Shown one piece after another: positions 1-64,000 of a stretch of DNA of 64,000 bases. The stretch is taken from sequence record PV662128.1; one strand, 5' to 3'. Numbering within the stretch: position 1 is the stretch's first letter; each line of letters starts with the position of its first letter. The notes below the pieces were generated by a model. That model had not been told where the DNA came from. It saw only the letters and a list, made by a program, of their open reading frames with translations, and did no database searches. The position numbers and the translations under genes were made by a program.

Positions 1-98
1 ATCTTTTTGAAAAAGAAGGCGTTGAATTAAAAGAATTTACCTTTAAACATAACGGTAAAGATCTCAGTGTCATTTTAAGTAAGGGATCGCGCGTAACG

Positions 99-1025
99 TT
101 GAATCTTAATTCTAAAAATCGGATGTACTTCCTCGATGAAGAATACGATAACCGCGAAACGTTCGTCAGAGACTATCGATTGCAAGGACTCTTCCATCCG
201 TCTTTTGCTTGGGGTGAACGCAAAGATTTTGACAGTATGTTAGTGGTTCTTAATTCCGTCGTCGAATTGAAATACGTCAGAGGCGTCAATCTTGTTATCA
301 ACCAAGATATCTCTGAGGGGTCGCTGACTTCTTCTTACATCTATAACAATTGCCAGCGTGAATACATCAAGCTCAAAAACCCCACCGTCTACTATTCCGA
401 AATAGAAGAAGGAAATCTGGGCGATCATTCATACATCGGAAGAAGTGTGCTGCGCGATAGTTCTGTGATGGGTAAACATATCTCGATCACTAACTCAGCT
501 TTGGTGGAGACAAGGATTGACTCTGAAGCCGGATTGAATGCTTCTCAAATACGTCTGAACCGTTCTAATATCAACTGTTTGAAAGGAAAGGTTAACTTTG
601 ACGGAGGTTCTTTTAAAGAATACTCCGACCTGAATATTGGGACGGTAAATGACATTTTTATCAAACGCAAAGTTGACGTGCTGGAATACTCCATTGGTAA
701 TATCACCCTGGTGGGGGTTCGTAAAGGTACCGTTTACCCCCGTTCTATCGATGACGAGAATGGTGTTGAAATGATCATTTCGATGCCTTATCGCTACGTC
801 GATAATGCTTCAGAAATCATTGTTAGAGATAAAGATACTCGCAGCGAAATCTCAGCTAAGGTCGCTAAGCTCATTTTCAATAGAGACGTCGATAAGATCA
901 TTTATCAGGGTCCGTTCCAGAGTAACACCGTGGAGTCGACCATCGTAGAATCTTTCTCCGACGCCATTATGTCCCGTCTTCGTCTGCTGACGATGATTGA
1001 TGCGGCTTTACACGTAGGAATTTAA
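99..1025 (+). CDS. Hypothetical protein with probable beta-solenoid (xSxI-type repeats); start may be ATG 123
   Basis: 308-aa ORF; central stretch SEIEEGNLGDHSYIGRSVLRDSSVMGKHISITNSALVETRIDS has roughly 5-residue periodicity. Confidence 0.6.
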   Translation: MNLNSKNRMYFLDEEYDNRETFVRDYRLQGLFHPSFAWGERKDFDSMLVVLNSVVELKYVRGVNLVINQDISEGSLTSSYIYNNCQREYIKLKNPTVYYSEIEEGNLGDHSYIGRSVLRDSSVMGKHISITNSALVETRIDSEAGLNASQIRLNRSNINCLKGKVNFDGGSFKEYSDLNIGTVNDIFIKRKVDVLEYSIGNITLVGVRKGTVYPRSIDDENGVEMIISMPYRYVDNASEIIVRDKDTRSEISAKVAKLIFNRDVDKIIYQGPFQSNTVESTIVESFSDAIMSRLRLLTMIDAALHVGI

Positions 1026-1028
1026 ATC

Positions 1029-1634
1029 ATGTTAAAAATTCGTTTCGAAGAATTAAAAACGTTTAACAAACTCATTGTTAACGACTTTACCATTAAGGTC
1101 GATAAAGGCCACGAGAACCTCCCAGCCGAGCTTTACGAAGGTAAGATGCTCATCGCTACCATACCGACAACAAAATCGTCCTCAGGCGTTCCTATTAAGC
1201 CTATGGGGTTATTCCCGTTCGTTACTTTAATGGCCATGGGTGGGGCTATTATCAGTCAACAGAAAGAAGGGGTCTTTGATAAACTCCAGGGTTTATCCGA
1301 AGAGATCTTTTCTCAGGTAATTCATCGTCAAACGATGGGGGAACAGTTCTGCGACGATCCTAAGAATCACAAGTACCTTCGTGTGTGCTTGGATAATGGG
1401 GCGTGGTCAACTGAGAAGGAAATCCAACCCGGTATTTTTGTGAATAACGAGTTTTACGTGTCGTCCAACGTTAATTCGAAAAATCAACGTTTTATGAAGG
1501 TTATTTCTATAACCGACGTCGCCTCCCCTAATCGTAAAAATATCGTTAGGCAGGAACTCCGTCAGGTTTACGTCTTCACTGTACCGTTTGGGGAATTCGG
1601 ATTTAAACACGAATTGGTCCAGTCGATTAAGTAA
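1029..1634 (+). CDS. Hypothetical protein
   Basis: 201-aa ORF in tandem with neighbours; followed by hairpin AGGGGAGA-ttaagt-TCTCCCCT. Confidence 0.7.
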   Translation: MLKIRFEELKTFNKLIVNDFTIKVDKGHENLPAELYEGKMLIATIPTTKSSSGVPIKPMGLFPFVTLMAMGGAIISQQKEGVFDKLQGLSEEIFSQVIHRQTMGEQFCDDPKNHKYLRVCLDNGAWSTEKEIQPGIFVNNEFYVSSNVNSKNQRFMKVISITDVASPNRKNIVRQELRQVYVFTVPFGEFGFKHELVQSIK

Positions 1635-1686
1635 CGTTGAGAGGGGAGATTAAGTTCTCCCCTATTTAACCAACGAGGATAAGATC

Positions 1687-2208
1687 TTGGATCAAATTAT
1701 TATCTACACCGATGGCAGCTGTCTTGAGAATAGCGCTGCCGGAGGGCCAGGTGGGTGGGCGTACATTATCGTCGGTAAGGATGAAAAATATACAATAGAA
1801 CAAAACAAAGGTTATTTTAAAACCACAAATAACCGAATGGAAATGATGGCGTGTTTAGAAGCGCTATTGGAGTTCGATTACCCGAAAAGAATTATCGTTC
1901 ATACCGACAGTCAATATCTCATCGATGGGATGACTAAATGGATCTACGGTTGGAGAAAAAGGAATTGGGTGACGGGTTACGGGGAAGCAGTTAAAAATAA
2001 AGACCTTTGGCAGGCGTTGATTGACGCCAGTAGGTTTCACAAAGTCACCTACGTGAAAGTTAGAGCGCATAATGGTGATAAGTACAATGAGCGATGTGAC
2101 GTGCTTGCTAAAGAAGCGGCGAGAAACCCAGAGCTTGATGACGTAGGATTTGTTCCAGTACACAACCCACCCAAAATTAAATATCCTTATTACTTTAGGA
2201 AAAGATAA
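1687..2208 (+). CDS. rnhA: Ribonuclease HI
   Basis: IYTDGSC, GPGGW, TTNNRMEM, TDSQY, KNKDLW, VRAH..NERCDVLA motifs; D-E-D-D catalytic residues present. Confidence 0.97.
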   Translation: MDQIIIYTDGSCLENSAAGGPGGWAYIIVGKDEKYTIEQNKGYFKTTNNRMEMMACLEALLEFDYPKRIIVHTDSQYLIDGMTKWIYGWRKRNWVTGYGEAVKNKDLWQALIDASRFHKVTYVKVRAHNGDKYNERCDVLAKEAARNPELDDVGFVPVHNPPKIKYPYYFRKR

Positions 2209-2210
2209 TC

Positions 2211-3551
2211 ATGGTTTCAATTGATGATGTGCAGAAAAAACTCACTGCTTATTTTGATGACCGTTTAATCGGGCAACCGGAATTAGTAGAAGGCATCATT
2301 ACCAATATTAAGTTGCGAGAGATCTACCACAATAATTTAGCGTTTGCTAAAGAAGCCGGTATTTATATCCCTCCTTTGAACATGTTAGTTAGGGGGAAGT
2401 CAGGGAATGGGAAATCGCATTCTATTAACTTTATCTGTCGATCTTTGGGATTGCCTTTCGTCAGCGTAAACGCAACCGACTTTACTTCTTCTGGTTACGT
2501 CGGCGCTTCGTTGTCAGATATTCCTAAAATGCTGATTGAGGAATCCGAGCGCATTCTAAAAGAAAAGAACAGTCCTAAAGAATTAAAAATTGTAGATGCG
2601 GTGAGTGGTAATGAAGATGAGAATACAGCCGCAGATAATCACTACAAAGCGATCGAAAAAGAACTCATGGATCTAGGGGTTCATATGGACAAGATGGGTC
2701 CTAAGAAACCCACTTCCCCTCACATGATTCGTGTTTATGAAAAAGGTAGCTCAAACAAAATCAGACTCTGTTTTAAGAATAAAGTCCCTAAGAAGCTCTA
2801 TTCTGAGTTAACTGGAAATAAGGAATACTCCGCAAAGGACGTCACTAAAATTAACAGCTTGCTTAATAAACTTAGTCGGCCCTTTAAACCCTTTGTATTT
2901 AAATTCGACACTTCAAACTATTTAGGTAAGTTAGGTTTGTTAGGAGGAGAAACGAATCCAGAGGCTCAGAAATATGCTGAGACGAAAGGCATCGTCATGA
3001 TAGATGAGATTGATAAAATCTTAATGGGTAAAGACGGACAGTACAACATCGGCACCCATGGGATCATTCGAGAGATTTTAGCCTATTTATCCGGTTCAGA
3101 TATCATGATGAAGGATGGGGTGTTTAATACCTCGGACGTTATCTTTATCTGCGCTGGAGCTTTCGATATGGTTGACTTCAAAGACATCCCTACTGAGCTG
3201 CTAGGCCGTCTTCCTACCCGATTAGCCGTTAAGGATCCTACGGAAGATTCCCTGTATCGGATGCTAACCTCAGAAGTGGTTGATCTCTGGGGAATGGTGA
3301 AACTCATCCTTAAAAACAAAGGGTGTGAGAACTTTATTATTCCTAAAGAGATATCAAGTCATATTGCAAAAGGGGTGATCTCTGATGAGAAAGTGAAACC
3401 GATTGGCGTCAGACGATTAACCGCAGTCGTCAGTGAAATTGCTAAAATCTATTATCTCATGGAAGAGATAGATAAAGAGATAACTTTATCAGAGTTCGTA
3501 GCGGATAAAGCACTTAAAACGATTAGAGACGGTTTATTAGAATCGGTTTAA
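2211..3551 (+). CDS. hslU: HslU/ClpX-family AAA+ ATPase (HslU-type)
   Basis: Walker A GKSGNGKS, NATDFTSSGYVG, Walker B IVMIDEIDKI, FICAGAF, ELLGRLP, GVRRL. Confidence 0.85.
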   Translation: MVSIDDVQKKLTAYFDDRLIGQPELVEGIITNIKLREIYHNNLAFAKEAGIYIPPLNMLVRGKSGNGKSHSINFICRSLGLPFVSVNATDFTSSGYVGASLSDIPKMLIEESERILKEKNSPKELKIVDAVSGNEDENTAADNHYKAIEKELMDLGVHMDKMGPKKPTSPHMIRVYEKGSSNKIRLCFKNKVPKKLYSELTGNKEYSAKDVTKINSLLNKLSRPFKPFVFKFDTSNYLGKLGLLGGETNPEAQKYAETKGIVMIDEIDKILMGKDGQYNIGTHGIIREILAYLSGSDIMMKDGVFNTSDVIFICAGAFDMVDFKDIPTELLGRLPTRLAVKDPTEDSLYRMLTSEVVDLWGMVKLILKNKGCENFIIPKEISSHIAKGVISDEKVKPIGVRRLTAVVSEIAKIYYLMEEIDKEITLSEFVADKALKTIRDGLLESV

Positions 3552-3553
3552 AC

Positions 3554-3585
3554 TTATATCCTGGGCGGATCCGCCCAGGATATAA
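3554..3585. terminator. 32-bp perfect palindrome after the ATPase gene
   Basis: TTATATCCTGGGCGGA|TCCGCCCAGGATATAA, 3 nt after the stop codon. Confidence 0.75.
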
Positions 3586-3614
3586 TCTGTTAATTTAACC
3601 TTTGGAAACGAATC

Positions 3615-4109
3615 ATGCTTTTAGACGAATGGGTCGGTGTTTTTAACTCGTTATCCTCGGATTTGAAAGGAAGGGATGTGGAGGGTTACATTTACTTGTT
3701 TGGAGATATCATTAATGGTTTGTTGTGGGCGGGATTAGTGGGTTGGTCGATATCGTTAGTAAAGGGACGTAATAAAAACAAACGAAGAGAAGAGAATGAT
3801 TATAAGTTAGCAGAATTAATTGAGTCATTCCTTGTCTTTGAAGGTATTACCCCGGATAAGTATTCCATCCCCAAGTTCCTAATAAAGAATGAGAAAGAAC
3901 TCCTTATCGCACTAGACTACTTTTTAAGGAAGGATCCATTACTGCGTAAGAAGCTGAGATTCAAGCGATTAGATGTTAAATTATCGGAGGATAGGATCAA
4001 GATAAGATTTAAGTCTATCTTTAGAGCTGGCGCATACGCCGTGTCGACCGATTCCTCAAAGCTACTAATCTTCTTGGGTCTATTACTGGAGAAAAATAAA
4101 AATGGTTGA
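3615..4109 (+). CDS. Hypothetical protein with one predicted TM segment
   Basis: 164-aa ORF; hydrophobic IINGLLWAGLVGWSISLV. Confidence 0.65.
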   Translation: MLLDEWVGVFNSLSSDLKGRDVEGYIYLFGDIINGLLWAGLVGWSISLVKGRNKNKRREENDYKLAELIESFLVFEGITPDKYSIPKFLIKNEKELLIALDYFLRKDPLLRKKLRFKRLDVKLSEDRIKIRFKSIFRAGAYAVSTDSSKLLIFLGLLLEKNKNG

Positions 4110-4187
4110 ATTGTCGTTAGTCTCCATCGCATTTTAGGTGAGCTTCGCTAAACCCTATTTCTAAACCATATGCTCATTGGGTAAATT

Positions 4188-4427
4188 ATGAAACTCGAAG
4201 ACTATCAGCATCACGTTTCTATCGTCCAACACGAAGACGGAGAAGAACTCCGTTATTTCAAACAAAAGACTTACTGTGGGGCTAAACCCGAACCTTGGAT
4301 GTTCCAAGGCGCTGGGCACGCCATACTGGCGATCTCTAATCAAAGCTATACACAACCATGCCCAGAATGTGTTAAAGCCATACAGACGATTATAGGGGAT
4401 TATTTAAAGGAGGGTTCTAATGACTAA
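4188..4427 (+). CDS. Small putative Zn-binding phage protein
   Basis: YCG...GH...CPEC motif; overlaps next ORF. Confidence 0.65.
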   Translation: MKLEDYQHHVSIVQHEDGEELRYFKQKTYCGAKPEPWMFQGAGHAILAISNQSYTQPCPECVKAIQTIIGDYLKEGSND

Positions 4428-4854
4428 AGGTTATATTCCTGGATTTAATAAATTAGAAGATCTGGTCTTTAACGAGGAAGGTTATACTAAAGTTGTATTA
4501 GGAATATTCGATCCTCGTTATTTTGATCTTACAGATCTTACCCGTACGATGGACGACTTATGCTTGAATAAGAGTTGTGTAGGCGAGTTAAGTCATCCTC
4601 ACAAACCTCAAGACCAAGATCGTGGATCATTCGAATTACGCTCTCTTTCGATAGATTTTGCCAATGTTTGTGCGTCACTCAGACTCTTCACGATTAGTTA
4701 TGGTAAGGAGAGCCTTATTGTGACTAAGGGGACGGTTAAATTCTCTGAAAAGATATCGGATAATCTTCCGCTCAACATTGTCTTCCGACCCAGGGTTATA
4801 ACCTATCCTAATAGTCGATCTCAACTCATCTGCTTTGATCTCGTACCGGAGTAA
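4420..4854 (+). CDS. Prohead-protease-fold protein, probably inactive
   Basis: GELSHP resembles T4 gp21 GELNHP; later F-R-P-R and LICFDLV; no catalytic Ser motif. Confidence 0.5.
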   Translation: MTKGYIPGFNKLEDLVFNEEGYTKVVLGIFDPRYFDLTDLTRTMDDLCLNKSCVGELSHPHKPQDQDRGSFELRSLSIDFANVCASLRLFTISYGKESLIVTKGTVKFSEKISDNLPLNIVFRPRVITYPNSRSQLICFDLVPE

Positions 4855-4859
4855 AATTA

Positions 4860-5735
4860 ATGAATGGCGTAAAAACTGTTCTTTCAGCAAAACAAGTCAA
4901 GAAAGATCTCGAACATTTACACGACACGTATTTGGTCAAATTAGGTGCGGTATCCGACCAGCTATTTAGCATGCAATCTTTAAAAGCTTCGCTATCTCGA
5001 TTATTTGAAACGGGTGAACTAGGTGAGGTTATCGACGATCCAAACTATTTTAGCGATGGTGTTTGTTTAGAGAAAAAAGTAATCGAGTTTAAAAACCTCT
5101 CTGGGTTTACTGCGTCGGAATTCCTTTACGATCACGACAACGGGTATTACCACATTGAGAGTAAGGTAAGGTTTTTAAAACACTTCGACATCAAACCCAA
5201 CGATGAATTAGAGTTTATTCCCAGAGTAGTTTTTGATAATCTAGGGAGACCTCATATCGTTGCTTTCGATGTTAAAGTACGCCGATCCGATGCCCTTACG
5301 ATCAACCCTGTTATGTTTAATTCTGACGGATACGCTTTTGGTAGAACCCAGGTTATAGGGATGATCTTGGGTAACGTTAAGCTGGGATATTTTCAAAAGA
5401 GATTATGGAGCCGTGAAAAACTCCTGCAAAATCTTAATCGGTTACTTCTCCTATCGCCAGGTGAAATCGGTCGTCCCGTTACAGGACGATCTAAAGAAAG
5501 ATGGCGAACCGTAGATAAGGATAATGCATGGGGTGAGCTTTTGGTATTTGAAATCAAGGATTATAATGACGAGACTTACGTTGTTGAGGGGTTAATAGAA
5601 CTCAGTGAGAAAGTTCCTCTAACCTGGCTAGTAATGAATGGAAAAGATCTTGTCTTCGCTCCGCGGGTCTCGTTTATAGATGACTTGACACATCCAACCC
5701 ATCGTTTAATCTGTCTTGATCTTATCTTGGGCTAA
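4860..5735 (+). CDS. Two tandem degenerate copies of the domain in 4420-4854
   Basis: Repeats GELGE...FIPRVV...IVAFDV and GEIGRP...FAPRVS...LICLDL. Confidence 0.5.
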   Translation: MNGVKTVLSAKQVKKDLEHLHDTYLVKLGAVSDQLFSMQSLKASLSRLFETGELGEVIDDPNYFSDGVCLEKKVIEFKNLSGFTASEFLYDHDNGYYHIESKVRFLKHFDIKPNDELEFIPRVVFDNLGRPHIVAFDVKVRRSDALTINPVMFNSDGYAFGRTQVIGMILGNVKLGYFQKRLWSREKLLQNLNRLLLLSPGEIGRPVTGRSKERWRTVDKDNAWGELLVFEIKDYNDETYVVEGLIELSEKVPLTWLVMNGKDLVFAPRVSFIDDLTHPTHRLICLDLILG

Positions 5736-5738
5736 CTT

Positions 5739-5843
5739 ATGAACAAACATAAACTTTCCGATTTTGTTGATATCGCTGCGTTGTTCTTCTGCGTAACGAT
5801 AGTTCTGCTCGTTTTCTTCTACGCCGTTATTAAACATGGATAA
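5739..5843 (+). CDS. 34-aa single-TM peptide (not in ORF track)
   Basis: MNKHKLSDFVDIAALFFCVTIVLLVFFYAVIKHG; overlaps next start. Confidence 0.5.
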   Translation: MNKHKLSDFVDIAALFFCVTIVLLVFFYAVIKHG

Positions 5844-6186
5844 AACTACTATGTTTGACTTTATCAAACTCCTAGAGATTTTTCTGGGATTCTTTATTTG
5901 TATCTTACTTATCGTTCTGCTCGTCATAACGGTACGTAAGAATAAACGACCCCAACTCCCTCCTACTCACGAAACCCTTCGGTATATCATCTCCGGAGCC
6001 CTACAAACGGGGGTTTATAATACTCCCGATCTTTATGTCGAACTCGCCTTAAAACTCTCTAAGGACTACGGAGATCTCTTAAACGTTAAAATAGAGTACG
6101 ATCATTTATCTTCGTCCAACCATAAAACGTTTTATATAAGGGACTATACACTTAAACGAGTTTACCCGCTAACCTTTAACGCATAA
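5836..6186 (+). CDS. Membrane-anchored hypothetical protein
   Basis: N-terminal TM IFLGFFICILLIVLLVITV followed by basic RKNKR. Confidence 0.7.
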   Translation: MDKTTMFDFIKLLEIFLGFFICILLIVLLVITVRKNKRPQLPPTHETLRYIISGALQTGVYNTPDLYVELALKLSKDYGDLLNVKIEYDHLSSSNHKTFYIRDYTLKRVYPLTFNA

Positions 6187-6196
6187 AACGTTGATC

Positions 6197-6228
6197 TACT
6201 CCTACTCCCTATTACGGGAGTAGGAGTA
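6197..6228. repeat. ACTCCTAC hairpin family, copy 1
   Basis: TACTCCTACTCCC-tattac-GGGAGTAGGAGTA, 13-bp stem. Confidence 0.9.
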
Positions 6229-6563
6229 CTCTTATGGATTTATTTTTAATTAATTAATATTAAACCTAGGATATTATAGTATAATTAGTTCTAGCGCTAT
6301 ATATTAGGCCTTCGGCCTAAAGGGCTAGGGTAAGTCAATTCGTTCGTTTCAGCATCAATCAAGGTATTCGCTACGCTCATACTTTCTTATGCTTACACTC
6401 ACCCATGCAATCTGGAGAGAAACCCCGACTGAACAAAGTTATTTATTCCTTCTCAGGGGAATAAATAGTTCGTCGGATAAAGACATAAGATAACAATCGT
6501 TTCGTAAAGAAATACCAAAACGATAACTTATTAGACGAACGTAATAATCAAAAGGAGATAACG

Positions 6564-6680
6564 GTGAATATCGTCATGATATTAAAACTACTCGGAGGGT
6601 TACTCATCTTAGGGGTAGGGTTTGGATTACTGGTTTATCTCATTGTTAAACTCTCTGTTAAAATGGTGTATAAGAAATGA
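6564..6680 (+). CDS. 38-aa single-TM peptide (not in ORF track)
   Basis: AAGGAG SD, GTG start, MNIVMILKLLGGLLILGVGFGLLVYLIVKLSVKMVYKK; ATGA overlap with next gene. Confidence 0.6.
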   Translation: MNIVMILKLLGGLLILGVGFGLLVYLIVKLSVKMVYKK

Positions 6681-7144
6681 GCGAAGAAAAAGAGTCTTTA
6701 GGGTATATCTCTGTTAAGGTTATCCCTACTCAGGAAGGGATCCTTAAAGATAAAGTATTAGATGCAGGTTGTTTGCCTTTGGATGAAGGTGATTACCACG
6801 CTACCCTCATTTTTGATATTCATCAAGATGGTGTAATTCCCAACGTTCCCATGATCCCTGAAAAGATCTTCGAAGGTAAAGTTATCGGGATTAAAGAATT
6901 GGGCGAACGTAAAGGGGAGATTATCTCCGCCGTTGTGCTTGAACTGGATTCCCCTGAGCTCACTGAAGAACACGATCGTTTGAGACAATGCGGGTATGGC
7001 CACTCCTACCCCGATTACATTCCTCATATTTCGCTGGCTTACAAGGTCACAGAAGAGCAAATGGAAGATCTCAAACGACAGTGTGAATCGCTTATCGGTA
7101 AAACGTTCTACTTATCCGGAGAAAGTATCGACTGGATAGATTAA
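6677..7144 (+). CDS. acb1: 2H phosphodiesterase, Acb1/T4 gp57B-like (anti-CBASS candidate)
   Basis: HATL and HISL 2H motifs; VVLELDSPELTEEHDRLRQCGYGHSYPDYIPHISLAY aligns with T4 gp57B LVLDSEYL..RH....GATHDFDDYTPHITLSY. Confidence 0.8.
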   Translation: MSEEKESLGYISVKVIPTQEGILKDKVLDAGCLPLDEGDYHATLIFDIHQDGVIPNVPMIPEKIFEGKVIGIKELGERKGEIISAVVLELDSPELTEEHDRLRQCGYGHSYPDYIPHISLAYKVTEEQMEDLKRQCESLIGKTFYLSGESIDWID

Positions 7145-7157
7145 GAGGTAAAGGGGT

Positions 7158-7586
7158 ATGTCTGATAAACTTACTGTATCACTTTTTAAGCTTATAAAAA
7201 ACCATACTGGGTTAACGTTAAAGGAAGGTGAATTCTCTTTAACGGGAGAAAGGCCCTTTTGGTTCAGAATACCTCCTTTTTCCCTTAACCCCAGTTCGAG
7301 AGATAGATTGAGAGATCTCTTCCAAGATAACTTCGATGTGACCGTAGTTGATTACGTTGGTGATTACCAGATTATATTCAGCCAAATCGAACCAACGACT
7401 TCTCGTCGTATAAAACGCGTCAGGAACATCCTAGACGTGTTAGAACGAGAGTATGGTAGAAACTGTCTCAGACCAGAAACGGGTAGAATCTTGAGTGGGT
7501 ATCACTCTTCTCATAAAGACAGAATAGAACAGGAAGAACTTGCTTATAATAAAAAGATTTTAAATGAAGCGTTACGAAGACGTTAA
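7158..7586 (+). CDS. Hypothetical protein
   Basis: 142-aa ORF with GAGG/GGGG SD. Confidence 0.65.
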   Translation: MSDKLTVSLFKLIKNHTGLTLKEGEFSLTGERPFWFRIPPFSLNPSSRDRLRDLFQDNFDVTVVDYVGDYQIIFSQIEPTTSRRIKRVRNILDVLEREYGRNCLRPETGRILSGYHSSHKDRIEQEELAYNKKILNEALRRR

Positions 7587-7628
7587 TCTTATGCAATATT
7601 TTTTAATCTTAAAACGTGGGGTGGGTAA

Positions 7629-7952
7629 ATGACGTACGATGAAGTCGAGAAATATCTGGAAATGGGAGAGGCTATCTCTAAGGGTAGTTGGAAAGCTAAC
7701 GAAGCGGTTTATTTAGAGCCGACGACGTTACTTAATCCAGTTCACTATCCTGAGTGTTTAAAAGCCGCAGGTATTAACTCCCTTTTGAGAGTCGATCGAC
7801 ATTTAGTGCGTGTTACCGCGAGTAACACTGTCGAGCGTTTTATTCCAAACATTGTAGAAAGAAAAGAAAACGATTGGTACGTTAAGAGTTATACCTTCGA
7901 ACAAAATAAAGCATTACCAGAACACAATCAAACCCAAGAAGAAGCTGCATAA
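7629..7952 (+). CDS. Divergent DUF2829/Tad2-like protein
   Basis: MTYDEVEKYLEMGEAISKGSWKANEAVYL...FIPNIVERKENDW follows the Tad2 pattern MxFxxAL..LK.G...R..WN....F...W.P...D..A.DW. Confidence 0.5.
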   Translation: MTYDEVEKYLEMGEAISKGSWKANEAVYLEPTTLLNPVHYPECLKAAGINSLLRVDRHLVRVTASNTVERFIPNIVERKENDWYVKSYTFEQNKALPEHNQTQEEAA

Positions 7953-7982
7953 TAACACCCCCCCCCCCTACACTTAGATTTT

Positions 7983-8012
7983 AACCAGGAGAGGCGTGAG
8001 CCTCTCCTGGTT
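7983..8012 (+). terminator. Intrinsic terminator
   Basis: AACCAGGAGAGGC-gtga-GCCTCTCCTGGTT then T-rich tail; C11 tract at 7958-7968 just upstream. Confidence 0.85.
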
Positions 8013-8086
8013 TATTTTACTTGTATTCTTTTTTGGATCGATATTATTTAAGTGTAAACCTCAATAACTTTTTAGGAATCAACATC

Positions 8087-8302
8087 ATGAACGGTCTTTT
8101 TGGAACAGGTTGTTTGCTGTTAGGTGCTGCAGTGTATTTCTTCCTGAAGTACCTGGAACTGCGTAAAGATTTTAAAGAGAATAAGATTAAAGACAAGGGT
8201 CGGGCGTCTGGGTATAAAAATGCCTATTTCTCTTTAACCATTTGTGTTTTGGGTCTGGGCGTCTTTTTAATGGTTAATGGAACTTTGTTGGAGATCAGAT
8301 AA
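8087..8302 (+). CDS. Small two-TM membrane protein (start moved to ATG 8087)
   Basis: TTTAGG-N7-ATC-ATG start motif; two hydrophobic segments. Confidence 0.7.
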   Translation: MNGLFGTGCLLLGAAVYFFLKYLELRKDFKENKIKDKGRASGYKNAYFSLTICVLGLGVFLMVNGTLLEIR

Positions 8303-8769
8303 TGGATATCGTTATGTTGACCGAGGCAGAAACAGTTTTGGATGTCGTCGAAGCAGAGGAATACTATCTTCCTACGGGAATTATGCGGCATTGGACACAG
8401 ATGGCTATCCGAAGAGGGCCGGGGCATTGTAGGGCATTTTGGTTTGAAGGCGGGATCTTTGTTTTGACCAAAATACCCTTAACGGATAGCAATACCTGGA
8501 ACGCTTCGATTTGGATTTCTGAAGATTACAGGCGAAACGGACTGGCCAAACGAATAACAGTTTTGGCTTTGGATATGTTCAGACTAGCTAGGGCGACTCT
8601 ACGTTTCCATCCTTGGGATCAGCGTAGCGTTGCATTCTTTTCTAATTTGGTTAACGAGGGATTGTTGACCGGGAAGAATTTTGGGGATATTGGGTCCAGA
8701 CGTCTTTTATCTTCTGAACTCCTTAAAGACCCTGAGACTTTTACATCCCAGCGTGTTGAGCTGGTTTAA
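8302..8769 (+). CDS. GNAT-family acetyltransferase-like protein
   Basis: Motif A-like SIWISEDYRRNGLAK. Confidence 0.6.
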   Translation: MDIVMLTEAETVLDVVEAEEYYLPTGIMRHWTQMAIRRGPGHCRAFWFEGGIFVLTKIPLTDSNTWNASIWISEDYRRNGLAKRITVLALDMFRLARATLRFHPWDQRSVAFFSNLVNEGLLTGKNFGDIGSRRLLSSELLKDPETFTSQRVELV

Positions 8770-8794
8770 TCTTTCATAGTAAGAGGTAATAAAA

Positions 8795-9175
8795 ATGGAC
8801 CGTAACGAATTAGCGATTATTCTTATCGATCAGCTTAACAGATTCCTTTACCCTAAACTTGACAAAACCAACATGACCAAGTTTAGTTTATTGGGGACGT
8901 TAAATCCTGAAGTAGTAAATGCCGAATTCTACAATAAGGAAACCTGTGTGGGATCGTCGTACACGTCCCTGATGCTTAAAGAACACGGTATTGCCGATGA
9001 CGCTTTCATAAGGGTCAACAAGCAATTGTCGGACTACGGCGACATCTTAATATCACACTCCTATAAAGTACTAGGGGATGGTTTCAATGGTTTCTTTGTG
9101 ACCGTGACGTTTAATCTGGATTTAACAAAGCTTAACATGCTTCGGTTCGCTAATGAACTGGCTCGTTACGAGTAA
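8795..9175 (+). CDS. Hypothetical protein
   Basis: 126-aa ORF, GAGGT SD. Confidence 0.7.
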   Translation: MDRNELAIILIDQLNRFLYPKLDKTNMTKFSLLGTLNPEVVNAEFYNKETCVGSSYTSLMLKEHGIADDAFIRVNKQLSDYGDILISHSYKVLGDGFNGFFVTVTFNLDLTKLNMLRFANELARYE

Positions 9176-9219
9176 CCCAAAATAGTTCCAACTTGTCTTA
9201 TCTTTTAGGAAAATACATC

Positions 9220-9819
9220 ATGAATATCAATTGTCTTCCAGAGAACCACCGTATTGTTTCTTCCATGGTCAATCCGTTCGATGCTAGCGAAGAACTCTTC
9301 TTTGTTACACATCCTAACGTCAGGACTTATTATGATCTCGACATTTGGTTCTGTGACATGGGGACAGGGGATGCCCGAGTTGTGGAACCCTATCGGTCTG
9401 TTTCTGATACTCGTCTTTACAAACACATGGAATTTCATATTGAGGCAAATTCGGTTAATTTCATTTACCCAATAGTAATTTTACCCCTACAAGAAATAAA
9501 GGGTTGTTTTGTTGACCACCAGGGTAATAAAAAGGATCTTCTGGATTTACCTATCACTATTGATTCGCTGATGAATTACAAGATTGATGGAACACCGAAC
9601 CGTTACTTTTATCGCCGGCAATTCCTTAAGGAACTGGCTGAAGCACAGAGAAAAGAAGACGCGGTTTCGGCCCATGCTAAATTTTCGAATCGCATTTTTC
9701 ACGAACCAGATTTTTTCGACCATTTCACATCTCAAAAACCAGGCGGGTTGAATAAAAAACCTAATCGTAACTTGGACGTTGTCATGGGGTTGTTGAAACG
9801 TAACAACGCTCGTGAATAA
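9220..9819 (+). CDS. Hypothetical protein (start moved to ATG 9220)
   Basis: TTTAGG-N7-ATC-ATG start motif. Confidence 0.7.
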   Translation: MNINCLPENHRIVSSMVNPFDASEELFFVTHPNVRTYYDLDIWFCDMGTGDARVVEPYRSVSDTRLYKHMEFHIEANSVNFIYPIVILPLQEIKGCFVDHQGNKKDLLDLPITIDSLMNYKIDGTPNRYFYRRQFLKELAEAQRKEDAVSAHAKFSNRIFHEPDFFDHFTSQKPGGLNKKPNRNLDVVMGLLKRNNARE

Positions 9820-9833
9820 CTTTTCTCATTGGG

Positions 9834-10211
9834 GTGGATATGAACAAAAAAGAAGAATGGGTTCGTTGTTTTAAATTTAGGGTGGAACCCCTGGATAGTT
9901 ATTTACGAAAAGGGTTTTCTAAGATCAGAATTGAGCTCGAAGATAATCCAAGACGTAAAGATCTTTTTATCTTGGTAAGAGTCGGGGGGAATAAGAAAGT
10001 CTTGAACAAAGATTTGATTCTGATCGATACCCTCCTTATCCCTAGATTACAGAGAATACATCTTTCCCCAAATCAAAAGATTCAGTTGGTCGGTTGGATG
10101 ATCGAAAGGGGATTTATCGGCTATCTCTCTTATCGCGAATGGGGAATGATCTTTAACGTTACAGCCGCCAGCATTTATCATTATGTGAAAACATATAAGG
10201 AAAGTTTATGA
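9834..10211 (+). CDS. Hypothetical protein
   Basis: 125-aa ORF; ATGA overlap with next gene. Confidence 0.65.
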   Translation: MDMNKKEEWVRCFKFRVEPLDSYLRKGFSKIRIELEDNPRRKDLFILVRVGGNKKVLNKDLILIDTLLIPRLQRIHLSPNQKIQLVGWMIERGFIGYLSYREWGMIFNVTAASIYHYVKTYKESL

Positions 10212-10519
10212 AAGTCTACGCGGTAGTCTGCAAAGAGACTAATAACGTGATCGCCAATTTCCTGGATCGTGGAATTGGAAAGGTTAAAATCAACGACATT
10301 AAATTAGGGATCATGGATCACCATGTCCCTTACGAAGAAAGGACGGTGATAAAAGTCGTTGAAGTTTTCTTGTCTTCTTCTAAGAAGAATATTGATAAAC
10401 TTCAACAACTGGACGTCGACGCTTTCATCCTCGAAAGTACCGATCACGAAGAAGTGGATTTCATCTATCTGTCCCGGGATCCGGAACGAGATATCGCGCT
10501 GTGCACACCAAAGGAATAA
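10208..10519 (+). CDS. Hypothetical protein
   Basis: 103-aa ORF, translationally coupled to upstream gene. Confidence 0.65.
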   Translation: MKVYAVVCKETNNVIANFLDRGIGKVKINDIKLGIMDHHVPYEERTVIKVVEVFLSSSKKNIDKLQQLDVDAFILESTDHEEVDFIYLSRDPERDIALCTPKE

Positions 10520-10521
10520 CG

Positions 10522-10887
10522 ATGCCTGAGATTGTAACCGCCTTTAGTGCCTGGGAATCGAAGTTCGTTTCCAGTTTAAATGAAATGGAAAATTTTCTGA
10601 AGACTCCGCCCGAACACACCAAAATCGAATCGACGATCAAAGGGACCAAACACGGTGTTTGGATTACGTTACTTTATTTCAAAGACCGGGACGTTGTTCT
10701 AGGGAGAAGTTTCTCCATCACCAAGTGCCCTATCTACGTTGCGAATAACGTTGTAAGGACCAAATTGATTCGTCATATCGCGGACCGTGGATTAGAGTCA
10801 ATCGTTTCGATGACTCGGTGGGGTAATATCTTAGGAATGAGTTCCGCTACCACCATCCGTTCTTTTAAAGAAGTTAAAACTCAATAA
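10522..10887 (+). CDS. Hypothetical protein (start moved to ATG 10522)
   Basis: AAGGA SD before ATG 10522. Confidence 0.6.
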   Translation: MPEIVTAFSAWESKFVSSLNEMENFLKTPPEHTKIESTIKGTKHGVWITLLYFKDRDVVLGRSFSITKCPIYVANNVVRTKLIRHIADRGLESIVSMTRWGNILGMSSATTIRSFKEVKTQ

Positions 10888-10919
10888 CCTTTCAATACCT
10901 TTATTTAGGAAAAAATATC

Positions 10920-11447
10920 ATGGCCAAACATTTTGCAGAAGATTTTAAATTAATGTTAGATCTTCACCAGCGCGTACCGGTTGAAGTACTCAGGACCTCA
11001 GACCAGGTTAAAGCCGCAGTTAAGGTTATCGTAGACACTGTGTCTAAAATCAACGAAGCACACCCTAGCACACTCTTACAATCAGGGTTTGCTATCACGG
11101 GATCTCATATTGCAAAAAATACTGATTTTGTTATTGAGCAAACCGAGCTTAAGTTAGTATTATCAGAAATAGTGAGTTCTTCTTGTTACCGTGTAAAGAT
11201 TGATCTGGTGAACACGAAAAATGACCGTCCTTCCTCGGCGGACCACCACATCTTATCCGAAGCTATTTTACTAGCTTTGGACATTTATGCGGTCTCCCCC
11301 TCTGGGGTTAGAATGAATGATAAACCTAACCCCAACCTATGTTTAGCAAATCATTTACAAGGAAGTTTTAAAATGTATTCTTGCGAAGCTTTCGTCAATA
11401 TCAACACCTACGCGATAGACATCCTCTTCCCTATCGTTTCATTATAA
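10920..11447 (+). CDS. Hypothetical protein
   Basis: TTTAGGAAAAAATATCATG start motif; 175 aa. Confidence 0.7.
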   Translation: MAKHFAEDFKLMLDLHQRVPVEVLRTSDQVKAAVKVIVDTVSKINEAHPSTLLQSGFAITGSHIAKNTDFVIEQTELKLVLSEIVSSSCYRVKIDLVNTKNDRPSSADHHILSEAILLALDIYAVSPSGVRMNDKPNPNLCLANHLQGSFKMYSCEAFVNINTYAIDILFPIVSL

Positions 11448-11478
11448 TCAAAAATCTCCGTACCCTACCTAAATAAGG

Positions 11479-11832
11479 ATGAATAAAATGAGTACATTTC
11501 TGTTAGTTGTATCCGGCTGGTTCGCTCTGTCTGTTATCTGTGTCGCTGGCTACTCCTTCGTAAGAGAGGGGTGGAAAAAAGAAGATCTCTCTTGGTCGGA
11601 GTTTATTAAACAAAGCACGATCTCCGCTAACGTCATTAAAGATAAAGCGGCTCATAAACCTCACGATGTGACTCTCGGGGATTTCTTAAGCTCCGAAGAA
11701 GTTAAACCTTGGTTAAAAGGTTTTGACTACGACGTTGAAGAGAAAACCGATTCTTACGTTATTACGCTGAGAACTCCGTCTCACGCAAGAGACTTTTTGT
11801 TGCCACGACAGTCGTTCCCTAATGCCGCATAA
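11479..11832 (+). CDS. N-terminally membrane-anchored hypothetical protein
   Basis: FLLVVSGWFALSVICVAGYSFV; followed by palindromic hairpin 11836-11869. Confidence 0.65.
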   Translation: MNKMSTFLLVVSGWFALSVICVAGYSFVREGWKKEDLSWSEFIKQSTISANVIKDKAAHKPHDVTLGDFLSSEEVKPWLKGFDYDVEEKTDSYVITLRTPSHARDFLLPRQSFPNAA

Positions 11833-11981
11833 AACAGTATAGTCCATCCCCTAGGGGATGGGCTATACTCAACATTTCATTTTTTTTTTCACTAACGAAT
11901 TTTATGCTTTGAAGACCGAGTATGTGGGACGCCGCATAAACGTAATCATACATGTATGCTTATTGGTGAAAAGAGGACATT

Positions 11982-14021
11982 ATGACCACACCTACCCAAT
12001 TACCGATTCCCAGCAATAACTTGCTGGATTCGAGATTTAACTTTGAAAAATTAGATCAGATAGTTAATTCTGATGCTAATTATTACGTAGACCGATTCGG
12101 GAAGCAAAGATTGACCGCCAAAGGTTTAGAGGATCTGATTAATCGTATCGAAGGGGAGTTCGAAAATAATGTCGGATCTCCAGACGGTTATCGATTTGTT
12201 GGTAAAGCAACCTCTTTCGATCAACTGAGAAATATCCCTCCTTTAGTCAATGGTCAACGTATTTTGTTAACAGGATATCGTGACGGTTGGGGGTTCGGTG
12301 GTGGGGAGTTCGAGGGATTCTTCGGTACCGGTACGGATGATGGAGGGATTACTGCCGCGGGTAACGGTTTCTATTGGCGTAGGATAGATAGGAATAGCCT
12401 GAATCTTTATCAGTTTGGTGCTTATGGGGATAACGTTAACGACGATACTCCAGCGTATAAGAGAATGGTTGCTCATATCCGTTCCCTCCCCTCTTCTCGC
12501 GCCGCCATTATCGATGGAGAAGGAAGAACTTTCTTATTTACAGAAGGTATCGAAATAGATGTAGGATATTTCATCCTCACAAACATGACTCTAAACTTTA
12601 CCACAATTACTCCCGATAAAGTTCCAACTGGCGGTAATTTCTACGCGGTAACAATCACTACGACTCGTCGCGGTTACGTCGATACTGATTATCGCACCTT
12701 AAGGCTTAGAGATCTCCAAATAGTAGGGCCTGCTTTCAACGGCGCGATTAACGGAGCGCTTACTAAGATCCACGCATTGTATTTCAAAACTGATACGACG
12801 CTCAATGGATTTATTGCTGAGAACATTCTGGTGAGATATTTCCACACAGCGATTGTGTGGAGTAGCCACTCTTATCTACAGACGTTTTCTAAATGTCGTT
12901 TACTGCATTGTTATGCCGCTGTATCTGATACGAAAGTGTTGGAAGGAGTAGACTGCGTTGACTGTGGTGAAAACCTGGTGTTTAACGGTTGTGTGTTCGA
13001 CATGAACGTCTATAACCTGTATTTCGTAGGAACGAATGCGCAGTGGGAAGTCAGGTTTAACTATTGCTCCTTCGACTACTTTGGCGGATACGGTGATCTG
13101 GGAACCATCTATCCATTTGATATGTCTACGACACAATTACTTTGGTTCAATGATTGCCATTTCGAATGGGGTAATGCAAGTTCTAAAGTCAGTAACATGT
13201 TCCGTTGCGGAGGTATGTCTGTTGTAGAAATAAACGGTGGGGTTATTCGTCCTATGTCAGGGGGGAATTACGGAACTGTTGATTTGTTCTTCTACAATAC
13301 CGGTACTTCGTCCTTTAGTATAAACGAAACCATTTTCAACCGAGCAGGTGTTACATCTTGGGCTAACTTTGGTTTATATAAATTCAGGCCTCGCCTGAAA
13401 GACGCGAACTATATTGTTTCGGGTGTTGCGAATACGTTAGTTCCTAATTCTATTTACAATATCCAGGACGCTAACGCGGTCCATCCTTATAGTCAGTTAG
13501 AATTCGAAGTGCGTGGTTTGGATAACGAGCCTAATACCGATCCCCACACTCATCCCAGGGTGACTGCTACTCTTTCTACTGTAACGGTGGGCGGTAAAAC
13601 ATATCCGTCTATTCTCTTGAGTAAGCAGGCGGGTTATGGGGTAGGTTCTTATTGTGATTTTAAACTCTACGTGGATCGTACCGCTCAAGGTACGGTATTA
13701 AACGGATGCCGGTGCAGTATTATTGCGGCTACCGTAGGAAACCCCCGTACACTTTCTGGTTCTACTGGTGCCGCTCTATTGAATGTGAAAGGGGCGGATG
13801 GGATGTATCCAACTTACCCTAAAACAACTCCTGCATTCAGTTCATCCATAGCTCTGACAACGTCAACCACTACTGAGTTTAAGTTTAACCCAACACCCGT
13901 TCTGGTTTTCCACGCTAACGGACACCAGATGAACAAGATCCTGCTGCGCTTCGACCTTACAGGATTAGGAGCAAGTGAAAGTATCCATATTTTCAACATC
14001 GCCGATTATGGTCCTTTATAA
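11982..14021 (+). CDS. Tailspike / putative polysaccharide depolymerase 1
   Basis: Shared anchor MTTPTQ..PS....FNxEKxD...NSD..YxDRFGKxR; GSPDG..GGGEF domain; beta-helix start FGAYGDNVNDDT. Confidence 0.85.
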   Translation: MTTPTQLPIPSNNLLDSRFNFEKLDQIVNSDANYYVDRFGKQRLTAKGLEDLINRIEGEFENNVGSPDGYRFVGKATSFDQLRNIPPLVNGQRILLTGYRDGWGFGGGEFEGFFGTGTDDGGITAAGNGFYWRRIDRNSLNLYQFGAYGDNVNDDTPAYKRMVAHIRSLPSSRAAIIDGEGRTFLFTEGIEIDVGYFILTNMTLNFTTITPDKVPTGGNFYAVTITTTRRGYVDTDYRTLRLRDLQIVGPAFNGAINGALTKIHALYFKTDTTLNGFIAENILVRYFHTAIVWSSHSYLQTFSKCRLLHCYAAVSDTKVLEGVDCVDCGENLVFNGCVFDMNVYNLYFVGTNAQWEVRFNYCSFDYFGGYGDLGTIYPFDMSTTQLLWFNDCHFEWGNASSKVSNMFRCGGMSVVEINGGVIRPMSGGNYGTVDLFFYNTGTSSFSINETIFNRAGVTSWANFGLYKFRPRLKDANYIVSGVANTLVPNSIYNIQDANAVHPYSQLEFEVRGLDNEPNTDPHTHPRVTATLSTVTVGGKTYPSILLSKQAGYGVGSYCDFKLYVDRTAQGTVLNGCRCSIIAATVGNPRTLSGSTGAALLNVKGADGMYPTYPKTTPAFSSSIALTTSTTTEFKFNPTPVLVFHANGHQMNKILLRFDLTGLGASESIHIFNIADYGPL

Positions 14022-14032
14022 GCTATAACCTT

Positions 14033-14063
14033 AAATCCAACCGCCCATTGGGCGGTTGGATTT
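14033..14063 (+). terminator. Hairpin terminator
   Basis: AAATCCAACCGCCC-att-GGGCGGTTGGATTT. Confidence 0.8.
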
Positions 14064-14106
14064 TATGCCTAACGATATTTCAACCTTCCTGACTTGAGGA
14101 ATAGCA

Positions 14107-15993
14107 ATGACACTCCCAACACAAAACGCCGTTCCTAGTTCAGCTAAGAACGACCAGCTCTTTAATGCTGAGAAGATAGACCAGGTCGTTAATAGCGACG
14201 ACCTTCAATATACCGACCGCTTCGGTAAGAAGCGATTTACTTTCTCTGGTTTATATAACGTCATCCAGACTTGGTTTACTGGATTGGGTGGATCTACTGG
14301 GGCCTCAGGCATTGGGATAAAACAAGGTGGGACTATTCAGGATAGCCTATATTTCGCCACCCCTGAAATGTTTGGAGCAAAAGGTGATGGGGTAACTGAT
14401 GATACCGCCTCGTTTAAAAATATGTTTTTATCGGGCTATCTTCATTATGTCGCCGGCAAAAATTATGTTATTTCAGATAACGTCTCTATCCCAGCCAATG
14501 TCACTTTGGTGATTAAAGGCCAGATTACCCAAAGGAGTAACGGCACTTTTACTTGGGGTGGTTCTAACCGAGTATCCGGATTCCCTATGTTTTCCATTAC
14601 TTCCCCTAATGTAAGGATAGAGGGTAATGGAGTGCTCGTCAATCAGTTTGAGGCATTCAAAATAGACACCGGTGGAGATAATCTTATTCTTGATGGGATC
14701 ACAATTAATAATCCAGAGAGATCTTCTTCGGTAGGGATATCGCTCTATAACGTCTCTAACACTACAATTAATAATTGTTTTATCTCTAATAATGGTAAAG
14801 CCGGGACCTATGATTCGGTTAATTCTAAGCAAATTTATGGTTACGGGAACGGAATTGATTTCGGAGCTACGACGGGAACCAAGATAACCAATTGTTATTT
14901 TTATAATAATGGTCAGTGTGGGGCGTGGTGTTATGGCGCCGGGAATGTTATTTTTACTAATAATGTCTGCTTTAGAAATTACCAATCCGGGTTCCAGTAT
15001 GGCCCGCACGCCAGTTTCAATGGAGTGGTAATCGCCAATAATGTGTTTGCAGTTAATGGGGCAGATGGAATTGACATCAACAATACAGGATCGTCGACGA
15101 TCAGTATTAGGGCGACGATAACAGGTAATGTAAGCGTTCTTAACGGGTATTTCGAAGGAGATACCTCTAAACCAACCCAGGATGGATCTGGGATAGCCAC
15201 ACTACGATTTATTTCAGGTGTGACATGCACGGGGAATTACAGTATCGACTGTGCTGGGGTGGGGATATACCTGACGTCATTTGCTAACGCCACAATCGCC
15301 GATAACATTATTATTAACACAATGACCAATTCTTCTGGCATTTATATGGGAAATTCTGGATCGGATGTCGTCGTGCATGATAATATTATTTCTACTAAAG
15401 GAACGTGTTTCCAAGTAGGTGGATCCACACCATTAACGCGATTAAAATTTCATGATAATATACTGATAAGTTCCTCGGGCACATCGGTTTCTTTACCATC
15501 TAATACGTATACCGATGTAAGCTGGCATGACAACCATCATTCTTCCTTCCAAACTATTAATTTCTGGTTTGGGGTTCAGGACGAAAAAATCAGATATCAG
15601 GGGACAACAGGTAATGGTGTGTATATCAGCGCTTCGTTTTCTAATTTTAGTCTCAATGTGGGGGGATCCACGACAGGTTCCCTGGTGTTTGTGGACGGCG
15701 GATCTAAAAATAGGTTTACTGGTGTTAATGTAAACAACACTGGGTCTGGGATTGGTTTAACTTTGAACAACGCCGTGAGACCTACGTTTATAAGTCCGTT
15801 TGTTCAATGTGCCACTGGAACAGGGCTATCGGTTGTTGGCGGATCCAACACAAGTATTTACGACGCAACGATTAGTGGGCAAACCGCCGTATCCGCCAAC
15901 ACTTCGATAATGTACACCGGGACCAAATCTTTATCTGGAGCTACTTCATATGTTATTAAGCCCTTTAATGCACAGTACGTGCAAGAAACTTGA
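14107..15993 (+). CDS. Tailspike / putative depolymerase 2 (pectate-lyase-like beta-helix)
   Basis: Shared anchor; TPEMFGAKGDGVTDDT; many N/G-rich beta-helix rungs (INNCFISNNG, TNCYFYNNG). Confidence 0.9.
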   Translation: MTLPTQNAVPSSAKNDQLFNAEKIDQVVNSDDLQYTDRFGKKRFTFSGLYNVIQTWFTGLGGSTGASGIGIKQGGTIQDSLYFATPEMFGAKGDGVTDDTASFKNMFLSGYLHYVAGKNYVISDNVSIPANVTLVIKGQITQRSNGTFTWGGSNRVSGFPMFSITSPNVRIEGNGVLVNQFEAFKIDTGGDNLILDGITINNPERSSSVGISLYNVSNTTINNCFISNNGKAGTYDSVNSKQIYGYGNGIDFGATTGTKITNCYFYNNGQCGAWCYGAGNVIFTNNVCFRNYQSGFQYGPHASFNGVVIANNVFAVNGADGIDINNTGSSTISIRATITGNVSVLNGYFEGDTSKPTQDGSGIATLRFISGVTCTGNYSIDCAGVGIYLTSFANATIADNIIINTMTNSSGIYMGNSGSDVVVHDNIISTKGTCFQVGGSTPLTRLKFHDNILISSSGTSVSLPSNTYTDVSWHDNHHSSFQTINFWFGVQDEKIRYQGTTGNGVYISASFSNFSLNVGGSTTGSLVFVDGGSKNRFTGVNVNNTGSGIGLTLNNAVRPTFISPFVQCATGTGLSVVGGSNTSIYDATISGQTAVSANTSIMYTGTKSLSGATSYVIKPFNAQYVQET

Positions 15994-16040
15994 TAACGAG
16001 GTTATCCTTGGCACCCCCAGATAATGCTTTGAGTTGATCC

Positions 16041-16077
16041 TTATTACTACTCTAGAGATAACCTAGAGTAGTAATAA
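16041..16077. repeat. Hairpin related to the ACTCCTAC family
   Basis: TTATTACTACTCTAG-agataac-CTAGAGTAGTAATAA, 15-bp stem; loop contains GATAA. Confidence 0.7.
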
Positions 16078-16154
16078 AACCGAGAATTTTATGTTTAATG
16101 GCTTTAGGGTTGGTGTTGTATCATCGCCTCCCTTATCACTTTATAAGGTGTAAA

Positions 16155-18119
16155 ATGACATTACCTACCCAAAATAGTATTCCCTCAGGGAATATTTTAG
16201 ACCAAATTTTTAATGCTGAAAAAATAGATGAAGTCGTCAACTCGGATAACGAAACCTATACGGATAGGTTTGGGGTAAAAAGAAAGACCATAACCGGGCT
16301 GTGGTCCCTGGTCAATGCCTGGTTTAACGGTTTAATAAGGTACGACGGTCAGTTATTGTTAGGTTCGCCCCAGAGTATAGAACAACTAAAACTTATCCAG
16401 GCGACCTCAGGGGTAAAAATTAATATCCTTGGGGCGTTTGGATCGGGTGACGGAGGAGCCGGGACCTGGGCATATGATGGTTCTGATATGTCAGCGCAAG
16501 TCACCACTTACCCTAAATTATTCGTACCCCCCAACACAGACCCAACCGGAAAGAAAGGGGCGTGGAAATTATGTCCTGACGGATCGGATTATTTAACCAT
16601 TCAATATGGAGTTTCGATAGGAGATAAACTCCATAATACCGAAACGCTTAATCAGTTAATGGATTACAATAAGTCGGTTTTTAATATAAAGCTTCCCCCA
16701 ACAATAGTTCAGGTTACAAAACTTTACAGTAATTATAATCCCAAGCTCGTGGGGGTGCCTGGTGTCAATAGCGAACTTTCCTCTTTACGCGTGATGGGTT
16801 CTTTAAATAACGGCACGGCTTTGGTTAGTAGGGACGCCGATTCAACAGATCCACTGCTCACTGTGGCAGGAACATCGGCTGCAAGACTAGCGGGTGTTGA
16901 TATCAGCGACCTTGCCATTATTAGTGGTGATCTTATCGATAATCGTGATTTAACGACCAATGCTGAATGGCAGGTACGGTCGTCAAGAACCGGATTACGA
17001 TTAGACTATATCGCGTCTAAAGTTAAAATTAGTAACTTGACGGTATGTGGGTTTAAGAAAGCTCATTATTTTAATGAGGTTTGGGACGGAACGATTAGGG
17101 ATTCTGCCGTCAGTATTTGTTCAGATTCCGACGGCACAGTTCCGGCTATTTTCTTAGGTTCCGAGTCCACAGACAATACCAATAATCTAACTTACGACAA
17201 CGTGAGAATAGAACACTGCCCTTATTCAGTCTATGTTGGTGCGGTGAACCATATTAGATTTGTGGCCTGTAAGGTCGAGACGAAACGTAAGGATAACGCG
17301 ACTAATTTTGTAATATCCATAGACTCCTCTGCTATTAATTACACTTTCCTAGCCTGTATGTTCGTTACAAACCCAGTTACCGAAAAACATTACCTTGACG
17401 AGCGAGGCCAAAAAGGTATTTGGATGGGGAACCACTTTACAATAGGCGGAATAACTGGACTCTTCCCTGGGGTGAGATGGATAAAAAGGGGACCAACAAA
17501 CACCAGTCATGCTAATTTTGCTTTCAATGATTTTAAAGGATGTTGGCAGGCTGATGGTACTGACGCTACCTTATATCCGATATATCTTGCGCCAGGAGAT
17601 CAGTTCGTCGGAGGAGTAGTTTCCACTCAAGACGTATACTCTATCAATAACGCTGGGACGTATAATAATTTCTCACCCACTAATCAAGGTTTAATTAGCG
17701 TCGAAGACTCAACTAGAGTCAATAACGTGACGTTTGAAACTAACAACAATACTAAAGTATTGGGTTCTGTCTTTTACGCCAGGAACGCAGGATACAATAT
17801 TTCTAATAACACGTACACGGGGGCCCCTTATTCCCTATTGGCCGGAAACACGATAGATAGTAGAACTCGAGTCTCCTCCTCAGGGGGAATAATAGATGTC
17901 TTTGATAGGAACACGGTTATCTTAAGTGACGTCACCAAAACTATCACTGGGTTTACCGGGACAACCGGAAATGAGTTCGGGGTCTTTGCGTACGCTGCGG
18001 GAGGAATAATTAAAAATAATTCAATGATCGTCACCACTGGCGGTGCCGACATTACAATGGAAATGAATAAATTTTATAAATTTAAATTGATTAACAAAAC
18101 AACTGCGGTTCAAATATAA
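16155..18119 (+). CDS. Tailspike / putative depolymerase 3 (start moved to ATG 16155)
   Basis: TAAGGTG SD then MTLPTQNSIPSG...FNAEKIDEVVNSD; GDGGAGTW domain; beta-helix-like middle. Confidence 0.85.
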   Translation: MTLPTQNSIPSGNILDQIFNAEKIDEVVNSDNETYTDRFGVKRKTITGLWSLVNAWFNGLIRYDGQLLLGSPQSIEQLKLIQATSGVKINILGAFGSGDGGAGTWAYDGSDMSAQVTTYPKLFVPPNTDPTGKKGAWKLCPDGSDYLTIQYGVSIGDKLHNTETLNQLMDYNKSVFNIKLPPTIVQVTKLYSNYNPKLVGVPGVNSELSSLRVMGSLNNGTALVSRDADSTDPLLTVAGTSAARLAGVDISDLAIISGDLIDNRDLTTNAEWQVRSSRTGLRLDYIASKVKISNLTVCGFKKAHYFNEVWDGTIRDSAVSICSDSDGTVPAIFLGSESTDNTNNLTYDNVRIEHCPYSVYVGAVNHIRFVACKVETKRKDNATNFVISIDSSAINYTFLACMFVTNPVTEKHYLDERGQKGIWMGNHFTIGGITGLFPGVRWIKRGPTNTSHANFAFNDFKGCWQADGTDATLYPIYLAPGDQFVGGVVSTQDVYSINNAGTYNNFSPTNQGLISVEDSTRVNNVTFETNNNTKVLGSVFYARNAGYNISNNTYTGAPYSLLAGNTIDSRTRVSSSGGIIDVFDRNTVILSDVTKTITGFTGTTGNEFGVFAYAAGGIIKNNSMIVTTGGADITMEMNKFYKFKLINKTTAVQI

Positions 18120-18122
18120 ATA

Positions 18123-18156
18123 CTAATCCCACCCTGTTTTCACAGGGTGGGATTAG
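18123..18156 (+). terminator. Hairpin terminator
   Basis: CTAATCCCACCCTGT-tttc-ACAGGGTGGGATTAG, 15-bp stem. Confidence 0.75.
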
Positions 18157-18230
18157 GGGATTTTATGCTGATCTAAATTCAGTAGACTTGCGCAAGTCTT
18201 TATACTACATTCTTTTAAAGGAGTAACCTC

Positions 18231-20789
18231 GTGGCTACAACTCCAACTACGGGTGATATCCCCAGCAATGCTGCGGTGGACCTCAAGTTTAACTCGGAAC
18301 AATTCGACCGAGTGATGAATTCTGACGATCTGACTTATACAGATCGTTTTGGTAAAAAACGTATTACGATGAAAGGGGTTCAGGAACTCGCCAATGGTTT
18401 CCAAGATACTTTCACGAATCTGTTGGGTTCTCCCGACGGATTTAAATTGATCGGCGGGGTGAAATCTTTTGATACCCTGAGATCGACACCAGTTAAGGCC
18501 GAAGGCCAACGTATTTTCCTCAAGTCCTATTATGAAAACGGTAATACTGGCGGTGGGATTTTCATTGGTCATATCGGGACTAAGTTAGACGATAGCGGTA
18601 CGGTAGCCCAGGGTGTTAATTTCTATTGGGAAAGATCCCTAGACGGAATAGTCCCAACAATAGAAATGTTTGGATGCCCAAATGACGCTTCTACTGACGC
18701 CGGGCCTTATATTACTAAAGCGCTTAACGTCATGGGTGAAATCTGTCTACAGAACAGAACCTACTACGTCGATTCCGCAGACATCCCGTCGAATAGCAAG
18801 ATCGTTTCTTTAGGAGGGGCAGTAATACGACCGCTCACAGGAGGTGCGTCTGCTAAGTTTAATTTGGGTTCAGGAAGAGAAAAAATAAGATTCGAGAATA
18901 TTAAATTCTCAGACCCGGCGAATCTCGTAACTAGCGAAGACGCACTTTTAATAAATGCTGAAAGTGTTACCGGTTTGACCATTACCAATTGTACTTTTGA
19001 AGGCTTAAAACAGCGCTGCGTTAGAGTCAGAAACGGATCTGGAATTAAGATTACCAATAACAAATTTAAAGGCAGTCTTCCTCATTCCCAATTAAGCGAT
19101 GAAAGATCTGCTGAGATTTATCTGGTGGACACCCTTGAACACGTTATTGTTTCTGAGAATCAGTTCTACGGGGCCGATACCGGCCTGTGGGGGTCGAGAG
19201 AAATAGCGATATTCGTTCACGCGGTGACTTCTGGAACATATTGGAATGACGTCCACATCACGAGTAATTATACCGAGAACTATCGTCGATTTGGGATAGG
19301 TGTGGGGACTCAGGATATCGGAACGCTAAATCAGTTATCAAAAAATGTGTGGATAACTGAAAATTTGATCGTTAATTCCGGACAAGAAGGGATTAAGATG
19401 AAAGCCGGTTCGATAGTCCACGTTGATAACAACACAGTGGATGGATTCGAGGGCATAATGCCCGAAGTTCCAGATTCATTAAACGGCGGCATATTCATGC
19501 AAATTAACGCCGAATCAACTTGTAACGGGAACCGAATTTACGGCAGAAATAAAAAGTTATGGTCTGGGGCGGTGACTTCCGCTACGACTACAACCGTTTC
19601 TCTCCCTACTAGTAACTGGACGACTTACACGATATCGGCGTCCGGAGGGAGTGGTGTTAGCGCGATCGTTGGGAAATACGTTTATATCAGTTCTGGAACT
19701 GGGGCGGGGCAGTGGCGTCGTATTGTGAGCTGGAGTGCCGCAACCAATATGGCTACCATCAACACCGCATGGACGACGCAGCCAGATACCACCAGTGTAA
19801 TAGATGTTTATAGTAATCCTTCTATAGGGATCAAATATCGTGGCAACAATACTGGCGTCGCCACCTGGGCTGATAGCAGGACCGCGAGATGTTTTCAGAG
19901 TGAGAACAACTATGTGGAAGGTTGCGAAGTAGGATTCGGCCTATCAGAACCCCTTTTCAATTGTCAATTTAGCTCGCTTCATGCTCAGAACTGTAGAGCT
20001 ATATTAAAAACTTATTCCGGGACATTGAAAACCACCAGGGGTATTCAGTTCTTTGGCTTAACCGGACAATACGTTGATTATCCGTCTACTGATAACTCAT
20101 CTGCGGTAACGTTTACAGATTGTAGTCAGATCGAAATACATGGTTTGAAAATATCCGGAAGTTATTACGACGGGTTACGACTTTCTAACATCGATAACTT
20201 TAAAATTTTCGGTGGGGTCATAGAAGGATGCGGGATGGGAGTCACGGGCCGTTACGGGTTAGCCATTGCTGGCGGGGTGACTAACTTTGAATCTCACGGT
20301 ATGACCTACGGCGGCGCTAACGCAGGAACGGGTCAAAGTTACGCGGCGTTTTTCCAGAACACTAATAGCGGTATTTCCTTCTTCGGGGGGAGTATGTTGG
20401 GTAACGTTACAGGGGTGTTTAACTCAGGGTCGTCTGGTGCACTATATCCCCCAAGGGATACCGTCTTTAGCGGGGTAGCCGGGGTGGGTCAGATTAAGGG
20501 TGTGACTCTCGTTGATAATGCGTCCAAAGTAATCGTCCCCGGTACTGATAAAGACACTGTTTTATTTAATACCGCGCTGACCGCGATTAGAACAGTAACT
20601 TTCTCCACGGCCTTTGTTGAAGATGGTTGTGTGTACACCATCTGTAGATCGGCCGCTGCCACGGGGAGTTTTGCTCTCAACGTAGTGACCGCGGTAGGAA
20701 CACAAGCTCTCGCAGTAGGTTCCTACCTAAGAGTTATTTACTCGAGTACGCTAGGTTGGATCCCTGTTTCCTACGGTTTATTGAGTTAA
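18231..20789 (+). CDS. Tailspike / putative depolymerase 4
   Basis: AAGGAG SD, GTG start; shared anchor; GSPDGF..GGGIF domain; beta-helix rungs (ITNCTFEG, ITNNKFKG). Confidence 0.85.
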   Translation: MATTPTTGDIPSNAAVDLKFNSEQFDRVMNSDDLTYTDRFGKKRITMKGVQELANGFQDTFTNLLGSPDGFKLIGGVKSFDTLRSTPVKAEGQRIFLKSYYENGNTGGGIFIGHIGTKLDDSGTVAQGVNFYWERSLDGIVPTIEMFGCPNDASTDAGPYITKALNVMGEICLQNRTYYVDSADIPSNSKIVSLGGAVIRPLTGGASAKFNLGSGREKIRFENIKFSDPANLVTSEDALLINAESVTGLTITNCTFEGLKQRCVRVRNGSGIKITNNKFKGSLPHSQLSDERSAEIYLVDTLEHVIVSENQFYGADTGLWGSREIAIFVHAVTSGTYWNDVHITSNYTENYRRFGIGVGTQDIGTLNQLSKNVWITENLIVNSGQEGIKMKAGSIVHVDNNTVDGFEGIMPEVPDSLNGGIFMQINAESTCNGNRIYGRNKKLWSGAVTSATTTTVSLPTSNWTTYTISASGGSGVSAIVGKYVYISSGTGAGQWRRIVSWSAATNMATINTAWTTQPDTTSVIDVYSNPSIGIKYRGNNTGVATWADSRTARCFQSENNYVEGCEVGFGLSEPLFNCQFSSLHAQNCRAILKTYSGTLKTTRGIQFFGLTGQYVDYPSTDNSSAVTFTDCSQIEIHGLKISGSYYDGLRLSNIDNFKIFGGVIEGCGMGVTGRYGLAIAGGVTNFESHGMTYGGANAGTGQSYAAFFQNTNSGISFFGGSMLGNVTGVFNSGSSGALYPPRDTVFSGVAGVGQIKGVTLVDNASKVIVPGTDKDTVLFNTALTAIRTVTFSTAFVEDGCVYTICRSAAATGSFALNVVTAVGTQALAVGSYLRVIYSSTLGWIPVSYGLLS

Positions 20790-20836
20790 TTAATCCAAGA
20801 GGGAGATCTAAATCTCCCTCTTCTTAAAGGTGAATT

Positions 20837-23800
20837 ATGACTACCCCAACTAATAACAACATTCCCAGTAATTCTGTACAGGACAGATTGTACAACGCTG
20901 AGAAATTCGACGAATTTATGAATTCGGATAACCCCAACTATACTGATCGTAAAGGAACTAAACGCTGGACACTGAACGGTATTCGACAAGCCATTGTCAA
21001 TTGGATGGACGGTTTTTCTTCTGATGTCGGTGCCGCTAACATAGGTACTGAAACTGGTCAGAATTTGTCCGACCGGTTAAGTGGATTGGGTGTTGTATTT
21101 AAATCTGTATCTGATTTTATTTACTCGCCTGTCTCACCTGATAAAATAACCGTCAGGGGGTTTTATAATGATGGTGACGGAGGAAATGGAACGTGGGTAA
21201 AAACAGGCGTTCTTGATCAGAGTAAGAAAAGCTCCCATTTACCAAATCAGGCTAAAATTTATAACTCTGTTGGGGCGGAATATGTTCTTTCTCTTGACGC
21301 CATCATCGAAATAGACGCTAAAGCAAACGGCGCTAAAGGTGTGAATAATCTCACCGATAATGAATTCGTTTGCATAAACCAAGTTTTAAATGGAATTTCC
21401 ACCGTATTTGGTTATCAATGGTGTGATTCAGGTTACAGTGTACTGACCCAAGGAAAAACCTACAAAACAATAAAAATTCTTGTGACCGCAAGCCCTTACG
21501 GGAGTTTTTACAGAATAGGTAAAGAAACTTTTAATCTTAAAGGTGGAATGTCTTTAGATTATGGTTTATCTGTAATGAGATTGTCCCCTCATCCAGATTT
21601 CACTTATAAGAAAACAGGCAAAAGAATTCACGCCATAAGTACCAAGGACTTCGTGAGTTATTTTAGAAATCAGAGTACATCGTGGGATTTGGCTTCATTT
21701 GCAAACTCCACAATATCTGGCGGTATTTTTATAGGTGATCATGCTCCAGCGGTAAGTCGTGATGACGCTACTGCTGGTTTAGGGCTTTTTATTATAAACC
21801 CTAAACACGTAAATATTTCACAAGTAGAGTGTAGAGGATTTTTAACTGGTGGGGTGTTTAGAGAGTGGAACGCTAGATTTACGAATGATAAACATATTCA
21901 TTCTGCCGCTGATTATGTTTTAGAGCGAGATGACGATAAAGATGTCCAGCAAGGTCATTTTTACGGGGTGAAATTAAATAACTGTTTATTCTCAGGTAAT
22001 AGGGATTGTGAAGTCATCAACATGTGTGATTGGTCGTCGATCGACACATGTAAAATTAATAATGAAAGGGCCTGGATTTTAGGTGTGGACGCGGTAGCCC
22101 CTAAACATTTATTGATCAACACCGGTTCTTGCTTCTCATTAACAGGAGGTGAAGTAAGTGTCTATCACGATAACTACACGTCTGCCACTTCTCCATATTA
22201 CCCCTATACTTACGCTCCTCAGAAATCAACGATTTTTGATGCTGCTAAACTTAGCGGTTATGCGGCGCACTATTCGGAGTGGAATAAATGTAAGTTTGAA
22301 ATTGATAACGTGGGGTTTACATACTCTACCGGCGATGGTGACGATCTTTCTACTACACAGCGCTATTCAGGCCTGACCATAGAACACGATACCAATTATA
22401 AACCAGATCGCAAAAACTCTTTTTTATTGCGTTTTGCTGACGGTTACTTTGGATCTTTTAGTGGGGACGATTATGCAGGATGGGTATATAACGACCCTAC
22501 TCTGGGATTTAGTAGAGGGGACGTGCCTCGAGCCATAATGAATATGACTGTCGGGAGACCGGTACATGACGATTCGGCATTTCTTCACGGAGGATACGAT
22601 TTCAAATATGGAACTTATAATGTTGGATTTTGGGGAAGTGCAGTACCCGATGTCGACTGTTTAAGAGGAACCAGAGATAAGGGTTTCTTAAATGACAATG
22701 GATTGATGTTTAATACTGGGACTTTAGTTCTTCCGGTCGCTAACCCCAGTTACGACAGCACGATCTGTATTTGGTATTACGACCATACCGGTAACTACGA
22801 TCCTAAGAATGTTAGGATGAACAGTTATAGCCCAGTCTCCACCGGTCAAGGACTTCTTTCATACATTTCCTATGCCAATAACTTGATCGACTATGGTAAT
22901 GGTTGGAAATTGATGGTCATTAGAAACCTCAGACCATTTGGTTATTCCGAAGAGAAAAGCTACCAAGGACAGTCTTCCATTTTAATCACTACCAATTCGG
23001 AAACACCTATCACTCTTAAATTAGTTAGAGCTTATAAGGGCGGTGTTCCTTTATTTCCAGCGGCATTACCCGACTATATCCCATTGACTCAAACTAATGG
23101 GGTTTGGGGAACGATGACTTCATCCACCGGAATGGATCTAAATGTGTCAAGTTTCGGTGGGGGTATTTTTAGACCTGGCGATCTGATTGATGGTTGGTAT
23201 TATCTTAAGCATGATTCCCGCTGGAATTTCATACAGGATTTAAATACTTACGGATACCCTCTTAATAGAAGATTTGTACTGACTTCAGGGTCAGCCGGTA
23301 GCTATCTTTCAACCAATACCTTTACAGGAACGGTGACTTCAAAGGGAACTGGATTTACGGAAATAGATTTCGGTGCGAACGTTAATAAGATTTTCTTAGG
23401 AATCCCGTTAAATATAAGCGGATCTACGGGTTCCGTAACCTCAGGAAAATTCAATTTAGCTTCGAGAACTATTAACCCGGACGGTACTTTCAGCACTAAA
23501 TATATAGTAGACGGTACTTTAGGTAACGTCGGAGATGTATTGACCATCGACAATAGCTTAGGTGAATATACTTTCCAGCCAATTAGAATACCGTCATTAC
23601 AAGTCACGCAATGGATAAATACAGACGGCTCTCTGACAGTTAAGGGTGTGTCTAATTTAGCAGGAACTATTTTTGCGGGGACGTCACGCCCAGATGGAGA
23701 TAATACTAGAACCTCCGGATCGTCGTCATACAGATATTCCGCTTCGTACGCTGTAAAGAGAATGTACACCGGAACACTAGGTGACTTTTACGGAGCCGGA

Positions 23801-23923
23801 TCCCCGGAGGGAGTTTTAGCGGCCTCCATAGGGTCTACTTACCGTAGAACGGATGGCGGGCCAGGAACCACCTTTTACGTAAAGGAATCCGGTACTGATA
23901 AAACCGGGTGGGTTGCCAAATAA
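20837..23923 (+). CDS. Tailspike / tail fibre 5 (1028 aa)
   Basis: Shared anchor variant; GFYNDGDGGNGTW; C-terminal GSPEGVLAASIGSTYRRTDGGPGTTFYVKESGTDKTGWVAK, a typical tailspike end. Confidence 0.85.
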   Translation: MTTPTNNNIPSNSVQDRLYNAEKFDEFMNSDNPNYTDRKGTKRWTLNGIRQAIVNWMDGFSSDVGAANIGTETGQNLSDRLSGLGVVFKSVSDFIYSPVSPDKITVRGFYNDGDGGNGTWVKTGVLDQSKKSSHLPNQAKIYNSVGAEYVLSLDAIIEIDAKANGAKGVNNLTDNEFVCINQVLNGISTVFGYQWCDSGYSVLTQGKTYKTIKILVTASPYGSFYRIGKETFNLKGGMSLDYGLSVMRLSPHPDFTYKKTGKRIHAISTKDFVSYFRNQSTSWDLASFANSTISGGIFIGDHAPAVSRDDATAGLGLFIINPKHVNISQVECRGFLTGGVFREWNARFTNDKHIHSAADYVLERDDDKDVQQGHFYGVKLNNCLFSGNRDCEVINMCDWSSIDTCKINNERAWILGVDAVAPKHLLINTGSCFSLTGGEVSVYHDNYTSATSPYYPYTYAPQKSTIFDAAKLSGYAAHYSEWNKCKFEIDNVGFTYSTGDGDDLSTTQRYSGLTIEHDTNYKPDRKNSFLLRFADGYFGSFSGDDYAGWVYNDPTLGFSRGDVPRAIMNMTVGRPVHDDSAFLHGGYDFKYGTYNVGFWGSAVPDVDCLRGTRDKGFLNDNGLMFNTGTLVLPVANPSYDSTICIWYYDHTGNYDPKNVRMNSYSPVSTGQGLLSYISYANNLIDYGNGWKLMVIRNLRPFGYSEEKSYQGQSSILITTNSETPITLKLVRAYKGGVPLFPAALPDYIPLTQTNGVWGTMTSSTGMDLNVSSFGGGIFRPGDLIDGWYYLKHDSRWNFIQDLNTYGYPLNRRFVLTSGSAGSYLSTNTFTGTVTSKGTGFTEIDFGANVNKIFLGIPLNISGSTGSVTSGKFNLASRTINPDGTFSTKYIVDGTLGNVGDVLTIDNSLGEYTFQPIRIPSLQVTQWINTDGSLTVKGVSNLAGTIFAGTSRPDGDNTRTSGSSSYRYSASYAVKRMYTGTLGDFYGAGSPEGVLAASIGSTYRRTDGGPGTTFYVKESGTDKTGWVAK

Positions 23924-23955
23924 TTAAAGGTTAGATTTCCAATTACCACATGATG

Positions 23956-23986
23956 TTTGGAGTGTGGATGTAATCCACACTCCAAA
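23956..23986 (+). terminator. Hairpin between tailspike 5 and the mini-tailspike
   Basis: TTTGGAGTGTGGAT-gta-ATCCACACTCCAAA. Confidence 0.7.
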
Positions 23987-24000
23987 TATAAGGAAGCTTT

Positions 24001-24357
24001 ATGACTTCTCCAACCAATAAAGAAATACCGAGTAACAGCGTTCAAGATCGACCCTATAATTCAGAAAAAATTGATGAGTTTATGAATTCGGATAAGACTA
24101 ACTATGTTGACCGGAAGGGAAATAATAGGTGGGCTTTGTCAGGAATTAGTTCGGTCATACAGAATTGGATGGGATCGTTAAGTACGTCCTCTGGCGCTAA
24201 CAACATAGGGTTGGGTAACGGCGGCTATATTTCCGTTATTGCGTTGGCCTCCAGAGCGTACGCTAAATTGGTTAATGTGAGGGCCGGATCTTTTGATTAC
24301 ACTGGCGATGTGGGGTTCATTACCCAAGGTTGCGATTTTACAACCGTTACTAAGTAG
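24001..24357 (+). CDS. Truncated tailspike (anchor only); frame stays open 47 more codons past the TAG
   Basis: N-terminus nearly colinear with tailspike 5; TAG 24355-24357, next in-frame stop TGA 24499-24501. Confidence 0.7.
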   Translation: MTSPTNKEIPSNSVQDRPYNSEKIDEFMNSDKTNYVDRKGNNRWALSGISSVIQNWMGSLSTSSGANNIGLGNGGYISVIALASRAYAKLVNVRAGSFDYTGDVGFITQGCDFTTVTK

Positions 24358-24573
24358 AGTTTCCCTCAATTCGGGTCATTTGGTTTGGGTGAGAGGACTC
24401 AGCGAATGGATGCAATGGCCACCGGTGCGGTAGCGGAATACATCAACACAGTTAATCAGGGTGCGTCGTTCAAAGCTTTAACAACTTACTCCGGGACATG
24501 ATTCTAGTTATTTCCTACCCAACGTTAATGCTATGAAGGTAAGGAGTTAACCCACACACAGCAGGTATAATCT

Positions 24574-25353
24574 ATGCAGAATCGTAATGTTAAGCGCGCT
24601 AACCGAGTAGCGAAACGAGAAGCTAAAGCAGATGCCCGTCGTAAAAGCAACGCGAGTCTCAGTCTTGTTTCCAGTAGTGACGTTCAAGCCGAAACTCAAC
24701 CTCTTGCGAAGAGAGACACCACACCGTTTCAACCTCGTAATGAGAATCAGGAACGTTACTGGGACGCTCTTCACAGTCGTAATTTGATTATCTCTACGGG
24801 TTCAGCAGGTGCTGGTAAGAGTTATACCGCAGGTGTCTATGCTTGCGATCAGCTCTTAGCTAAAGACGTTGAGAAAATTGTGGTCACTCGTCCGGTGTTA
24901 CAATCTGACGAAGATCTCGGTTTTCTCCCTGGGGATATCGGAGAAAAGTTCGCGCCTTACTTTAAACCTATTCATGAGATTCTCCTTAAACGTTTAGGGG
25001 GTGGTTTCTTAGAATACTGTTTGAAGCCCGGGGTGGAGAAAGTTGAGATAGCGCCTTTCGCTTACATGCGTGGGAATACCTTTAGTGACGCGGTCGTTAT
25101 TCTGGATGAAGCGCAAAACGTCACGGTTAATCAGATGAAACTGTTCCTAACCCGCATCGGGGAAGGATGCACGGTCATTATTGACGGCGATCCATTACAG
25201 TGCGACTTACCCAAAGGAGTGAAATCCGGGTTAGTCGACTTATTAGAGCGCATCAAACATACCGGATTGGATATACCTGTTGTAGAGTTTACAGATGAAG
25301 ATTGTGTTCGATCAGAAACCTGTAAGATGGCATTGGCTCTTTATAAAGATTAA
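24574..25353 (+). CDS. phoH: PhoH-family ATPase
   Basis: GSAGAGKS, IVVTRPVLQ, LGFLPGDI.EKFAPY, EIAPFAYMRG, ILDEAQN. Confidence 0.95.
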   Translation: MQNRNVKRANRVAKREAKADARRKSNASLSLVSSSDVQAETQPLAKRDTTPFQPRNENQERYWDALHSRNLIISTGSAGAGKSYTAGVYACDQLLAKDVEKIVVTRPVLQSDEDLGFLPGDIGEKFAPYFKPIHEILLKRLGGGFLEYCLKPGVEKVEIAPFAYMRGNTFSDAVVILDEAQNVTVNQMKLFLTRIGEGCTVIIDGDPLQCDLPKGVKSGLVDLLERIKHTGLDIPVVEFTDEDCVRSETCKMALALYKD

Positions 25354-25363
25354 GTAACCCTTA

Positions 25364-25396
25364 TAACTCCTACTCCCGATAAGGGAGTAGGAGTTA
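25364..25396. repeat. ACTCCTAC hairpin family, copy 2
   Basis: TAACTCCTACTCCC-gataa-GGGAGTAGGAGTTA followed by TTTT. Confidence 0.9.
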
Positions 25397-25446
25397 TTTT
25401 AAACGCTCCACGGCTATTTATGAACCTTTCATAAGAGACTGTAATC

Positions 25447-25914
25447 ATGAACCTCATGTACGATAACTACCTGGGTAGAGAAATCCTGGAATTGGGCTTA
25501 GAAGAAAATCTTATTAGCATGTTAAATTTGGCGATGACTGACGTCAATCACTTCGCTAAGAAAAGTATCGCTAAAGATATCAACCCTTATCCGTTCAATC
25601 CGGAAGATTTTAAGCACAACCGTTTGAATGAACACTACTTCCTCGTTTTTGATGGGAAGAAAATAGTGTCGATTCTATCCGTCGTTTACGCTTTAGAACA
25701 TCATCTCAAAATAGCGAAAATCTTTAACGTTTATACGTTACCAGAGTATCGTCATAAAGGGCTTGCTAAACGCAACCTAACCGCTGCCATCGTGTCGGCA
25801 AGATCAAATGGATACATTGTACAGTTAAACGTTTACAGGTCTAATAAAGCCGCTCAGAAGCTTTACAAAAGCCTTAAATTTAAACCCGTCGAATACACCA
25901 TGCAGCTCGGTTAA
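25447..25914 (+). CDS. GNAT-family N-acetyltransferase
   Basis: NVYTLPEYRHKGLAK; VQLNVYRSNKAAQKLYKSLKF. Confidence 0.9.
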   Translation: MNLMYDNYLGREILELGLEENLISMLNLAMTDVNHFAKKSIAKDINPYPFNPEDFKHNRLNEHYFLVFDGKKIVSILSVVYALEHHLKIAKIFNVYTLPEYRHKGLAKRNLTAAIVSARSNGYIVQLNVYRSNKAAQKLYKSLKFKPVEYTMQLG

Positions 25915-26013
25915 TTTTAACGACCATAATGTTTTATTGGTGATAAACGAGAATACGTTGTTTTAAACATCGGTTTGAAATAACACGTTCTCATTTTAAA
26001 CTGTAAAATAAAG

Positions 26014-26811
26014 GTGAATAGAATGAAAGTGACTAAAGAACAATTGATTGAAGCTTTTAATAAAACGGCAGAGAAGGAAGTCTTGAACTTTAACGATAAA
26101 GTTGATTCTCTCAAGTTAGTTTTAGAAGATTCTAAGATGACCCCTGGACAATTCGAGAATGTGGTTGGTTGGCTGACTGAAATTAGTTTTTTTGGGGAAA
26201 ATCAAATCCTTATTAATTCCGATACTTCATTAACGGGTATTATTTTCTTAGAAAACACGCTCAGTCATGCCAAAAAACTGAATTTAAATAACGCTCGATT
26301 GTACGATTCTTATATTGAAGGTTCAGGGCAATGTGTGATCACTGATTCCAAAATCCAGCGCAGCGCGATAGATATAAACAAGCTTATTGGATCTAAAGTC
26401 ATCATTAGATACAGCGAGATTATCGTTTGCAATATCGTAGATTCTTTTATAGAACATAGCTTTGTTATTGGTAAAGATAATGAGGGCGCGGTGCTTCTGG
26501 CAAATAGTCACGTGGTGCATTCTAGGCTCTGCATTCCAGCAAGTAAAATAAGTAATAAAACATTCTCGTCCGTTATTATCGATGCTGATAAATTCGGTGG
26601 GGATTATTTCTCTATCGGATTAAATGGAGAAAGCGCAGTAGGTTATATCAATGGAACCGAAAAAGTCATTGTGGTGGGTGATAAGAAATATAATCTGGGG
26701 AGTTGGGAAGAGCAATTTGTTAAGAAAGAGCAGAATCAGTTCGTTAGAATGATGAACCAGAAGAAATTAGAAATGATGAATATGTTCTTCGATAGTCTGG
26801 CGTTTAAATAA
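26014..26811 (+). CDS. Hypothetical protein with probable beta-solenoid repeats
   Basis: LYDSYIEG, ITDSKIQRSAI, IRYSEII, IVDSFIEHS periodicity. Confidence 0.6.
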   Translation: MNRMKVTKEQLIEAFNKTAEKEVLNFNDKVDSLKLVLEDSKMTPGQFENVVGWLTEISFFGENQILINSDTSLTGIIFLENTLSHAKKLNLNNARLYDSYIEGSGQCVITDSKIQRSAIDINKLIGSKVIIRYSEIIVCNIVDSFIEHSFVIGKDNEGAVLLANSHVVHSRLCIPASKISNKTFSSVIIDADKFGGDYFSIGLNGESAVGYINGTEKVIVVGDKKYNLGSWEEQFVKKEQNQFVRMMNQKKLEMMNMFFDSLAFK

Positions 26812-26816
26812 AAAAT

Positions 26817-26853
26817 TGTTAACCTGCGGGCCTCTAAGGCCCGCAGGTTAACA
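26817..26853. terminator. Bidirectional terminator between convergent genes
   Basis: TGTTAACCTGCGGGCC-tctaa-GGCCCGCAGGTTAACA, 16-bp stem. Confidence 0.85.
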
Positions 26854-26862
26854 GCGTCTTCC

Positions 26863-28881
26863 TTATGCTTGCAGATATTCTAAGTTAACGATAATCGTTA
26901 AATTCGTATATGTTCCGGCGGGTAAAGTGTACACTGTACTTCCAGACCCCAATCTAAATCTAATATTCCAGGATGCGGCATCGACGGTAGGTGTTATGAC
27001 GGTTCCGTCAGTAATGTGGGAGAAGTAGGCCTTACCTATCCCCTGACCCGCCACATCCCACGCCCCGTTATTATTGGGGGTTGTTATATTAATTTCCGAA
27101 TTCGCCGCTACAGTCAAAGAACTAAAGTTAACATATATTGTGCAATATAGAAGTTTACCATAAGTATAGTATGTCGTTTTAGCGGTCGTCGGCGTTACCA
27201 CGGTGCCGGCTAATGACACCTTAGGGGTAGCTGTTCCGGTCGAATAATTGAACTGAGGTCCGCCGTCGTAAAAAACGATAGGCTTCATTTTACAATAGGT
27301 TCTATAAAAATCATAGAGATATGTTTGAACCTGAGATGACGGATTCCATTCCCTAAGGGCGAACAACCTGTAATCAGTAGTGTCTAACGCCCATGTTTCG
27401 TTAATTTGCCCTACACTGGTAGAAACTCTTGCGTTGGCTGACGGCTTACCGGGCCGGGAGAAGATAACAGTTTGGCTTTCCAGCCCCCCACCGCCTTCTA
27501 CCCCCCAAATAGTAGTTGAGGCTCCCCAAGGATCAGCCACGTCTATCCCATAGTAGTTGCCCGATGACGCGCCCACGCCGCGGGCAATTAAACCAACCGA
27601 TTCGATCATCGCGTTAATAACTTTACACGTGGTGGTGCAGTTATCCATATACACTGGCGCTCTAATCGTAAATAAAGTTTTCAGCACTTTTATTACATTA
27701 AGAGAGTTTTGTCTCGAGTAACGACTGGATATGTACCTGGCTCTTCCAGTAATTCCTCTGAATGGCTGGATAGAATAACTGTTGGAAGAACCATTGGTTA
27801 ATCTCCCCCCGGTTGCGGTGGTCTTACTATTATTTTGTTTAAAGAAATAGGTGTTAAAAAAGTTATTAATCGCGTCATGGACAGCAGCATCAGTCCCGGT
27901 ATAAGGATACCCTGTAAAGCAGAGATACTCGTAGCTGGAACTGTCGCACCATCCTAATGGCCACACGTCGGTGCCGGGATAAGGCGGAACATAAGCACTA
28001 CTGGTTGCGTTATTGCGTTGCAACCACCAACCCCCAGTTGTATCCCCCGCATAACCCGTTATGGTGATATGACCGTGATTACACTGTTCCTCCCCTTGCT
28101 TAACCCCGGCGATTCCAACCGAAGAAAATTCAACATCGTCTTCGAAGGACTTATAGGAAATTCCTCTTACTATTCTGCCAATCAGAGCGTTAGAAATTTT
28201 TAAATTTCTCAGTTGATATTGAACGGTACCGTTAATCCCATTAGCTCCTTCTATATAAAACATAGCTGGCTGGGTTAAAACTACTTTATCGGCTGATCTG
28301 CTGAAGGTAGAAATTAAATTTGTTGTAAACCTTCCCGACCCGATTATAACCGACCCGTCGTAAAGACGCAGATGCGCGGCCAGGTAATAAACCGTTTCTG
28401 GCGAGAGATTAGCATCAGTTCCTGCCGTTACCCACGCCGGATAGGCCGTTCCGTCGTCAGCAGGAAGAGGAACTGATTGGGGAGCCGTCAAGCAATAATA
28501 GGTTCCCGACAACCAGACTGCCATCGATTTGGCTTTACCGTAATCAATGGCGGCTTGAATATAAGGGACAGCATCTTCTGTAATCCCATGTAAATATCGG
28601 TTGCCGTTTATTCTCATCATTTCGGGAGTGACGTATTTCATCCCGTCCTGCACGGTCCCACCTTGTTCTATCCCTATGCTATTCCCCCCGGTGGACCCTA
28701 TAAGCGAGGAAAAGAAATTACTGACTTGAACCGCCAACCCTTTTAAAGTAAATCTCGAATTACCAAAACGATCCTGGTAAGTTTCGTTATCGCTATTAAC
28801 GACTTCGTCGATCTTCTCTGCATTGAATCTGACATCTATAGCAGTACTGCTGGGTATATCGTTTTGTGTTGGAGTCGTCAT
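26863..28881 (-). CDS. Tailspike / putative depolymerase 7 (only convincing - strand gene)
   Basis: MTTPTQNDIPSS..DVRFNAEKIDEVVNSD..YQDRFGNSR; GIEQGGTVQD..VTPEM; GGAGGG SD on - strand. Confidence 0.88.
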   Translation of the reverse strand: MTTPTQNDIPSSTAIDVRFNAEKIDEVVNSDNETYQDRFGNSRFTLKGLAVQVSNFFSSLIGSTGGNSIGIEQGGTVQDGMKYVTPEMMRINGNRYLHGITEDAVPYIQAAIDYGKAKSMAVWLSGTYYCLTAPQSVPLPADDGTAYPAWVTAGTDANLSPETVYYLAAHLRLYDGSVIIGSGRFTTNLISTFSRSADKVVLTQPAMFYIEGANGINGTVQYQLRNLKISNALIGRIVRGISYKSFEDDVEFSSVGIAGVKQGEEQCNHGHITITGYAGDTTGGWWLQRNNATSSAYVPPYPGTDVWPLGWCDSSSYEYLCFTGYPYTGTDAAVHDAINNFFNTYFFKQNNSKTTATGGRLTNGSSNSYSIQPFRGITGRARYISSRYSRQNSLNVIKVLKTLFTIRAPVYMDNCTTTCKVINAMIESVGLIARGVGASSGNYYGIDVADPWGASTTIWGVEGGGGLESQTVIFSRPGKPSANARVSTSVGQINETWALDTTDYRLFALREWNPSSQVQTYLYDFYRTYCKMKPIVFYDGGPQFNYSTGTATPKVSLAGTVVTPTTAKTTYYTYGKLLYCTIYVNFSSLTVAANSEINITTPNNNGAWDVAGQGIGKAYFSHITDGTVITPTVDAASWNIRFRLGSGSTVYTLPAGTYTNLTIIVNLEYLQA

Positions 28882-28994
28882 CTCTCCCTCCGACTATAAA
28901 AATTAACGGTCACGCATATTACTATGTATGACTCCTAATGAACTTGGGTCATAAAATTCAACATGATATTAATCCACACTATTGAGGTTTTATT

Positions 28995-29282
28995 ATGAAA
29001 TTCACTTCTGCTGTTGCGAAACTCAAACCCGGTTACGGGATTCAGTGCACTGATTGGAACGGTAAAAATCAGTTTGTTTTCGATGCCTCTTTGACCATGT
29101 CTCTCGTTGAGGCACGCAAGCAGGGATTCCCGGGCCCGGTTAAACTGAAACCGGTTTACGTGTTGCATAACGCTAAAGGTGAGCTGCAGCCTGGTTGGGT
29201 GCCGTCTCAGGGTGATCTGCGCAACGAGAACTGGATCGTTGTCAAAATCAAAGACGCGTTAGCGAAGTCCGCGGTCATTTAA
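28995..29282 (+). CDS. tad2: DUF2829 / Tad2-family nucleotide-signal sponge
   Basis: MKFTSAVAKLKPGYGIQCTDWNGKNQFVF...GWVPSQGDLRNENW matches Tad2 WNGKNMF...WVPSQTDVLAEDW. Confidence 0.85.
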   Translation: MKFTSAVAKLKPGYGIQCTDWNGKNQFVFDASLTMSLVEARKQGFPGPVKLKPVYVLHNAKGELQPGWVPSQGDLRNENWIVVKIKDALAKSAVI

Positions 29283-29378
29283 TCCGTTCTTAAATCAACT
29301 TGGAGTTTTTTATAAACCTATATGGTCTAGGTATACAGACAGTATAAATTTTTTAATTAACTCTTTGAGGGCGGAATT

Positions 29379-29795
29379 ATGTTTAACTTAGAATCCAATA
29401 CTAACCTGCGTGTCGCTGCTCGTCGTTTAAATGTTGCTGAAATGAACGAAGAAGTTGTCAAGCATTTTAAAGCTCACAATTCAGATCCCAGTTTCTGGGT
29501 TGGACGCAGCACTTCTTTAGGGATAGTAGCGGCGCACATTTTCTTTAACAAGGGCGCGGCGGCTAAAGTAGCTTTTAAAGCAGGTATGGTTGTAGCGAGT
29601 TCTTACTACGCCATATTGCATAGTGACAAAAGCGAAAACGTGTTAGCATTGGTTGCTAAGAACACTCCGGTTGATTTTCCAGCACACTGCATCGCTGATA
29701 TGGCAGACCTGATTACTAAGTATATCGACGTGAGAACAACTGAGCATACTCAGCCAAACATCACCAACATTATCCTTAAAAAAGTCAGGGTGTAA
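29379..29795 (+). CDS. Hypothetical protein
   Basis: 138-aa ORF, GAGG SD, AT-rich upstream region. Confidence 0.7.
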   Translation: MFNLESNTNLRVAARRLNVAEMNEEVVKHFKAHNSDPSFWVGRSTSLGIVAAHIFFNKGAAAKVAFKAGMVVASSYYAILHSDKSENVLALVAKNTPVDFPAHCIADMADLITKYIDVRTTEHTQPNITNIILKKVRV

Positions 29796-29797
29796 CC

Positions 29798-29983
29798 GAG
29801 TCGGCTATTGGTCAATAGCCGACTCTAATAATAAAGGGTGAGAAATCACCCTTTATTACACATTTAGTGAGCAGGTGATAAGGATTTATGACGGGATGAT
29901 TTCAAAGATATTCTCTTTAATCGTTACCCCACAAAATGCGCCTATTAGAACTTATGTAGGGGTGGGCTTCCACCCCTACATAA
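29798..29983. other. Cluster of three strong hairpins
   Basis: 29798-29825 GAGTCGGCTATTG-gt-CAATAGCCGACTC; 29829-29858 TAATAAAGGGTGA-gaaa-TCACCCTTTATTA; 29952-29983 TTATGTAGGGGTGG-gctt-CCACCCCTACATAA. Confidence 0.8.
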
Positions 29984-30079
29984 TAAAGGATCCTAATCAT
30001 GCATCATGTTTATCATTGGGCGACATTCATACCACTCTACAGTATTTTCTTCTGGAATATGGGAGGAGAATACTGAGAG

Positions 30080-30340
30080 ATGGTAAAGGATGGTTTATTT
30101 TTTCGCTATTTTTTATTTTTTCGCTCCGATAATGGGGGTATTACCATAGAAGATCTTAAAAGTCAAATAAGCTACGTCAGCTCCCGTAATTGTGTGTATT
30201 CAAATCAGACCAAAACATCAACTGTTTACACGACCGTGATCGTTAACAACGTTCCTATCATTACACCCATAGAAACTACAAAGTATTTATGGAAATGTCC
30301 TGAGGGACTCATTTGGTTTGACATATCCCCTAAGGAATAA
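30080..30340 (+). CDS. Hypothetical protein
   Basis: 86-aa ORF, GGAGGAG upstream. Confidence 0.5.
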   Translation: MVKDGLFFRYFLFFRSDNGGITIEDLKSQISYVSSRNCVYSNQTKTSTVYTTVIVNNVPIITPIETTKYLWKCPEGLIWFDISPKE

Positions 30341-30388
30341 AACCCCACTATTAAATTTCAATTCTACATTATTTGAATGGAGTAGTCA

Positions 30389-30577
30389 ATGAAATGCAAT
30401 CACGATTTTGAAAAACCAACTTACGAATTCTTAAAGAAGGAGTTGGGGTTCTTTCATTGCTTTAAACGAACGTGTAAACAGTGCGGTCATGTTCACCAAC
30501 AAGAAGTGAAACGTAAATCAGATGCACCTCTCTGGGCTAAAGAAGCAGAAGAGGTATTTCATTATCATAAATTTTAG
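30389..30577 (+). CDS. Small Cys/His (Zn-ribbon-like) protein
   Basis: CNH...CKQCGH; GGAG SD. Confidence 0.65.
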   Translation: MKCNHDFEKPTYEFLKKELGFFHCFKRTCKQCGHVHQQEVKRKSDAPLWAKEAEEVFHYHKF

Positions 30578-30589
30578 GAGTTAATATCC

Positions 30590-31156
30590 ATGGGTTTCTT
30601 TGTTTCTGAAAATGGTCTAAAGACAAAGGGTCTGAGAACACCTAATTGCTCTTGGATTAAAAATGCAAATGATCGATTCTATTCAATCGATAATGGTTGG
30701 GAGCGGTATATGAAAGCCTCTACAGAAGAGATCATTAATGGGGTAAAACACATTAACCTCAGTTCGCCTGATTTTGGCATTAACAATATTCTGATTAGTT
30801 TAATCGTTAGATTCAATACCGATATTCGTTTGAGCAAAATCTTCAAGAAGGTTAACAATAATGACGTTCCTTCTTTGTTTAACGATAACGACTACGTTAA
30901 ATGCTTTACCCAACGTCCTTACGTAGAAAACGGGTTATTGAAATATAACCGTTGGACGGTAGGGAAGAGAAGTCTACTTAAAATACAGTCTCTTGACCCA
31001 ATAGGATATGGTCATGAAGGATTTAACCTTATTACTATCGCTAATCCAAAACCCAAATTAAAGGTCCGATTTACAAGAAGTGATAAACCAGGCTACGTTA
31101 ATTTCGTTGTTAAGGAACAACCTACCGGCAACGACTGGGAGAAAGTTCATGACTAG
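30590..31156 (+). CDS. Hypothetical protein
   Basis: 188 aa, TTTAGGAG SD. Confidence 0.7.
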   Translation: MGFFVSENGLKTKGLRTPNCSWIKNANDRFYSIDNGWERYMKASTEEIINGVKHINLSSPDFGINNILISLIVRFNTDIRLSKIFKKVNNNDVPSLFNDNDYVKCFTQRPYVENGLLKYNRWTVGKRSLLKIQSLDPIGYGHEGFNLITIANPKPKLKVRFTRSDKPGYVNFVVKEQPTGNDWEKVHD

Positions 31157-31625
31157 ACGTAAATTACTTTCTGGTGAGTCCATTACTCGATTAGAGAAGA
31201 AATTATTAAGTAACATGGAAGGTCGCTCTCTAAGGGGAAGAAGAAAATTTAAAAGCACTGGAGGGGGTTCCTCATCTTTTCTTTCCGGACTCAGGATCGG
31301 AGATATGTGCCGGGACTCTGAATTGGAAATAAAACAGTTAGGGAATCGATTTTACAGACACGCATCGGATTTACATGTAGGTGAGGACACAGTAATTCCC
31401 GTTTACAGTCAATTGTTAGATTCACCCCCTCAATCAGCTCTAGCTGTAAAGCAGACCGGATGCTCTGCAATACGGACTCCCACTACCGATCTTTTGATAC
31501 AACAAATTGAAAAGGAAGTTCATCGGGTTTGGGATGAAATAACTAGATCACCCAATCCCCCAGATTTTAATAGCTGGGGGTACGTCGTCACCGTCGATAT
31601 TAAAACGGGTAAAGAAAATGGCTAA
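31149..31625 (+). CDS. Basic hypothetical protein (start moved to ATG 31149)
   Basis: Overlaps upstream stop and downstream start. Confidence 0.55.
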   Translation: MTRRKLLSGESITRLEKKLLSNMEGRSLRGRRKFKSTGGGSSSFLSGLRIGDMCRDSELEIKQLGNRFYRHASDLHVGEDTVIPVYSQLLDSPPQSALAVKQTGCSAIRTPTTDLLIQQIEKEVHRVWDEITRSPNPPDFNSWGYVVTVDIKTGKENG

Positions 31626-32112
31626 ACGAGGATTATCGTCGAGTCCTTATAAAAGCAGGCTCGAGAAGAAAAAGTTGGATAAGAGGGGAACTGGGCTTTT
31701 CACAGGACCTAAATTGAGGGGACGTAAAGGTATTCAACAGAGAGTTCAGATGGATTCTTTCCTGGAAAAGGTTATTGCTGACGCCGAATCATGGGCGGAA
31801 CGACAAAAGACGGAAGAGTGGTTAAAGAATCCTCTTTATCCCTATTGGCGTAAGGATCCCTTTGAAGTAAGAAATTCGGGGGTTGTCCCTCCCCCTGCGT
31901 TTTCCGGTAAAAACTACCGAATGCTTTCTGAAACGCTTAAAAATCTTGTGTTGGCTAAAACTATCCCTAGTGCTTCTGTGGAAGCACTGAATGGATCGGC
32001 CAATCGTCAGGAAAGTATCTACGAAACATTCTCTTTTTATACCCACAAAAATATTGACCTTAGAGATTACCGTAAAGTTCACGGTCGTCCATTAACTACT
32101 AACGGATTCTAA
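31618..32112 (+). CDS. Basic hypothetical protein
   Basis: K/R-rich N-terminus, 164 aa. Confidence 0.65.
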   Translation: MAKRGLSSSPYKSRLEKKKLDKRGTGLFTGPKLRGRKGIQQRVQMDSFLEKVIADAESWAERQKTEEWLKNPLYPYWRKDPFEVRNSGVVPPPAFSGKNYRMLSETLKNLVLAKTIPSASVEALNGSANRQESIYETFSFYTHKNIDLRDYRKVHGRPLTTNGF

Positions 32113-32113
32113 C

Positions 32114-32467
32114 ATGGCTAAATCTATTTGGAAACCGGGTGTTAAAATCACTCGTAAAGAAAAGAAAGCACTTCGTCGTTTAATGCCTCATCCTAACAGA
32201 GGTCGTCAGTTATATCAATGGAAAGCCGAGAATGCCCGGATTTCTAGAGTCATGGAAGGTGTAATGAACGACGACGGGACTCTGAATCTAGTTGAGGTCG
32301 CCAAGCGAGCAAAGCCCTTTTCATTATTAGCGATGAAGAAAGAGTTTTATTTTGAAGAGTTTAAGCCTTCCGGCGAAAAACACTACTTCCCTACCACCAA
32401 TGAAGAAATAAAAGGAGTACATCTTCGTGGCCAAGCCAGTGACGTATCGTCAGTTCCTAAAGAATAA
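32114..32467 (+). CDS. Basic hypothetical protein
   Basis: 117 aa, K/R-rich N-terminus. Confidence 0.65.
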   Translation: MAKSIWKPGVKITRKEKKALRRLMPHPNRGRQLYQWKAENARISRVMEGVMNDDGTLNLVEVAKRAKPFSLLAMKKEFYFEEFKPSGEKHYFPTTNEEIKGVHLRGQASDVSSVPKE

Positions 32468-32681
32468 CGACATTCCCAAGGATAAGAAAGAACCTCTTAT
32501 TCCTACTACAGCGGTATTACTACCGAAACCTGAGGTTCCTAAAGGTCTCAATTCTAGTCTACGCAGTACCGACGGGACGGGGATAGATACCTTCGGTAAT
32601 TTGGATGGCCGGTCTGGAAAGATCGAAATGCTCAACGCCAAGTACGCTCACGGAGAATGGTTTACTTGGCCTAACAAATAG
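32427..32681 (+). CDS. Hypothetical protein (start uncertain)
   Basis: Fills the gap between neighbours; 41-nt overlap with upstream ORF. Confidence 0.4.
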   Translation: MAKPVTYRQFLKNNDIPKDKKEPLIPTTAVLLPKPEVPKGLNSSLRSTDGTGIDTFGNLDGRSGKIEMLNAKYAHGEWFTWPNK

Positions 32682-32689
32682 GAACTGGA

Positions 32690-34062
<1,373 letters not shown>

Positions 34063-34533
34063 ATGACCGTCAATATTTGTATAGGTCATGCGGAGATCTC
34101 ACCGCGTGATCAGGATGACTTAGACGACGAAATGAATATCGTCGTTGAGGCCATTGAAAGAGATGACGAAGTTCCGTTTAGTTTAGGAATATGGGAGTCC
34201 AACCAGCTAGATTACAATTATGGTTTTTTGGAGAATTTCTGTCGGGAAGTGGGTATATTGGATATCTTCTTTTGTGTTTATGTCAATGGTGATGGATCTG
34301 AGAACCACGTAGAACTTTATGGGTATCCAGGAGTGAAGTGGTTATCAGACAACACGCTTAGATCTTTTAAGAATGCCCTGAATAGTTATCAGGTCAAGTA
34401 TCCGGATATAAAGATACAGGACGAGATAACTTCAGACACAGTAAAAGTTTATTTACATATTTTAACCTGGTTGGTCTATTGGTCTGAACGAGCTTTAAGA
34501 GATGCCAAAAGACCCGGAATCGAAATCAGTTAG
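34063..34533 (+). CDS. Acidic hypothetical protein
   Basis: 156 aa, directly adjacent to the DHFR stop. Confidence 0.7.
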   Translation: MTVNICIGHAEISPRDQDDLDDEMNIVVEAIERDDEVPFSLGIWESNQLDYNYGFLENFCREVGILDIFFCVYVNGDGSENHVELYGYPGVKWLSDNTLRSFKNALNSYQVKYPDIKIQDEITSDTVKVYLHILTWLVYWSERALRDAKRPGIEIS

Positions 34534-34543
34534 AGGGATAAAC

Positions 34544-35104
34544 ATGAAACAGAAATTTCATCAAGGCGATTTGGTTTTTATAAAAGAAGACCTCGGACCA
34601 TACATGTCCCATTTCCAAAGTGGGTGTCGGGCCATCGTTCAGTACAGTTACAATGATCGTTACGGCGATAAAGATAAATCAAAAGAGTTTAAAAATGAGT
34701 CTGATATCAGCTATTCTCTTTGGTTGGAAGGGAGGGGTAGTGTTGCCTGGTATCATCAGGACCAACTCATTCTCATTGAGGCGGGGAGAAGCGATCTCTT
34801 AGAACGGTGGGAAAAGGAGGAGGAAGAGAAAAAGGTTAGGGAATCCGATCTGGATTACATCTTTTCCATTAAAGATCCAAATCAACTAGGTTATTACAGT
34901 CTGCAAGCCTTGGCTGACGTAATGGAACTGGGGTCGCTTTGGGGTTCAAGAGGAGAGGGTGTGGATTTGGTCCGTAACCAACACTCCATGCGTATTCTCT
35001 TTAGCCGGTTCGTATTGTGTGAAAACCCAAAAGAAGAATTTCTGAAAGCTGTGGATGAGTTTAAAGAGAAAGTTCGCTCTGACAAAATCGACACACAGAT
35101 TTAA
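34544..35104 (+). CDS. Hypothetical protein with KOW/SH3-like N-terminus (start moved to ATG 34544)
   Basis: KFHQGDLVFIK...AWYHQDQLILI; GAGG SD. Confidence 0.65.
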   Translation: MKQKFHQGDLVFIKEDLGPYMSHFQSGCRAIVQYSYNDRYGDKDKSKEFKNESDISYSLWLEGRGSVAWYHQDQLILIEAGRSDLLERWEKEEEEKKVRESDLDYIFSIKDPNQLGYYSLQALADVMELGSLWGSRGEGVDLVRNQHSMRILFSRFVLCENPKEEFLKAVDEFKEKVRSDKIDTQI

Positions 35105-35159
35105 TCAGGTCTTTAATATCCTGTTGTAAATTCAATTACTAATTTTAGGAAAAAATATC

Positions 35160-35594
35160 ATGAGTAACGAAATAGAAAAACCAGATTGCTTTTATATCGC
35201 TGAAGGTCATCTGTCAGGATGCTGTTCCATGTCTTTCGACATAGAGGGCTTCTTAGAAGATAATGATGTCGATGAAGCTTTGATTGAAAGTCTGGTTGGC
35301 GGTTATCTCGAAAGGGAAAACTACGAAGACGGACTTCGTTATTTTGAGGCACTAGTGACCGTCTCGGAAGAACGGATTGGAAGCGGATTCAAAACTCACA
35401 CTGTAAAGCGTCACACTCTCCATATCGAGGCTGTCAATGAAGAAGCCGATACCCTAAAACTCGTTATTGACAACATCGACACGAAAGACTTCAATGCGTT
35501 GATCGAACGTTACAATGGTGTTATCGCTGCCTTTGATGAGAATCGTCAGTATTCTCTGTACTCGGCCTTTGCAACTGCTTTGCAATACTGCTAA
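35160..35594 (+). CDS. Acidic hypothetical protein
   Basis: TTTAGGAAAAAATATCATG start identical to that at 10920. Confidence 0.75.
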   Translation: MSNEIEKPDCFYIAEGHLSGCCSMSFDIEGFLEDNDVDEALIESLVGGYLERENYEDGLRYFEALVTVSEERIGSGFKTHTVKRHTLHIEAVNEEADTLKLVIDNIDTKDFNALIERYNGVIAAFDENRQYSLYSAFATALQYC

Positions 35595-35619
35595 TTTAAT
35601 CTATCTTTAGGGAAAAATC

Positions 35620-36219
35620 ATGTCTGATATCAAACGTATCGCCGACCTTATGTACCAATCAGTTATTCAGAATAATCCAGGTATTCTAAAAGCCGGATTG
35701 GTCGTCATTGCCACTGATCAAACTGAAATGGTGAAATCATCGGTTTATTTTTCTCACTCTCCTCTTGTTTATGGCGCGCCCGGAATCGACGAGAAAATAA
35801 ATGAAGTTGCTAAGAAATACGGCCATCATTTGCATCACCTCGACAACGTTAAAGTGATCATAGATGCCAATCAGCGAGTAAGAGCGGCGTTGTTACACTC
35901 TCAGTGTTACATGCCCTACGTACCTCAAACGCAATACCGATCCACCAGTGTGGTGGGTCCCCTCCCCGGTTATTATCAACAAGAGAACGTCGACGGTAGC
36001 CGCGTTGAGATTGTGGGATTCTCTGATGTGAATGCATTCCCCGAGGATGTTTTCTCACTTTATGATTCGTTATGTGGGGTGCTCGAACAAAAGGTGCGCG
36101 CTAACCCAGTCGGTAACCAGAGAGCATCAAGTAACACACCCCACGACGATTCGTGGGAAAACCCCACTATCAGTGTCACCCCCGGAGCTGTTATTCCGAA
36201 CAGACACGAAGGTATCTAA
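35620..36219 (+). CDS. Hypothetical protein
   Basis: 199 aa; TTTAGGGAAAAATCATG start. Confidence 0.7.
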   Translation: MSDIKRIADLMYQSVIQNNPGILKAGLVVIATDQTEMVKSSVYFSHSPLVYGAPGIDEKINEVAKKYGHHLHHLDNVKVIIDANQRVRAALLHSQCYMPYVPQTQYRSTSVVGPLPGYYQQENVDGSRVEIVGFSDVNAFPEDVFSLYDSLCGVLEQKVRANPVGNQRASSNTPHDDSWENPTISVTPGAVIPNRHEGI

Positions 36220-36247
36220 CCGTAACCTAACTCCATGGGGAATAAAA

Positions 36248-36616
36248 ATGATAGTTAGACTTGTTGTGAACCAACATTGTCGTTTAGGTTGGTGGTTCGA
36301 AAGAGAATATTTCTCCTATAATAACCGCGATCTGAGAGACCTCGCCCCTAAGAATGGTGAGAAGTATTGTTCTGGCGGGGAACATGGCGTCAACCTACTC
36401 ACGGATAAAGGTGATGAGATCAGGGCGTGGTTAGAACTCGTCAAAGAAACTTATCCGGTTATTGAAGAAGAGATCGGTTTACTTCTTAAAGAAATCGGAA
36501 ACAGTAAAGGTGGTTTTTACGACATGCGTAAAATACTGCAGGATCGTAAACCCTCTTTACTTTGGCGGTGGTCTCCATTGAACAAAGATTTCTTACCTCC
36601 TTCTGTATTTAACTGA
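36248..36616 (+). CDS. Hypothetical protein, paralog of 39798-40190 (start moved to ATG 36248)
   Basis: RLG...DLRDLAP...WLELV..YP..EE..L..LLW pattern shared with the paralog. Confidence 0.7.
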   Translation: MIVRLVVNQHCRLGWWFEREYFSYNNRDLRDLAPKNGEKYCSGGEHGVNLLTDKGDEIRAWLELVKETYPVIEEEIGLLLKEIGNSKGGFYDMRKILQDRKPSLLWRWSPLNKDFLPPSVFN

Positions 36617-36626
36617 GGGCTGTCAA

Positions 36627-36971
36627 ATGAACGAATTTTTAACTAAGGAATGGGAGTTTTTTCAACTCCTCATTTTTCAGGGGCGATTCGGAAGTTTTTA
36701 TTCTGTTATCACCCCACATTCATATTCCGATAAAATACGCGCCATATTAACGGAAGGTGGGGACTCGGCGTTGGATTACGAAGTTGTTATCGAAGCTGAA
36801 AAATTGATTACCTCCGATGAAACATTTTATCCTGGCGCTCACGGTACGACGATTGAAGAAGCGCTTGACAAATTAAAAAATAAGTTTGAAAAGATTAGCG
36901 CCGACGGTTCAGTTATTTATGGTATGACCGTAGATATTATAAATAAATTAGAACACGATTACGGGATTTAA
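36627..36971 (+). CDS. Hypothetical protein
   Basis: 114 aa, GAGG SD. Confidence 0.7.
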   Translation: MNEFLTKEWEFFQLLIFQGRFGSFYSVITPHSYSDKIRAILTEGGDSALDYEVVIEAEKLITSDETFYPGAHGTTIEEALDKLKNKFEKISADGSVIYGMTVDIINKLEHDYGI

Positions 36972-37060
36972 CTTTTTACAGTGCGCAATAAGACAAGGAT
37001 GTCGTCAACACAGCTTAGTGCTGTTTCGAGTCAACTAATTAAACTCAACGAGGAATAACC

Positions 37061-37936
37061 ATGTTAAGAAATGTTCATGAATGTGTCCGCGCTATTGATA
37101 TTTATTCCGGCGTAGTGATGTCACTTAGACTGAACGAAGACGATCGACTAAAACGATTCACTGCGTCGATTATGATCTCCGACAGAAACAATAATCGATT
37201 TTTAATTCTGCGTGATGAGATTAGAGTGTTCTCACAGACTATCCGGGAGTTCGTACATGGAATTGGATCTTCCCCTAATCCAATCGCTCCTAAGCTCCAA
37301 TACGTCGTAACTGAACACGTGAAAGAAAAACAAGTTAATATTTCTTTTAAAGGAACGACAATAAAGGTGGGTGGGGACAGAGATCTTAAGATTAACCTTA
37401 CCGAGATTCTCGAAACAATCTATCTGTGGCATGGCTACATGCATTTGTGGGTAGTTTACGGAGAGATTAACCATGGTGAGTTGGACAAACTAAATCGAAG
37501 AGTGTTACTCAATGAAGACTCCGGTATATTCCTTAAAGTCCTAACTCGACAAGGCAACATTTCCAATGCCTTAAGTACCATTACCCTGAGACATTCTCGA
37601 GGAAATAAAAAAGAGCTAGCGATCTCTAACCGAACTCAGTTCTCGATGACAGCTTCTGGAACCGTAGGTAAGGAGCTATTGGGTTTGATTATTGAGACGC
37701 TTCAATCTCATCCTATTTTAGGTGAGCGAAAAGGCCATATTAAAGAACTGGTTGGAAAATATGTTTTCGTTTGTTCTTTGATAAAAGTACCTCGTCAAGA
37801 GAATCTCGATCGTCATCAACTGTCTATTATGAGCGAAGTCGGACCTTATCCTCAAGCTATCCGATTGTATTTTGAAACCGACAGAGAAAAGAAAGAAATA
37901 CTGGAAGCTTTAGAAACAGCATTAGACTTAGCGTAA
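37061..37936 (+). CDS. Hypothetical protein
   Basis: 291 aa, GAGG SD. Confidence 0.75.
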   Translation: MLRNVHECVRAIDIYSGVVMSLRLNEDDRLKRFTASIMISDRNNNRFLILRDEIRVFSQTIREFVHGIGSSPNPIAPKLQYVVTEHVKEKQVNISFKGTTIKVGGDRDLKINLTEILETIYLWHGYMHLWVVYGEINHGELDKLNRRVLLNEDSGIFLKVLTRQGNISNALSTITLRHSRGNKKELAISNRTQFSMTASGTVGKELLGLIIETLQSHPILGERKGHIKELVGKYVFVCSLIKVPRQENLDRHQLSIMSEVGPYPQAIRLYFETDREKKEILEALETALDLA

Positions 37937-37939
37937 TAG

Positions 37940-37969
37940 TTACTCCTACCCGTAATAGGGTAGGAGTAA
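37940..37969. repeat. ACTCCTAC hairpin family, copy 3
   Basis: TTACTCCTACCC-gtaata-GGGTAGGAGTAA; loop is the reverse complement of the copy 1 loop. Confidence 0.9.
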
Positions 37970-38121
37970 TAAAACTGTTTTTTTTTTGCATGTATTTATT
38001 TTGAGATCTTTAATATCATTACGTAAAGCAATACGGTAATTGTATTTATATGTTCTTTCCCTTAACCAAGGATAAGGAAGTCCTTGGTCTTTTTTAATCA
38101 TTAACTTTAGGTAATAACATC

Positions 38122-38538
38122 ATGAAAAAGATTTGTTTAGGTTTGTTAGTGGCGATGTTTTCTTTCTCTTCCTTTGCTGAAGACTTCGTATGCAATACGT
38201 TAAACCATCTCGATAATACAAAGGGAACAACCCCCACTGAGGTTATTCCCGGAACGTATAGTTTCGACTACAGTCGATCCACGGATATCTTAACCAAGAT
38301 TGATGGTAAATCGGATGACTTCTCAACCACCACTTACGCCTTAGGCAAAGACGAGAAAGGCCTCACCATCCGCATGGGCTATAAGGGTAAGTACGCGTAC
38401 TGGTTTGGGTTTAACGGACGTACAATTGATTCGGTTATTGTTGCGAAATACAAAGATAATGTCACTCTGGATAGCTTTAAAGGTAGTGTAATATCGAGAG
38501 CTGTTGATGTGAAAATGTACACCAATTGTTCTTATTAA
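38122..38538 (+). CDS. Exported two-Cys protein (signal peptide)
   Basis: MKKICLGLLVAMFSFSSFA|EDFVCN...TNCSY. Confidence 0.75.
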   Translation: MKKICLGLLVAMFSFSSFAEDFVCNTLNHLDNTKGTTPTEVIPGTYSFDYSRSTDILTKIDGKSDDFSTTTYALGKDEKGLTIRMGYKGKYAYWFGFNGRTIDSVIVAKYKDNVTLDSFKGSVISRAVDVKMYTNCSY

Positions 38539-38541
38539 GGA

Positions 38542-39243
38542 ATGGCGATGAAAAGAAATGTGTTCGTCGAAATGCTCGACAACGGAGTGAGAATAAGAGC
38601 GCTTTCAGAAGATGCCAAAACCACACTGATCGACCACACGTTCACCACTCAATCGTTGCTGACTTCGGAGCAACTTAGATCATTAACTGCTCTCGACGAT
38701 GAGAACTGGTTAGTGCTTGATCTTTTTAAAAGATGCGTGAAATTATCGGTGCACTGGGCGGTTATTACTAAAGAGATTGTCGACGGACTCGCCGACTATA
38801 TCGGAGACCGTAAGGTGGCCGAATTGGGGCCCGGTGCGGGATATTTATTATCTTGTTTAAAGGCAAGGGGTGTCGATGTAACCGGATATGACCTGGGTAA
38901 AGAATCCAATTTCGCTAACGAGTACTTGGGTTCTAAGATTACCAGCCCCAAGAAATATCATTTATTCTCATCATACGTCAATGGAGATTACAACAAGCTT
39001 TCGTTTGATTATTACGACGTCATTCTCATGGTCTGGCCTCGCAATGCAGATAAAGCGTTACTCAATATGAAACCCGGGCAGATCCTTATTTTGATCGGGG
39101 AGCGTGACGGGTGCACCGGAGGCCCTCTTCAAGACAGGATCCTGGATGAACGCTTCGAGTTAATAGAAGAAAAATTCTTACTGGAACATTTTATTCAGTG
39201 GGATGGGACGTACGACCAAATCGATATTTATCGTAAAAATTAA
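38542..39243 (+). CDS. Class I SAM-dependent methyltransferase
   Basis: Motif I VAELGPGAGY, VTGYD, YDVILMVWP. Confidence 0.8.
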   Translation: MAMKRNVFVEMLDNGVRIRALSEDAKTTLIDHTFTTQSLLTSEQLRSLTALDDENWLVLDLFKRCVKLSVHWAVITKEIVDGLADYIGDRKVAELGPGAGYLLSCLKARGVDVTGYDLGKESNFANEYLGSKITSPKKYHLFSSYVNGDYNKLSFDYYDVILMVWPRNADKALLNMKPGQILILIGERDGCTGGPLQDRILDERFELIEEKFLLEHFIQWDGTYDQIDIYRKN

Positions 39244-39270
39244 CATCATCTTTATTTAGGGAAACACATC

Positions 39271-39726
39271 ATGTCATTACTGAAAAACATCGTCATTAAA
39301 CCTTCTTCTATTTCCGCTATCTGCGGGATCCTGACTTATAAGGATAAACCCTGCGCTTACACCAACGTCGGGTTTAACCGTAAACTCTACGGTACCGGGG
39401 AGGATTATATCCTCGATAACCAAGAAGGGATTCTTAAACTCGATCCCAACAGTCAAAGTGATTCCGATAACCTCACTAAGCTGAATGGAGTTTTTGTCAT
39501 CAAGCACATGACTGGTCTAACTGATACGTATTCCTGCGTAATCGGGGTTAAGGACGACGTTATCCTTTGCGTAGCAGATGGCAAGGGTCTTATCTGGACT
39601 CATCCGGATCATTCCACAATGACCATTCAGGACGAATGTCTCAAAGAGGTGATGACTCCCGACGGATTCGAGCAGTATAAACTGGGTCGTAAACGTCGCT
39701 TCTCCGAAGACCTGGCTTTCTTTTAA
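39271..39726 (+). CDS. Hypothetical protein
   Basis: TTTAGG-N7-ATC-ATG start. Confidence 0.75.
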   Translation: MSLLKNIVIKPSSISAICGILTYKDKPCAYTNVGFNRKLYGTGEDYILDNQEGILKLDPNSQSDSDNLTKLNGVFVIKHMTGLTDTYSCVIGVKDDVILCVADGKGLIWTHPDHSTMTIQDECLKEVMTPDGFEQYKLGRKRRFSEDLAFF

Positions 39727-39797
39727 AGGAAGCCATTTTCCCAGAAACTAAATAACGTGGTTGGGGAGGAACCTCCTCAGCCAATTAAGAGGTAGCC

Positions 39798-40190
39798 ATG
39801 ATTACTGTCGATTTAACAATGGGTTGCGTGACTCGTCTGGGTCTGATCGTCAACAGGATCCAAAATTATCCTCGTCATAAGGACCTCAAAGATTTAGCTC
39901 CGCTATTTATCTTTGATGAAACCAATTGGTTTTACCCACGTTGCGAAATAAAGTGGAATAACCCGGAAACCTTAATCACCTGGCTGGGGTTGGTGGCTGA
40001 TGAATTTCCCGAAGTCGGTGAAGAGGTCGAATTGATCGTTCGTGCAATCGATGGTAAAACGTTCGGCCGGGTCAGTGTTTTTGATTTACTCAATAACCCC
40101 GCCCACCAACACCTTCTCCTGGTTTGGGATATCCATGAGAAAAAGACAACAGTTAAACATCCCGGCGGGGACCATCCCTATTCGAAATAA
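39798..40190 (+). CDS. Hypothetical protein, paralog of 36248-36616
   Basis: RLG...DLKDLAP...WLGLV..FP..GEE..L..LLVW; GAGGT SD. Confidence 0.7.
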   Translation: MITVDLTMGCVTRLGLIVNRIQNYPRHKDLKDLAPLFIFDETNWFYPRCEIKWNNPETLITWLGLVADEFPEVGEEVELIVRAIDGKTFGRVSVFDLLNNPAHQHLLLVWDIHEKKTTVKHPGGDHPYSK

Positions 40191-40209
40191 CAAAATAAGG
40201 AGATGAGAA

Positions 40210-40542
40210 ATGGGTTTACCCTCTCGTTTCGCAGAAGAAATGTTTACCCCTATTACAGGGTATGCGTTTTCAAAGAAAATAAATCCCGGATATTTGGTCT
40301 CGTTGAAAGGGATTTCATACAAATCGGATATCTCGTTTTTAGAAAACCTCGGCGATATCGAGGAGTTCGCTAAACAGTTCATCGATCAGGATTTCCAGTT
40401 CACGCTGGGGGTCGTCGTCGGAGTGACCGATTTGGAACTCATCGTAAAACTTCGGACAGGAGACCACGTTAAGATCTCTGACATAGGTGACGGAGAAATC
40501 GTCATTACTCCGACAGTAAAAATCGCCGAGCGTTGGATATAG
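40210..40542 (+). CDS. Hypothetical protein
   Basis: 110 aa, AAGGAG SD. Confidence 0.7.
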   Translation: MGLPSRFAEEMFTPITGYAFSKKINPGYLVSLKGISYKSDISFLENLGDIEEFAKQFIDQDFQFTLGVVVGVTDLELIVKLRTGDHVKISDIGDGEIVITPTVKIAERWI

Positions 40543-40566
40543 CGCAACCTTTTAGGAATTAACATC

Positions 40567-41034
40567 ATGTCTAAATTCATCATGTACTGCGTTGCCGTAG
40601 CAATAAGTCTGCTGTCTGTTCATGTTAACGCAGCGGACAAAATGTATAACTTCGTTTGTCATAAACAAATCGTTCTCACCGGATCCGCTCACGGAGGGTT
40701 TAGCAAGAAAGAAGAGCAATACGTTGACAGCTACTTTAGTGCTAACAACACCAAAAAGACATTTTCTGTCATGAACGTTGAAACCAAGCAACCTCTCTTA
40801 GTTATCCCGTACGAGGTTTTAGTTGATTCCGTCTTTATGGTGATAGGTGGGGTATCTGGAAAATGGCAGATCGACATCATGACCAATACGTCTAAACGTG
40901 TCGATGATTTTCAATTAATCAAATACTCTCACGATGTAGATAAAAACATCATTCGTCAGAAAACCTATGGTACTTATGAGTACAATTATGTCTTGAAAGA
41001 ATGTGAAGTATTACCTAACGACTTTTTTAATTGA
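40567..41034 (+). CDS. Exported two-Cys protein (signal peptide)
   Basis: ...SLLSVHVNA|ADKMYNFVCH...LKECEV. Confidence 0.75.
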   Translation: MSKFIMYCVAVAISLLSVHVNAADKMYNFVCHKQIVLTGSAHGGFSKKEEQYVDSYFSANNTKKTFSVMNVETKQPLLVIPYEVLVDSVFMVIGGVSGKWQIDIMTNTSKRVDDFQLIKYSHDVDKNIIRQKTYGTYEYNYVLKECEVLPNDFFN

Positions 41035-41094
41035 CCCAACACTTTAATCTTTACGAATAACCACACCAAACCTAACTTTTGAAAGGAACATCCA

Positions 41095-41553
41095 ATGAAA
41101 AGCATCGTTTTAATTTTACTCTCTTTCTTTTCCGCTTCCGTATTTGCTGGCGCAATGGGAATGGTCGATCCTCTGGACGTTGTAGGTGATCGTTGCGCCC
41201 CGGGCGATATCGTCTTTTACGGTCAAACCGAAAAGGGTCATAAAGAAGTTCTCGTCTGCCGTTGGGACAATGATGTCTTTTACTCCTACGGTAAGATCGG
41301 TCAGAAACCCGAGCTGTATCTTAAAGTCAACGTTCGCGACGTAAGGGCTCAGGTTGAAGACACCGACAACACCAGCGGCGAACAAGTCATCATCAAAAAT
41401 GGTAACACGCTTTATTACGTTGGCGCGAAATCTTACTTCAACGAAGCTAAAGATGTGGGTTGGGTTAACGTTACCGATACCAACGGTAAAAAGATCGTTA
41501 ACATTCCACTGGTAGGCAGCGGAACCATAAGCGACATCCGTAACCAATTTTAA
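41095..41553 (+). CDS. Exported protein (signal peptide, two Cys)
   Basis: MKSIVLILLSFFSASVFA; C..GDIVFYGQT..GHKEVLVC...YSYG..GQKPEL. Confidence 0.75.
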   Translation: MKSIVLILLSFFSASVFAGAMGMVDPLDVVGDRCAPGDIVFYGQTEKGHKEVLVCRWDNDVFYSYGKIGQKPELYLKVNVRDVRAQVEDTDNTSGEQVIIKNGNTLYYVGAKSYFNEAKDVGWVNVTDTNGKKIVNIPLVGSGTISDIRNQF

Positions 41554-41574
41554 TTAAACGATAAAGGTATCACC

Positions 41575-41928
41575 GTGAAAAACATTTTAGGTCTCATCAT
41601 CCTGTTCTTCCTGGCAACAACCCCGGCACGGGCCCACTTGTTTGGACCGGTGGACCAAGTCAATATCCGTGGTTACGAAACGACTCTGATCAACATGCGG
41701 TTAAAATCGGATCGTAACGACTACTACGCGTTTAGCGTCGGAGACGTCACTAAGGTGGACAGTAAGGGCAATCCGGTTAAGATGTACGTGATGGCTGGCA
41801 TGGAAGCCATTTTCCCGATGACCATTAGCAACAAGTACATTAAAAACGACCACATCAAGATCTGTTCCTGGCCTCTTGATGCCCACTCGCAATTCACCGG
41901 AAAGGTATGCTTCGATGTTCGCGTATAA
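41575..41928 (+). CDS. Exported small beta protein, possibly pilus-chaperone-like
   Basis: Signal peptide ending ARA|H; C-terminal ICS...KVC disulfide pair. Confidence 0.6.
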   Translation: MKNILGLIILFFLATTPARAHLFGPVDQVNIRGYETTLINMRLKSDRNDYYAFSVGDVTKVDSKGNPVKMYVMAGMEAIFPMTISNKYIKNDHIKICSWPLDAHSQFTGKVCFDVRV

Positions 41929-42310
41929 AACACTCATCATCCTCATTGCAGCGTTTTTCGCTAACCTAGCGTTAGCCGACGCGCCCTACATGACTAACAA
42001 CACCGCCTCGTCTTCTGAACGAGTCCAGGTCGGTGATGTGAGTTGCGATTCTTCTAAACCACAGTCGACTATTAATATAGGAGCTTACGGTAACAACGGC
42101 AATCGTTACAGTTACGAAGATTCTGATAAAGGCGGGTTCGTATCCATCTCCATCCCTATCGGGGAATCTGCCGTAAAGACGGATTGCTCGCGCCTCTATG
42201 ACTTAGGCGTGAAGATGAAAGAAGTTGAATTAAAACAGCGTGAAATGGCCGTTGCTGCTGCCGAAGAAAACCTTCGGCTCCAACAGCAGCGAGCTTTAGA
42301 TTTCAAATAA
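41915..42310 (+). CDS. Exported two-Cys protein with C-terminal coiled coil (start moved to ATG 41915)
   Basis: Signal peptide ALA|D; VGDVSC...SISIPIG...TDCSRLYDLG then heptad-like tail. Confidence 0.7.
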   Translation: MFAYKTLIILIAAFFANLALADAPYMTNNTASSSERVQVGDVSCDSSKPQSTINIGAYGNNGNRYSYEDSDKGGFVSISIPIGESAVKTDCSRLYDLGVKMKEVELKQREMAVAAAEENLRLQQQRALDFK

Positions 42311-42355
42311 CCAACCTTAACGTTATACCAACCAACCCAACAGGAAAATTCCTAA

Positions 42356-42847
42356 ATGAAAAAGATCATGATCGCTATTGCTCTTCTGTCTACCACAGCC
42401 TTCGCCAACGCCGCTTCTGAGCAGGTATGGAACGCGTCTCTTACCAACAGCCAAATCACCTGCGGGATCGACTACACCGGCGGTACCCCGGTTGAAGGCG
42501 GTATTCTCACCGCTAACGAAAGCGGGACGAATACGTCCAAAGCCATTTCCTTCACCCTGATCGCGAACACGCAAAACGTCAACTGGCAGATCACCGAAGC
42601 CAAACTGGTTCAAAACACTGGCCGGTTTGATTTCAGCGATAACCTGCTGAGCGTAAACGATAAGACCAAAACGTCGGTCTACATCAACGATCAGGAATAC
42701 GCGTGGCCCGATGCCGCCCAAGCTAAATCGTTGGGTAGCAACGCTCGTGTGATCAAACTGGCGCCGAAAATCAACCTGGATCAATCGGCCTATCCAATCG
42801 GGACAACGCGCATCCAAGGGAAGATTGTTATCAACTGCATTCAGTAA
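42356..42847 (+). CDS. Exported pilin/fimbrial-subunit-like protein
   Basis: Signal peptide ANA|A; Cys near mature N-terminus and in terminal strand GKIVINCIQ; T/N/S-rich beta pattern; C-ending codons suggest high expression. Confidence 0.55.
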   Translation: MKKIMIAIALLSTTAFANAASEQVWNASLTNSQITCGIDYTGGTPVEGGILTANESGTNTSKAISFTLIANTQNVNWQITEAKLVQNTGRFDFSDNLLSVNDKTKTSVYINDQEYAWPDAAQAKSLGSNARVIKLAPKINLDQSAYPIGTTRIQGKIVINCIQ

Positions 42848-42915
42848 TAGTCATCTGCACGTCTTCAATAGGGGGAGGCACTCCCCCTATTTTTCTCCAT
42901 CTCACTTTTAGGAAA

Positions 42916-43320
42916 ATGGAAATGTCTACTATCTCTCAAAACTCAACTACTGATCTGAACGGCAAAGTGACTTTTAATAAAGGCGCTTTCCCGCAGCTGA
43001 TGACCCCAACTTTCATGATCTTCATCTGGGCCTATCAGCCTGTTATGAGCGCCATCCAGGGCTGGGTTCCAGCCATCGGTTTCATCTTCGCCTTTGTCGT
43101 CTTCCTGATCTGGTTTTGTCATGACCGTGCTTTCTTAGCTTCACAAGGTGCGTTCGTCCCTCACTGGCTCTGGTTCCTTTTCGTTCCGGTGTATATCTAT
43201 AAACGCCAAAAACGTAACGGTAATAGCCGTTGGTGGGTCGTCTTCTGGCTGATCAGTGTAATAATGGGGCTGGTGGTTTCCGCCGCCACTATGGCAGTAT
43301 TCCATCCCCAGGGTTACTGA
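42916..43320 (+). CDS. Multi-pass membrane protein
   Basis: Several hydrophobic segments; WFLFVPVYIYKR motif. Confidence 0.75.
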   Translation: MEMSTISQNSTTDLNGKVTFNKGAFPQLMTPTFMIFIWAYQPVMSAIQGWVPAIGFIFAFVVFLIWFCHDRAFLASQGAFVPHWLWFLFVPVYIYKRQKRNGNSRWWVVFWLISVIMGLVVSAATMAVFHPQGY

Positions 43321-43325
43321 TTTTA

Positions 43326-43353
43326 TTTGTGAGGCGGAATTCCGCCTCACAAA
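43326..43353. terminator. 28-bp perfect palindrome
   Basis: TTTGTGAGGCGGAA|TTCCGCCTCACAAA. Confidence 0.75.
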
Positions 43354-43395
43354 AACTCTCTTTTATTTTTTATTTATTTCTTAGGAATAATCATC

Positions 43396-44040
43396 ATGGC
43401 AACTCCGCGTAAAAAGAAACCCGCAACAAAAAACCGCATGACTTTCGAACAAAAACGTCTGTCTGAAATCATTAAGAAAGTCTATCACGAGCTCTATTTT
43501 GTCGGGGCGTCTTTTTATAAACCGACGGCGGTTAACGCCAATAAGCTCTTCTTGGGGGCGCAGGGTAAAGAAGTACATACCGCCAGGAGAATTCTATTAG
43601 ATCATTTGATCAGCCTTAAGACGAACTGGCCTTTATGGGTTGGGTGCTTCTTTAACACGCCTAATGGAATCTCTGTGGCTACTGCAGACTCCTTATGGGA
43701 AAATGAGACGATGTTATCCTTCGGGGGTCAGTTTCATAAAAGGATCGATAGCATCGTGGATGGGATTATCGAAGCCGAGGCTGATACCGATTGCACTCGG
43801 GAAACGTTGATAGGATACGGGTACTTCTTTAGCCACTGCGACATCTACAACATGTCTGGGACGGACGAACGTTTAGTAAAACTGATGCTCCCTTATATGG
43901 ACAAACACTTGGCTAAAGAAGTTAAACCGGAAGATGTTGTCATTAGTACCGACCTTTTGATTGAATCGATCGTCAAACGTGGTGGGGTGGCTAAAGATGG
44001 CAAAATAGAAGAATACATCGAGGTGTCGGAGGAGTGGTGA
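43396..44040 (+). CDS. Hypothetical protein
   Basis: 214 aa; TTAGG-N7-ATC-ATG start. Confidence 0.75.
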   Translation: MATPRKKKPATKNRMTFEQKRLSEIIKKVYHELYFVGASFYKPTAVNANKLFLGAQGKEVHTARRILLDHLISLKTNWPLWVGCFFNTPNGISVATADSLWENETMLSFGGQFHKRIDSIVDGIIEAEADTDCTRETLIGYGYFFSHCDIYNMSGTDERLVKLMLPYMDKHLAKEVKPEDVVISTDLLIESIVKRGGVAKDGKIEEYIEVSEEW

Positions 44041-44582
44041 AACGATTATACCTGTTACTCGTTTTGTTCGGATTAAGTTTCAGTAGTTTGGCCAGGGTCG
44101 ATATCGTCCTGGTCTGTAACAAAGTTGGGGAGACTAAAGGAACTGGGGTTGTTAAACCCACCCTTTACAACACCGACATCAATTATTTTATAATTTCCAA
44201 AAATAAAATCTCATTACTTAATGGGCGTTATGGCGGGGTTCTTATGGAACTGCCTTTTTTCCTTTTTCGTGATAAAGGAAAAATAGAGGGTAGTGGGACC
44301 GCTGGGTACGATAAGATCGATCTCGGTTTTACTAATGGCGACCTCGTCATAAACCTCACTAGGTTCACGAAATTCATAGCGACCCCGGATAACAAAGAGA
44401 ACAAAGTAGATAAAACGATCGAGTTCTCAGAGTGTTATATTTTAGATCGAATTATTACACCCGACGTGGAAGAAGCCGTGCCTTTCTCTGAAAGCGATAA
44501 TAGTGATGTTAAAGGCAGAAGGGGTCCCGGCCCGGCTAATCCAGGCGGTCATCCCAACGGTCCTCCGGGACCACCCCGTTAA
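44034..44582 (+). CDS. Exported two-Cys protein with Pro/Gly-rich tail
   Basis: LFGLSFSSLA|RVDIVLVCN...FSECYI; tail GPGPANPGGHPNGPPGPPR. Confidence 0.7.
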   Translation: MVKRLYLLLVLFGLSFSSLARVDIVLVCNKVGETKGTGVVKPTLYNTDINYFIISKNKISLLNGRYGGVLMELPFFLFRDKGKIEGSGTAGYDKIDLGFTNGDLVINLTRFTKFIATPDNKENKVDKTIEFSECYILDRIITPDVEEAVPFSESDNSDVKGRRGPGPANPGGHPNGPPGPPR

Positions 44583-44600
44583 TTACTCAAAGGAAATATC

Positions 44601-45218
44601 GTGGAAAAAACTATTTTTGATAAGATCGTCGACTGGTCTACTGAACGCAACATCATCGACGCGGGTAGGCCTTCCGGACAAGTCCTTAAAGTCATGGAAG
44701 AAATGGGGGAAATCGCTGGCGGTGTTGCTCGCAATAAACTCGATTTGATCAAAGATGCCGTAGGTGATGTTTTGGTCATCATGACCAACGTCGCTAAGAT
44801 GTACGGGGTTGAACCGTCTTCAGTCATTACCTTTGACGAGGATGAGCGAGGAGGACATTTTGAATGGAATGTGGGTACGATCGGGTTAATCGCGGACATG
44901 TACGCCTTTTGGGGGGAAGCTTTTAGCCTTGTAGAAGATCACGATGTCGAGCGCAATTTCACCGACCTAGATACTGTTTATTATCCGGTGCTCAATATCC
45001 TTTATGAAATCGCCCGCCGTTATAGCTTTACCTTACAAGAAGCTGTCGAAGGGTCTTACGATGTCATCAAAGATCGTCAAGGCATCTTTTACAACGACGT
45101 CTTTGTTAAAGAAGCCGACTTCACTCTCGATTGGGTGTCTAAAACACTTTCTGACGGCCAGCTCTCTGATTCGGCTTTCAGCTATTTGAAGCAGTGGGCG
45201 GCCTGTCGCGTAGAGTAA
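44601..45218 (+). CDS. MazG-like nucleotide pyrophosphohydrolase
   Basis: WSTERNI...QVLKVMEEMGEIA...IKDAVGDVLV; later SYDVIKDRQG.F.NDVFVKE. Confidence 0.85.
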   Translation: MEKTIFDKIVDWSTERNIIDAGRPSGQVLKVMEEMGEIAGGVARNKLDLIKDAVGDVLVIMTNVAKMYGVEPSSVITFDEDERGGHFEWNVGTIGLIADMYAFWGEAFSLVEDHDVERNFTDLDTVYYPVLNILYEIARRYSFTLQEAVEGSYDVIKDRQGIFYNDVFVKEADFTLDWVSKTLSDGQLSDSAFSYLKQWAACRVE

Positions 45219-45259
45219 AAAACTTAGGGGGAGGGGTTCCTCCCCTACTGGAGAAAATT

Positions 45260-45535
45260 ATGGCTAGAGCACCATCTCTGACTTATTACGCTGCACGCAC
45301 TACCCCAACCGGGATTCTTTTGGTTGGCCAGGATCCCGACACCAAAGAGGTTCGTAAGTTCGACGTACCTAAGGAAAAACTGAACGCCAAATTAGGCGAG
45401 AAGTTTCGTTTGAGTTTCGGGGAGTTCCTCAGGGAAAATGAGCCGGACCCGATTGTCTTCAGGGTTCACGATCTGAGTAAACCAAAAAAGAAACTCAATC
45501 CAAATAAGAAACACGCTAAAAGGAAAGGAAAATGA
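45260..45535 (+). CDS. Basic hypothetical protein (start moved to ATG 45260)
   Basis: GGAG SD; K-rich C-terminus. Confidence 0.65.
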   Translation: MARAPSLTYYAARTTPTGILLVGQDPDTKEVRKFDVPKEKLNAKLGEKFRLSFGEFLRENEPDPIVFRVHDLSKPKKKLNPNKKHAKRKGK

Positions 45536-45741
45536 TCACTGAAATAGTGACCATCATACTGTGCTACTTCGCCGGGGGATGGTTTTTACATTTACTCTGG
45601 TGGCGTAATCAGAAAGCCCCTAAAGAAGGCTACGTTAAAACGCTGTTCAAAGCCTGGCTCAGCCCGATATGGCATATGTTTATTCTCATCGGTCATGCCT
45701 TCAAGCGGGTAAGTGAATTCTTTTTGGAAATCTTTAAGTAG
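45532..45741 (+). CDS. Small membrane protein
   Basis: 69 aa, hydrophobic; ATGA overlap. Confidence 0.65.
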   Translation: MITEIVTIILCYFAGGWFLHLLWWRNQKAPKEGYVKTLFKAWLSPIWHMFILIGHAFKRVSEFFLEIFK

Positions 45742-45743
45742 TC

Positions 45744-45968
45744 ATGTTAGAGTTTAAAATTAAATGCGTCAGAGGAAGACGGATGTATAAACTGTTTTCC
45801 TTTTTAAGGGAAGTTCTTTACGGGAGAGGAGTGATTTCTTCTACAGCGATTGACTGGGAGTTGGGAGAAATCACTTTAAGTGTCTTTGCGCCGGGAGAAG
45901 AAGAAAGTTTAACAGAAGAAATAAAACAGTACTGCGAACAACACAGCTCTTTGACTTTTCTATCCTAG
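45744..45968 (+). CDS. Hypothetical protein
   Basis: 74-aa ORF in tandem with neighbours. Confidence 0.55.
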   Translation: MLEFKIKCVRGRRMYKLFSFLREVLYGRGVISSTAIDWELGEITLSVFAPGEEESLTEEIKQYCEQHSSLTFLS

Positions 45969-45992
45969 TTTATCTTTTTAGGAACCAACATC

Positions 45993-46271
45993 ATGATAAA
46001 TCGGTTTAAGCTAAGGGGGTTTAATGGAGAATATCTCTTTCGGTGATTACCGAAGATCATTAGGGCTAACCAGGGCCAATCCTAAGACCGATAAAGAGTT
46101 CGCCGTTCCTGATCACGCAGAGCGAGTCTATGATCCCCCCCTGGCGGGTTGGATTTGGACGGCGAAATAAAACTCGAATACATTAATGGGAAGGGGTATC
46201 TCTACGTGATATATTGCTGGATTGGTGATATGGGCTGGTGGCGATGGGAAAGCAGAAATAAACCTAAATGA
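45993..46271 (+). pseudogene. Small gene apparently broken by two homopolymer frameshifts
   Basis: Start motif at 45993 opens only 17 codons; G5 (46015-46019) to G4 plus C7 (46135-46141) to C8 would restore one ORF ending 46271. Confidence 0.35.
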
Positions 46272-46276
46272 ATTTT

Positions 46277-46310
46277 TATACTCCTACGGCTTAATCGCCG
46301 TAGGAGTATA
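46277..46310. repeat. ACTCCTAC hairpin family, copy 4
   Basis: TATACTCCTACGGC-ttaatc-GCCGTAGGAGTATA. Confidence 0.85.
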
Positions 46311-46364
46311 TTTAAACGGTTATTTTTAGTTATTGAACACTATTCCCTTTTTTAAGGATCATTT

Positions 46365-47228
46365 ATGAATTTTCAATCTTTGAAGAAACTCGTAGGACCT
46401 ATTGAGTTGGCTTTCGTCTGTTTCTGCTCGCTTTATATGATGTTCAATTTACAAGGCGCTCAAGATTCGTGGTTAGTTTCCGCGGTCTGTTATTACGCAT
46501 TGATCGTTGTAGTCTGCGGGCTTTACGAAGCAGCAGGTTGTATTTTGTGTTATAAAACACAAGGCGGGTATGACGACAAGTACGACTTAGAACACGTTGA
46601 GAACACTTTACGTACCGATCTTACTTATAAAGAGCTTACTCTACTGAGTGGGTGGCGGGTCTTAGTTGGAGTCCTTGTTGTATTGGGGTTGGGTATTTGG
46701 TACGGAGTTGCGTATTTCACCGCGTACTTTGTAACCCAGGGATTGGCGTTGTTAGTCAAAACCTATTACGAAACATGGAAGAAAAACAATGCACCATTGT
46801 TAGAGAATGCCCGTAAAGAATTCATCTTGGCAATCCAAGATGAAGGAGTTATTCTCAGTGGCGCCATTTTTATTAAGGGCCGGGGATCCTTCATTCTTAA
46901 GAAAGGATATAACGCCGCCGAATTCGACGCCATGCTAGATTGGTTAGATTTCGATTATGACCAAGAAGCATTAGAAGATGGATTCATGATGATCCAGGGC
47001 TTCTTCGAACTCCAAGACAACTATCAAATTCAGCGTTATTGGGATGGGGAAGTTGGAGAATGCTGGGTGGTATTTAAGTACCATGATCTGAGCACCATAA
47101 CCGATCCCTTAACCTTATCGGCTGCGTTATTAACCGATAATGAATTCGTAGAGGAATTCGAGGATTATCTCAAGAAACATCCAGAAGAAATAGGATTAGA
47201 AAATGAAACCGATCGAACCGGGTTGTAA
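46365..47228 (+). CDS. Membrane protein with acidic soluble C-terminal domain
   Basis: About 4 hydrophobic segments in the first 135 aa. Confidence 0.75.
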   Translation: MNFQSLKKLVGPIELAFVCFCSLYMMFNLQGAQDSWLVSAVCYYALIVVVCGLYEAAGCILCYKTQGGYDDKYDLEHVENTLRTDLTYKELTLLSGWRVLVGVLVVLGLGIWYGVAYFTAYFVTQGLALLVKTYYETWKKNNAPLLENARKEFILAIQDEGVILSGAIFIKGRGSFILKKGYNAAEFDAMLDWLDFDYDQEALEDGFMMIQGFFELQDNYQIQRYWDGEVGECWVVFKYHDLSTITDPLTLSAALLTDNEFVEEFEDYLKKHPEEIGLENETDRTGL

Positions 47229-47628
47229 ATGTGTTATTGTAGCTGATAAATTTACTCCTGAAAATGTTGGTAAGGTCGTTACGGTTATAAATCGTTACGG
47301 TCAGGGAAGTTTCTTCTTATTTAAATACCCCGACGGAATGACCGCAGGCGGATCGATCGATAGCACCGCTTGGAGTGTTGCCGAGCAAATTCCTATGAGG
47401 CTCATACCGCACGGGCCCTCTCCTCTGGTAGTTCGTCGCATCGTTGATCTTCGCGGACCAAATGGGAAAATAAATGGGTTGGTGGGGGAACACAGGCTTA
47501 TGCGTATCGACGGAGATGACTTCGACGATAATCCTTATCAGGAGAAGAAACCCGTCTCCGACACACTAACCGAATTACAAACAAAATGGTTGGAATCCCC
47601 TCAGGTCTGGGACCAATTCTCTTCTTAA
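47203..47628 (+). CDS. Hypothetical protein
   Basis: KPIEPGCKCVIV..NVGKVVTV...LMRID. Confidence 0.7.
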   Translation: MKPIEPGCKCVIVADKFTPENVGKVVTVINRYGQGSFFLFKYPDGMTAGGSIDSTAWSVAEQIPMRLIPHGPSPLVVRRIVDLRGPNGKINGLVGEHRLMRIDGDDFDDNPYQEKKPVSDTLTELQTKWLESPQVWDQFSS

Positions 47629-47650
47629 TCACTTATTCTTTGGAGTCGGT

Positions 47651-47908
47651 ATGAATTTCTTATGGGCCTTTCTTGGGGTTTTACTTATTTCCATTGTTGT
47701 TACAGTGGTTCTGGAAGTTAAGCGAATGGGAGGTAAACCTATTCCTAAGTTATCGTGGAAGAAGGGATCCTTCCCAGCAATGCCTTTCATCTCCTTTATC
47801 TTTGGGTGTTTGTTAGGTCAATATCAGAATATCTGGGTCTGTTTAATTGGACTCGCTCTAGTCGTGGTGTTACTAAAAACCGACTTCTTCTTCGAAGAAA
47901 AAGACTGA
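47651..47908 (+). CDS. Small membrane protein
   Basis: Three hydrophobic segments; GGAG SD. Confidence 0.7.
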   Translation: MNFLWAFLGVLLISIVVTVVLEVKRMGGKPIPKLSWKKGSFPAMPFISFIFGCLLGQYQNIWVCLIGLALVVVLLKTDFFFEEKD

Positions 47909-47976
47909 CTTTATAGAGCTAGCTTTTGCTAGCTCTATATTACTTTTATGAATACCCAACTTTAGGAATTAAAATC

Positions 47977-48558
47977 ATGATGAACCAATTAAAGGATTGG
48001 ATCGATTACTCTTCTTACTGGAATACACATAACCGTGTTCTTCTTCGTAAGGGAGGAATGTACACCGAACAGATCGAACTGGAGCTTACCCCGATTAACG
48101 ACGAGTGGGACGAAGTTAAACTCTGTAAAATCCGTAAGCATCGTACGAGCATGGGACCGGGGGATAAAATTAGTCATCATCTCCATCCCGACGTCTTTGC
48201 ATTGATGGAAGAGAAGCTAGGATACCATTTAGCGCATTTCATCTTTCACTACGATATCTACACTAAGCTAACCAATTACGATGCGAGAAGATACTGGTAC
48301 TTGCTTGATCGCTATGTCTTTAATGGCGGCGGCGGAATACCGCTGGTGTTGATAGATCCAAACTTTGATTTGCTGAGAGAGGATTGGGCTAAAGGCACTT
48401 CCTCGGCGTACACTGATGCAAAACAACGCATTATGGATAAACTGAACATAGGTTTGGATCAAGTCAACGATCTGAAATTTCACGACATTTTAAGGTGTTT
48501 AGACGCCAACGATCATACGCCGTTTAGAACGGGTGTCATGAGTTGGGTAGGTGTTTAA
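47977..48558 (+). CDS. Hypothetical protein (start moved to ATG 47977)
   Basis: TTTAGG-N7-ATC-ATG start. Confidence 0.7.
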   Translation: MMNQLKDWIDYSSYWNTHNRVLLRKGGMYTEQIELELTPINDEWDEVKLCKIRKHRTSMGPGDKISHHLHPDVFALMEEKLGYHLAHFIFHYDIYTKLTNYDARRYWYLLDRYVFNGGGGIPLVLIDPNFDLLREDWAKGTSSAYTDAKQRIMDKLNIGLDQVNDLKFHDILRCLDANDHTPFRTGVMSWVGV

Positions 48559-48561
48559 TAA

Positions 48562-48804
48562 ATGAATCTTTATTTAGTAGAAGATCGAGCTATAGATTAT
48601 AACGATTACGACGTCTATGCCAGTGCGGTGGTCGCGGCAGGCTCCGAAGAAGAAGCGAGAGAAACCCGTCACGGGCATCCGGTTTTTAACCCAAATCTAA
48701 AAATCCACTGGGTGTGCGATAAAGAACAATTAGTCGTTCGTTTAATCGGAACCTGTATAGATGAGCAGACCGGCGTTATCGACGCTGATTTTAATGCAGG
48801 TTGA
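48562..48804 (+). CDS. Small acidic phage protein, paralog of 53975-54277
   Basis: MNLYLV...VVAA..EEEAR..HP...LIG...GVI. Confidence 0.7.
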   Translation: MNLYLVEDRAIDYNDYDVYASAVVAAGSEEEARETRHGHPVFNPNLKIHWVCDKEQLVVRLIGTCIDEQTGVIDADFNAG

Positions 48805-48837
48805 TGTATTCACAGAAAATAAAATGTCGAATAGGAG

Positions 48838-49113
48838 TTGGTTATGTCTAAAGTATCAGCCAGCCCAACAAAGAGTTTGGGGTTATTGGTTGAAATCAAA
48901 TCATTAATCAATGATGAACCATGTGCATCCGCCGAAGTCATTGAGACTGACCTGGGGTGGATTGTTGAGTTTAAAACCAAAGCCGGTGTGAAGGTACTTG
49001 CTTCTACAAGAAATCCGTATCACCCCAAACTTTACAATTCCCCCAATGCAGCTTTGAATACGATCAAGTCTCTGGGTCTAGCCGAGACTAAAGTATTTTT
49101 TCTTAAGTCTTAG
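48838..49113 (+). CDS. IncP ParC-like (partition-associated) small protein, copy 1
   Basis: A.VIE...GWIVEFK...LASTR..P.LY.S.NAALN.IKSLG pattern; tandem paralog of next gene. Confidence 0.5.
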   Translation: MVMSKVSASPTKSLGLLVEIKSLINDEPCASAEVIETDLGWIVEFKTKAGVKVLASTRNPYHPKLYNSPNAALNTIKSLGLAETKVFFLKS

Positions 49114-49143
49114 GATCCAGGCTAGGTTTATTAAGGAAAGCAA

Positions 49144-49419
49144 ATGGTAGATACGTCAGAAATCATTATCACCAGAACGTTCGCTCAGTTAAAAGAACTT
49201 CGGATAATGATCAGCCGTAAATTGGTTAAGTCAGCTTCTTTGGTTGAAACTGCAGAGGGATGGTCGGTAGAGTTCAAAACAGAATACGGAGATAGGGTAT
49301 TCTCTTCGTCAAAGAACGCTTACTATCCAAAGACCTTTAAAGGATTTACAGCGCCCATCAAAATGTTGAGAAAGATGGGATTTGATGAAGTGAGGTTGGT
49401 ATTTTTAAAAGTAAAATAA
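49144..49419 (+). CDS. IncP ParC-like small protein, copy 2
   Basis: LKELR...VKSASLVE..EGWSVEFK...P.TF.G....IK.L.KMG. Confidence 0.5.
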   Translation: MVDTSEIIITRTFAQLKELRIMISRKLVKSASLVETAEGWSVEFKTEYGDRVFSSSKNAYYPKTFKGFTAPIKMLRKMGFDEVRLVFLKVK

Positions 49420-49441
49420 TATTAATTTAGGAGAAGACGTT

Positions 49442-49774
49442 ATGAAAGCGATGATTTTGGTTGAGAGGGATTTCACGCCAAAAGAGATTATGGAGTTCGG
49501 CATTCCTGGGTTGACGTTTGATACAGTCGGACCCAATCAAATAAGTGACAATCGATTTGACTTCCCTCAGAGAAAGGCGCTGGGTGGAGATAAGGATGTC
49601 ATTCTGGTCTCCCAGGAAATACCTGGGATCGTTACAACCAGACTTTTCTTTATTGAATGCGGTGAATTTGCGAAGTTAATGTGTCACACACCATTCCCCC
49701 TAATAAACATGAGGATGGAGGAATACATCGTGGATAACTTACATCGAGCCGTTTTAATTACCGAGGGTCAATGA
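49442..49774 (+). CDS. Hypothetical protein, tandem paralog of next gene
   Basis: MKAMILV...ILVSQEI...IECGEF. Confidence 0.65.
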   Translation: MKAMILVERDFTPKEIMEFGIPGLTFDTVGPNQISDNRFDFPQRKALGGDKDVILVSQEIPGIVTTRLFFIECGEFAKLMCHTPFPLINMRMEEYIVDNLHRAVLITEGQ

Positions 49775-49775
49775 A

Positions 49776-50102
49776 ATGAAAGTTATTATTCAGGTGCTCG
49801 AAGACAGAGAAGTTGATATCATCGAGGCCTTAGAAAAAAGTTTGTTCATCCCCCATTTCTATTTCGTACATCGGGGACGGGATAAACGAGAATTCTTAGG
49901 GGAGGACGACGATTCTATTTTGATCATCTCACAGGAGTTGGTCGATTGTTGCCCCGAACTGGCTGTATTGGAATGCGGGGATTTGGAACAACTGTGTTTC
50001 TCCCAACGCCGCACCAAGACCGAAAAAGAGGTTATCATCGAATACCTCAAAGCCAATCGAGAAAAGATTATCAAAGTCAGTGACTTGCCGGGGTACTATT
50101 AA
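49776..50102 (+). CDS. Hypothetical protein, tandem paralog of previous gene
   Basis: MKVIIQV...ILIISQEL...LECGDL. Confidence 0.65.
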   Translation: MKVIIQVLEDREVDIIEALEKSLFIPHFYFVHRGRDKREFLGEDDDSILIISQELVDCCPELAVLECGDLEQLCFSQRRTKTEKEVIIEYLKANREKIIKVSDLPGYY

Positions 50103-50296
50103 TGACCGCTCGTTACTTCGCAGGGGATTTCCATTTAGGAGATCCTTCGATCATCAAATATCGTAAGCAGTTTAAAACGGTAAAGGAGCACGATGAATTT
50201 ATCGCTGATACGATTTTAGTTAAACCTCGTGATCACGACGTGTTAACCATCGTAGGTGACGGGCTTATGTTACTTTTGTTTGTGATTAACCTTTAG
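50102..50296 (+). pseudogene. 5' fragment of a calcineurin-like metallophosphoesterase
   Basis: YFAGDFHLG (DxH), KYRKQF.TV.EHD, VGD; homology stops after the GD motif. Confidence 0.85.
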
Positions 50297-50308
50297 GAAA
50301 ACAACATC

Positions 50309-51448
50309 ATGTTTGTTCTTAAGAAAGCTAAACTCCGACTCTATAAAGAGGACGTGGAGTTAGTTAATCGCACGTTTGGTTGTCGGAGATTCTTATGGAA
50401 TCAATTATTAGGGCTACACAAAGATCAATACAAGAAATGGGAGGAAGATAATGCGTTAGGGAAACCTAAAGTAACCATTTCTGCGTTTAGGGAAGAATTT
50501 AAACGTATTAAAGTCGAATATCCTTGGTTAAATGAGGTAAGCTCGGTTGCCTTATATGAAACCATTACTGATCTTTATAATGCTTTTCAGAGATTTTTTA
50601 AAGGTTTGTCCGGGTATCCTAAATTTAAGTCTAAAAGAGGCAAGCAATCTTTTCGTATCGCCTCTAGAGTTAATATGTATATAGAGGGTAATCGGATTAG
50701 ATTCCCTAAATCTAATTATTATGCCAGATTTTCTAAAAATACTGTCTTAAAAGATCCCTCTTCGTACACCGTAATTAGAGATAACGTGGGAGATTATTTT
50801 ATTTCCTTTGTAGATACCGTCGACGAGATTGAACCTGAACCAGAAAGTAAAGGTAAGTTCGTTGGGATAGACTTAGGGATTAAATCTTTAGCGGTTGTTA
50901 AACCTAGTAATGGGGAACCTTGGGAATTAATCAATCCTAAAACATATACGAAATACCAAAAACGTAGAACGACGTTATCTCGTCGTTTAATGAAAAAGAA
51001 AAAAGGGAGTAATAACCGGAACAAAGCCAGAATTAAACTGGCCAAATTAGAACGTAAAGTTGCTAATATTCGCAAAGACCTTTTACACAAATTTACGACT
51101 AAGCTGATTAAAGAAAACCAAATGATCAGTATCGAAGATTTGAATGTAAAGGGTATGGTTAAAAACCATAAGTTAGCTAAACATATTCAAGATTGTTCTT
51201 TTGGTACGATTAGAACAATGCTGGAATATAAAGCTAAGCGTTATACTAAACCGAAAGTCATCACTATCGTTAATCGATTCTTTGCAAGCACTCAACTCTG
51301 TTCTCAGTGCGGTGTTCTCCCTAAAGAGCGCATCGGACTTAAAATCAGGAACTGGACGTGTTGGAATTGCGGAACACATCACGATAGAGATGTCAATGCG
51401 GCTACGAATATCCTTAACGAAGGATGTCGTTTAACTCAAGCTTCCTAG
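50309..51448 (+). mobile_element. tnpB: IS200/IS605-family TnpB RNA-guided endonuclease; no tnpA in window
   Basis: N-terminal FGCRRFLWN; RuvC-I GIDLG, RuvC-II IEDL, Zn finger CSQC..CWNC, RuvC-III DRDVNAATNI; all three acidic residues intact. Confidence 0.95.
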
Positions 51449-51575
51449 GTTAAGGGTATTGATTACCCCTACCCTTGGTCTAAGGGGAAGTTAAGCCTGT
51501 GGAGACAAGCTGCAGTAAGGGCTTTCCGTGAAGCAGGAAGTTGAAATATACAAGACAGCTCATTTGCATGATAAA
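51420..51575 (+). ncRNA. Putative TnpB omega-RNA (scaffold plus guide); ends approximate
   Basis: Typical right-end motifs GGAAGTTAAGCCTGTGGAG (to 51504) and TGAAGCAGGAAG (51529-51540); flanking gene resumes by 51558. Confidence 0.65.
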
Positions 51576-51716
51576 GTGATCGAAGACGAACGTTACATCG
51601 GAGTGTCGTTAGAACAAACCGGCTATCGTTTAATCCATCACGATGAGATCTTATCTGGTTCTTATCGCACTTATCGTAAACCGACACTTGAAGACCATTT
51701 GCATTTAGGAAAATAA
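51558..51716 (+). pseudogene. 3' fragment of the same metallophosphoesterase
   Basis: AHLHDKVIEDERYIGVSLEQTGYRLIHHDEILSG aligns with paralog AHMHTDTLYDNRYVNVSMEATNYRLISVDEILNG (60251-61003). Confidence 0.85.
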
Positions 51717-51718
51717 CT

Positions 51719-52093
51719 ATGGGTCTTGATATCGACATTGTCAAGTTTAAGAAACCCGATTTCGATAGGTTAGCCGACAATAATAGAAGGGTCGACTATC
51801 ATGAAGGCACGGGTTTGAATATTGAAACAGATTGTTTGTTTTACTACCGCAAGCATTATTGCATCCAAGATATGCTCGGCCATGTATCGAATGGTAGATA
51901 TGACCAATGTACTTTCCATGAACTTACTAAGGAAAGATTAGAGCGGGCAGTAAAACTCGCTACTCGTCTGAAGCGAAGTGAGGACGATCGGTGGGAGAAA
52001 GAAGAATTAGATATCCTCATTCGAGATATAAATGTCATTTTAGCAGAAACCGATTTTAACACATCGGTTATTTCTTTAAGCTGGATAAGTTAA
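51719..52093 (+). CDS. Conserved phage hypothetical protein (MGLD...YxRK...ETDF type)
   Basis: MGLDID, FYYRKHY.IQ, ILAETDF. Confidence 0.7.
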   Translation: MGLDIDIVKFKKPDFDRLADNNRRVDYHEGTGLNIETDCLFYYRKHYCIQDMLGHVSNGRYDQCTFHELTKERLERAVKLATRLKRSEDDRWEKEELDILIRDINVILAETDFNTSVISLSWIS

Positions 52094-52104
52094 TCGGAGG
52101 GAAT

Positions 52105-52335
52105 ATGTCCTCACCTTGGGATTTTCCGGAAGGGATGACGGTCACTGAATTAAAGGAGTTAATTAAAGACTGGCCAGAAAAGCATCAGGATGGGACTCCC
52201 ACGAGAATACTTGTGGATTATGAAATAGTGAAGTCTATTTCGCCTACTAACTGGCAAGATGCTGGAGGAGAACACCCCACATCTGATTTGACCTTTCTAA
52301 GCAACCATTATATCGCAAAGGAACTATTTAACTAG
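52105..52335 (+). CDS. Hypothetical protein
   Basis: GGAGG SD; GMTVTELKELI..WPE. Confidence 0.7.
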   Translation: MSSPWDFPEGMTVTELKELIKDWPEKHQDGTPTRILVDYEIVKSISPTNWQDAGGEHPTSDLTFLSNHYIAKELFN

Positions 52336-52346
52336 GAGAGAAAATT

Positions 52347-52637
52347 ATGGCTCGTAAACCTTCTACCGTAGGCGAGATTATTAAGAAAGAGTATCTCGAA
52401 CCGATGAACATGAGTATGATGGAACTCTGCCGTCAGACTCATTCGAGCAAGGGCGCTATTTTTCATCTGATTAATGGCAAAAATCGTCTGAGTATTGAGA
52501 TGGCGTTTAAACTCGCTAAGCTTTTTAACACGTCCGAAGAGTATTGGCTGAATATTCAGCGTCAGGTAGATCTTTACGAAGCTAAGCGGGATAAAGAGCT
52601 TAAGGCGACGTTAAAGAAAATCATCCCTGTTGAGTAG
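52347..52637 (+). CDS. higA: HigA-family HTH antitoxin (orphan)
   Basis: VGEIIKKEYLEP.NMS..EL...I..LING...LS.EMA.KLA.LF.TS.EYWLNIQ..DL. Confidence 0.85.
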   Translation: MARKPSTVGEIIKKEYLEPMNMSMMELCRQTHSSKGAIFHLINGKNRLSIEMAFKLAKLFNTSEEYWLNIQRQVDLYEAKRDKELKATLKKIIPVE

Positions 52638-52665
52638 ACCGGGGCAGTAACTTATTTTTAGGAGA

Positions 52666-53208
52666 ATGATGATGATCAATTGCTTAGAACCTAACGAATT
52701 TGCTCAGTTTAAAGCACAGTGGGATAAATATCTCGAGGAGGGTCTTCCCGGACTCGATGAAAGAATGAAGGGTCCGATGCTGATCCTGAACGCGATACCT
52801 GGGGTAGCGACCCGCTTTTGTTGTTCCGGTCATAGCTTTGAAGAAAAGTTAAAATCTCACCCGACCAAAGCGTATTCTCGAGTGCAGAAAAGGAACTTCA
52901 TTTTTGTCGTTGAAGAAGGTCATGCCGATATTTTCTTTGCGTTTGAGATACTCTTCAAATTATTGAACAAAGACGAGTTTAGTTTTTGTCGGCCTTCTTT
53001 AGAAACCACTCTGCTCAAGAAAAACTTCGGTGAGTCGGAAACCTATCCGGTTTGGGTATTCGAAATGAATTGGGTTTACGAACTTACCGAGGAAGAAAAA
53101 ATAAAGGGAAGGGATAAGACCCAGAACGAACTCTGGGAGAAACTCCTCAGAGGACTGTTCCTGATCACCGATCCTGAAACCCGTCATAAGCATCAGGAGT
53201 TACTCTAG
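52666..53208 (+). CDS. Hypothetical protein with LN.IPG..T.FCCSGH motif
   Basis: 180 aa; the motif loosely recalls the TYW3-like N-terminus. Confidence 0.65.
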   Translation: MMMINCLEPNEFAQFKAQWDKYLEEGLPGLDERMKGPMLILNAIPGVATRFCCSGHSFEEKLKSHPTKAYSRVQKRNFIFVVEEGHADIFFAFEILFKLLNKDEFSFCRPSLETTLLKKNFGESETYPVWVFEMNWVYELTEEEKIKGRDKTQNELWEKLLRGLFLITDPETRHKHQELL

Positions 53209-53343
53209 TCTCTTCGATATTTAGCAAAGCAACGGTTCTCTTGTTAAAATAAATAAATGATGTAATGGTATGGTCAGTCGACCTAGGTGAGGGTGATCTT
53301 GTGGGTTACCCTCATTCCTTTCGTAAATATCGGAGAAATAAAA

Positions 53344-53859
53344 ATGGCTAAAGAAAACGTTGTTCGTATTCCGCTGTATAACTTAGGCAATCTTTCTTGT
53401 GTAGGGTATCGAGAAGGGTGTGGGTATAACGTTAAGGTTTATTGGGGTGATTATGTGCTGTCCTCTAAACCTAATCTCACCCAAGCACTCGACTTTGCTT
53501 ATATCGGGGTTCGACTCTTCTCCCCGATCCACAGTGAATGGTTAACCAACGATCTGCGTTTAGTTATTTGTGAGTCGTTGATAAAAGCCCGTTTATTAAT
53601 TGATGGCAATCATAGCGTAGAACGTTCTCCTGTTCTTTCGGAGGGATTCCTTAAGCATTGGAAAACGGGTGAATCTGGAGTAGACTATTATCTGGAAGTG
53701 CGTCTTGCTAGAGACCCAGGTAAAATAGAAGACGACATCGTTCAAGTCACCTTAAAGTACGACAACGACGGGTGTAACCTCACTCATAGCTTCAAGAAAT
53801 ACGCTTCCATTTTCAACTATAAAGAGCATTTAGGTCTTTTCAAACAAGTTACCTATTGA
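53344..53859 (+). CDS. Hypothetical protein (start moved to ATG 53344)
   Basis: GGAG SD before ATG 53344. Confidence 0.7.
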   Translation: MAKENVVRIPLYNLGNLSCVGYREGCGYNVKVYWGDYVLSSKPNLTQALDFAYIGVRLFSPIHSEWLTNDLRLVICESLIKARLLIDGNHSVERSPVLSEGFLKHWKTGESGVDYYLEVRLARDPGKIEDDIVQVTLKYDNDGCNLTHSFKKYASIFNYKEHLGLFKQVTY

Positions 53860-53866
53860 GCCAATC

Positions 53867-53899
53867 TAACTCCTACTCCCTTATCGGGAGTAGGAGTTA
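53867..53899. repeat. ACTCCTAC hairpin family, copy 5 (exact reverse complement of copy 2)
   Basis: TAACTCCTACTCCC-ttatc-GGGAGTAGGAGTTA. Confidence 0.9.
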
Positions 53900-53974
53900 T
53901 TACACATGTAAATAAAAACAGACCTTTATTATCTCTATGTGGGACAAACCATAATCTTTTTAGGAGCATATAAC

Positions 53975-54277
53975 GTGAACTTATATTTAGTTAAACCAAT
54001 GGAATTTACCGGTGACGAAGATATCAACGGCATGGTCGTTGTAGCGCCTGACACCAACACCGCATTGCTGACCCACCCTCATATCGACGAAGACGGCAAT
54101 ACCTTTGAATGGCATACCGAAACCCATTCAGAACAAGGCCTGTGGGTTGACGAAGCAGGGCGAACTGATGTGTTCCACGGCTGCGCTTGGCCAGCTCCTG
54201 ATCGTCTGCTCTGTGTTCTGTTGGGCGTGGCCGCTGACGGGATGGAAGAAGGCATCGTGCTGGTCGATCGCGATTAA
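53975..54277 (+). CDS. Small acidic phage protein, paralog of 48562-48804 (start moved to GTG 53975)
   Basis: TTTAGGAG SD; MNLYLV...VVVAP...HP...LLG...GIV. Confidence 0.7.
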   Translation: MNLYLVKPMEFTGDEDINGMVVVAPDTNTALLTHPHIDEDGNTFEWHTETHSEQGLWVDEAGRTDVFHGCAWPAPDRLLCVLLGVAADGMEEGIVLVDRD

Positions 54278-54287
54278 GGGGCGGTAA

Positions 54288-54809
54288 ATGAAAGTCATTA
54301 AATTTGGCAATGTGACCGTCAATAAAAATAACATGCTGGAAATCACCCTGTTTAATTTCGCCAGCGGGTACGATGGCGAGCCAGTCACACCAGCAGGGAT
54401 GATCAAAGGTATCGTGAACTGGCTTAATGATTACGTCGGTAAGACAGACGGGATGTTCAACCCCGTTAAGGATTTAAGTGGCGCACCGCTTATAACAGGG
54501 TCAAACATTCCAAAAGATCAGTCGGTGTTAATGATTCCCGACGGTACGCTGGCTTTAGCCGAACTGGATCCTCCTGTTTTTAGCACCAACGAATACACGT
54601 TCTTAGAAGTAGAAGAACGCGTTTATCAGCTCATAGCGATGCAAATAGGAATAACACTCACTACCGAAATGGGCGTCATTCCTGGGTCGGTTGAACTGAT
54701 CGATGTGGACGATCCTCGTCAGCATCCAGATAATGTTGTCGGTTATTGTTTGACATTAGAAAACCCACCGCGGTATTTCTTGAAAGTTAAGAATAAAGGA
54801 GTTCGGTAA
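54288..54809 (+). CDS. Hypothetical protein
   Basis: 173 aa; TAATG overlap with next gene. Confidence 0.7.
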   Translation: MKVIKFGNVTVNKNNMLEITLFNFASGYDGEPVTPAGMIKGIVNWLNDYVGKTDGMFNPVKDLSGAPLITGSNIPKDQSVLMIPDGTLALAELDPPVFSTNEYTFLEVEERVYQLIAMQIGITLTTEMGVIPGSVELIDVDDPRQHPDNVVGYCLTLENPPRYFLKVKNKGVR

Positions 54810-55594
54810 TGTTAGAGACTCAGCTTAAAGATCGTCTGACCATCTTAAACACTTTCGAATGGTTTACCTACTTCTGGAACAAATTCGAAGAAGGCATGTA
54901 TGGTGTAAGACGAACCATGCATAGCGCTTCGGTTGCGATTAATAACGGAGATTGCGCGGTAGCCGCTTTGGCGGTAAGTTCTGTTTTGAATCGTCGTCTG
55001 GATGTTAACGTGGGGATAGCTCGCAATACTCATCACGCCTGGGTCGCCATCGGAAACGATATCTTTGATACCGAATATCCCACAGGACACGATATAGCGA
55101 GTTTTAAATCTAAATGGGGTGATCGTATCAGTGAAGTGGTTTTAACGCCTGAGACTCTCGTAGAAGAGTTTATGCCGTGCGATCTGGTGGGTGCTTATCT
55201 CGTAAAAGAATTTTGCGGAATAATGGGTGAGTTGCATCCTAAAGAAATCGATTTTCTTCTGAGCAATCCTACCGAATATGAATCTCCGGGAGGAGTCAGT
55301 AAAATCGGAAAAGCCCTCGCATTTGCAGTAGAGGAAACTTTGAAAACTCGCAGCACGGCGACCACCATCAAACACGAGTCTTACTTCACTGCTAAAGAAG
55401 CCACGATGGACCATGAGCTCAAAGATCACGTCAGGGATATCTATTCCGGTATTCTGATCTGCGTACTGGTGGATAAAAACGATTACAAAGTGATCGGAGA
55501 GTCTTATCGCAAAGGGCCAGAAACAGAACGCACACTACTGGCGAGATCAAGAGCCAAGTTTATTGCTCTGGATAAACTTAAAGACGTAGCGTGA
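54809..55594 (+). CDS. Cys-His-Asp (transglutaminase-like) domain fused to a C-terminal N4 gp49/Sf6 gp66-family domain
   Basis: NGDCAVAA / HHAWV / IFD; C-terminal HESYFTA...ICVLVDKNDYKVIGES...PE...AR..A...ALDKL. Confidence 0.6.
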   Translation: MLETQLKDRLTILNTFEWFTYFWNKFEEGMYGVRRTMHSASVAINNGDCAVAALAVSSVLNRRLDVNVGIARNTHHAWVAIGNDIFDTEYPTGHDIASFKSKWGDRISEVVLTPETLVEEFMPCDLVGAYLVKEFCGIMGELHPKEIDFLLSNPTEYESPGGVSKIGKALAFAVEETLKTRSTATTIKHESYFTAKEATMDHELKDHVRDIYSGILICVLVDKNDYKVIGESYRKGPETERTLLARSRAKFIALDKLKDVA

Positions 55595-55619
55595 TCATTC
55601 AATTTTAGGAAATAAAATC

Positions 55620-57167
55620 ATGAACGAAGAAAGTAAAATCGCGATCGTTTCTCATGGGGAGGTTGTTGAGTTTGATCCTAACAGCACTGAGCATCGAAAG
55701 ATTCTTGAGTCGGCAAATAGGAAACTTATAACGAACGAACTCTACCAGCGAGATTTAAAACGCTTTAAAGAGCTGGTTTTGTTTTATCAAAGTGCGGTTA
55801 GCAAAGAAACCATCGATGATAAAATTGAGGAGTTCTTAAGGGCTACCGGGATAAGGTTGGGCTATTCTGATCTGGCCATTTTTAACTACGGGTACCCGGA
55901 CATAGATGGATACTTCGGAACTCTCTATAACCGCGCAATGGGGATTGAACCCCCTTCTGTGCCGGCTGATGAGAATCCGATAGTCGGACTGAAGGAAAAT
56001 AGCTTAAAACCCCAACTCCCCTCAAGTCACACTGGCGGGGGATTATTGTACGATATTCTGCTTCGTAAATTTAACCGTTTCATGCAGAGCATAACGACCG
56101 AGCTTTTAATATTAGGGCGCGGAAGATCCTTAACAACGGAATGTCGGATTGAAACAAACATACTCAGAAAAATAGAGGGGTTTAATAAAGAAACGAATCT
56201 GGGGCTGGATCGTGAGATCGTACAAAATTGCCCAATCGATGAAAATTTGCAAACTGGGTATTTTAATGTTCTTTTCGTAGGCCTAATTAAACGATCAGAA
56301 GAATTCAGAATACAAACGATCCCTCTTTCAGAGAAGGTAGGGTTTATCCAACCGAAATACGGTAAGGACGAGGGGGTTAAGGTGAATCCAAATATCCGTT
56401 TTTGGTACGATAAATTTGGAGTAAGTCATGAGATACCGCCCAACGAACCCATGGAAGCAGGTAGCGTTAAACGGAATGAGGGCTGCGTTATGGCTTATCA
56501 ACCATACGGTAACGGGGGATCTGTTCCGTCCCCGGATCCTCGTGATGAAAGCGTAAGGAGTAAAGATACTGTTATTCAAAACAGTATTTCAATTACCACC
56601 GGGAAGGTTAACATGCATGCGCTTGAGGCGGCATGTCGGACAATGGCGGAAAATATGATATCCGCACACCGCAAGCCCATCTTTTATGAATTTCGCGATA
56701 AAGTTTACGAGGCGCTGAATTCCGCTTATCTGAACCACGGGGCTCTCAGGGGGACTACTTCAAGAGAATTCCTATACAGCGATATTCTTTGCATCGAACG
56801 GTTTAAGCGCAAGTTTGGAATCGTTTTCTCAATCGAGGACATGAATCTATTTCTTAACGGCCGTATAACCGCCTCTGAGTTGTTCGGCAAATACGTTAGT
56901 TACCCCTATTCCGGGGAAAAGAAAATCAAAACGCGTGTCGAATACGATCTATGTTTGAGCATCTTGGTTTCATTATTGAGTTTGTTTAACCTTAATCGAA
57001 TGGATCGTGAATCAGTCGAACGAGCTAAACTATTGGGTGAGCAGCTCAATATTCGTTTTGATATCAACATCACGGAAGGCGATTTCCTGGATATTCTCTA
57101 TCGTCGAGCAGCTCCTTCCCACGTCCTCAAAAAATACACTACCGCTGAAGCCACTAAAGGTAAATAA
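55620..57167 (+). CDS. Large hypothetical protein
   Basis: 515 aa; TTTAGG-N7-ATC-ATG start. Confidence 0.8.
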   Translation: MNEESKIAIVSHGEVVEFDPNSTEHRKILESANRKLITNELYQRDLKRFKELVLFYQSAVSKETIDDKIEEFLRATGIRLGYSDLAIFNYGYPDIDGYFGTLYNRAMGIEPPSVPADENPIVGLKENSLKPQLPSSHTGGGLLYDILLRKFNRFMQSITTELLILGRGRSLTTECRIETNILRKIEGFNKETNLGLDREIVQNCPIDENLQTGYFNVLFVGLIKRSEEFRIQTIPLSEKVGFIQPKYGKDEGVKVNPNIRFWYDKFGVSHEIPPNEPMEAGSVKRNEGCVMAYQPYGNGGSVPSPDPRDESVRSKDTVIQNSISITTGKVNMHALEAACRTMAENMISAHRKPIFYEFRDKVYEALNSAYLNHGALRGTTSREFLYSDILCIERFKRKFGIVFSIEDMNLFLNGRITASELFGKYVSYPYSGEKKIKTRVEYDLCLSILVSLLSLFNLNRMDRESVERAKLLGEQLNIRFDINITEGDFLDILYRRAAPSHVLKKYTTAEATKGK

Positions 57168-57344
57168 ATGCAACCACTGATTAGTCTTAAAGAGTTAGCC
57201 AAACTCCTGGGTATTTCCGTTAAAACCCTGAAAATTCGTATTAGCAAAGGTACCGTTCCCCAGCCTTTCGTTAGCGAGGGAAAAAATATGCGTTGGATGC
57301 GTTCTGACGTTGAACATCTCTTCCCTAAAGAAGAAGTTGTTTAA
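57168..57344 (+). CDS. AlpA/Xis-like winged-HTH DNA-binding protein (58 aa; not in ORF track)
   Basis: MQPLISLKELAKLLGISVKTLKIRISKGTVPQPF..GKNMRWMRSDVE. Confidence 0.8.
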   Translation: MQPLISLKELAKLLGISVKTLKIRISKGTVPQPFVSEGKNMRWMRSDVEHLFPKEEVV

Positions 57345-57362
57345 GTTGTAAATATTTACAAC
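57345..57362. promoter_or_regulatory. 18-bp perfect palindrome, candidate operator overlapping a sigma70-like promoter
   Basis: GTTGTAAAT|ATTTACAAC; TTGTAA-N18-TATTGT. Confidence 0.45.
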
Positions 57363-57416
57363 CCTGTACTATTGTAATGGTTAACCGACCGTAAACTTTA
57401 ATTAAAGGAAAAACTC

Positions 57417-57698
57417 ATGTCTAAAATCAAACTGACTGAAGAACAACTCGCCGCCCTGAATGGTTCGGAATCCTTCGTCGTCTCCGGCCTGGCTGCCGGC
57501 AAAGTCTCCCTGGCAACCGACGTGTCTGTCATTACCCTGGATCTCGATCCGGGTCAGCTGACCATCGGCCAAACCCTGAAGATCAAAGACGGTGTCCTCG
57601 TCACGGACAAAGCCCAGGAACAAAAGGCCGAAAAAGCCAAAGGTAAAAACAACCCGTCTCCGGAAATGGCGGCCAAACTTGCCGGCAGCGCCTGCTAA
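57417..57698 (+). CDS. Small protein with strong high-expression codon bias
   Basis: AAGGA SD; dominated by CTG/GCC/ACC/AAA codons. Confidence 0.8.
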   Translation: MSKIKLTEEQLAALNGSESFVVSGLAAGKVSLATDVSVITLDLDPGQLTIGQTLKIKDGVLVTDKAQEQKAEKAKGKNNPSPEMAAKLAGSAC

Positions 57699-57708
57699 GT
57701 TAAGGTAA

Positions 57709-57736
57709 AGTAGGAGGAGGGTTTCCTCCTCCTACT
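57709..57736. repeat. Hairpin related to the ACTCCTAC family, with arms swapped
   Basis: AGTAGGAGGAGG-gttt-CCTCCTCCTACT. Confidence 0.65.
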
Positions 57737-57767
57737 CCCTCGTGTTTATTTTTTGGGAATTTAGTCA

Positions 57768-58331
57768 ATGACCATAAAGACTCTTTCCGGGAGATTATTT
57801 CTTAACCGAGACACATCTAATCTCAATAGTGTAAGTTGGTCGGCCAAGACCACCATAATTGACTACGAAACTAAAAAGAAAGAAAAGATTCACAACGAAA
57901 TCTTTGACGCCAATATCAACATACGCAAGGGGAATACGCTATTAGTCATTCATACTAATAACGAGGGGATAGATAAAAATTTCGAATCCTTTTTAGCCAA
58001 ACTCCGGCTGATGGATACCCACATCAGAGACTTCATTGAGAAGTGCGCGATTAAACGCAGTAAAAAAGATACTGTAAAAACAGAGCGTTATTGGCTAAAC
58101 GATATCGAAGGAATCGATAAAGTGTTTACAGGGTCGTTGGTAAAAACCTATGATCTTTATAGTAATACGTTAGAGATCAGTTCGTGTGAACGCTCAGCGC
58201 GATGGTACGTTAATCGTTTTGGTAGTCAAGGCAAAGGTGAGATAGGCGAGCTCGTTATCTTACAACGCGCTATAGACCGCCTTATTAGAGATATCGGTAT
58301 TGTTTTAAAAGAGGTTAAAAATGGGGCGTAA
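57768..58331 (+). CDS. Hypothetical protein
   Basis: 187 aa. Confidence 0.7.
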   Translation: MTIKTLSGRLFLNRDTSNLNSVSWSAKTTIIDYETKKKEKIHNEIFDANINIRKGNTLLVIHTNNEGIDKNFESFLAKLRLMDTHIRDFIEKCAIKRSKKDTVKTERYWLNDIEGIDKVFTGSLVKTYDLYSNTLEISSCERSARWYVNRFGSQGKGEIGELVILQRAIDRLIRDIGIVLKEVKNGA

Positions 58332-58740
58332 GAGTCACGGGGAAGATTATTCCGACGCGGAGCTTGATTTTATCGCAAGCGTAGCACACAGCGTGCAGTG
58401 TGGGATGGACTATGCCTTCGGTCTACCGGTATTGCATCAATGGAGACTGATGGGAGATGAGTATAAAAACCAAATGAAAGCATCCGTCAGAGCTGTTCTG
58501 GTTCATGACAAATCACCAAAATCCCTCCATGATAGTTGGGTGCTTCGCCTCACCCAAGAAGGTTGGGTTCGTGGAGAAGTAAAGGACGTAGAAAAGAAAA
58601 CCCATCCGTTATTAGTTCCTTTTGACGAACTTCCTATCGAATGGAAACTTCGTCTTCGTCAATTCCGGGCAGCAGTTATTCCTTTTAGAAAAACCAAAAA
58701 TACGGTGAAATCTAATCCAATCGTTTTTTCAACAAAATAA
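58321..58740 (+). CDS. RyR-domain protein
   Basis: HDSW...EGW..G.VKD..KKTHP.LVPFDELP. Confidence 0.85.
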   Translation: MGRKSHGEDYSDAELDFIASVAHSVQCGMDYAFGLPVLHQWRLMGDEYKNQMKASVRAVLVHDKSPKSLHDSWVLRLTQEGWVRGEVKDVEKKTHPLLVPFDELPIEWKLRLRQFRAAVIPFRKTKNTVKSNPIVFSTK

Positions 58741-58764
58741 CCTCACTAATTTAGGGCTACGATT

Positions 58765-59508
58765 ATGAGCGAGAACATTCCTTACGTTTACCTTCCTTCC
58801 GACATTAAAAACGATTCCGGTGTTGTTTTGAATCGCACTAAGATCAACCGTTCGAAAACGGTAATTAAAGCGTTGGGGTTCAAAATAAAAGACCACAACA
58901 ACACCGTAAAGATGTTTGATAAAGCGATGTCCGGCGATCTTTATCAAACCAAAGAGGGGAGAAAATATCGTTCGGTAACTTTCAAGTTACACGCCAAGCG
59001 AAAGAAGGAACTCCTGGAATCACTTAAAGCGGAAGAAAAGGTCTTACGCGCTATGAAAGAATTCGGCGTGATTCTTCAACAGAACATTTACGATGCTCAG
59101 TCGATGAGCTTCACTCCTTTCTCTTTAAAAGATTTTCTCAACTCTAAAGGGTTCGGCACTATTCCTGGTAAATCTGAATTGCGGGATCTTCGTCAGTCGC
59201 TGGGCGCGTTAATTGAAGCGGATCCTGATGCGGTTATCTGGATTGCAAAAAGAAATCTGGACGGGATTCCGGTCGCTTTTATCGCGGGGAGAGACCAAGG
59301 CGATAACACATTCGACATGTGTGTTTTCTATTCGCATACCGAGGATCTAGAACGACATAATGAGGTAATGAAATATCTCATTAAACGTCTAAAATCGATA
59401 GGAGTAACTCCTATAAGTCTGATCTCTATTTCTCCTGATTTTAGTGCGGCGGGCCACACAATGGAGAAAATGGGCGGGCGTATGTCTTCGGCACAGTTTG
59501 ACTTTTAA
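58765..59508 (+). CDS. Hypothetical protein, possibly with a GNAT-like C-terminal half
   Basis: 247 aa; alpha/beta pattern PVAFIAG..FDMCVFY..LKSIGV..ISL..MEKMG. Confidence 0.65.
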   Translation: MSENIPYVYLPSDIKNDSGVVLNRTKINRSKTVIKALGFKIKDHNNTVKMFDKAMSGDLYQTKEGRKYRSVTFKLHAKRKKELLESLKAEEKVLRAMKEFGVILQQNIYDAQSMSFTPFSLKDFLNSKGFGTIPGKSELRDLRQSLGALIEADPDAVIWIAKRNLDGIPVAFIAGRDQGDNTFDMCVFYSHTEDLERHNEVMKYLIKRLKSIGVTPISLISISPDFSAAGHTMEKMGGRMSSAQFDF

Positions 59509-59510
59509 GG

Positions 59511-60194
59511 GTGATAAACATGGGTGTAAATTCTAGAACGATGTCGCTTTCTTACTACAAGACAAAAACGACAGATGAAAAAGATGAGTTTCCTATTGAC
59601 TCCGATATCAATACTGTCATCTTTGATTTCGAAACTGCTTCGCTTGGCATTAATCCAGCGATCCTCAGTATGGGTGCGTTTGCTTTCGATCGGTTTAGTT
59701 TAGAAACCACACAACGTCGAATGAAGAATCCTCAGGACAAGGATACGTTTTATCGTAATCTTAATCTAAAGGAATCGTTCTTCTTGGGTTTCGACATCTC
59801 CAAAGAAACCGGAGAATGGCATTACAAAAAGAACGGAACGAACCTCGGTAAGATGTTAGAGAACGAGGTTTCTCCCTACGTGGCCTTACGGGAATTCAAA
59901 CGCTTCATCATGTCTTATCGTCGTAAGACTGAGAACATGGTTATTCTGATTCGTCGCACTCACGCAGATTACATTTGGTTAGAGAATCTGTGTAAGCGAT
60001 TAGATACAGAGATGTTCCTCAGACACAACGATGTGATTGACGTCCCAAGCGTCGTGTTTGCTAAGACAGGTGACGTTAAGGGACACTATACACTGGAAGA
60101 AGGTCTATTTGAAGATCTTGTAAGCCATCATGCGCTGACCGATTGTTATTTGGACGCGCTTCGCATTTGTTCGCTGTACCAAGAAACGAAGTAA
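59511..60194 (+). CDS. DEDDh 3'-5' exonuclease (RNase T/DUF5051-like)
   Basis: VIFDFET..L...AILSMGA; ADY.WL; HHALTDC..DA. Confidence 0.85.
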   Translation: MINMGVNSRTMSLSYYKTKTTDEKDEFPIDSDINTVIFDFETASLGINPAILSMGAFAFDRFSLETTQRRMKNPQDKDTFYRNLNLKESFFLGFDISKETGEWHYKKNGTNLGKMLENEVSPYVALREFKRFIMSYRRKTENMVILIRRTHADYIWLENLCKRLDTEMFLRHNDVIDVPSVVFAKTGDVKGHYTLEEGLFEDLVSHHALTDCYLDALRICSLYQETK

Positions 60195-60250
60195 AAAACG
60201 TAGAGGGGTTAACGCCCCTCTCTTATTTTGTCTTTTTAGGAATTAACATC

Positions 60251-61003
60251 ATGAGCGATAGGTACGAATGGAGTGACGTTTACGTTACTGGATGTAATCA
60301 CGTGAACGATAAAATCATGTTAAAATACCGCCCTCAGTTTGGTACGATGGCGGAGCACGATGACGCAACCTGGGGTTTGCTTGATCAGGTGCCGGAGGAT
60401 AAGGCAGTCATCTTTTTAGGGGATAATTTCCTTAGTCCGGAGAGCCTGGAACGATTAAAGCAGTATAAGTTTTACAAAATCCACGTACTCGGCAATCATG
60501 ACCTTCAAAATGGGGTTAATATAAAAATGATAACCGACGTGATGGATGAGGTCCACGGCAGTATAAAGGCAGACGGGATATGGTTCTCGCACATCCCAAT
60601 GCATAAGCACGCTTTGGGTCATGGTTATATTAACATCCACGCCCACATGCACACCGACACGTTATACGACAATCGTTATGTTAACGTAAGTATGGAAGCG
60701 ACTAATTATCGCTTAATCTCCGTTGATGAAATACTGAACGGTAAATACGTTCCTTTTTCTTTCCTTCCAGTTGGCCCTAAATTTACAGGCGAGTTCGTAT
60801 TCCCTCACGACGTCCGTTATCTTGACGACGTCATCCTCAATGAAAAAAATGAGACCGTCGCTGAAATTATTAAGATAGAAAGTCGATTGAATGTAACCAC
60901 TGTCTCAGTGAGAATGATGGGGAATAAAAGGGAATTATCTTCGGACGATTTTAGTGTTCATTGGTACAAACCTAAATGGGGTAAACTGGTAGCTAGGGGG
61001 TAA
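60251..61003 (+). CDS. Calcineurin-like metallophosphoesterase (start moved to ATG 60251)
   Basis: GCNH (variant of DxH), LGD, GNHD, SHIP, HAHMH. Confidence 0.88.
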   Translation: MSDRYEWSDVYVTGCNHVNDKIMLKYRPQFGTMAEHDDATWGLLDQVPEDKAVIFLGDNFLSPESLERLKQYKFYKIHVLGNHDLQNGVNIKMITDVMDEVHGSIKADGIWFSHIPMHKHALGHGYINIHAHMHTDTLYDNRYVNVSMEATNYRLISVDEILNGKYVPFSFLPVGPKFTGEFVFPHDVRYLDDVILNEKNETVAEIIKIESRLNVTTVSVRMMGNKRELSSDDFSVHWYKPKWGKLVARG

Positions 61004-61005
61004 AA

Positions 61006-61362
61006 ATGAACGCTAACTTATCTAGTCTCAATAAAGATCTAGAAGAAGTAAACGAAGAAATAAAATTCCTTTATTCTAAGTTAGATAAAGAACAAGATAG
61101 ACGTAAGCTTCTGGAGAAAAGGCTAAGGGATTTAGCCAAGTTTACGGCCAAACAAAATCAAAATTTTAGTTGGAGGGGAGACAGACCGCTTTATCGCAAG
61201 GCTATTTCTTACTACGCTAAGGAAAGAAACATTATCGTTCGTCTGTTACCAAGACTTTTATCTAGAAGGAATGTGATAAAAGAAAGGATTATAAAAAAGA
61301 CAGGACACAGAAACAGAATTTTGATTGAAATAGAACAATTGAATAAGGAAAACAATAAATGA
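61006..61362 (+). CDS. Basic coiled-coil hypothetical protein
   Basis: Heptad L/K/E pattern; ATGA overlap. Confidence 0.7.
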   Translation: MNANLSSLNKDLEEVNEEIKFLYSKLDKEQDRRKLLEKRLRDLAKFTAKQNQNFSWRGDRPLYRKAISYYAKERNIIVRLLPRLLSRRNVIKERIIKKTGHRNRILIEIEQLNKENNK

Positions 61363-61715
61363 AAGAAGAACGTTTACTAGAACTTATTGCTTCTTCTAAA
61401 GTTCTCGAAGTCGTCACAATCACCCATAAAGAACTCCTGGAAATTGCGGAGTGTCGGATTCAAGTAAAAACCTTTTATCCCGACATTGTTGATCGTTACC
61501 TCAGTTATCTCAAAAACTCTCCTGAATTGGGTACGGGTAAAACCAAAACATCTCATCTCATCTGGATGCTGGAGAGCGTAAGAGATAATTCGGAAATGTC
61601 TCTTACTAAGAAACATCGGTGGCTGGGGTACATTCAAGGTATCATGGTCACTCACGGCCTTCTTGATGTGGACGAAGAACGCGATAATACCAGAGAAATT
61701 TTCAGGGGATTATGA
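61359..61715 (+). CDS. Conserved phage hypothetical protein
   Basis: HLIWML...KKHRWLGYIQG.M..HG..DVDEERD.TR. Confidence 0.75.
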   Translation: MKEERLLELIASSKVLEVVTITHKELLEIAECRIQVKTFYPDIVDRYLSYLKNSPELGTGKTKTSHLIWMLESVRDNSEMSLTKKHRWLGYIQGIMVTHGLLDVDEERDNTREIFRGL

Positions 61716-61767
61716 TGACCAAGAATGGTGCGACTTTACGTAAAACTTAACGGCCTGGAGAAATAAA

Positions 61768-62361
61768 ATGGCGAATATTGAATTAATAAAGCAAACCAAC
61801 GAAGAAGCATTCAGTAACCCACTTCCTGGCGATCTCTGGCACGAGATGTTTAATGAACAACTCCGGGTTATTAAAGTTAACGACGACGGCTCCTTATTTA
61901 TCCGACACTCTCTTACTGGAATGGATCGACTCTTAAAAGTCAATCATGCTCAGTTCGCTCTTATGTTGAAGTATCGTCATAACGATAATTTTTGTCTCGA
62001 CGTAATAAGAGATAAGAGTGTTTTCGATCTCCCAGAAATGGTTGAAAATGGCTTATTTGTAGAATTCGAGAACAGCGGTCTGAGTTGTCAGGCGGTAGAG
62101 ATCTTTAAAGGAGTTTACGTCGTTGCTAATGAAAAAGCGTTGATCGATCTTTGTTTGGAAGTTGGGATGAAGAAACCCAATATACCAGGCTATGTCACCT
62201 ATCCTTTAATCGCCCATCACGGCGGAGTTAACCAAGCGGATGAGCTACTAAAAGAAAACTGTTTAATTAGAATTAACCGGATATTCAATTCGATTAGTTA
62301 TAACAAGTTTCTCAAAACTGTTTACAATTATAATCACTGGTTAACGTTCCGTGATTTTTAA
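61768..62361 (+). CDS. Hypothetical protein
   Basis: GGAG SD; NPLPGDLWHEMF. Confidence 0.7.
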   Translation: MANIELIKQTNEEAFSNPLPGDLWHEMFNEQLRVIKVNDDGSLFIRHSLTGMDRLLKVNHAQFALMLKYRHNDNFCLDVIRDKSVFDLPEMVENGLFVEFENSGLSCQAVEIFKGVYVVANEKALIDLCLEVGMKKPNIPGYVTYPLIAHHGGVNQADELLKENCLIRINRIFNSISYNKFLKTVYNYNHWLTFRDF

Positions 62362-62370
62362 GGATTTAAT

Positions 62371-62808
62371 ATGAGTCTACGTGCTTTGTATTGTGGTGGT
62401 GTTGTTAAAAATGGAATAGTGGCTTGGGGTAATCACATCCCGGTTACTCATCGAGAGACTTTCCTTAAATTCAAATTTCAACTCAAAGGGTGTAAATCCG
62501 CTGGATTCTTAGGAGGCGAAGAAGGCTATTTGAAAATTTACGGTAAGAGCATCAGTCTCAATATCGAAGCTAATGATTTTACCAATAAACGAATCAGAGC
62601 CGGACAAGACAATTACCGGTTCTTCCGTTGTATGGTAACTGTGGGAAACTACGAGTTCCCGTTATTGTTCTGCGGAACTTACGAACCTGAGTTCTTTGAG
62701 TTACGTAAGGAAATCACCAGAGACGAGCTTGATGACGCGTTAAGTCAGCTCGAACAACTCAGTTGCAATTACGTCAGTAACGATCGTAGAACCGTTAACT
62801 GGCTTTAG
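62371..62808 (+). CDS. Hypothetical protein
   Basis: 145 aa, AAGGA SD. Confidence 0.7.
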   Translation: MSLRALYCGGVVKNGIVAWGNHIPVTHRETFLKFKFQLKGCKSAGFLGGEEGYLKIYGKSISLNIEANDFTNKRIRAGQDNYRFFRCMVTVGNYEFPLLFCGTYEPEFFELRKEITRDELDDALSQLEQLSCNYVSNDRRTVNWL

Positions 62809-62817
62809 GAAAATGAA

Positions 62818-64000
62818 ATGTTCGAATATCTCATTCAGATAAATCAGGTTCTTTCTTCAGTCCCTATTATCGGTGGGAGTTTAGCGGTAGCCTTAGGCGG
62901 CGGGATCATTGCCGCCTTCTGGAAAGGCCCCACGTTACTCTCGAGGATTTTTAACTCCACTGTTGTGGTTTCCTTCACTCTTAATAACTCAGGGTGGGGT
63001 AATAATACCAAGCACTACATTGCGTTTATTAAATGGTTTAACCGTTCAGATATTCTTAAGATAACACGATCTACCGGTTACGAGGCCGTTTACGATAGCT
63101 CTGGTAAAGGACCTAGTGTCGGCAGTCATTTATTTCGATTTAAGAATAAATGGTACTATCTCAAAATCAAAGAACTCCCTTCTACGGGGAGCGAACGTGA
63201 GAAGAAAGAGATATGTATAAAGACATTAGGATGTTCCGTCAGCATTTTCGACGACCTCTTCGAGGCCTTTAAGGATAAGACGGATGACGACGGAGAACTC
63301 AAAGTAAAAAGGTTCAGGGACAATTACTGGTACGACGCTTGCCTTCTCAGCAGGAGGTCGTGGGATACCGTTATCTTAAATAAAGAAAAGAAGGTAGAAA
63401 TAGTCGAACTCATCGAAGAGTTTTACGCGTCGAGGGAGTGGTACAGAGAAAGAGGAATACCGTATAAACTTGTTATCGTTTTGTACGGCCCGGCTGGGAC
63501 GGGTAAAGCCCAACCTTTGCATTCTAAAATCAAAGTCCCAGGTGGTTGGAGTACCATGGGAGACATGCGGGTAGGAACTAAAGTCATTGCCAGAGACGGT
63601 TCTATCACTAAAGTTACTGGAGTCCACCCTCAGGGCATCACTGATGTCTACAGAATAACTTTTGCGGATGGTCGATACACCGATTGCGCCCCGGACCATC
63701 TTTGGAAGATTCATGATAGAGAGGCCCCAGGAGGTAACGTTCGCGGAGGTAATTCTAAGAAAGATGTCAGAACTATTGAAGAGGCGCGTGCTAATAGGTG
63801 GAGAGTCGTTGATACCCTTACACTGATCGATTTATTTAACAGTAAATCAAGGAAGGGGAGGTTGTATGTTCCACTATGCGAACCCGAACAGAATAAAGAT
63901 AAACAATATTTCGTCGATCCTTATTTGCTAGGCGTCATTCTAGGTGATGGAAACACGGGTGGAATGGTGAAGATCACTAAACCCTATCAGCAACTTTTTG
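62818..64000 (+). CDS. BCS1-like membrane-anchored AAA ATPase containing an intein (runs off the window; not in ORF track)
   Basis: Open frame from ATG 62818; N-terminal TM; RRSWDTVIL..K..I..I.EF..SREWY.ERGIPYK..LYGPAGTGK. Confidence 0.88.
   Translation, partial: MFEYLIQINQVLSSVPIIGGSLAVALGGGIIAAFWKGPTLLSRIFNSTVVVSFTLNNSGWGNNTKHYIAFIKWFNRSDILKITRSTGYEAVYDSSGKGPSVGSHLFRFKNKWYYLKIKELPSTGSEREKKEICIKTLGCSVSIFDDLFEAFKDKTDDDGELKVKRFRDNYWYDACLLSRRSWDTVILNKEKKVEIVELIEEFYASREWYRERGIPYKLVIVLYGPAGTGKAQPLHSKIKVPGGWSTMGDMRVGTKVIARDGSITKVTGVHPQGITDVYRITFADGRYTDCAPDHLWKIHDREAPGGNVRGGNSKKDVRTIEEARANRWRVVDTLTLIDLFNSKSRKGRLYVPLCEPEQNKDKQYFVDPYLLGVILGDGNTGGMVKITKPYQQLF
63508..64000 (+). mobile_element. Ala-start intein with LAGLIDADG homing endonuclease, inserted after the Walker A lysine
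   Basis: GK|AQPLHSKI..P.GW..MGD..VG..V; block B CAPDHLW; DPYLLGVILGDG. Confidence 0.9.

Follow-up and report, generated by a model that had tools for sequence, protein, structure and literature searches.

A phage-borne module of three predicted exported proteins, one of them with a probably pilin-like fold

The class 5 fimbriae (CFA/I CfaB, CS1 CooA, CS17 and CS20) have an usher, a two-domain chaperone of the PapD/CfaA type and a tip adhesin. Usher-free polymers are also known. The fibres of Bacillus TasA with TapA and the archaeal bundling pili, threads and cannulae are strand-complemented polymers encoded in a small operon together with an accessory or anchor protein. Phages themselves encode small exported proteins or lipoproteins that act in the host envelope, such as Llp of T5, Cor of T1, phi80 and N15, and Lom and Bor of lambda. 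The genes of these proteins often adjoin receptor-binding or fibre genes. In this study, we analysed a phage locus of three genes whose products share features with these systems. A limited literature search returned no description of this trio, and the paper on the structure of phage phiKp24, a member of one carrier group, mentions neither these genes nor a proteome.

The window analysed is a stretch of 64,000 nt of record PV662128.1, which is part of the genome of Raoultella phage VB_ZK_P1 (257 kb). The approximately 4.1 kb around the trio showed 100% identity to VB_ZK_P1 and approximately 94.6% identity to Klebsiella phage Miami (genus Miamivirus) and its relatives. The three genes, called P1, P2 and P3 here (Table 1), agree in coordinates with the GenBank genes VBZKP1_175–177, and each is preceded by a plausible ribosome-binding site. 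An alternative TTG start of P2 at 41876 appears in the program-made ORF list. In the record of phage Miami, a terminator is annotated at the position equivalent to the hairpin downstream of P3. All genes in the fetched region of VB_ZK_P1 are annotated as hypothetical proteins. The Miami record names few neighbours of the trio and none of its members, and "hypothetical protein" is the only annotation of all trio copies.

Table 1. Features of the trio in the window and genes of the counterpart locus in Vibrio phages, in their order of occurrence (genes 2–5 form the module).
Feature	Position (nt)	Strand	Product	Remarks
P1	41575–41928	+	117 aa	GTG start
P2	41915–42310	+	131 aa	ATG start; 14-nt overlap with P1
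P3	42356–42847	+	163 aa	Starts 45 nt past P2
Terminator-like G+C hairpin, then T run	42871–42888	+		Closes the transcription unit 3′ of P3
Vibrio locus gene 1			770–865 aa, no signal peptide	In PHROG 10818, a family of fibre-sized proteins without known function
Vibrio module gene 2			P3-like, exported, ~150 aa	Cys close to both ends
Vibrio module gene 3			P1-like, exported, ~135 aa	C-terminal Cys pair
Vibrio module gene 4			P2-like	Overlaps the P1-like gene
Vibrio module gene 5			Lipoprotein with lipobox, 60–70 aa	Overlaps gene 4 at its end
Vibrio locus gene 6			Cytoplasmic, 70 aa	

Within this part of the genome, all exported proteins are grouped at 38.1–44.6 kb, in an accessory region distant from recognisable structural genes. 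The surroundings of the trio are small accessory genes, both in the window and in the other jumbo phages. The seven exported proteins in this region showed no significant similarity to one another in blastp, and hhalign comparisons for paralogy within the trio gave alignments limited to the signal peptides.

P1, P2 and P3 each begin with a Sec-type signal peptide, comprising a positive N-terminus, a hydrophobic core and an AXA-type cleavage site. The maximum Kyte-Doolittle 10-mer values of the three cores are 2.5–3.4. Each mature protein contains exactly two cysteines (C97/C112 in P1, C44/C91 in P2 and C36/C161 in P3), and all six are invariant in the respective family alignments. An earlier note, made by reading the sequence of the window, had described three adjacent or overlapping genes, each with a signal peptide and a cysteine pair. 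The overlap of P1 and P2, the AXA sites and the six invariant cysteines bear this description out. The motifs quoted in it are also present: ICS...KVC in P1, and GDVSC, SIPIG and DCSRLYDLG in P2. Signal peptides together with one conserved cysteine pair per protein are the hallmark of Dsb-oxidised periplasmic or outer-membrane proteins. The dN/dS values of the three genes against phage Miami were 0, 0.05 and 0.14, which indicates purifying selection. The sequences argue firmly for co-inherited, exported and disulfide-bonded proteins that are predicted to act in the cell envelope of the infected host (or carrier). It is very probable that the trio is an exported module whose members function together.

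A tblastn search found all three genes, with their order kept, in 21–24 phage records of the genera Miamivirus, Eowynvirus, Maaswegvirus and Henunavirus, and the flanks of the trio differ among the four genera. Maaswegvirus is the phiKp24 group, with genomes of approximately 300 kb. The Henunavirus carrier is Erwinia phage pEp_SNUABM_01 (147 kb), in which the trio lies amid tRNA genes. Exact-protein look-ups and pattern scans located the trio on several metagenomic phage contigs as well, including contigs of 274 kb and 360 kb, and IMG/VR contained the known isolates, one 360-kb contig and nothing else. One locus, L015, is very divergent. Its P3 is barely recognisable (profile E-value 1 × 10−6, the most remote full-length match), and the layout is kept, with P3 behind the P1-like and P2-like genes. 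A gene for an Ail/Lom-type outer-membrane protein lies directly 3′ of the trio in L015. A gene-neighbourhood check, which the earlier note had named, found the trio conserved together in order and orientation across unrelated phage backbones. The trio thus appears to be one horizontally mobile module and is shown to be kept as a unit. Its carriers are almost all virulent phages, either jumbo or T5-like, and together with the Vibrio counterpart described below it occurs in approximately 200 phage genomes.

The earlier note had mentioned a similar trio in marine phages, and this was essentially correct: a counterpart is present in approximately 180 Vibrio records, with a different gene order and a lipoprotein as a fourth component (Table 1). 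The divergent P2 of a metagenomic trio matches 180 Vibrio phage records, and a P3-like gene is found in 179, a near one-to-one match. The Vibrio carriers are the T5-like Thalassavirus and Vipunavirus, the Queuovirinae, and oyster-associated phages of 60–84 kb. The P3-like, P1-like, P2-like and lipobox lipoprotein genes are arranged alike in all seven Vibrio phage genomes inspected. In PHROG, the Vibrio counterparts fall only into families of unknown function (25895, 25455 and 16916). The homology between P2 of the window and the Vibrio P2-like proteins is solid. The links of P1 to its Vibrio counterpart (P1′) and of P3 to its counterpart (P3′) are weak by hhalign (E-values 0.03 and 7 × 10−4, with colinear alignments and aligned cysteines) and rest mainly on synteny, size and cysteine pattern. 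Among the seven Vibrio phages, the mean identity was highest for the P2-like protein (78%) and lowest for the P3-like protein (51%). The divergence of the upstream fibre-like protein, measured at the fibre C-terminus, did not track that of the module in these seven phages (Spearman −0.2 to 0.25). The fibre and the module therefore diverge independently, which argues against a masking of the receptor of that fibre.

P3 has a signal peptide at approximately aa 1–19 and approximately 145 mature residues. Its most conserved block is aa 22–40, running into C36. This block has no regular structure in the model, and for these two reasons we read it as an interaction surface. The body of P3 is a predicted beta-sandwich, and C161 lies within the last strand, so the two cysteines are close to both mature ends, as had been claimed. 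The claim that P3 is rich in T, N and S holds mildly and not strongly, since these residues account for 28% of its mature residues. Among the 76 ORFs in the window, P3 ranks first in GC3 (0.663; mean 0.442, sd 0.06), and P1 ranks second (0.650). The compositional oddity of P3 on which the earlier note had remarked is therefore real. The note had ascribed it to high expression, and either codon selection for high expression or a foreign origin fits it.

The AlphaFold2 model of P3, built on a 16-sequence alignment, has a mean pLDDT of 85. In a Foldseek search against the PDB, CFA/I CfaB was the top match (E-value 1.7 × 10−4, probability 1.0), in line with the check suggested in the earlier note. 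The class 5 pilins as a group are nearest to the predicted fold (E-values 1.7 × 10−4 to 3 × 10−2, probabilities 0.93–1.0). Further matches were CS20, CS17, CooA, the PapG pilin domain, archaeal bundling pili, TasA, Csu and type 1 rod subunits. The TM-scores against pilins were 0.39–0.48, and because of these modest values the pilin-like fold of P3 is graded as probable and not as certain. The best viral structural match of the model was a viral protein of 157 aa (E-value 1 × 10−7, TM-score 0.56–0.58). P3 resembles the class 5 pilins in size, in Sec export and in a conserved N-terminal segment before the first strand. It differs from them in that it is outside all pilin sequence families and its TM-scores are below 0.5. 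The cysteine pair of P3 joins the first and last strands, and no correspondence of this pair to class 5 pilins was established.

At the sequence level, P3 gave no match at threshold in Pfam, including its pilin families, or in NCBIfam, PHROG and PADLOC, and PDB profile searches with P3 and P3′ returned nothing relevant. The P3-family profile, searched against 1.84 billion representative proteins, recovered only 11 proteins, none of which is a known pilin. A repeat protein of 3,534 aa (P0047) in the result of this search was rejected as a repeat-inflated chance match.

The usher-independent donor-strand fibres, namely TasA with TapA and the archaeal bundling pili, threads and cannulae, are among the fold matches of P3. 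They differ from the trio in being fibres of monoderm or archaeal envelopes, in the lack of sequence kinship, and in having nothing that matches P1 or P2.

No usher is present in the window, as had been stated in the earlier note. The nine ORFs of at least 350 aa encode an AAA ATPase, beta-helix tailspikes, TnpB or unknowns, and none has an Usher/PapC domain. No usher adjoins the trio at any phage locus examined, and in the Vibrio phages the large gene that precedes the module encodes a protein without a signal peptide. The trio thus differs from the class 5 fimbriae in lacking an usher, a PapD/CfaA-type two-domain chaperone and a tip adhesin.

P1 has a signal peptide at approximately aa 1–20, cleaved after ARA, and a mature chain of approximately 97 aa. 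The mature protein is predicted to be mostly beta and has an invariant FP motif, with its two cysteines close to the C-terminus. P1 evolves fastest of the trio. A PapD-like chaperone was considered for P1 and is not supported. P1 and its relatives gave no PapD_N or PapD_C match in Pfam, and P1 gave no match reaching threshold in NCBIfam, PHROG or PADLOC. When the P1 and P1′ profiles were compared by hhalign with seven annotated fimbrial chaperones, the probabilities were 1.1% and 3.5%, and P1 is half the size of a chaperone. No significant similarity was found between P1 and the PapD chaperone of a Providencia locus that carries the trio (described below), and PDB profile searches with P1 and P1′ returned nothing relevant. 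P1′ aligns colinearly with the chaperone N-domain at the level of motifs, and this alignment is not significant. P1 is not detectably a PapD-like chaperone by these comparisons. The earlier note had likened the layout to the chaperone plus subunit of chaperone-usher fimbriae. The subunit half of this likeness is probable, in that the predicted fold of P3 best matches pilins, and the chaperone half is not supported. With neither an usher nor a PapD-like chaperone found and no pilin-family sequence, the module falls outside the chaperone-usher family. As far as the models can tell, it would work most like a donor-strand fibre system.

P2 has a signal peptide at approximately aa 1–21, cleaved after ALA. 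The mature N-terminus is extremely conserved and carries a PY-x-N-N motif. An amphipathic beta-hairpin region of two strands lies between C44 and C91. Residues 91–129 form a predicted C-terminal helix that we read as coiled-coil-like, which agrees with the coiled-coil tail claimed for P2. P2 is the trio member best conserved at long range and retains 42% identity in locus L015. It matches PHROG 37374, a Vibrio family of unknown function (E-value 2.8 × 10−6), and this was the only PHROG match of the trio. No match at threshold was found for P2 in Pfam, NCBIfam or PADLOC. Searches of the trio and its neighbours against Pfam, NCBIfam, PHROG and PADLOC assigned no functional family and gave no match to a known exclusion or anti-phage defence system.

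We tentatively favour the explanation that the module encodes an envelope complex that is exported, needs no usher and includes a pilin-like subunit. This complex would be made in the infected cell and would probably alter its surface. In the infected cell, the three products would act jointly and outside the cytoplasm, and not within the virion. P3 would be the structural or binding subunit, and its conserved N-terminal segment may serve as a beta-strand interaction element. P1 may be a small periplasmic partner that holds P3 in an assembly-competent state, chaperone-like without being a PapD homologue. P2 may oligomerise through its C-terminal helix and be seated at the outer membrane by its disulfide-stapled amphipathic hairpin. 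It would thereby take the place of the usher as an anchor or exit platform. In the Vibrio phages, the P2-like protein would act alongside the small outer-membrane lipoprotein. We regard assembly by usher-free strand complementation as doubtful. It is improbable that virulent phages have a complete, self-contained donor-strand fibre route of this kind, in which a mini chaperone (P1) and a P2 platform, with the lipoprotein in Vibrio phages, replace an usher of 800 aa. The observation made in the earlier note is thus confirmed and its interpretation partly supported, and the function is one that we infer.

By analogy with Llp of T5, Cor and Lom of lambda, the most likely purpose of such a complex would be to remodel the infected cell at its envelope or surface. 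It could shut out the entry of further phages or DNA, or it could spare progeny phages from loss on cell debris. An exclusion or surface-masking role, argued from this analogy, is rather unlikely. The Vibrio module resembles the Llp, Cor, Lom and Bor morons in that it follows a fibre-like gene directly and includes a lipoprotein, and in L015 the trio is followed by the Ail/Lom gene. The module differs from these morons in that no sequence or profile similarity was found, and in that it is a unit of three or four proteins with a pilin-like member, whereas the morons are single proteins.

It is improbable that the trio forms no polymer and acts as a periplasmic binder or inhibitor complex, in which P2 would be the conserved warhead (possibly mimicking a hairpin-helix unit of the TolC type), P3 would be an Ig-like adaptor, and the target would be an envelope machine that is itself conserved. 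Among the seven Vibrio phages and in L015 alike, P2 far exceeds the other members in conservation, which favours this explanation. Moreover, four P2 relatives (4 of the 11 relatives, or 4 of the 21 P2 sequences scanned) gave subthreshold matches to Pfam OEP, with 15.6–18.6 bits against a gathering score of 22. What is shared with the TolC-type OEP is the hairpin-plus-helix region of these four relatives, which aligns to profile positions of approximately 33–110. However, every OEP signal is below threshold, P2 of the window itself has no OEP match, and P2 (131 aa) is about a quarter of a TolC protomer (approximately 450 aa). OprM was among the fold matches of P2, all of which were insignificant. 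The predicted model of P2 is poor (pLDDT 58), so this fold search is uninformative, and the PDB profile search with P2 was empty. We take the OEP-like signal only as a lead on a possible placement of P2 in the outer membrane.

It is likewise improbable that the trio is a moron for a surface fibre or adhesin, which would be assembled as in the favoured explanation and would serve to change how the carrier or infected cell adheres or aggregates. A pilin-like P3 and the Ail/Lom-type gene directly after the trio in L015 are consistent with such a role. So is the occurrence of the trio outside phages, on a contig of Providencia rettgeri, where it lies within a mosaic mobile region that also contains ParA/ParB, a toxin-antitoxin pair and IS remnants. 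Against it, nearly all carriers are virulent phages, and the trio is absent from bacterial collections. In 185,579 representative bacterial genomes of GTDB, P3 was absent and P2 occurred only on a contaminant-like scaffold of 592 bp. No match to the trio was found among the plasmids of PLSDB or in 5,426 complete E. coli genomes.

The Providencia contig also bears on an interference with host pili, the second suggestion of the earlier note, in which P3 would mimic a chaperone-usher pilin, or P1 and P2 would bind host assembly factors, and fimbriae would be capped or jammed. The trio lies approximately 4.5 kb from a separate PapC/PapD operon, whose usher gene is approximately 5 kb off. Klebsiella and Raoultella have many chaperone-usher systems, and the abundance of such systems in these hosts and the predicted fold of P3 are in accord with this explanation. 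However, the toxin-antitoxin pair and the IS remnants lie between the trio and the fimbrial operon. P3 is not similar to the fimbrial subunit of this neighbouring operon in Providencia and is in no pilin family of Pfam. It is nearest to class 5 (CFA/I-type) pilins and not to the type 1 and type 3 classes typical of Klebsiella. The module is common to Vibrio and enterobacterial phages and P2 is highly conserved, so a self-contained complex fits better than the mimicry of a variable pilin. We consider interference with host pili to be quite improbable.

The position of the Vibrio module was compared with that of lysis genes. In the T5-like Vibrio phages, the module is just upstream of the holin and endolysin genes. 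The P2-like gene is overlapped at its end by the lipoprotein gene, and the P2-like protein carries periplasmic cysteines besides a hydrophobic segment at the N-terminus and a helix at the C-terminus. These features recall the two-component spanins (Rz/Rz1), and P2 and the lipoprotein could be a spanin-like pair that bridges the inner and outer membranes as a lysis accessory. The trio of the window is unlike spanins: no ORF with a lipobox occurs in or after it, P2 is predicted to be cleaved, and no holin or endolysin gene is nearby. All enterobacterial copies likewise lack the lipoprotein and are not beside lysis genes, and the Providencia mobile region carries the trio without lysis genes. In P2, a conserved AXA site is followed by the best-conserved block, which suggests that the protein is released rather than anchored in a membrane. 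P2 also has predicted beta content ahead of a short helix. The i-spanins diverge quickly, and the high conservation of P2 is atypical of an i-spanin. Since P1 and P3 would also be left unaccounted for, a role in lysis is highly improbable.

Proteins of the virion or fibre, or factors for fibre assembly, are the least probable explanation: all seven Vibrio modules lie directly after the non-exported, structural-looking protein of gene 1 (Table 1) and in pVco-14 and K251 g3 the module is embedded in the block of late structural genes, but signal peptides and disulfide pairs place the products outside the cytoplasm, the site of tailed-phage particle assembly, the trio lies amid small accessory genes in the window and the other jumbo phages, and the fibre and the module diverge independently. 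As judged by sequence comparison, the trio of the window is neither a spanin pair nor a TolC homologue, and it belongs to none of the listed defence or exclusion families.

Whatever its role, the module is an uncharacterised multi-protein envelope function that approximately 200 virulent phages with sequenced genomes, infecting Klebsiella, Erwinia and Vibrio, have kept, and the carriers include phage types studied for therapy and aquaculture. The locus shows that lytic jumbo phages devote a gene cluster to exported proteins. If the module assembles a pilin-like structure and needs no usher to do so, this would amount to a minimal envelope-fibre route in Gram-negative cells, which would be relevant to secretion biology. 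A self-contained usher-free fibre pathway, if true, would be a previously unknown minimal route of assembly or secretion.

Klebsiella phage Miami has an additional gene of 1,020 nt, followed by a separate terminator, between the trio terminator and the next gene that it shares with the window. The position just behind the trio is thus a site of insertion or deletion among closely related phages. The intervals compared are listed in the table together with the other features described here.

The lipoprotein gene of the Vibrio phage module is always followed by a gene for a conserved cytoplasmic protein of approximately 70 aa. The PHROG scan covered the copy of Vibrio phage D82 only, and judged by sequence the proteins of the other three Vibrio phage loci look like its homologues. 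This protein has no counterpart after the window trio.

In the Providencia rettgeri contig, a chaperone-usher operon and a TacA-type antitoxin gene both lie upstream of the trio copy, and IS and transposase remnants lie between the operon and the trio copy. The overlapping ORFs that follow the antitoxin gene may encode the partner toxin. The most divergent trio copy has an Ail/Lom-family gene as its neighbor.

The only match of P2 in GTDB representative genomes was a 592-bp scaffold of an actinobacterial assembly (Herbiconiux daphne), which probably stems from phage DNA contaminating that assembly. The record OR529409.1, named "Stenotrophomonas phage BUCTxx100", showed approximately 95% identity to Klebsiella Miami-like phages over the trio region, and its host label is surprising given this closeness.

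Features of the window and of related loci
Feature	Locus	Position	Remarks
Two large ORFs	Window	14107-20789	Right-handed beta-helix/NosD domains
Signal-peptide ORF outside trio	Window	38122-38538	
Signal-peptide ORF outside trio	Window	40567-41034	
Signal-peptide ORF outside trio	Window	41095-41553	
Signal-peptide ORF outside trio	Window	44034-44582	
Interval compared for extra Miami gene	Window	42848-42915	
Interval compared for extra Miami gene	Miami (L002)	5582-6762	
IS605-type OrfB/TnpB gene	Window	50309-51448	Pfam OrfB_IS605, Cas12f1-like TNB, HTH
~70-aa cytoplasmic protein	Vibrio phage (L022)	2984-3193	
~70-aa cytoplasmic protein	Vibrio phage (L023)	2902-3135	
~70-aa cytoplasmic protein	Vibrio phage (L024)	2972-3196	
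~70-aa cytoplasmic protein	Vibrio phage D82 (L026)	3921-4154	Matches PHROG 27736, function not known
Chaperone-usher operon, complete-looking	P. rettgeri (L006)	1-4005	Usher, PapD-like chaperone, two subunits
TacA-type antitoxin gene, then overlapping ORFs	P. rettgeri (L006)	4916-5680	
Ail/Lom-family outer-membrane protein gene	L015	6615-7133	Directly after most divergent trio copy

The two beta-helix/NosD ORFs belong to a run of five ORFs (628-1028 aa each) at 11982-23923 and are likely capsule depolymerase tailspikes. An IS605-type OrfB/TnpB gene is also located within the phage genome.

Nearly all window ORFs with a signal peptide, the trio included, are concentrated at 38122-44582. Three of the four such ORFs outside the trio have one Cys near the mature N-terminus and a second near the C-terminus. 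No family match was found for these four ORFs, and no paralogy was detectable among them or between them and the trio. The region 38122-44582 has the appearance of a "secretome island" within the jumbo phage genome.

Follow-up and report, generated by a model that had tools for sequence, protein, structure and literature searches.

In the jumbo phage Raoultella phage VB_ZK_P1 (ZK_P1), a metallophosphoesterase gene has lost 214 nt of its coding sequence and carries in their place a 1,295-nt cassette with an intact tnpB gene. Within the IS200/IS605 family, the cassette is best placed among the tnpB-only elements of the IS1341 type, and we think it somewhat probable, from comparison of related sequences, that it is capable of RNA-guided homing into intact alleles and that the 214-nt loss stems from an installation process anchored at the right end of the element. 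TnpB genes are among the most abundant genes in prokaryotes, and TnpB is the ancestor of Cas12. Even without homing, the locus clearly illustrates how a mobile nuclease cassette can destroy an accessory gene of a phage. The window analyzed here is the whole 64,000-nt stretch of DNA taken from the ZK_P1 record (PV662128.1). The complete genome is 257 kb, and the phage belongs to the chimallin (nucleus-forming) group.

Intact orthologs of the interrupted gene, each 534 nt long and encoding 177 aa, are present in five related jumbo phages: Miami, phiKp_32, YC1, BUCTxx100, and KPN8. Homology to these alleles stops on the left at position 50262 (allele nt 161) and begins again on the right at 51558 (allele nt 376), so that nt 162-375 are replaced by 50263-51557. 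The two remaining fragments, both on the plus strand, are well conserved: the 5′ fragment (50102-50262) is 90-95% identical to nt 1-161 of the five relatives, and the 3′ fragment (51558-51716) is 89-94% identical to the intact alleles. The missing segment corresponds to about 71 codons, among them those for the GNH and SHEP motifs. An open reading frame at 50102-50296 encodes the first 54 metallophosphoesterase residues through VGDG, followed by 10 foreign residues and a stop codon (50294-50296) inside the cassette. The 3′ fragment picks up at AHLHDKV and is in frame with a GTG codon at 51528 within the right end of the element (open reading frame 51528-51716). The initial annotation had proposed a replacement rather than a simple interruption, and had suggested that the intact allele be sought in related phages; mapping on the five orthologs bears out the proposal and fixes both junctions. 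The reference used at that stage was an intact paralog on the plus strand (60251-61003), which led to the right result; exact junctions come from the true orthologs. Across 158 aa the paralog is only 42% identical to the intact ortholog of Miami, and it has an extra C-terminal region; it may, as had been suggested, buffer the loss of the gene. The assignment as a metallophosphoesterase is based on motifs in the translations (GDxH, GD, GNH, H, and HxH) and on the depositors' annotations, as Pfam returned no family at E ≤ 0.01 for the fragments, the intact ortholog, or the paralog.

From left to right, the cassette comprises a leader of 46 nt, an ISDra2-like tnpB that is intact, and a conserved scaffold for a predicted omega-RNA. 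The tnpB gene (50309-51448, plus strand) encodes a predicted RNA-guided nuclease of 379 aa with Pfam matches to OrfB_IS605, the Cas12f1-like TNB domain, and HTH_OrfB_IS605 (PF12323, PF01385, PF07282). Residues 9-372 align end to end with ISDra2 TnpB structures (PDB 8H1J and 8EXA; E = 4e-55). The three RuvC acidic residues that had been noted earlier are indeed present (D188, E276, and D361) and are kept in every intact copy of the family; together with both CxxC pairs of the zinc finger they are invariant across six copies. Judged by its sequence, tnpB is intact and under purifying selection, with dN/dS values of 0.11-0.22 at dS values of 0.45-1.3, well over the divergence of the phage backbone. 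A domesticated TnpB of the TldR type, acting as an RNA-guided repressor, was ruled out by the retention of the RuvC catalytic residues in every intact copy. The other copies of the family also have a single tnpB gene each and measure 1.26-1.39 kb.

The predicted omega-RNA scaffold forms the right end of the element (51410-51557, plus strand), a block conserved in every copy, with the 3′ end of tnpB falling inside it. Among the six copies compared, conserved sequence ends at the same base (AAGACA, with the last base at 51557). The proposed helices comprise 34 pairs, of which 99.5% are paired across copies, and one of them (51507-51510 with 51521-51524) covaries as AAGC/GCTT, AAGT/ACTT, and GGGT/ACCC. 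At the sequence level, the putative RNA scaffold is thus conserved with compensatory changes. A scan of positions 49500-52500 against Rfam matched neither an omega-RNA family nor a group I intron, a search for a DNA hairpin at the right end of the cassette found none, and the exact right-end pattern had no match in IMG/VR. An IStron was ruled out because no group I intron match was found in the scanned region even at E ≤ 1, and because splicing could not restore a gene from which 214 nt of coding sequence are missing.

Transposition of IS200/IS605 elements normally leaves the left and right flanks contiguous at the empty site. Neither these contiguous, duplication-free flanks nor the other hallmark of the family, a conserved left end (LE) with a subterminal hairpin, was found across the copies. 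In place of a canonical left end, the ZK_P1 cassette has the 46-nt leader (50263-50308, plus strand), with the ribosome-binding site AGGAAAA at 50295-50301. This leader is 100% identical in the metagenome contig L116 and has TTATGTTAC(T/C)TTT in common with the left junction of another copy, ZK_B, but beyond the ribosome-binding zone it has no homology to the leaders of other copies. Across the family, leaders range from 4 to 151 nt and are unrelated in sequence outside this zone; no LE hairpin was detected in the ZK_P1 leader or in the longest leader. Hairpins upstream of the copy ZK_C were considered as a left end and rejected, since they are native phage sequence present in the empty site.

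The family offers 14 independent insertions for comparison, and the right junction is exact in every one. The left junctions are ragged: nine have duplications of 2-123 nt (2, 2, 5-6, 7, 8, 8-9, 9, 9, and 123 nt) that begin at target position 1, four have deletions (21, 39, 43, and 214 nt), and one is a nested replacement. The 2-nt duplications could be chance events. Left junctions often lie at short homologies with the promoter- or RBS-like leader of the element (e.g., GGGTTTGG, TCGGAG, GAGGAA, and CTATATTAT), and one element sits inside the right end of an older element, exactly after CTATG. The 214-nt loss in ZK_P1 is therefore the extreme of a family-wide left-junction signature and no special case; with deletions in 4 of the 14 insertions and duplications in 9, it reflects the family's mode of installation rather than a dedicated replacement strategy. 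Because exact right junctions are combined with ragged left ones throughout, the right end would serve as the anchor for installation, by way of break repair or template switching rather than TnpA peel-and-paste.

The same junctions weigh on a more conventional account, in which a TnpA supplied in trans by the host or another element made a canonical IS200/IS605 insertion after a transposon-adjacent motif (TAM) at gene nt 375/376, and a later, unrelated deletion removed most of the left end together with the 214 nt, TnpB being either a leftover or machinery for retention only. The exact right junction does follow a recurrent motif, IS1341-type elements are generally assumed to be mobilized in trans (PMC9956272), and in more distant IMG/VR relatives (40-44% identity) a Y1 tnpA lies immediately upstream. 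However, duplications starting from target position 1, as in 9 of the 14 insertions, are impossible by TnpA insertion followed by deletion, leaders that vary in length and sequence without LE or RE (right end) hairpins are not expected, and the strong purifying selection seen in tnpB is at odds with a relic. The transposase itself is also missing: a profile built from Pfam-confirmed Y1_Tnp proteins and run against all six-frame open reading frames of the 257-kb genome gave a best E value of 0.21, in agreement with the earlier proposal of spread without TnpA. A scan of 185,579 bacterial genomes in GTDB yielded one close relative, on one short contig, and a protein-pattern scan of IMG/VR found relatives at 54% identity or less only. 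Mobilization by TnpA in trans is therefore an improbable source of the ZK_P1 allele.

A further possibility is that the element is copied through RNA in the manner of target-primed reverse transcription: the tnpB mRNA or omega-RNA precursor would pair with the cut target, and a reverse transcriptase would then copy it into the break. Such copying predicts a 3′ junction that is exact, truncation at the 5′ end, and duplications and deletions of variable size, and the family does bear a LINE-like signature (exact 3′ end, a 5′ extent varying over 4-151 nt, position-1 duplications, deletions, and 5′ microhomology). Yet the geometry of the TnpB cut gives no obvious primer annealed to the guide, and the 123-nt duplication and the nested replacement are better fitted by template switching on DNA, so that we regard RNA-mediated copying as very improbable.

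The favored reading, homing into intact alleles, depends on what the nuclease would recognize. The predicted 20-nt guide, GCTCATTTGCATGATAAAGT (51558-51577, plus strand), lies directly 3′ of the conserved right end, at the very start of the 3′ gene fragment. The initial annotation had correctly placed the guide at the beginning of this fragment, although its estimated start, near 51552, gives way to 51558, since the conserved right end stops at 51557 in six copies. The guide is identical at 20 of 20 positions to the intact alleles of all five relatives. Reading the bases directly 5′ of the match, as had been suggested for finding a candidate TAM, revealed CAYG in each of the five (contexts CCATG, TCATG, and TCACG). 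Within the ZK_P1 genome the guide site is unique in a search allowing up to 5 mismatches, and the equivalent DNA of the paralog, GCCCACATGCACACCGACAC, has no guide match. The cassette-bearing allele itself lacks the CAYG motif, because the right end AAGACA precedes its target instead. In silico, then, the predicted nuclease target is present in element-free alleles and has a changed 5′ context in the allele that carries the cassette.

The CAYG of the intact alleles agrees with the sequences 5′ of the targets of sister insertions, where AYG occurs in 9 of 11 clade-1 insertion events against a genome frequency of 0.031; the exceptions are the insertions L129 (CGTG) and L124 (CTTAT). An AYG-type motif is accordingly a candidate TAM, inferred from 11 sites with these two exceptions. 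The sequence TCGAT, found near several left junctions, was also tried as a TAM and failed once the empty sites were aligned. For the two pairs of nearest relatives among the copies, 9 of 14 positions agree when the native targets are aligned in register (background P ~0.003 per pair, with 45 pairs compared); no convincing seed similarity to other targets was found for the target of ZK_A, the copy at 50263-51557. The copy Kp32_2 appeared to contain 11 nt of its donor's guide, an observation discarded because a closer empty site, in Miami, has the same sequence natively. Along with the ragged left junctions, the target agreement within the two pairs and the element nested after CTATG hint that the tnpB-only element of these jumbo phages is fully autonomous, which is conceivable, if doubtful; it would then move solely by cutting sites that are cognate or nearly so (motif plus seed), with right-end-anchored copying at microhomologies as the next step. 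Were this so, both homing at the same site and new insertions would arise without a transposase.

An exact-sequence look-up of the ZK_A TnpB returned no record, and metagenomic carriers of the allele were reached by way of a 99% relative and a 64-aa junction open reading frame. The same junction allele occurs in the JGI contig L116 and the Logan contigs L121-L123, on at least three flank haplotypes, and the order of the genes upstream varies; the JGI and Logan samples holding it are 3300045375 and ERR12944113/14/22. Between haplotypes the cassette is about 99.7% identical (99.5-99.8%; mismatches at 2 of 738 and 1 of 211 nt), whereas the flanks are 92-98% identical, and their divergence of 2-8% reaches to within 5-14 nt of the left junction. 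On the right side a tract of 39-44 nt is common to the haplotypes. A nearly identical cassette on diverged flanks fits homing as it is proposed here. The flank mosaic can also be produced by ordinary short-patch recombination around a heterology, since the phage group shows fine-scale mosaicism; within tnpB, for instance, a tract of 346 nt (51001-51346) differs by 7.5% between two sequences that carry the same allele.

During mixed infection, the TnpB-omega-RNA complex, if it gains access to phage DNA inside a phage nucleus, would cut the intact alleles of relatives. Such a cut would either kill the competitor or be mended with the genome that has the cassette as template; in the latter case the cassette would be copied and the 214-nt deletion transferred with it, which would amount to non-restorative homing. 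The first of these outcomes may dominate, such that TnpB is mainly an inter-phage weapon that excludes co-infecting relatives by cutting their intact allele, with negligible copying of the cassette and with haplotypes generated by ordinary recombination. Precisely this behavior is known from an intron endonuclease that acts between jumbo phages of the nucleus-forming kind (PMC11620839), and the perfect guide match in five relatives, the predicted protection of the phage's own allele, and purifying selection on tnpB without a transposase are all compatible with such a role. Every insertion is moreover a singleton across six complete isolate genomes, each isolate having its own insertion set. 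On the other hand, the common right tract of 39-44 nt fits break-initiated conversion, and a recombination-proficient phage pool would normally also repair the cut from the donor, which makes exclusion and homing hard to separate. Exclusion with negligible copying is in our estimation unlikely.

In its full-length alignment, domain order, RuvC triad, and zinc finger, the predicted nuclease resembles the TnpB of ISDra2, as does the arrangement in which scaffold RNA and the 3′ end of tnpB overlap and the guide (here predicted) comes from the flank. Unlike ISDra2, the ZK_P1 element has no tnpA, no recognizable LE, and no hairpins; its candidate 5′ motif approximates (W)(W)AYG rather than TTGAT; and its family's insertions are accompanied by duplications or deletions, neither of which arises in ISDra2 transposition. 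With one tnpB gene each and copies of 1.26-1.39 kb, the family lies close to the IS1341 group (tnpB-only, 1.25-1.4 kb), yet that group is defined by flanking LE and RE, whereas here conservation is confined to the RE and the extent on the left ranges over 4-151 nt. The autonomy of IS1341-type elements is an open question (PMC9956272). A form of gene drive is known from plasmids, where TnpB takes its guide from the insertion site, cuts copies without the element, and skews inheritance with no need for TnpA (PMC11870625); non-restorative homing has been named and extended in theory to phages (PMC13565253). The plasmid drive is experimental and concerns a canonical insertion sequence, whereas the present case involves a lytic jumbo phage and comparative evidence, and a deletion in the target would be co-converted. 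Free-standing and intron-encoded homing endonucleases of phages (e.g., T4 Seg/Mob and PhiPA3 gp210) likewise lie beside or inside a conserved gene, target the allele that lacks them, and have short co-conversion tracts (PMC13565253, PMC11620839), features that sequence comparison suggests for the present element. They differ in that recognition is by the protein, whereas here it would be by a predicted guide RNA and a short motif, so that the target is redefined at each new site.

This phage group provides a compact natural data set, with 14 datable insertions and their empty sites, one allele on several backbones, and no transposase, which makes tnpB-only mobility and RNA-guided homing between viruses directly testable. 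If TnpB alone does drive spread or the exclusion of competitors in lytic phages, the classical homing endonucleases of phages would have in it a counterpart programmed by RNA, and this would help to explain the persistence of tnpB in viral genomes.

The middle of a metallophosphoesterase gene in Raoultella phage VB_ZK_P1 (ZK_P1, PV662128.1, 257,087 bp) has been replaced by a tnpB cassette. Subtracting 124,000 from a record position gives the window position. This observation of the initial annotation is correct, and its coordinates can now be given at base level. Over 5 kb, the region matches that of related phages of about 250 kb (Klebsiella phages Miami, phiKp_32, YC1, and KPN8 and Stenotrophomonas phage BUCTxx100) at 84-94%. 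In the literature, Miami is considered distantly related to Erwinia phage RAY within the chimallin-encoding, nucleus-forming family (10.1101/2023.02.24.529968). All five phages carry an intact 534-nt (177-aa) ortholog directly 3' of a conserved 108-aa gene. Homology to this allele extends on the left to window position 50262 (allele nt 161) and resumes on the right at 51558 (allele nt 376), so that allele nt 162-375 (214 nt, including the GNH and SHEP motifs) are exchanged for 1,295 nt in ZK_P1. The 5' fragment persists as an ORF at 50102-50296, which starts MTARYFAGDFHLGD...VLTIVGDG before its reading frame enters foreign sequence; the 3' fragment lies in an ORF that ends at 51716 and contains ...AHLHDKVIEDERY....

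The paralog at 60251-61003, which had served as the reference for the replacement, is intact and 42% identical to the intact ortholog, but is not needed, as true orthologs are available in the five phages. No Pfam family matched these phosphoesterases at E <= 0.01; the assignment is based on metallophosphoesterase motifs recognizable in the translated sequences and on how the depositors annotated the genes. The neighborhood is hypervariable between relatives (window 49442-49774 and 51719-52335): a 110-aa gene, as well as two genes between the phosphoesterase and a HigA-like gene (52347-52637), occur in some phages but are missing from, or replaced in, others (phiKp_32, Miami, and contigs L116 from JGI and L121 from Logan).

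The tnpB gene of the cassette (50309-51448; copy ZK_A) encodes three TnpB Pfam domains, and its product aligns over the full length with the solved ISDra2 TnpB structure (E 4e-55). The three RuvC acidic residues already recognized in the initial annotation (D188, E276, and D361) and both CxxC pairs are present and invariant across six copies. Downstream of tnpB lies a block of high conservation that stops at one and the same base in all six (...AAGACA, 51557); beyond it, the copies diverge completely. In the helices of this block, 34 pairs are paired in 99.5% of cells, versus 32-64% when the partners are slid, and one helix has compensatory changes (AAGC/GCTT in ZK_A versus AAGT/ACTT and GGGT/ACCC in other copies). 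Judged from its sequence, the block is the expected omega-RNA scaffold; an Rfam search returned no family and no group I intron. Because the right end is fixed at 51557, the predicted guide is the sequence from 51558 onward (GCTCATTTGCATGATAAAGT); it lies in the phosphoesterase 3' fragment, as had been proposed, but does not start at about 51552. The terminal ~30 nt of the right end of ZK_A, Miami, and ZK_B, a second ZK_P1 copy, code for (M/V)KQE(V/I)E.Y.T in the reading frame of the ORF that follows (window 51528-51716, with GTG at 51528; L005:3718-3900; L014:18096), and the element may provide a start codon to whatever adjoins it downstream.

An intact target allele, sought in related phages, is found in all five, with the junctions mapped to the base. 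The 20-nt guide matches each of the five alleles without mismatch, preceded by CAT|G in four and CAC|G in phiKp_32. Within the ZK_P1 genome, the only sequence with five or fewer mismatches to the guide is the flank of the cassette itself, which is preceded by AAGACA; the equivalent DNA of the paralog is unrelated. In silico, what TnpB would need in order to cut relatives but not its own genome is thus in place.

ZK_P1 carries two further copies, ZK_B (record 203,854; 87% aa identity to ZK_A) and ZK_C (record 82,177; 64%). Other isolates have two copies (phiKp_32) or one (Miami, BUCTxx100), and metagenome and SRA assemblies add nine loci. Between copies, dN/dS is 0.11-0.22 and dS is 0.45-1.3, far above the phage backbone divergence of 3-8%. 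The protein is therefore under selection, and the pool from which the copies derive is old and diverse. Spread without TnpA had been proposed, and a Y1 TnpA profile built from Pfam-confirmed proteins of distant IMG/VR relatives has no hit anywhere in the complete genome of ZK_P1 (best E 0.21). A scan of 185,579 bacterial genomes yielded a single matching 1.8-kb contig, itself phage DNA. Five more insertions of this tnpB family have their empty sites in the window (6393/6394; 6626-6664; 7594-7600; the 30379 region; and 43896-44018, whose occupied form has a 123-nt target duplication), which are occupied in phiKp_32 (two), INTA (a copy on MAG contig L018), and Logan contigs L127 and L124. At the BUCTxx100 tnpB site (L012:38630-38660, record about 88,630), ZK_P1 reads TAAGTAGTT-TCATAACG-AGTAGTT, whereas TAAGTTGTT occurs only once in phiKp_32; ZK_P1 thus seems to bear the footprint of a lost element that had made a 9-nt duplication.

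Fourteen independent insertions, each with an empty site in a relative, define the junctions. The right junction is exact in all 14. In the empty site, the target is preceded by TTATG (Kp32_1, ZK_B, L127), AAATG (Miami, INTA), CTATG (a nested event inside an older right end), CCATG, TCATG, or TCACG (ZK_A, depending on the allele of the relative), or TACG (loci L117 and L119); the exceptions are L129 (CGTG) and L124 (CTTAT). AYG thus precedes the target in 9/11 events of tnpB clade 1, against a genome frequency of 0.031 (binomial probability about 1e-12); in the three copies of clade 2, the contexts are of the CTA/CGA type. The recurrent clade-1 motif, (T/A)(T/A)ATG, whose G is the first base, is similar to the phiKZ late-promoter consensus TATG, where transcription starts at the G (PMC4666361), and some right ends (Miami/ZK_B/L117 type, ...AAAAATATGGGACA) have TATG 8 nt from the tip; coincidence, target preference, and promoter provision are possible readings. 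Native targets of ZK_C/Kp32_2 and of ZK_B/L117, the most closely related copy pairs yet at different loci, match in register at 9/14 positions (background P of about 0.003 for each pair; 45 pairs), which hints at site choice beyond the 3-5-nt motif, as with seed pairing.

The left junction is canonical in none of the 14. The insert extends 4, 17, 19, 21, 22, 40, 46, 48, 55, 60, 87, 96, or 151 nt upstream of the ATG, and leaders of different subgroups are not homologous beyond about 20 nt of the ribosome-binding zone. Nine events duplicate the target from position 1 (2, 2, 5-6, 7, 8, 8-9, 9, 9, and 123 nt) and four delete it (21 nt in Miami, 39 nt in INTA, 43 nt in L129, and 214 nt in ZK_A); the 214-nt replacement is the largest of this series and no singular event. 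The nested event placed a copy, with a frameshifted tnpB, exactly after CTATG within an older right end and replaced everything leftward (tandem right ends in L019:4190-4275, SKEH01000004.1; older element undisturbed in L117:4231-4285). Peel-and-paste transposition by TnpA, with or without later deletions, cannot yield duplications starting at target position 1. Left joints often have short homologies (GGGTTTGG in INTA; CTATATTAT-type motifs), including TCGGAG or GAGGAA between the native ribosome-binding site and that of the element. Installation by repair or template switch anchored at the right end would fit these junctions. The longest leader (z -0.2) and the terminal 70 nt of the right end (z +1.0) fold no better than shuffled DNA. 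The leader start of ZK_A (50263-50277, CTTATGTTACTTTT) matches the ZK_B left junction (L014:16787-16806, ATTATGTT|ACCTTT) at 12/13 positions, a match reached in 28/2000 shuffles, and represents either a common leader start or a few bases of donor flank carried along.

The ZK_A allele is not confined to ZK_P1. JGI contig Ga0490018_001810 (L116) encodes a 99% identical TnpB, and three Logan contigs (L121-L123) have the same 64-aa junction ORF; as both junctions are identical in these contigs and the window, the insertion has one origin. Upstream gene order differs among the window, L116, and L121. The L116 flanks are 93-95% identical to the window (nearest mismatches 50243 and 50248 on the left and 51602 on the right), whereas the cassette differs by 0.3% (2/738 mismatches in 50263-51000 and 1/211 in 51347-51557) outside a 346-nt tract in tnpB (51001-51346; 26/346, 7.5%) that looks like exchange or gene conversion with another, third clade-1 copy. 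L121 mismatches the window at 50254 and 50257, 5-8 nt from the junction, yet at only 1/619 positions in the cassette. Variants in the flanks correspond to polymorphism already standing among the intact alleles (KPN8-like, BUCTxx100-like, or Miami-like blocks), and a right-flank marker at allele nt 414 is common to cassette carriers only. A young cassette in old, differing flanks that have a short tract in common on the side that TnpB would cut is expected under the proposed homing, in which TnpB would cut the intact allele of co-infecting relatives and spread by recombination repair. Phages of this group are mosaic at a 50-100-nt scale, however, and ordinary recombination can swap flanks right up to the boundary while heterology keeps identity; because it could give the same pattern, homing is taken as consistent with the data rather than proven.

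It is established that TnpB promotes retention by cutting the site that an element has vacated. In a plasmid population, an IS has been shown to spread independently of TnpA when TnpB cleaves its targets (PMC11870625), and a 2026 review uses the term "non-restorative homing" and names co-infecting phages as a theoretical case (PMC13565253). The autonomy of IS1341-type elements has been stated as open (PMC9956272), and competition via a protein endonuclease is documented between nucleus-forming jumbo phages (PMC11620839). No report of TnpB homing between phages, or of the exact-right, ragged-left junction signature, was found in the literature. Homing of the ZK_A cassette is a reasonable idea, indirectly supported and unproven. 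The family-wide result is more surprising: right ends are exact, left ends are ragged, there is no transposase, and selection on tnpB is strong. Given this pattern, TnpB may by itself be enough to move these elements in jumbo phages.

Follow-up and report, generated by a model that had tools for sequence, protein, structure and literature searches.

A Divergent Acb4-Like Domain Fused to a Putative Cys-His-Asp Domain in a Miami-Like Jumbo Phage

Does a phage protein that joins an Acb4-like domain to a putative enzyme act as two independent counter-defence modules, or does one half serve the other? This question is raised by an intact open reading frame (54809..55594, plus strand; 786 bp, ATG start, 261 amino acids plus stop) in the window, a 64,000-nucleotide stretch of sequence record PV662128.1. 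The record is that of a Miami-like (chimallivirus-related) jumbo phage of Raoultella/Klebsiella, named Raoultella phage VB_ZK_P1, and lists the reading frame as VBZKP1_205, "hypothetical protein". The original prediction described a Cys-His-Asp enzyme fused to a domain of the gp49/66 family, and proposed that host immune nucleotides might switch the enzyme on. The reading frame and the motifs quoted for it are all found in the translation: NGDCAVAA at residues 46–53, HHAWV at 75–79, IFD at 85–87, IKHESYFTA at 187–195 (nucleotide 55367 on; the proposed domain start at about 55361 is fair) and the C-terminal string ICVLVDKNDYKVIGESYRKGPETERTLLARSRAKFIALDKL at 217–257. An internal Met200 precedes DHELK, as had been noted. 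Overall, the observation is confirmed.

The C-terminal domain (residues 185–261; 55361..55591, plus strand) is, as judged by Pfam, hhalign, HMM and tblastn comparisons, a genuine though distant relative of PF13876, the family of N4 gp49, Sf6 gp66 and Acb4. PF13876 was the sole Pfam match for these residues. It scored 12.8 bits (E 0.18) with the whole protein and 15.0 bits (E 0.037) with the domain alone, below the Pfam gathering threshold of 27 bits, in an alignment that covers only profile positions 8–45 of 82. An hhalign comparison with 10 verified PF13876 members gave 93.0% probability (E 3.5e-7; 72 columns, 32% identity), and 94.9% (E 4.6e-8) when the C-terminal domain was used alone; the two alignments span 72–73 columns. 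The score of 46.4 for this domain compares with 11.2 ± 2.5 for 300 column shuffles (maximum 20.3), 9.3 for the N-terminal domain and 10.9 for the reversed C-terminal domain; the negative controls, among them an unrelated 123-residue phage protein at 0.1%, reached probabilities of 0.1–0.2%. By these alignment statistics the likeness to PF13876 is far beyond chance.

A tblastn search of 50,697 phage records with the C-terminal domain gave 137 weak matches outside its own clade, and nearly all of the matches listed were near full length. Nine distant ones, Sf6 gene 66 included, were scanned, and all nine proved to be PF13876 members (109–121 bits). A subfamily HMM applied to 385 segments of open reading frames from the window matched VBZKP1_205 only (24.7 bits, E 4.4e-7), and with the PF13876 family profile the solved structure of Acb4, 9E4W, is recovered (E 6.5e-6). 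Neither phmmer nor the clade profile of the C-terminal domain reached 9E4W among PDB sequences. A single-sequence phmmer search of 1.84 billion representatives returned only the domain's own clade and P0005, a low-complexity repeat protein that we rejected as a relative. The predicted kinship with gp49/66 was thus borne out by hhalign (93–95%) and by the scanned tblastn matches, and Acb4 does belong to PF13876, as the original prediction stated (10.1101/2024.12.30.630793).

Twenty columns are invariant between the C-terminal domain and ten family members. The family motifs present are E-x-Y-F-T-A, C-V-L, N, V-x-G-E-S, P-E and the R/A/A/K residues of helix alpha-4. Alignment columns and hhalign pairing match E-S-Y-F-T-A (residues 190–195; 55376..55393, plus strand) to the invariant E-x-Y-F-T-A, and the alignments place C-V-L-V-D-K-N-D-Y-K-V-I-G-E-S (residues 218–232; 55460..55504, plus strand) in the beta-strand core common to Sf6 gp66 and SPO1 Acb4.

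Acb4 (anti-CBASS 4) is a tetrameric cGAMP sponge, a homotetramer with ligand pockets at the subunit interfaces, and these interfaces are formed by the beta-strand core and helix alpha-4 (10.1101/2024.12.30.630793). The domain of VBZKP1_205 is shorter at both ends. Compared with Sf6-type members it starts ~16 residues late and stops 11–20 residues short of their C-termini, and the N-terminal helix of the family is missing. The C-terminus of SPO1 Acb4 reaches about 13 residues farther, so that helix alpha-5, which lines the ligand pocket in 9E4W (10.1101/2024.12.30.630793), is absent here as well. The ligand contacts of SPO1 Acb4 are the ten residues K36, F48, E49, V56, Y57, F62, N63, I66, T70 and K81 (10.1101/2024.12.30.630793). 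When mapped by hand from ungapped alignments, none of the ten is identical in VBZKP1_205 and two are replaced conservatively (Y226 for F48, L244 for I66). A low-confidence AlphaFold model, computed from four near-identical sequences (overall pLDDT 39.9, about 50 in the C-terminal domain) and given no weight as evidence, predicts strands at 205–209, 216–222 and 227–233 and a helix at 240–260. A fold search with this model ranked 9E4W 38th, at a nonsignificant E of 1.6.

The two missing helices and the poor match at the contact positions speak for a reading in which the Acb4-like domain, through co-option, now serves as a tetramerization scaffold or as an RNA-binding module of the dsRBD type. 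The protein would then have a single function, located in its N-terminal domain, and would not sequester nucleotides. The best-conserved parts are indeed the beta-strand core and helix alpha-4, which form the subunit interfaces in Acb4, and the fold of Acb4 has relatives among dsRNA-binding domains (10.1101/2024.12.30.630793). However, the contacts vary among proteins that do bind: all eight Acb4 homologs tested bound cGAMP (10.1101/2024.12.30.630793), and Sf6-type members keep only three of the ten SPO1 contacts. The ten contacts are thus no hallmark of the family, and comparing them is a weak test either way. Moreover, several of the substituted positions carry basic residues (R234, K235, R241 and R248), a pattern compatible with a nucleotide pocket. 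We regard the scaffold or RNA-binding explanation as unlikely.

The two-domain gene (54809..55594, plus strand) is a single intact reading frame of the same 786-bp length in all six Miami-clade genomes; three metagenomic clusters carry it as well. Its distribution is restricted to the Miami clade. Across this clade dN/dS ranges from 0.06 to 0.28 for the N-terminal domain and from 0 to 0.19 for the C-terminal domain, so that purifying selection acts on both. The very low dN of the C-terminal domain fits a sponge and a scaffold alike. No split form of the fusion occurs in the Miami clade, and no PF13876-like gene neighbours the standalone N-terminal-domain genes of six other jumbo phages. On these two grounds we reject the possibility, raised with the original prediction, that a lost stop codon joined two neighbouring genes. 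The junction coincides with the end of the last helix of the N-terminal domain. A separate product initiated at the internal Met200 is unlikely too, because the E-x-Y-F-T-A motif lies upstream of this residue and would be lost, and the preceding AAGAAG is a weak signal. The C-terminal extension of P0019, another member of the N-terminal-domain family, was ruled out as Acb4-like.

A Shine-Dalgarno-like AAAGGAG (54795..54801, plus strand), read from the sequence, lies 7 nt 5' of the ATG, and the annotation of phage Miami has a ribosome-binding site at the equivalent place. The start codon shares one base with the stop codon of the upstream gene (54288–54809) in the arrangement TAATG, an overlap which suggests translational coupling of the two genes. 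A scan for promoters and terminators found fewer sites than in shuffled sequence. The genes around VBZKP1_205 are all of unknown function; on inspection these neighbours do not indicate an anti-defence island, and PADLOC models matched neither VBZKP1_205 nor its neighbours.

We then turn to the N-terminal domain (residues 1–184; 54809..55360, plus strand), which a profile match and an AF2 model delimit as a putative Cys-His-Asp catalytic domain of phrog_6870. The match to phrog_6870 (E 1.8e-25) aligns residues 18–176 with profile positions 16–170 of 174, and a profile built for the family scores 183 bits on VBZKP1_205. This family is small and occurs in jumbo phages and on long metagenomic contigs. 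Its standalone homologs measure 163–191 residues and end at positions equivalent to residues 165–179 of VBZKP1_205. Across 18 members with 20–32% identity, N45, G47, D48, C49, H76, D87, G93, D125 and G128 are kept. Cys49 (codon 54953..54955, plus strand), in the motif I-N-x-G-D-C, is the candidate nucleophile; His76 (55034..55036, plus strand) is the candidate general base, and Asp87 (55067..55069, plus strand) the candidate third member of a triad. Each of the three is present in 18 of 18 members, whereas His75, directly beside His76, is not conserved. His76 follows Cys49 at a distance of 27 residues, and Asp87 follows His76 at a distance of 11. In the AF2 model (pLDDT 94.2, pTM 0.90) the secondary structure comprises a helix at 49–62 and strands at 69–72, 77–81 and 84–86. 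Cys49 caps this helix as its first residue. His76 stands directly before strand 77–81 and Asp87 directly after strand 84–86, two strands that are adjacent. This invariant Cys-His-Asp set suggests that phrog_6870 proteins are enzymes.

The assignment of this putative enzyme to a known superfamily is less secure. Transglut_core3 (PF13471) matches the protein below threshold (E 0.007–0.012; 16–17 bits against a cutoff of 26), and the match is missing in 17 of 18 family members, the remaining one lying below threshold. Both likenesses named in the original prediction, transglutaminase and gp49/66, do return from Pfam, but below the curated cutoffs. The family profile found no relevant match among PDB sequences. 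The one weak PDB sequence match of the domain, at E 0.4, was 3RE2, an entry named "Predicted protein" which we take to be a menin. Foldseek with the N-terminal model gave no PDB match with E ≤ 0.001, the best being a menin (E 0.75, TM 0.30), so that the structural comparison proposed for this half yielded no significant neighbour; in BFVD the only neighbours were uncharacterized jumbo-phage proteins. Since no solved structure is a significant neighbour, "transglutaminase/papain-like" is no more than a plausible description of the domain. The order and spacing of the Cys-His-Asp residues and their invariance have stood, while membership in the transglutaminase/papain superfamily, with one Pfam match in 18 members and no significant PDB neighbour, has found no support.

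Metals, too, are commonly bound through Cys, His and Asp. Cys49, His76 and Asp87 could accordingly form a metal or structural site in a domain that is no enzyme at all but a binding module, for example a sponge or an inhibitor of a host protein, with the invariant N45, G47, D48, G93, D125 and G128 lining a pocket. The N-terminal domain matches no solved hydrolase significantly, and in known Acb4 fusions the partner is a sponge and not an enzyme (10.1101/2025.07.12.664507). Two observations argue against this explanation, which we consider unlikely. The order and spacing of the three residues, together with their predicted placement on helix and strands, reproduce the classic arrangement of thiol hydrolases, and the sole profile and PDB sequence matches, though weak, are to transglutaminase-like folds at exactly these residues.

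How might the two domains work together? [quoted passage not shown] VBZKP1_205 resembles such effectors in its layout, and by this logic the Acb4-like domain would be a sensor that binds a second messenger of host immunity and thereby activates the N-terminal enzyme, as the original prediction had proposed. We consider such a signal-activated phage effector improbable, and the idea found no support in our analysis. No known PF13876 member is a sensor; those that have been characterized are sponges, and their fusions are additive two-sponge proteins. With a single exception, the other members found of its family consist of the N-terminal domain alone, which hence needs no Acb4-like switch. Finally, no conserved interdomain element was detected.

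The published fusions suggest a simpler reading. Acb4-Tad2 from Pasteurella phage Pm86 and the PF21825 Sequestin-Acb4 protein from Pseudomonas phage YH6 each block two defences, and do so as independent modules in one chain (10.1101/2025.07.12.664507). Since the characterized Acb4 fusions consist of two independent modules, a two-module protein is a simpler proposal for VBZKP1_205 than a switched effector. We put at about even the chance that VBZKP1_205 serves its Miami-like jumbo phage as a counter-defence protein with two modules. The C-terminal domain would oligomerize like the Acb4 homotetramer and sequester the cyclic nucleotide by which a CBASS-type system signals, with a specificity that may differ from that of SPO1 Acb4. 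The N-terminal domain would be a thiol enzyme of the Cys-His-Asp type, a hydrolase or a transferase, and would have a second host target of its own, probably a further component of defence, on which it acts independently. The Acb4-like domain would gather four copies of the N-terminal domain. By analogy with Acb4-Tad2 and Acb4-Sequestin, each domain would disable a different defence.

A more specific version of this two-module proposal is possible, and we offer it only tentatively. The N-terminal domain may represent an unrecognized family of jumbo-phage thiol enzymes that dismantle a component of host immunity, for instance by removing a protein modification or by cleaving a defence protein, and that in the Miami clade was welded to an Acb4-type sponge. 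The tetrameric particle would soak up the signal and at the same time disable the pathway enzymatically. If true, VBZKP1_205 would be the first sponge-enzyme hybrid and would bring to light a new enzyme fold for counter-defence. Sequestin, also a new family of counter-defence proteins when it was found, was discovered through its fusion to a sponge (10.1101/2025.07.12.664507), and the same logic nominates phrog_6870 as a candidate counter-defence module. Besides nucleus-forming jumbo phages that infect Erwinia and Pseudomonas, phrog_6870 occurs in further jumbo phages from Salmonella, Aeromonas and Klebsiella. The C-terminal domain adds to the Acb4 family a divergent and truncated form that scores below the Pfam threshold, and would be the first hint of an Acb4-type module in Miami-like jumbo phages. 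Since the threshold misses such forms, counts of the family's distribution are underestimates.

Comparison with known systems places each half of the protein. SPO1 Acb4 (9E4W), also phage-encoded, has a homologous core in common with the C-terminal domain, namely the E-x-Y-F-T-A motif, the strands with C-V-x-x-D/L-x-N-x-aromatic-x-V-x-G-x-S and the helix with P/V-E...R...A...A; counted by hand, identity is about 32% over 44 aligned residues. Unlike VBZKP1_205, SPO1 Acb4 has the first helix, helix alpha-5 and all ten ligand contacts. Members of Acb4/PF13876 are standalone proteins of 96–130 residues, whereas the related domain here is the C-terminal part of a 261-residue protein; some members of the Acb4 family bear "additional extensions" (10.1101/2024.12.30.630793).

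The N-terminal domain has its closest counterparts in standalone phrog_6870 proteins with the same invariant residues, encoded by the Erwinia phages RAY (gp117), Special G (gp119) and AH06 (gp123), by Pseudomonas phage OBP (OBP_078), by Salmonella phage SA002 and by Aeromonas phage AerS_266. Its structural neighbours, proteins of Serratia phage Moabite and Klebsiella phage FBKp24, are predicted to adopt the same fold. These jumbo-phage relatives, several of them from chimalliviruses, are all uncharacterized and are without the Acb4-like part. With the transglutaminase/papain superfamily (PF13471 and the menin domain) the N-terminal domain shares the order and spacing of Cys, His and Asp, and also, in the secondary structure of the model, the Cys at a helix N-terminus and the His and Asp on adjacent strands; the weak transglutaminase-like matches align on exactly Cys49, His76 and Asp87. 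In contrast to that superfamily, most of the N-terminal domain is helical decoration without a counterpart.

The original prediction knew of no description of this fusion. In the literature searched this holds for the partner domain, but not for Acb4 fusions as such. Like the published examples, VBZKP1_205 unites an Acb4-type domain and a second phage-specific domain in one chain. Its partner is neither Tad2 (PF11195) nor PF21825, neither of which gave a Pfam match at E ≤ 10, but phrog_6870. In contrast to the small sponges Tad2 and PF21825, this partner spans 184 residues and carries a candidate catalytic triad.

The gene VBZKP1_205 of Raoultella phage VB_ZK_P1 (PV662128.1, 257 kb) is annotated as coding for a 'hypothetical protein'. 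Its open reading frame (54809–55594, + strand) is intact, with an ATG start and 261 codons; the start shares one base with the stop of the upstream gene (TAATG), and AAAGGAG can be read before it at 54795–54801 (+). Every motif string quoted in the original prediction, which had proposed a transglutaminase/papain-like enzyme joined to an Acb4-like domain, occurs at its assigned position in the translation. The nearest kin of VB_ZK_P1, at 87–90% DNA identity, are the Klebsiella phages Miami (genus Miamivirus), KPN8, phiKp_32, and YC1, together with 'Stenotrophomonas' phage BUCTxx100. A paper on nucleus-forming phages describes Miami as distantly related to Erwinia phage RAY. BUCTxx100 (L018, OR529409.1) is labeled a Stenotrophomonas phage, yet shares ~88% DNA identity with the Klebsiella/Raoultella phages of the Miami group, and this host label merits checking.

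The N-terminal module (N-domain, residues 1–184) matches phrog_6870 across residues 18–176 (E 1.8e-25, nearly all of the 174-position PHROGs profile). This strong match therefore identifies the N-terminal ~180 residues as a normally standalone protein. Homologs with 20–37% identity occur in jumbo phages as standalone proteins of 163–191 aa, the ends of which fall at VBZKP1_205 residues 165–179. Carriers include the Erwinia Agricanvirus phages RAY (gp117), Special G (gp119), and AH06 (gp123), as well as pEa_SNUABM_37, Pseudomonas OBP_078, Salmonella SA002, and Aeromonas AerS_266. The domain is further found in about a dozen metagenomic clusters, several of them on 50–275 kb contigs. N45, G47, D48, C49, H76, D87, G93, D125, and G128 are invariant in all 18 members; His75, the neighbor of His76, is not conserved. 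One metagenomic relative (P0019, 233 aa, on a 34.7-kb contig) carries a different C-terminal extension of ~80 residues that gave no Pfam match and does not resemble Acb4; this suggests that the N-domain tolerates added modules. In Agricanvirus, an HslU-like AAA+ 'ATP-dependent protease' gene directly precedes the standalone gene (L023:1–1008 in RAY, L002:1144–3408 in Special G, and L016:576–2908 in AH06); no such adjacency was seen in the other lineages examined. RAY gp116 has been shown to localize to the phage nucleus.

An AlphaFold2 model built from the N-domain family alignment is confident (pLDDT 94.2, pTM 0.90). Cys49 opens the helix 49–62, strand 77–81 follows directly after His76, and Asp87 lies after strand 84–86, a predicted placement that resembles the triad arrangement of papain/transglutaminase-type enzymes. 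Membership in that superfamily, as originally proposed, is not demonstrated by any significant match. Pfam Transglut_core3 aligns with residues 33–90 below its cutoff (E 0.007–0.012, 16–17 bits; cutoff 26), and the window's copy is the sole family member to touch this profile. The family profile found nothing relevant among PDB sequences, and the best PDB match of the clade profile was 3RE2 (E 0.4, aligned at the Cys and His motifs). Foldseek searches of 350,542 PDB chains with the model returned none with E <0.75 or TM >0.30, with menin entries recurring among the nonsignificant matches; the confident BFVD neighbors are exclusively uncharacterized jumbo-phage proteins (Moabite, FBKp24, USC-1, Eowyn, and CBB). 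Because of these profile and structure searches we regard the N-domain as a phage-specific family without a solved relative and with a candidate Cys-His-Asp triad. The alternative that the N-domain is a binding or metal site rather than an enzyme seems to us unlikely, at roughly one chance in five.

The two families named in the original prediction are exactly the two that Pfam matches in this protein, both under the curated cutoffs. The second, PF13876, aligns with residues 185–232 (E 0.037–0.18, 13–15 bits; cutoff 27), and phrog_322 matches the tail weakly. With the C-domain (residues 185–261) as query, phmmer against 1.84 billion representatives recovered its own clade and one repeat artifact, and a single-sequence search of PDB sequences gave no match. 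A tblastn search of 50,697 phage records with the 87-residue C-terminal piece returned 137 weak matches beyond the clade (E 0.07–9), with query coverage of ~80–85% in nearly all matches listed; nine of nine that were fetched, from different genera and including Sf6 gene 66, are strong PF13876 members (109–121 bits). By hhalign, the clade alignment matched ten PF13876 members with 93% probability (E 3.5e-7, 72 columns, 32% identity), and the C-domain alone with 94.9% and a score of 46.4, against 11.2 ± 2.5 (maximum 20.3) for 300 column shuffles, 9.3 for the N-domain, and 10.9 for the reversed C-domain; an unrelated 123-aa phage protein reached 0.1% probability. An HMM from the ten members scored VBZKP1_205 at 24.7 bits (E 4.4e-7), whereas the rest of the window's 385 ORF segments stayed at or below 5.8 bits. 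Twenty columns are invariant between the C-domain and the ten members (including E-x-Y-F-T-A, C-V-L, N, V-x-G-E-S, and P-E), and a profile of PF13876 members matches the solved structure of SPO1 Acb4 (9E4W, E 6.5e-6). That Acb4 belongs to this family is borne out by its describers, who state that Acb4 founded PF13876 (10.1101/2024.12.30.630793). With five independent lines in agreement, we conclude on sequence grounds that the C-domain is a true but divergent relative.

As judged from alignment, the C-domain departs from the family norm. It has no counterpart of the first ~16 residues found in Sf6-type proteins and ends 11–20 residues short of their C-termini. Since it stops ~13 residues before the Acb4 end, it would lack helix alpha-5, which in 9E4W is contributed by the opposite dimer to the wall of the ligand pocket. 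Ten Acb4 ligand contacts (paper numbering, chain index minus one) were placed by hand across ungapped tool alignments: K36 corresponds to G214, F48 to Y226, E49 to K227, V56 to R234, Y57 to K235, F62 to E240, N63 to R241, I66 to L244, T70 to R248, and K81 to D259. None is identical and two are conservative. These differences bear on the possibility, to which we give a little over one chance in five, that the Acb4-like domain is a mere scaffold or RNA-binding module. Sf6-type members keep just 3 of the 10 contacts and all eight homologs tested bound cGAMP (10.1101/2024.12.30.630793), so these positions are not family-defining; we infer that the C-domain may bind a ligand.

Six phage genomes and three metagenomic clusters contain the full-length fusion, in every case with 261 aa. 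The 786-bp frame has zero internal stops and the same gene order in all six genomes, and none of the genes next to the standalone N-domain genes of other jumbo phages resembles PF13876, which settles the question of fused or split genes for an intact fusion not built from conserved neighbors. Pairwise dN/dS is low in the N-part (0.06–0.28) and the C-part (0–0.19), so both are maintained by selection. A separate product from the internal Met200 is unlikely because it would lose the invariant E-x-Y-F-T-A. Between the window and its relatives, dS is 0.12–0.25 in the C-part (55361–55591) versus 0.43–0.57 in the N-part (54809–55360), two to four times lower, which could reflect a mosaic/recombinant history or nucleotide-level constraint.

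A variable spot adjoins the fusion gene: the downstream gene (55620–57167, +) encodes 515 aa with no family assigned, and its counterparts (L018–L022, from about 2612) range from 296 aa (BUCTxx100 and YC1) through 514 (Miami) and 566 (phiKp_32) to 570 (KPN8). Two small helix-turn-helix proteins lie on either side of the region. One (52347–52637, +) is of the XRE type (HTH_3, E 1.3e-9); the other (57168–57344, +) has 58 aa, is HTH_17-like, and is annotated in Miami and KPN8 as a 'putative DNA-binding protein'. A 139-aa RyR (ryanodine-receptor-type) domain protein is encoded at 58321–58740 (+; PF02026, E 2e-9, above cutoff). Miami (133064–140597) and BUCTxx100 (104112–110987) contain extra genes for a NadR-like protein (NMN adenylyltransferase/ribosylnicotinamide kinase) and a PnuC-like transporter that VB_ZK_P1 lacks at the matching 53000–58000.

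Acb4 forms homotetramers whose inter-subunit pockets sequester CBASS cyclic dinucleotides, and some family members carry 'additional extensions' (10.1101/2024.12.30.630793). By analogy with Acb4 and its published fusions we favor reading VBZKP1_205 as a two-module counter-defense protein, and give this an even chance of being correct. Oligomer assembly would fall to the Acb4-like domain, which would probably also bind a cyclic-nucleotide signal; the Cys-His-Asp domain would have a second target and act on it independently. An effector switched on by the immune signal, as first envisaged, appears improbable: the Acb4 family offers no precedent for it, and all other N-domain family members found, save one, consist of the N-domain by itself. 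The literature searched holds no description of a phrog_6870-type partner of Acb4, or of any Acb4-type domain in jumbo phages; the claimed novelty thus holds for this partner, whereas Acb4 fusions in general have been described before. Fusions of Acb4 with Tad2 and with PF21825 are common, each domain blocking a different defense (10.1101/2025.07.12.664507). The present fusion is of value mainly because it puts phrog_6870 forward as a candidate counter-defense enzyme family; Sequestin was discovered through its fusion to a sponge (10.1101/2025.07.12.664507).
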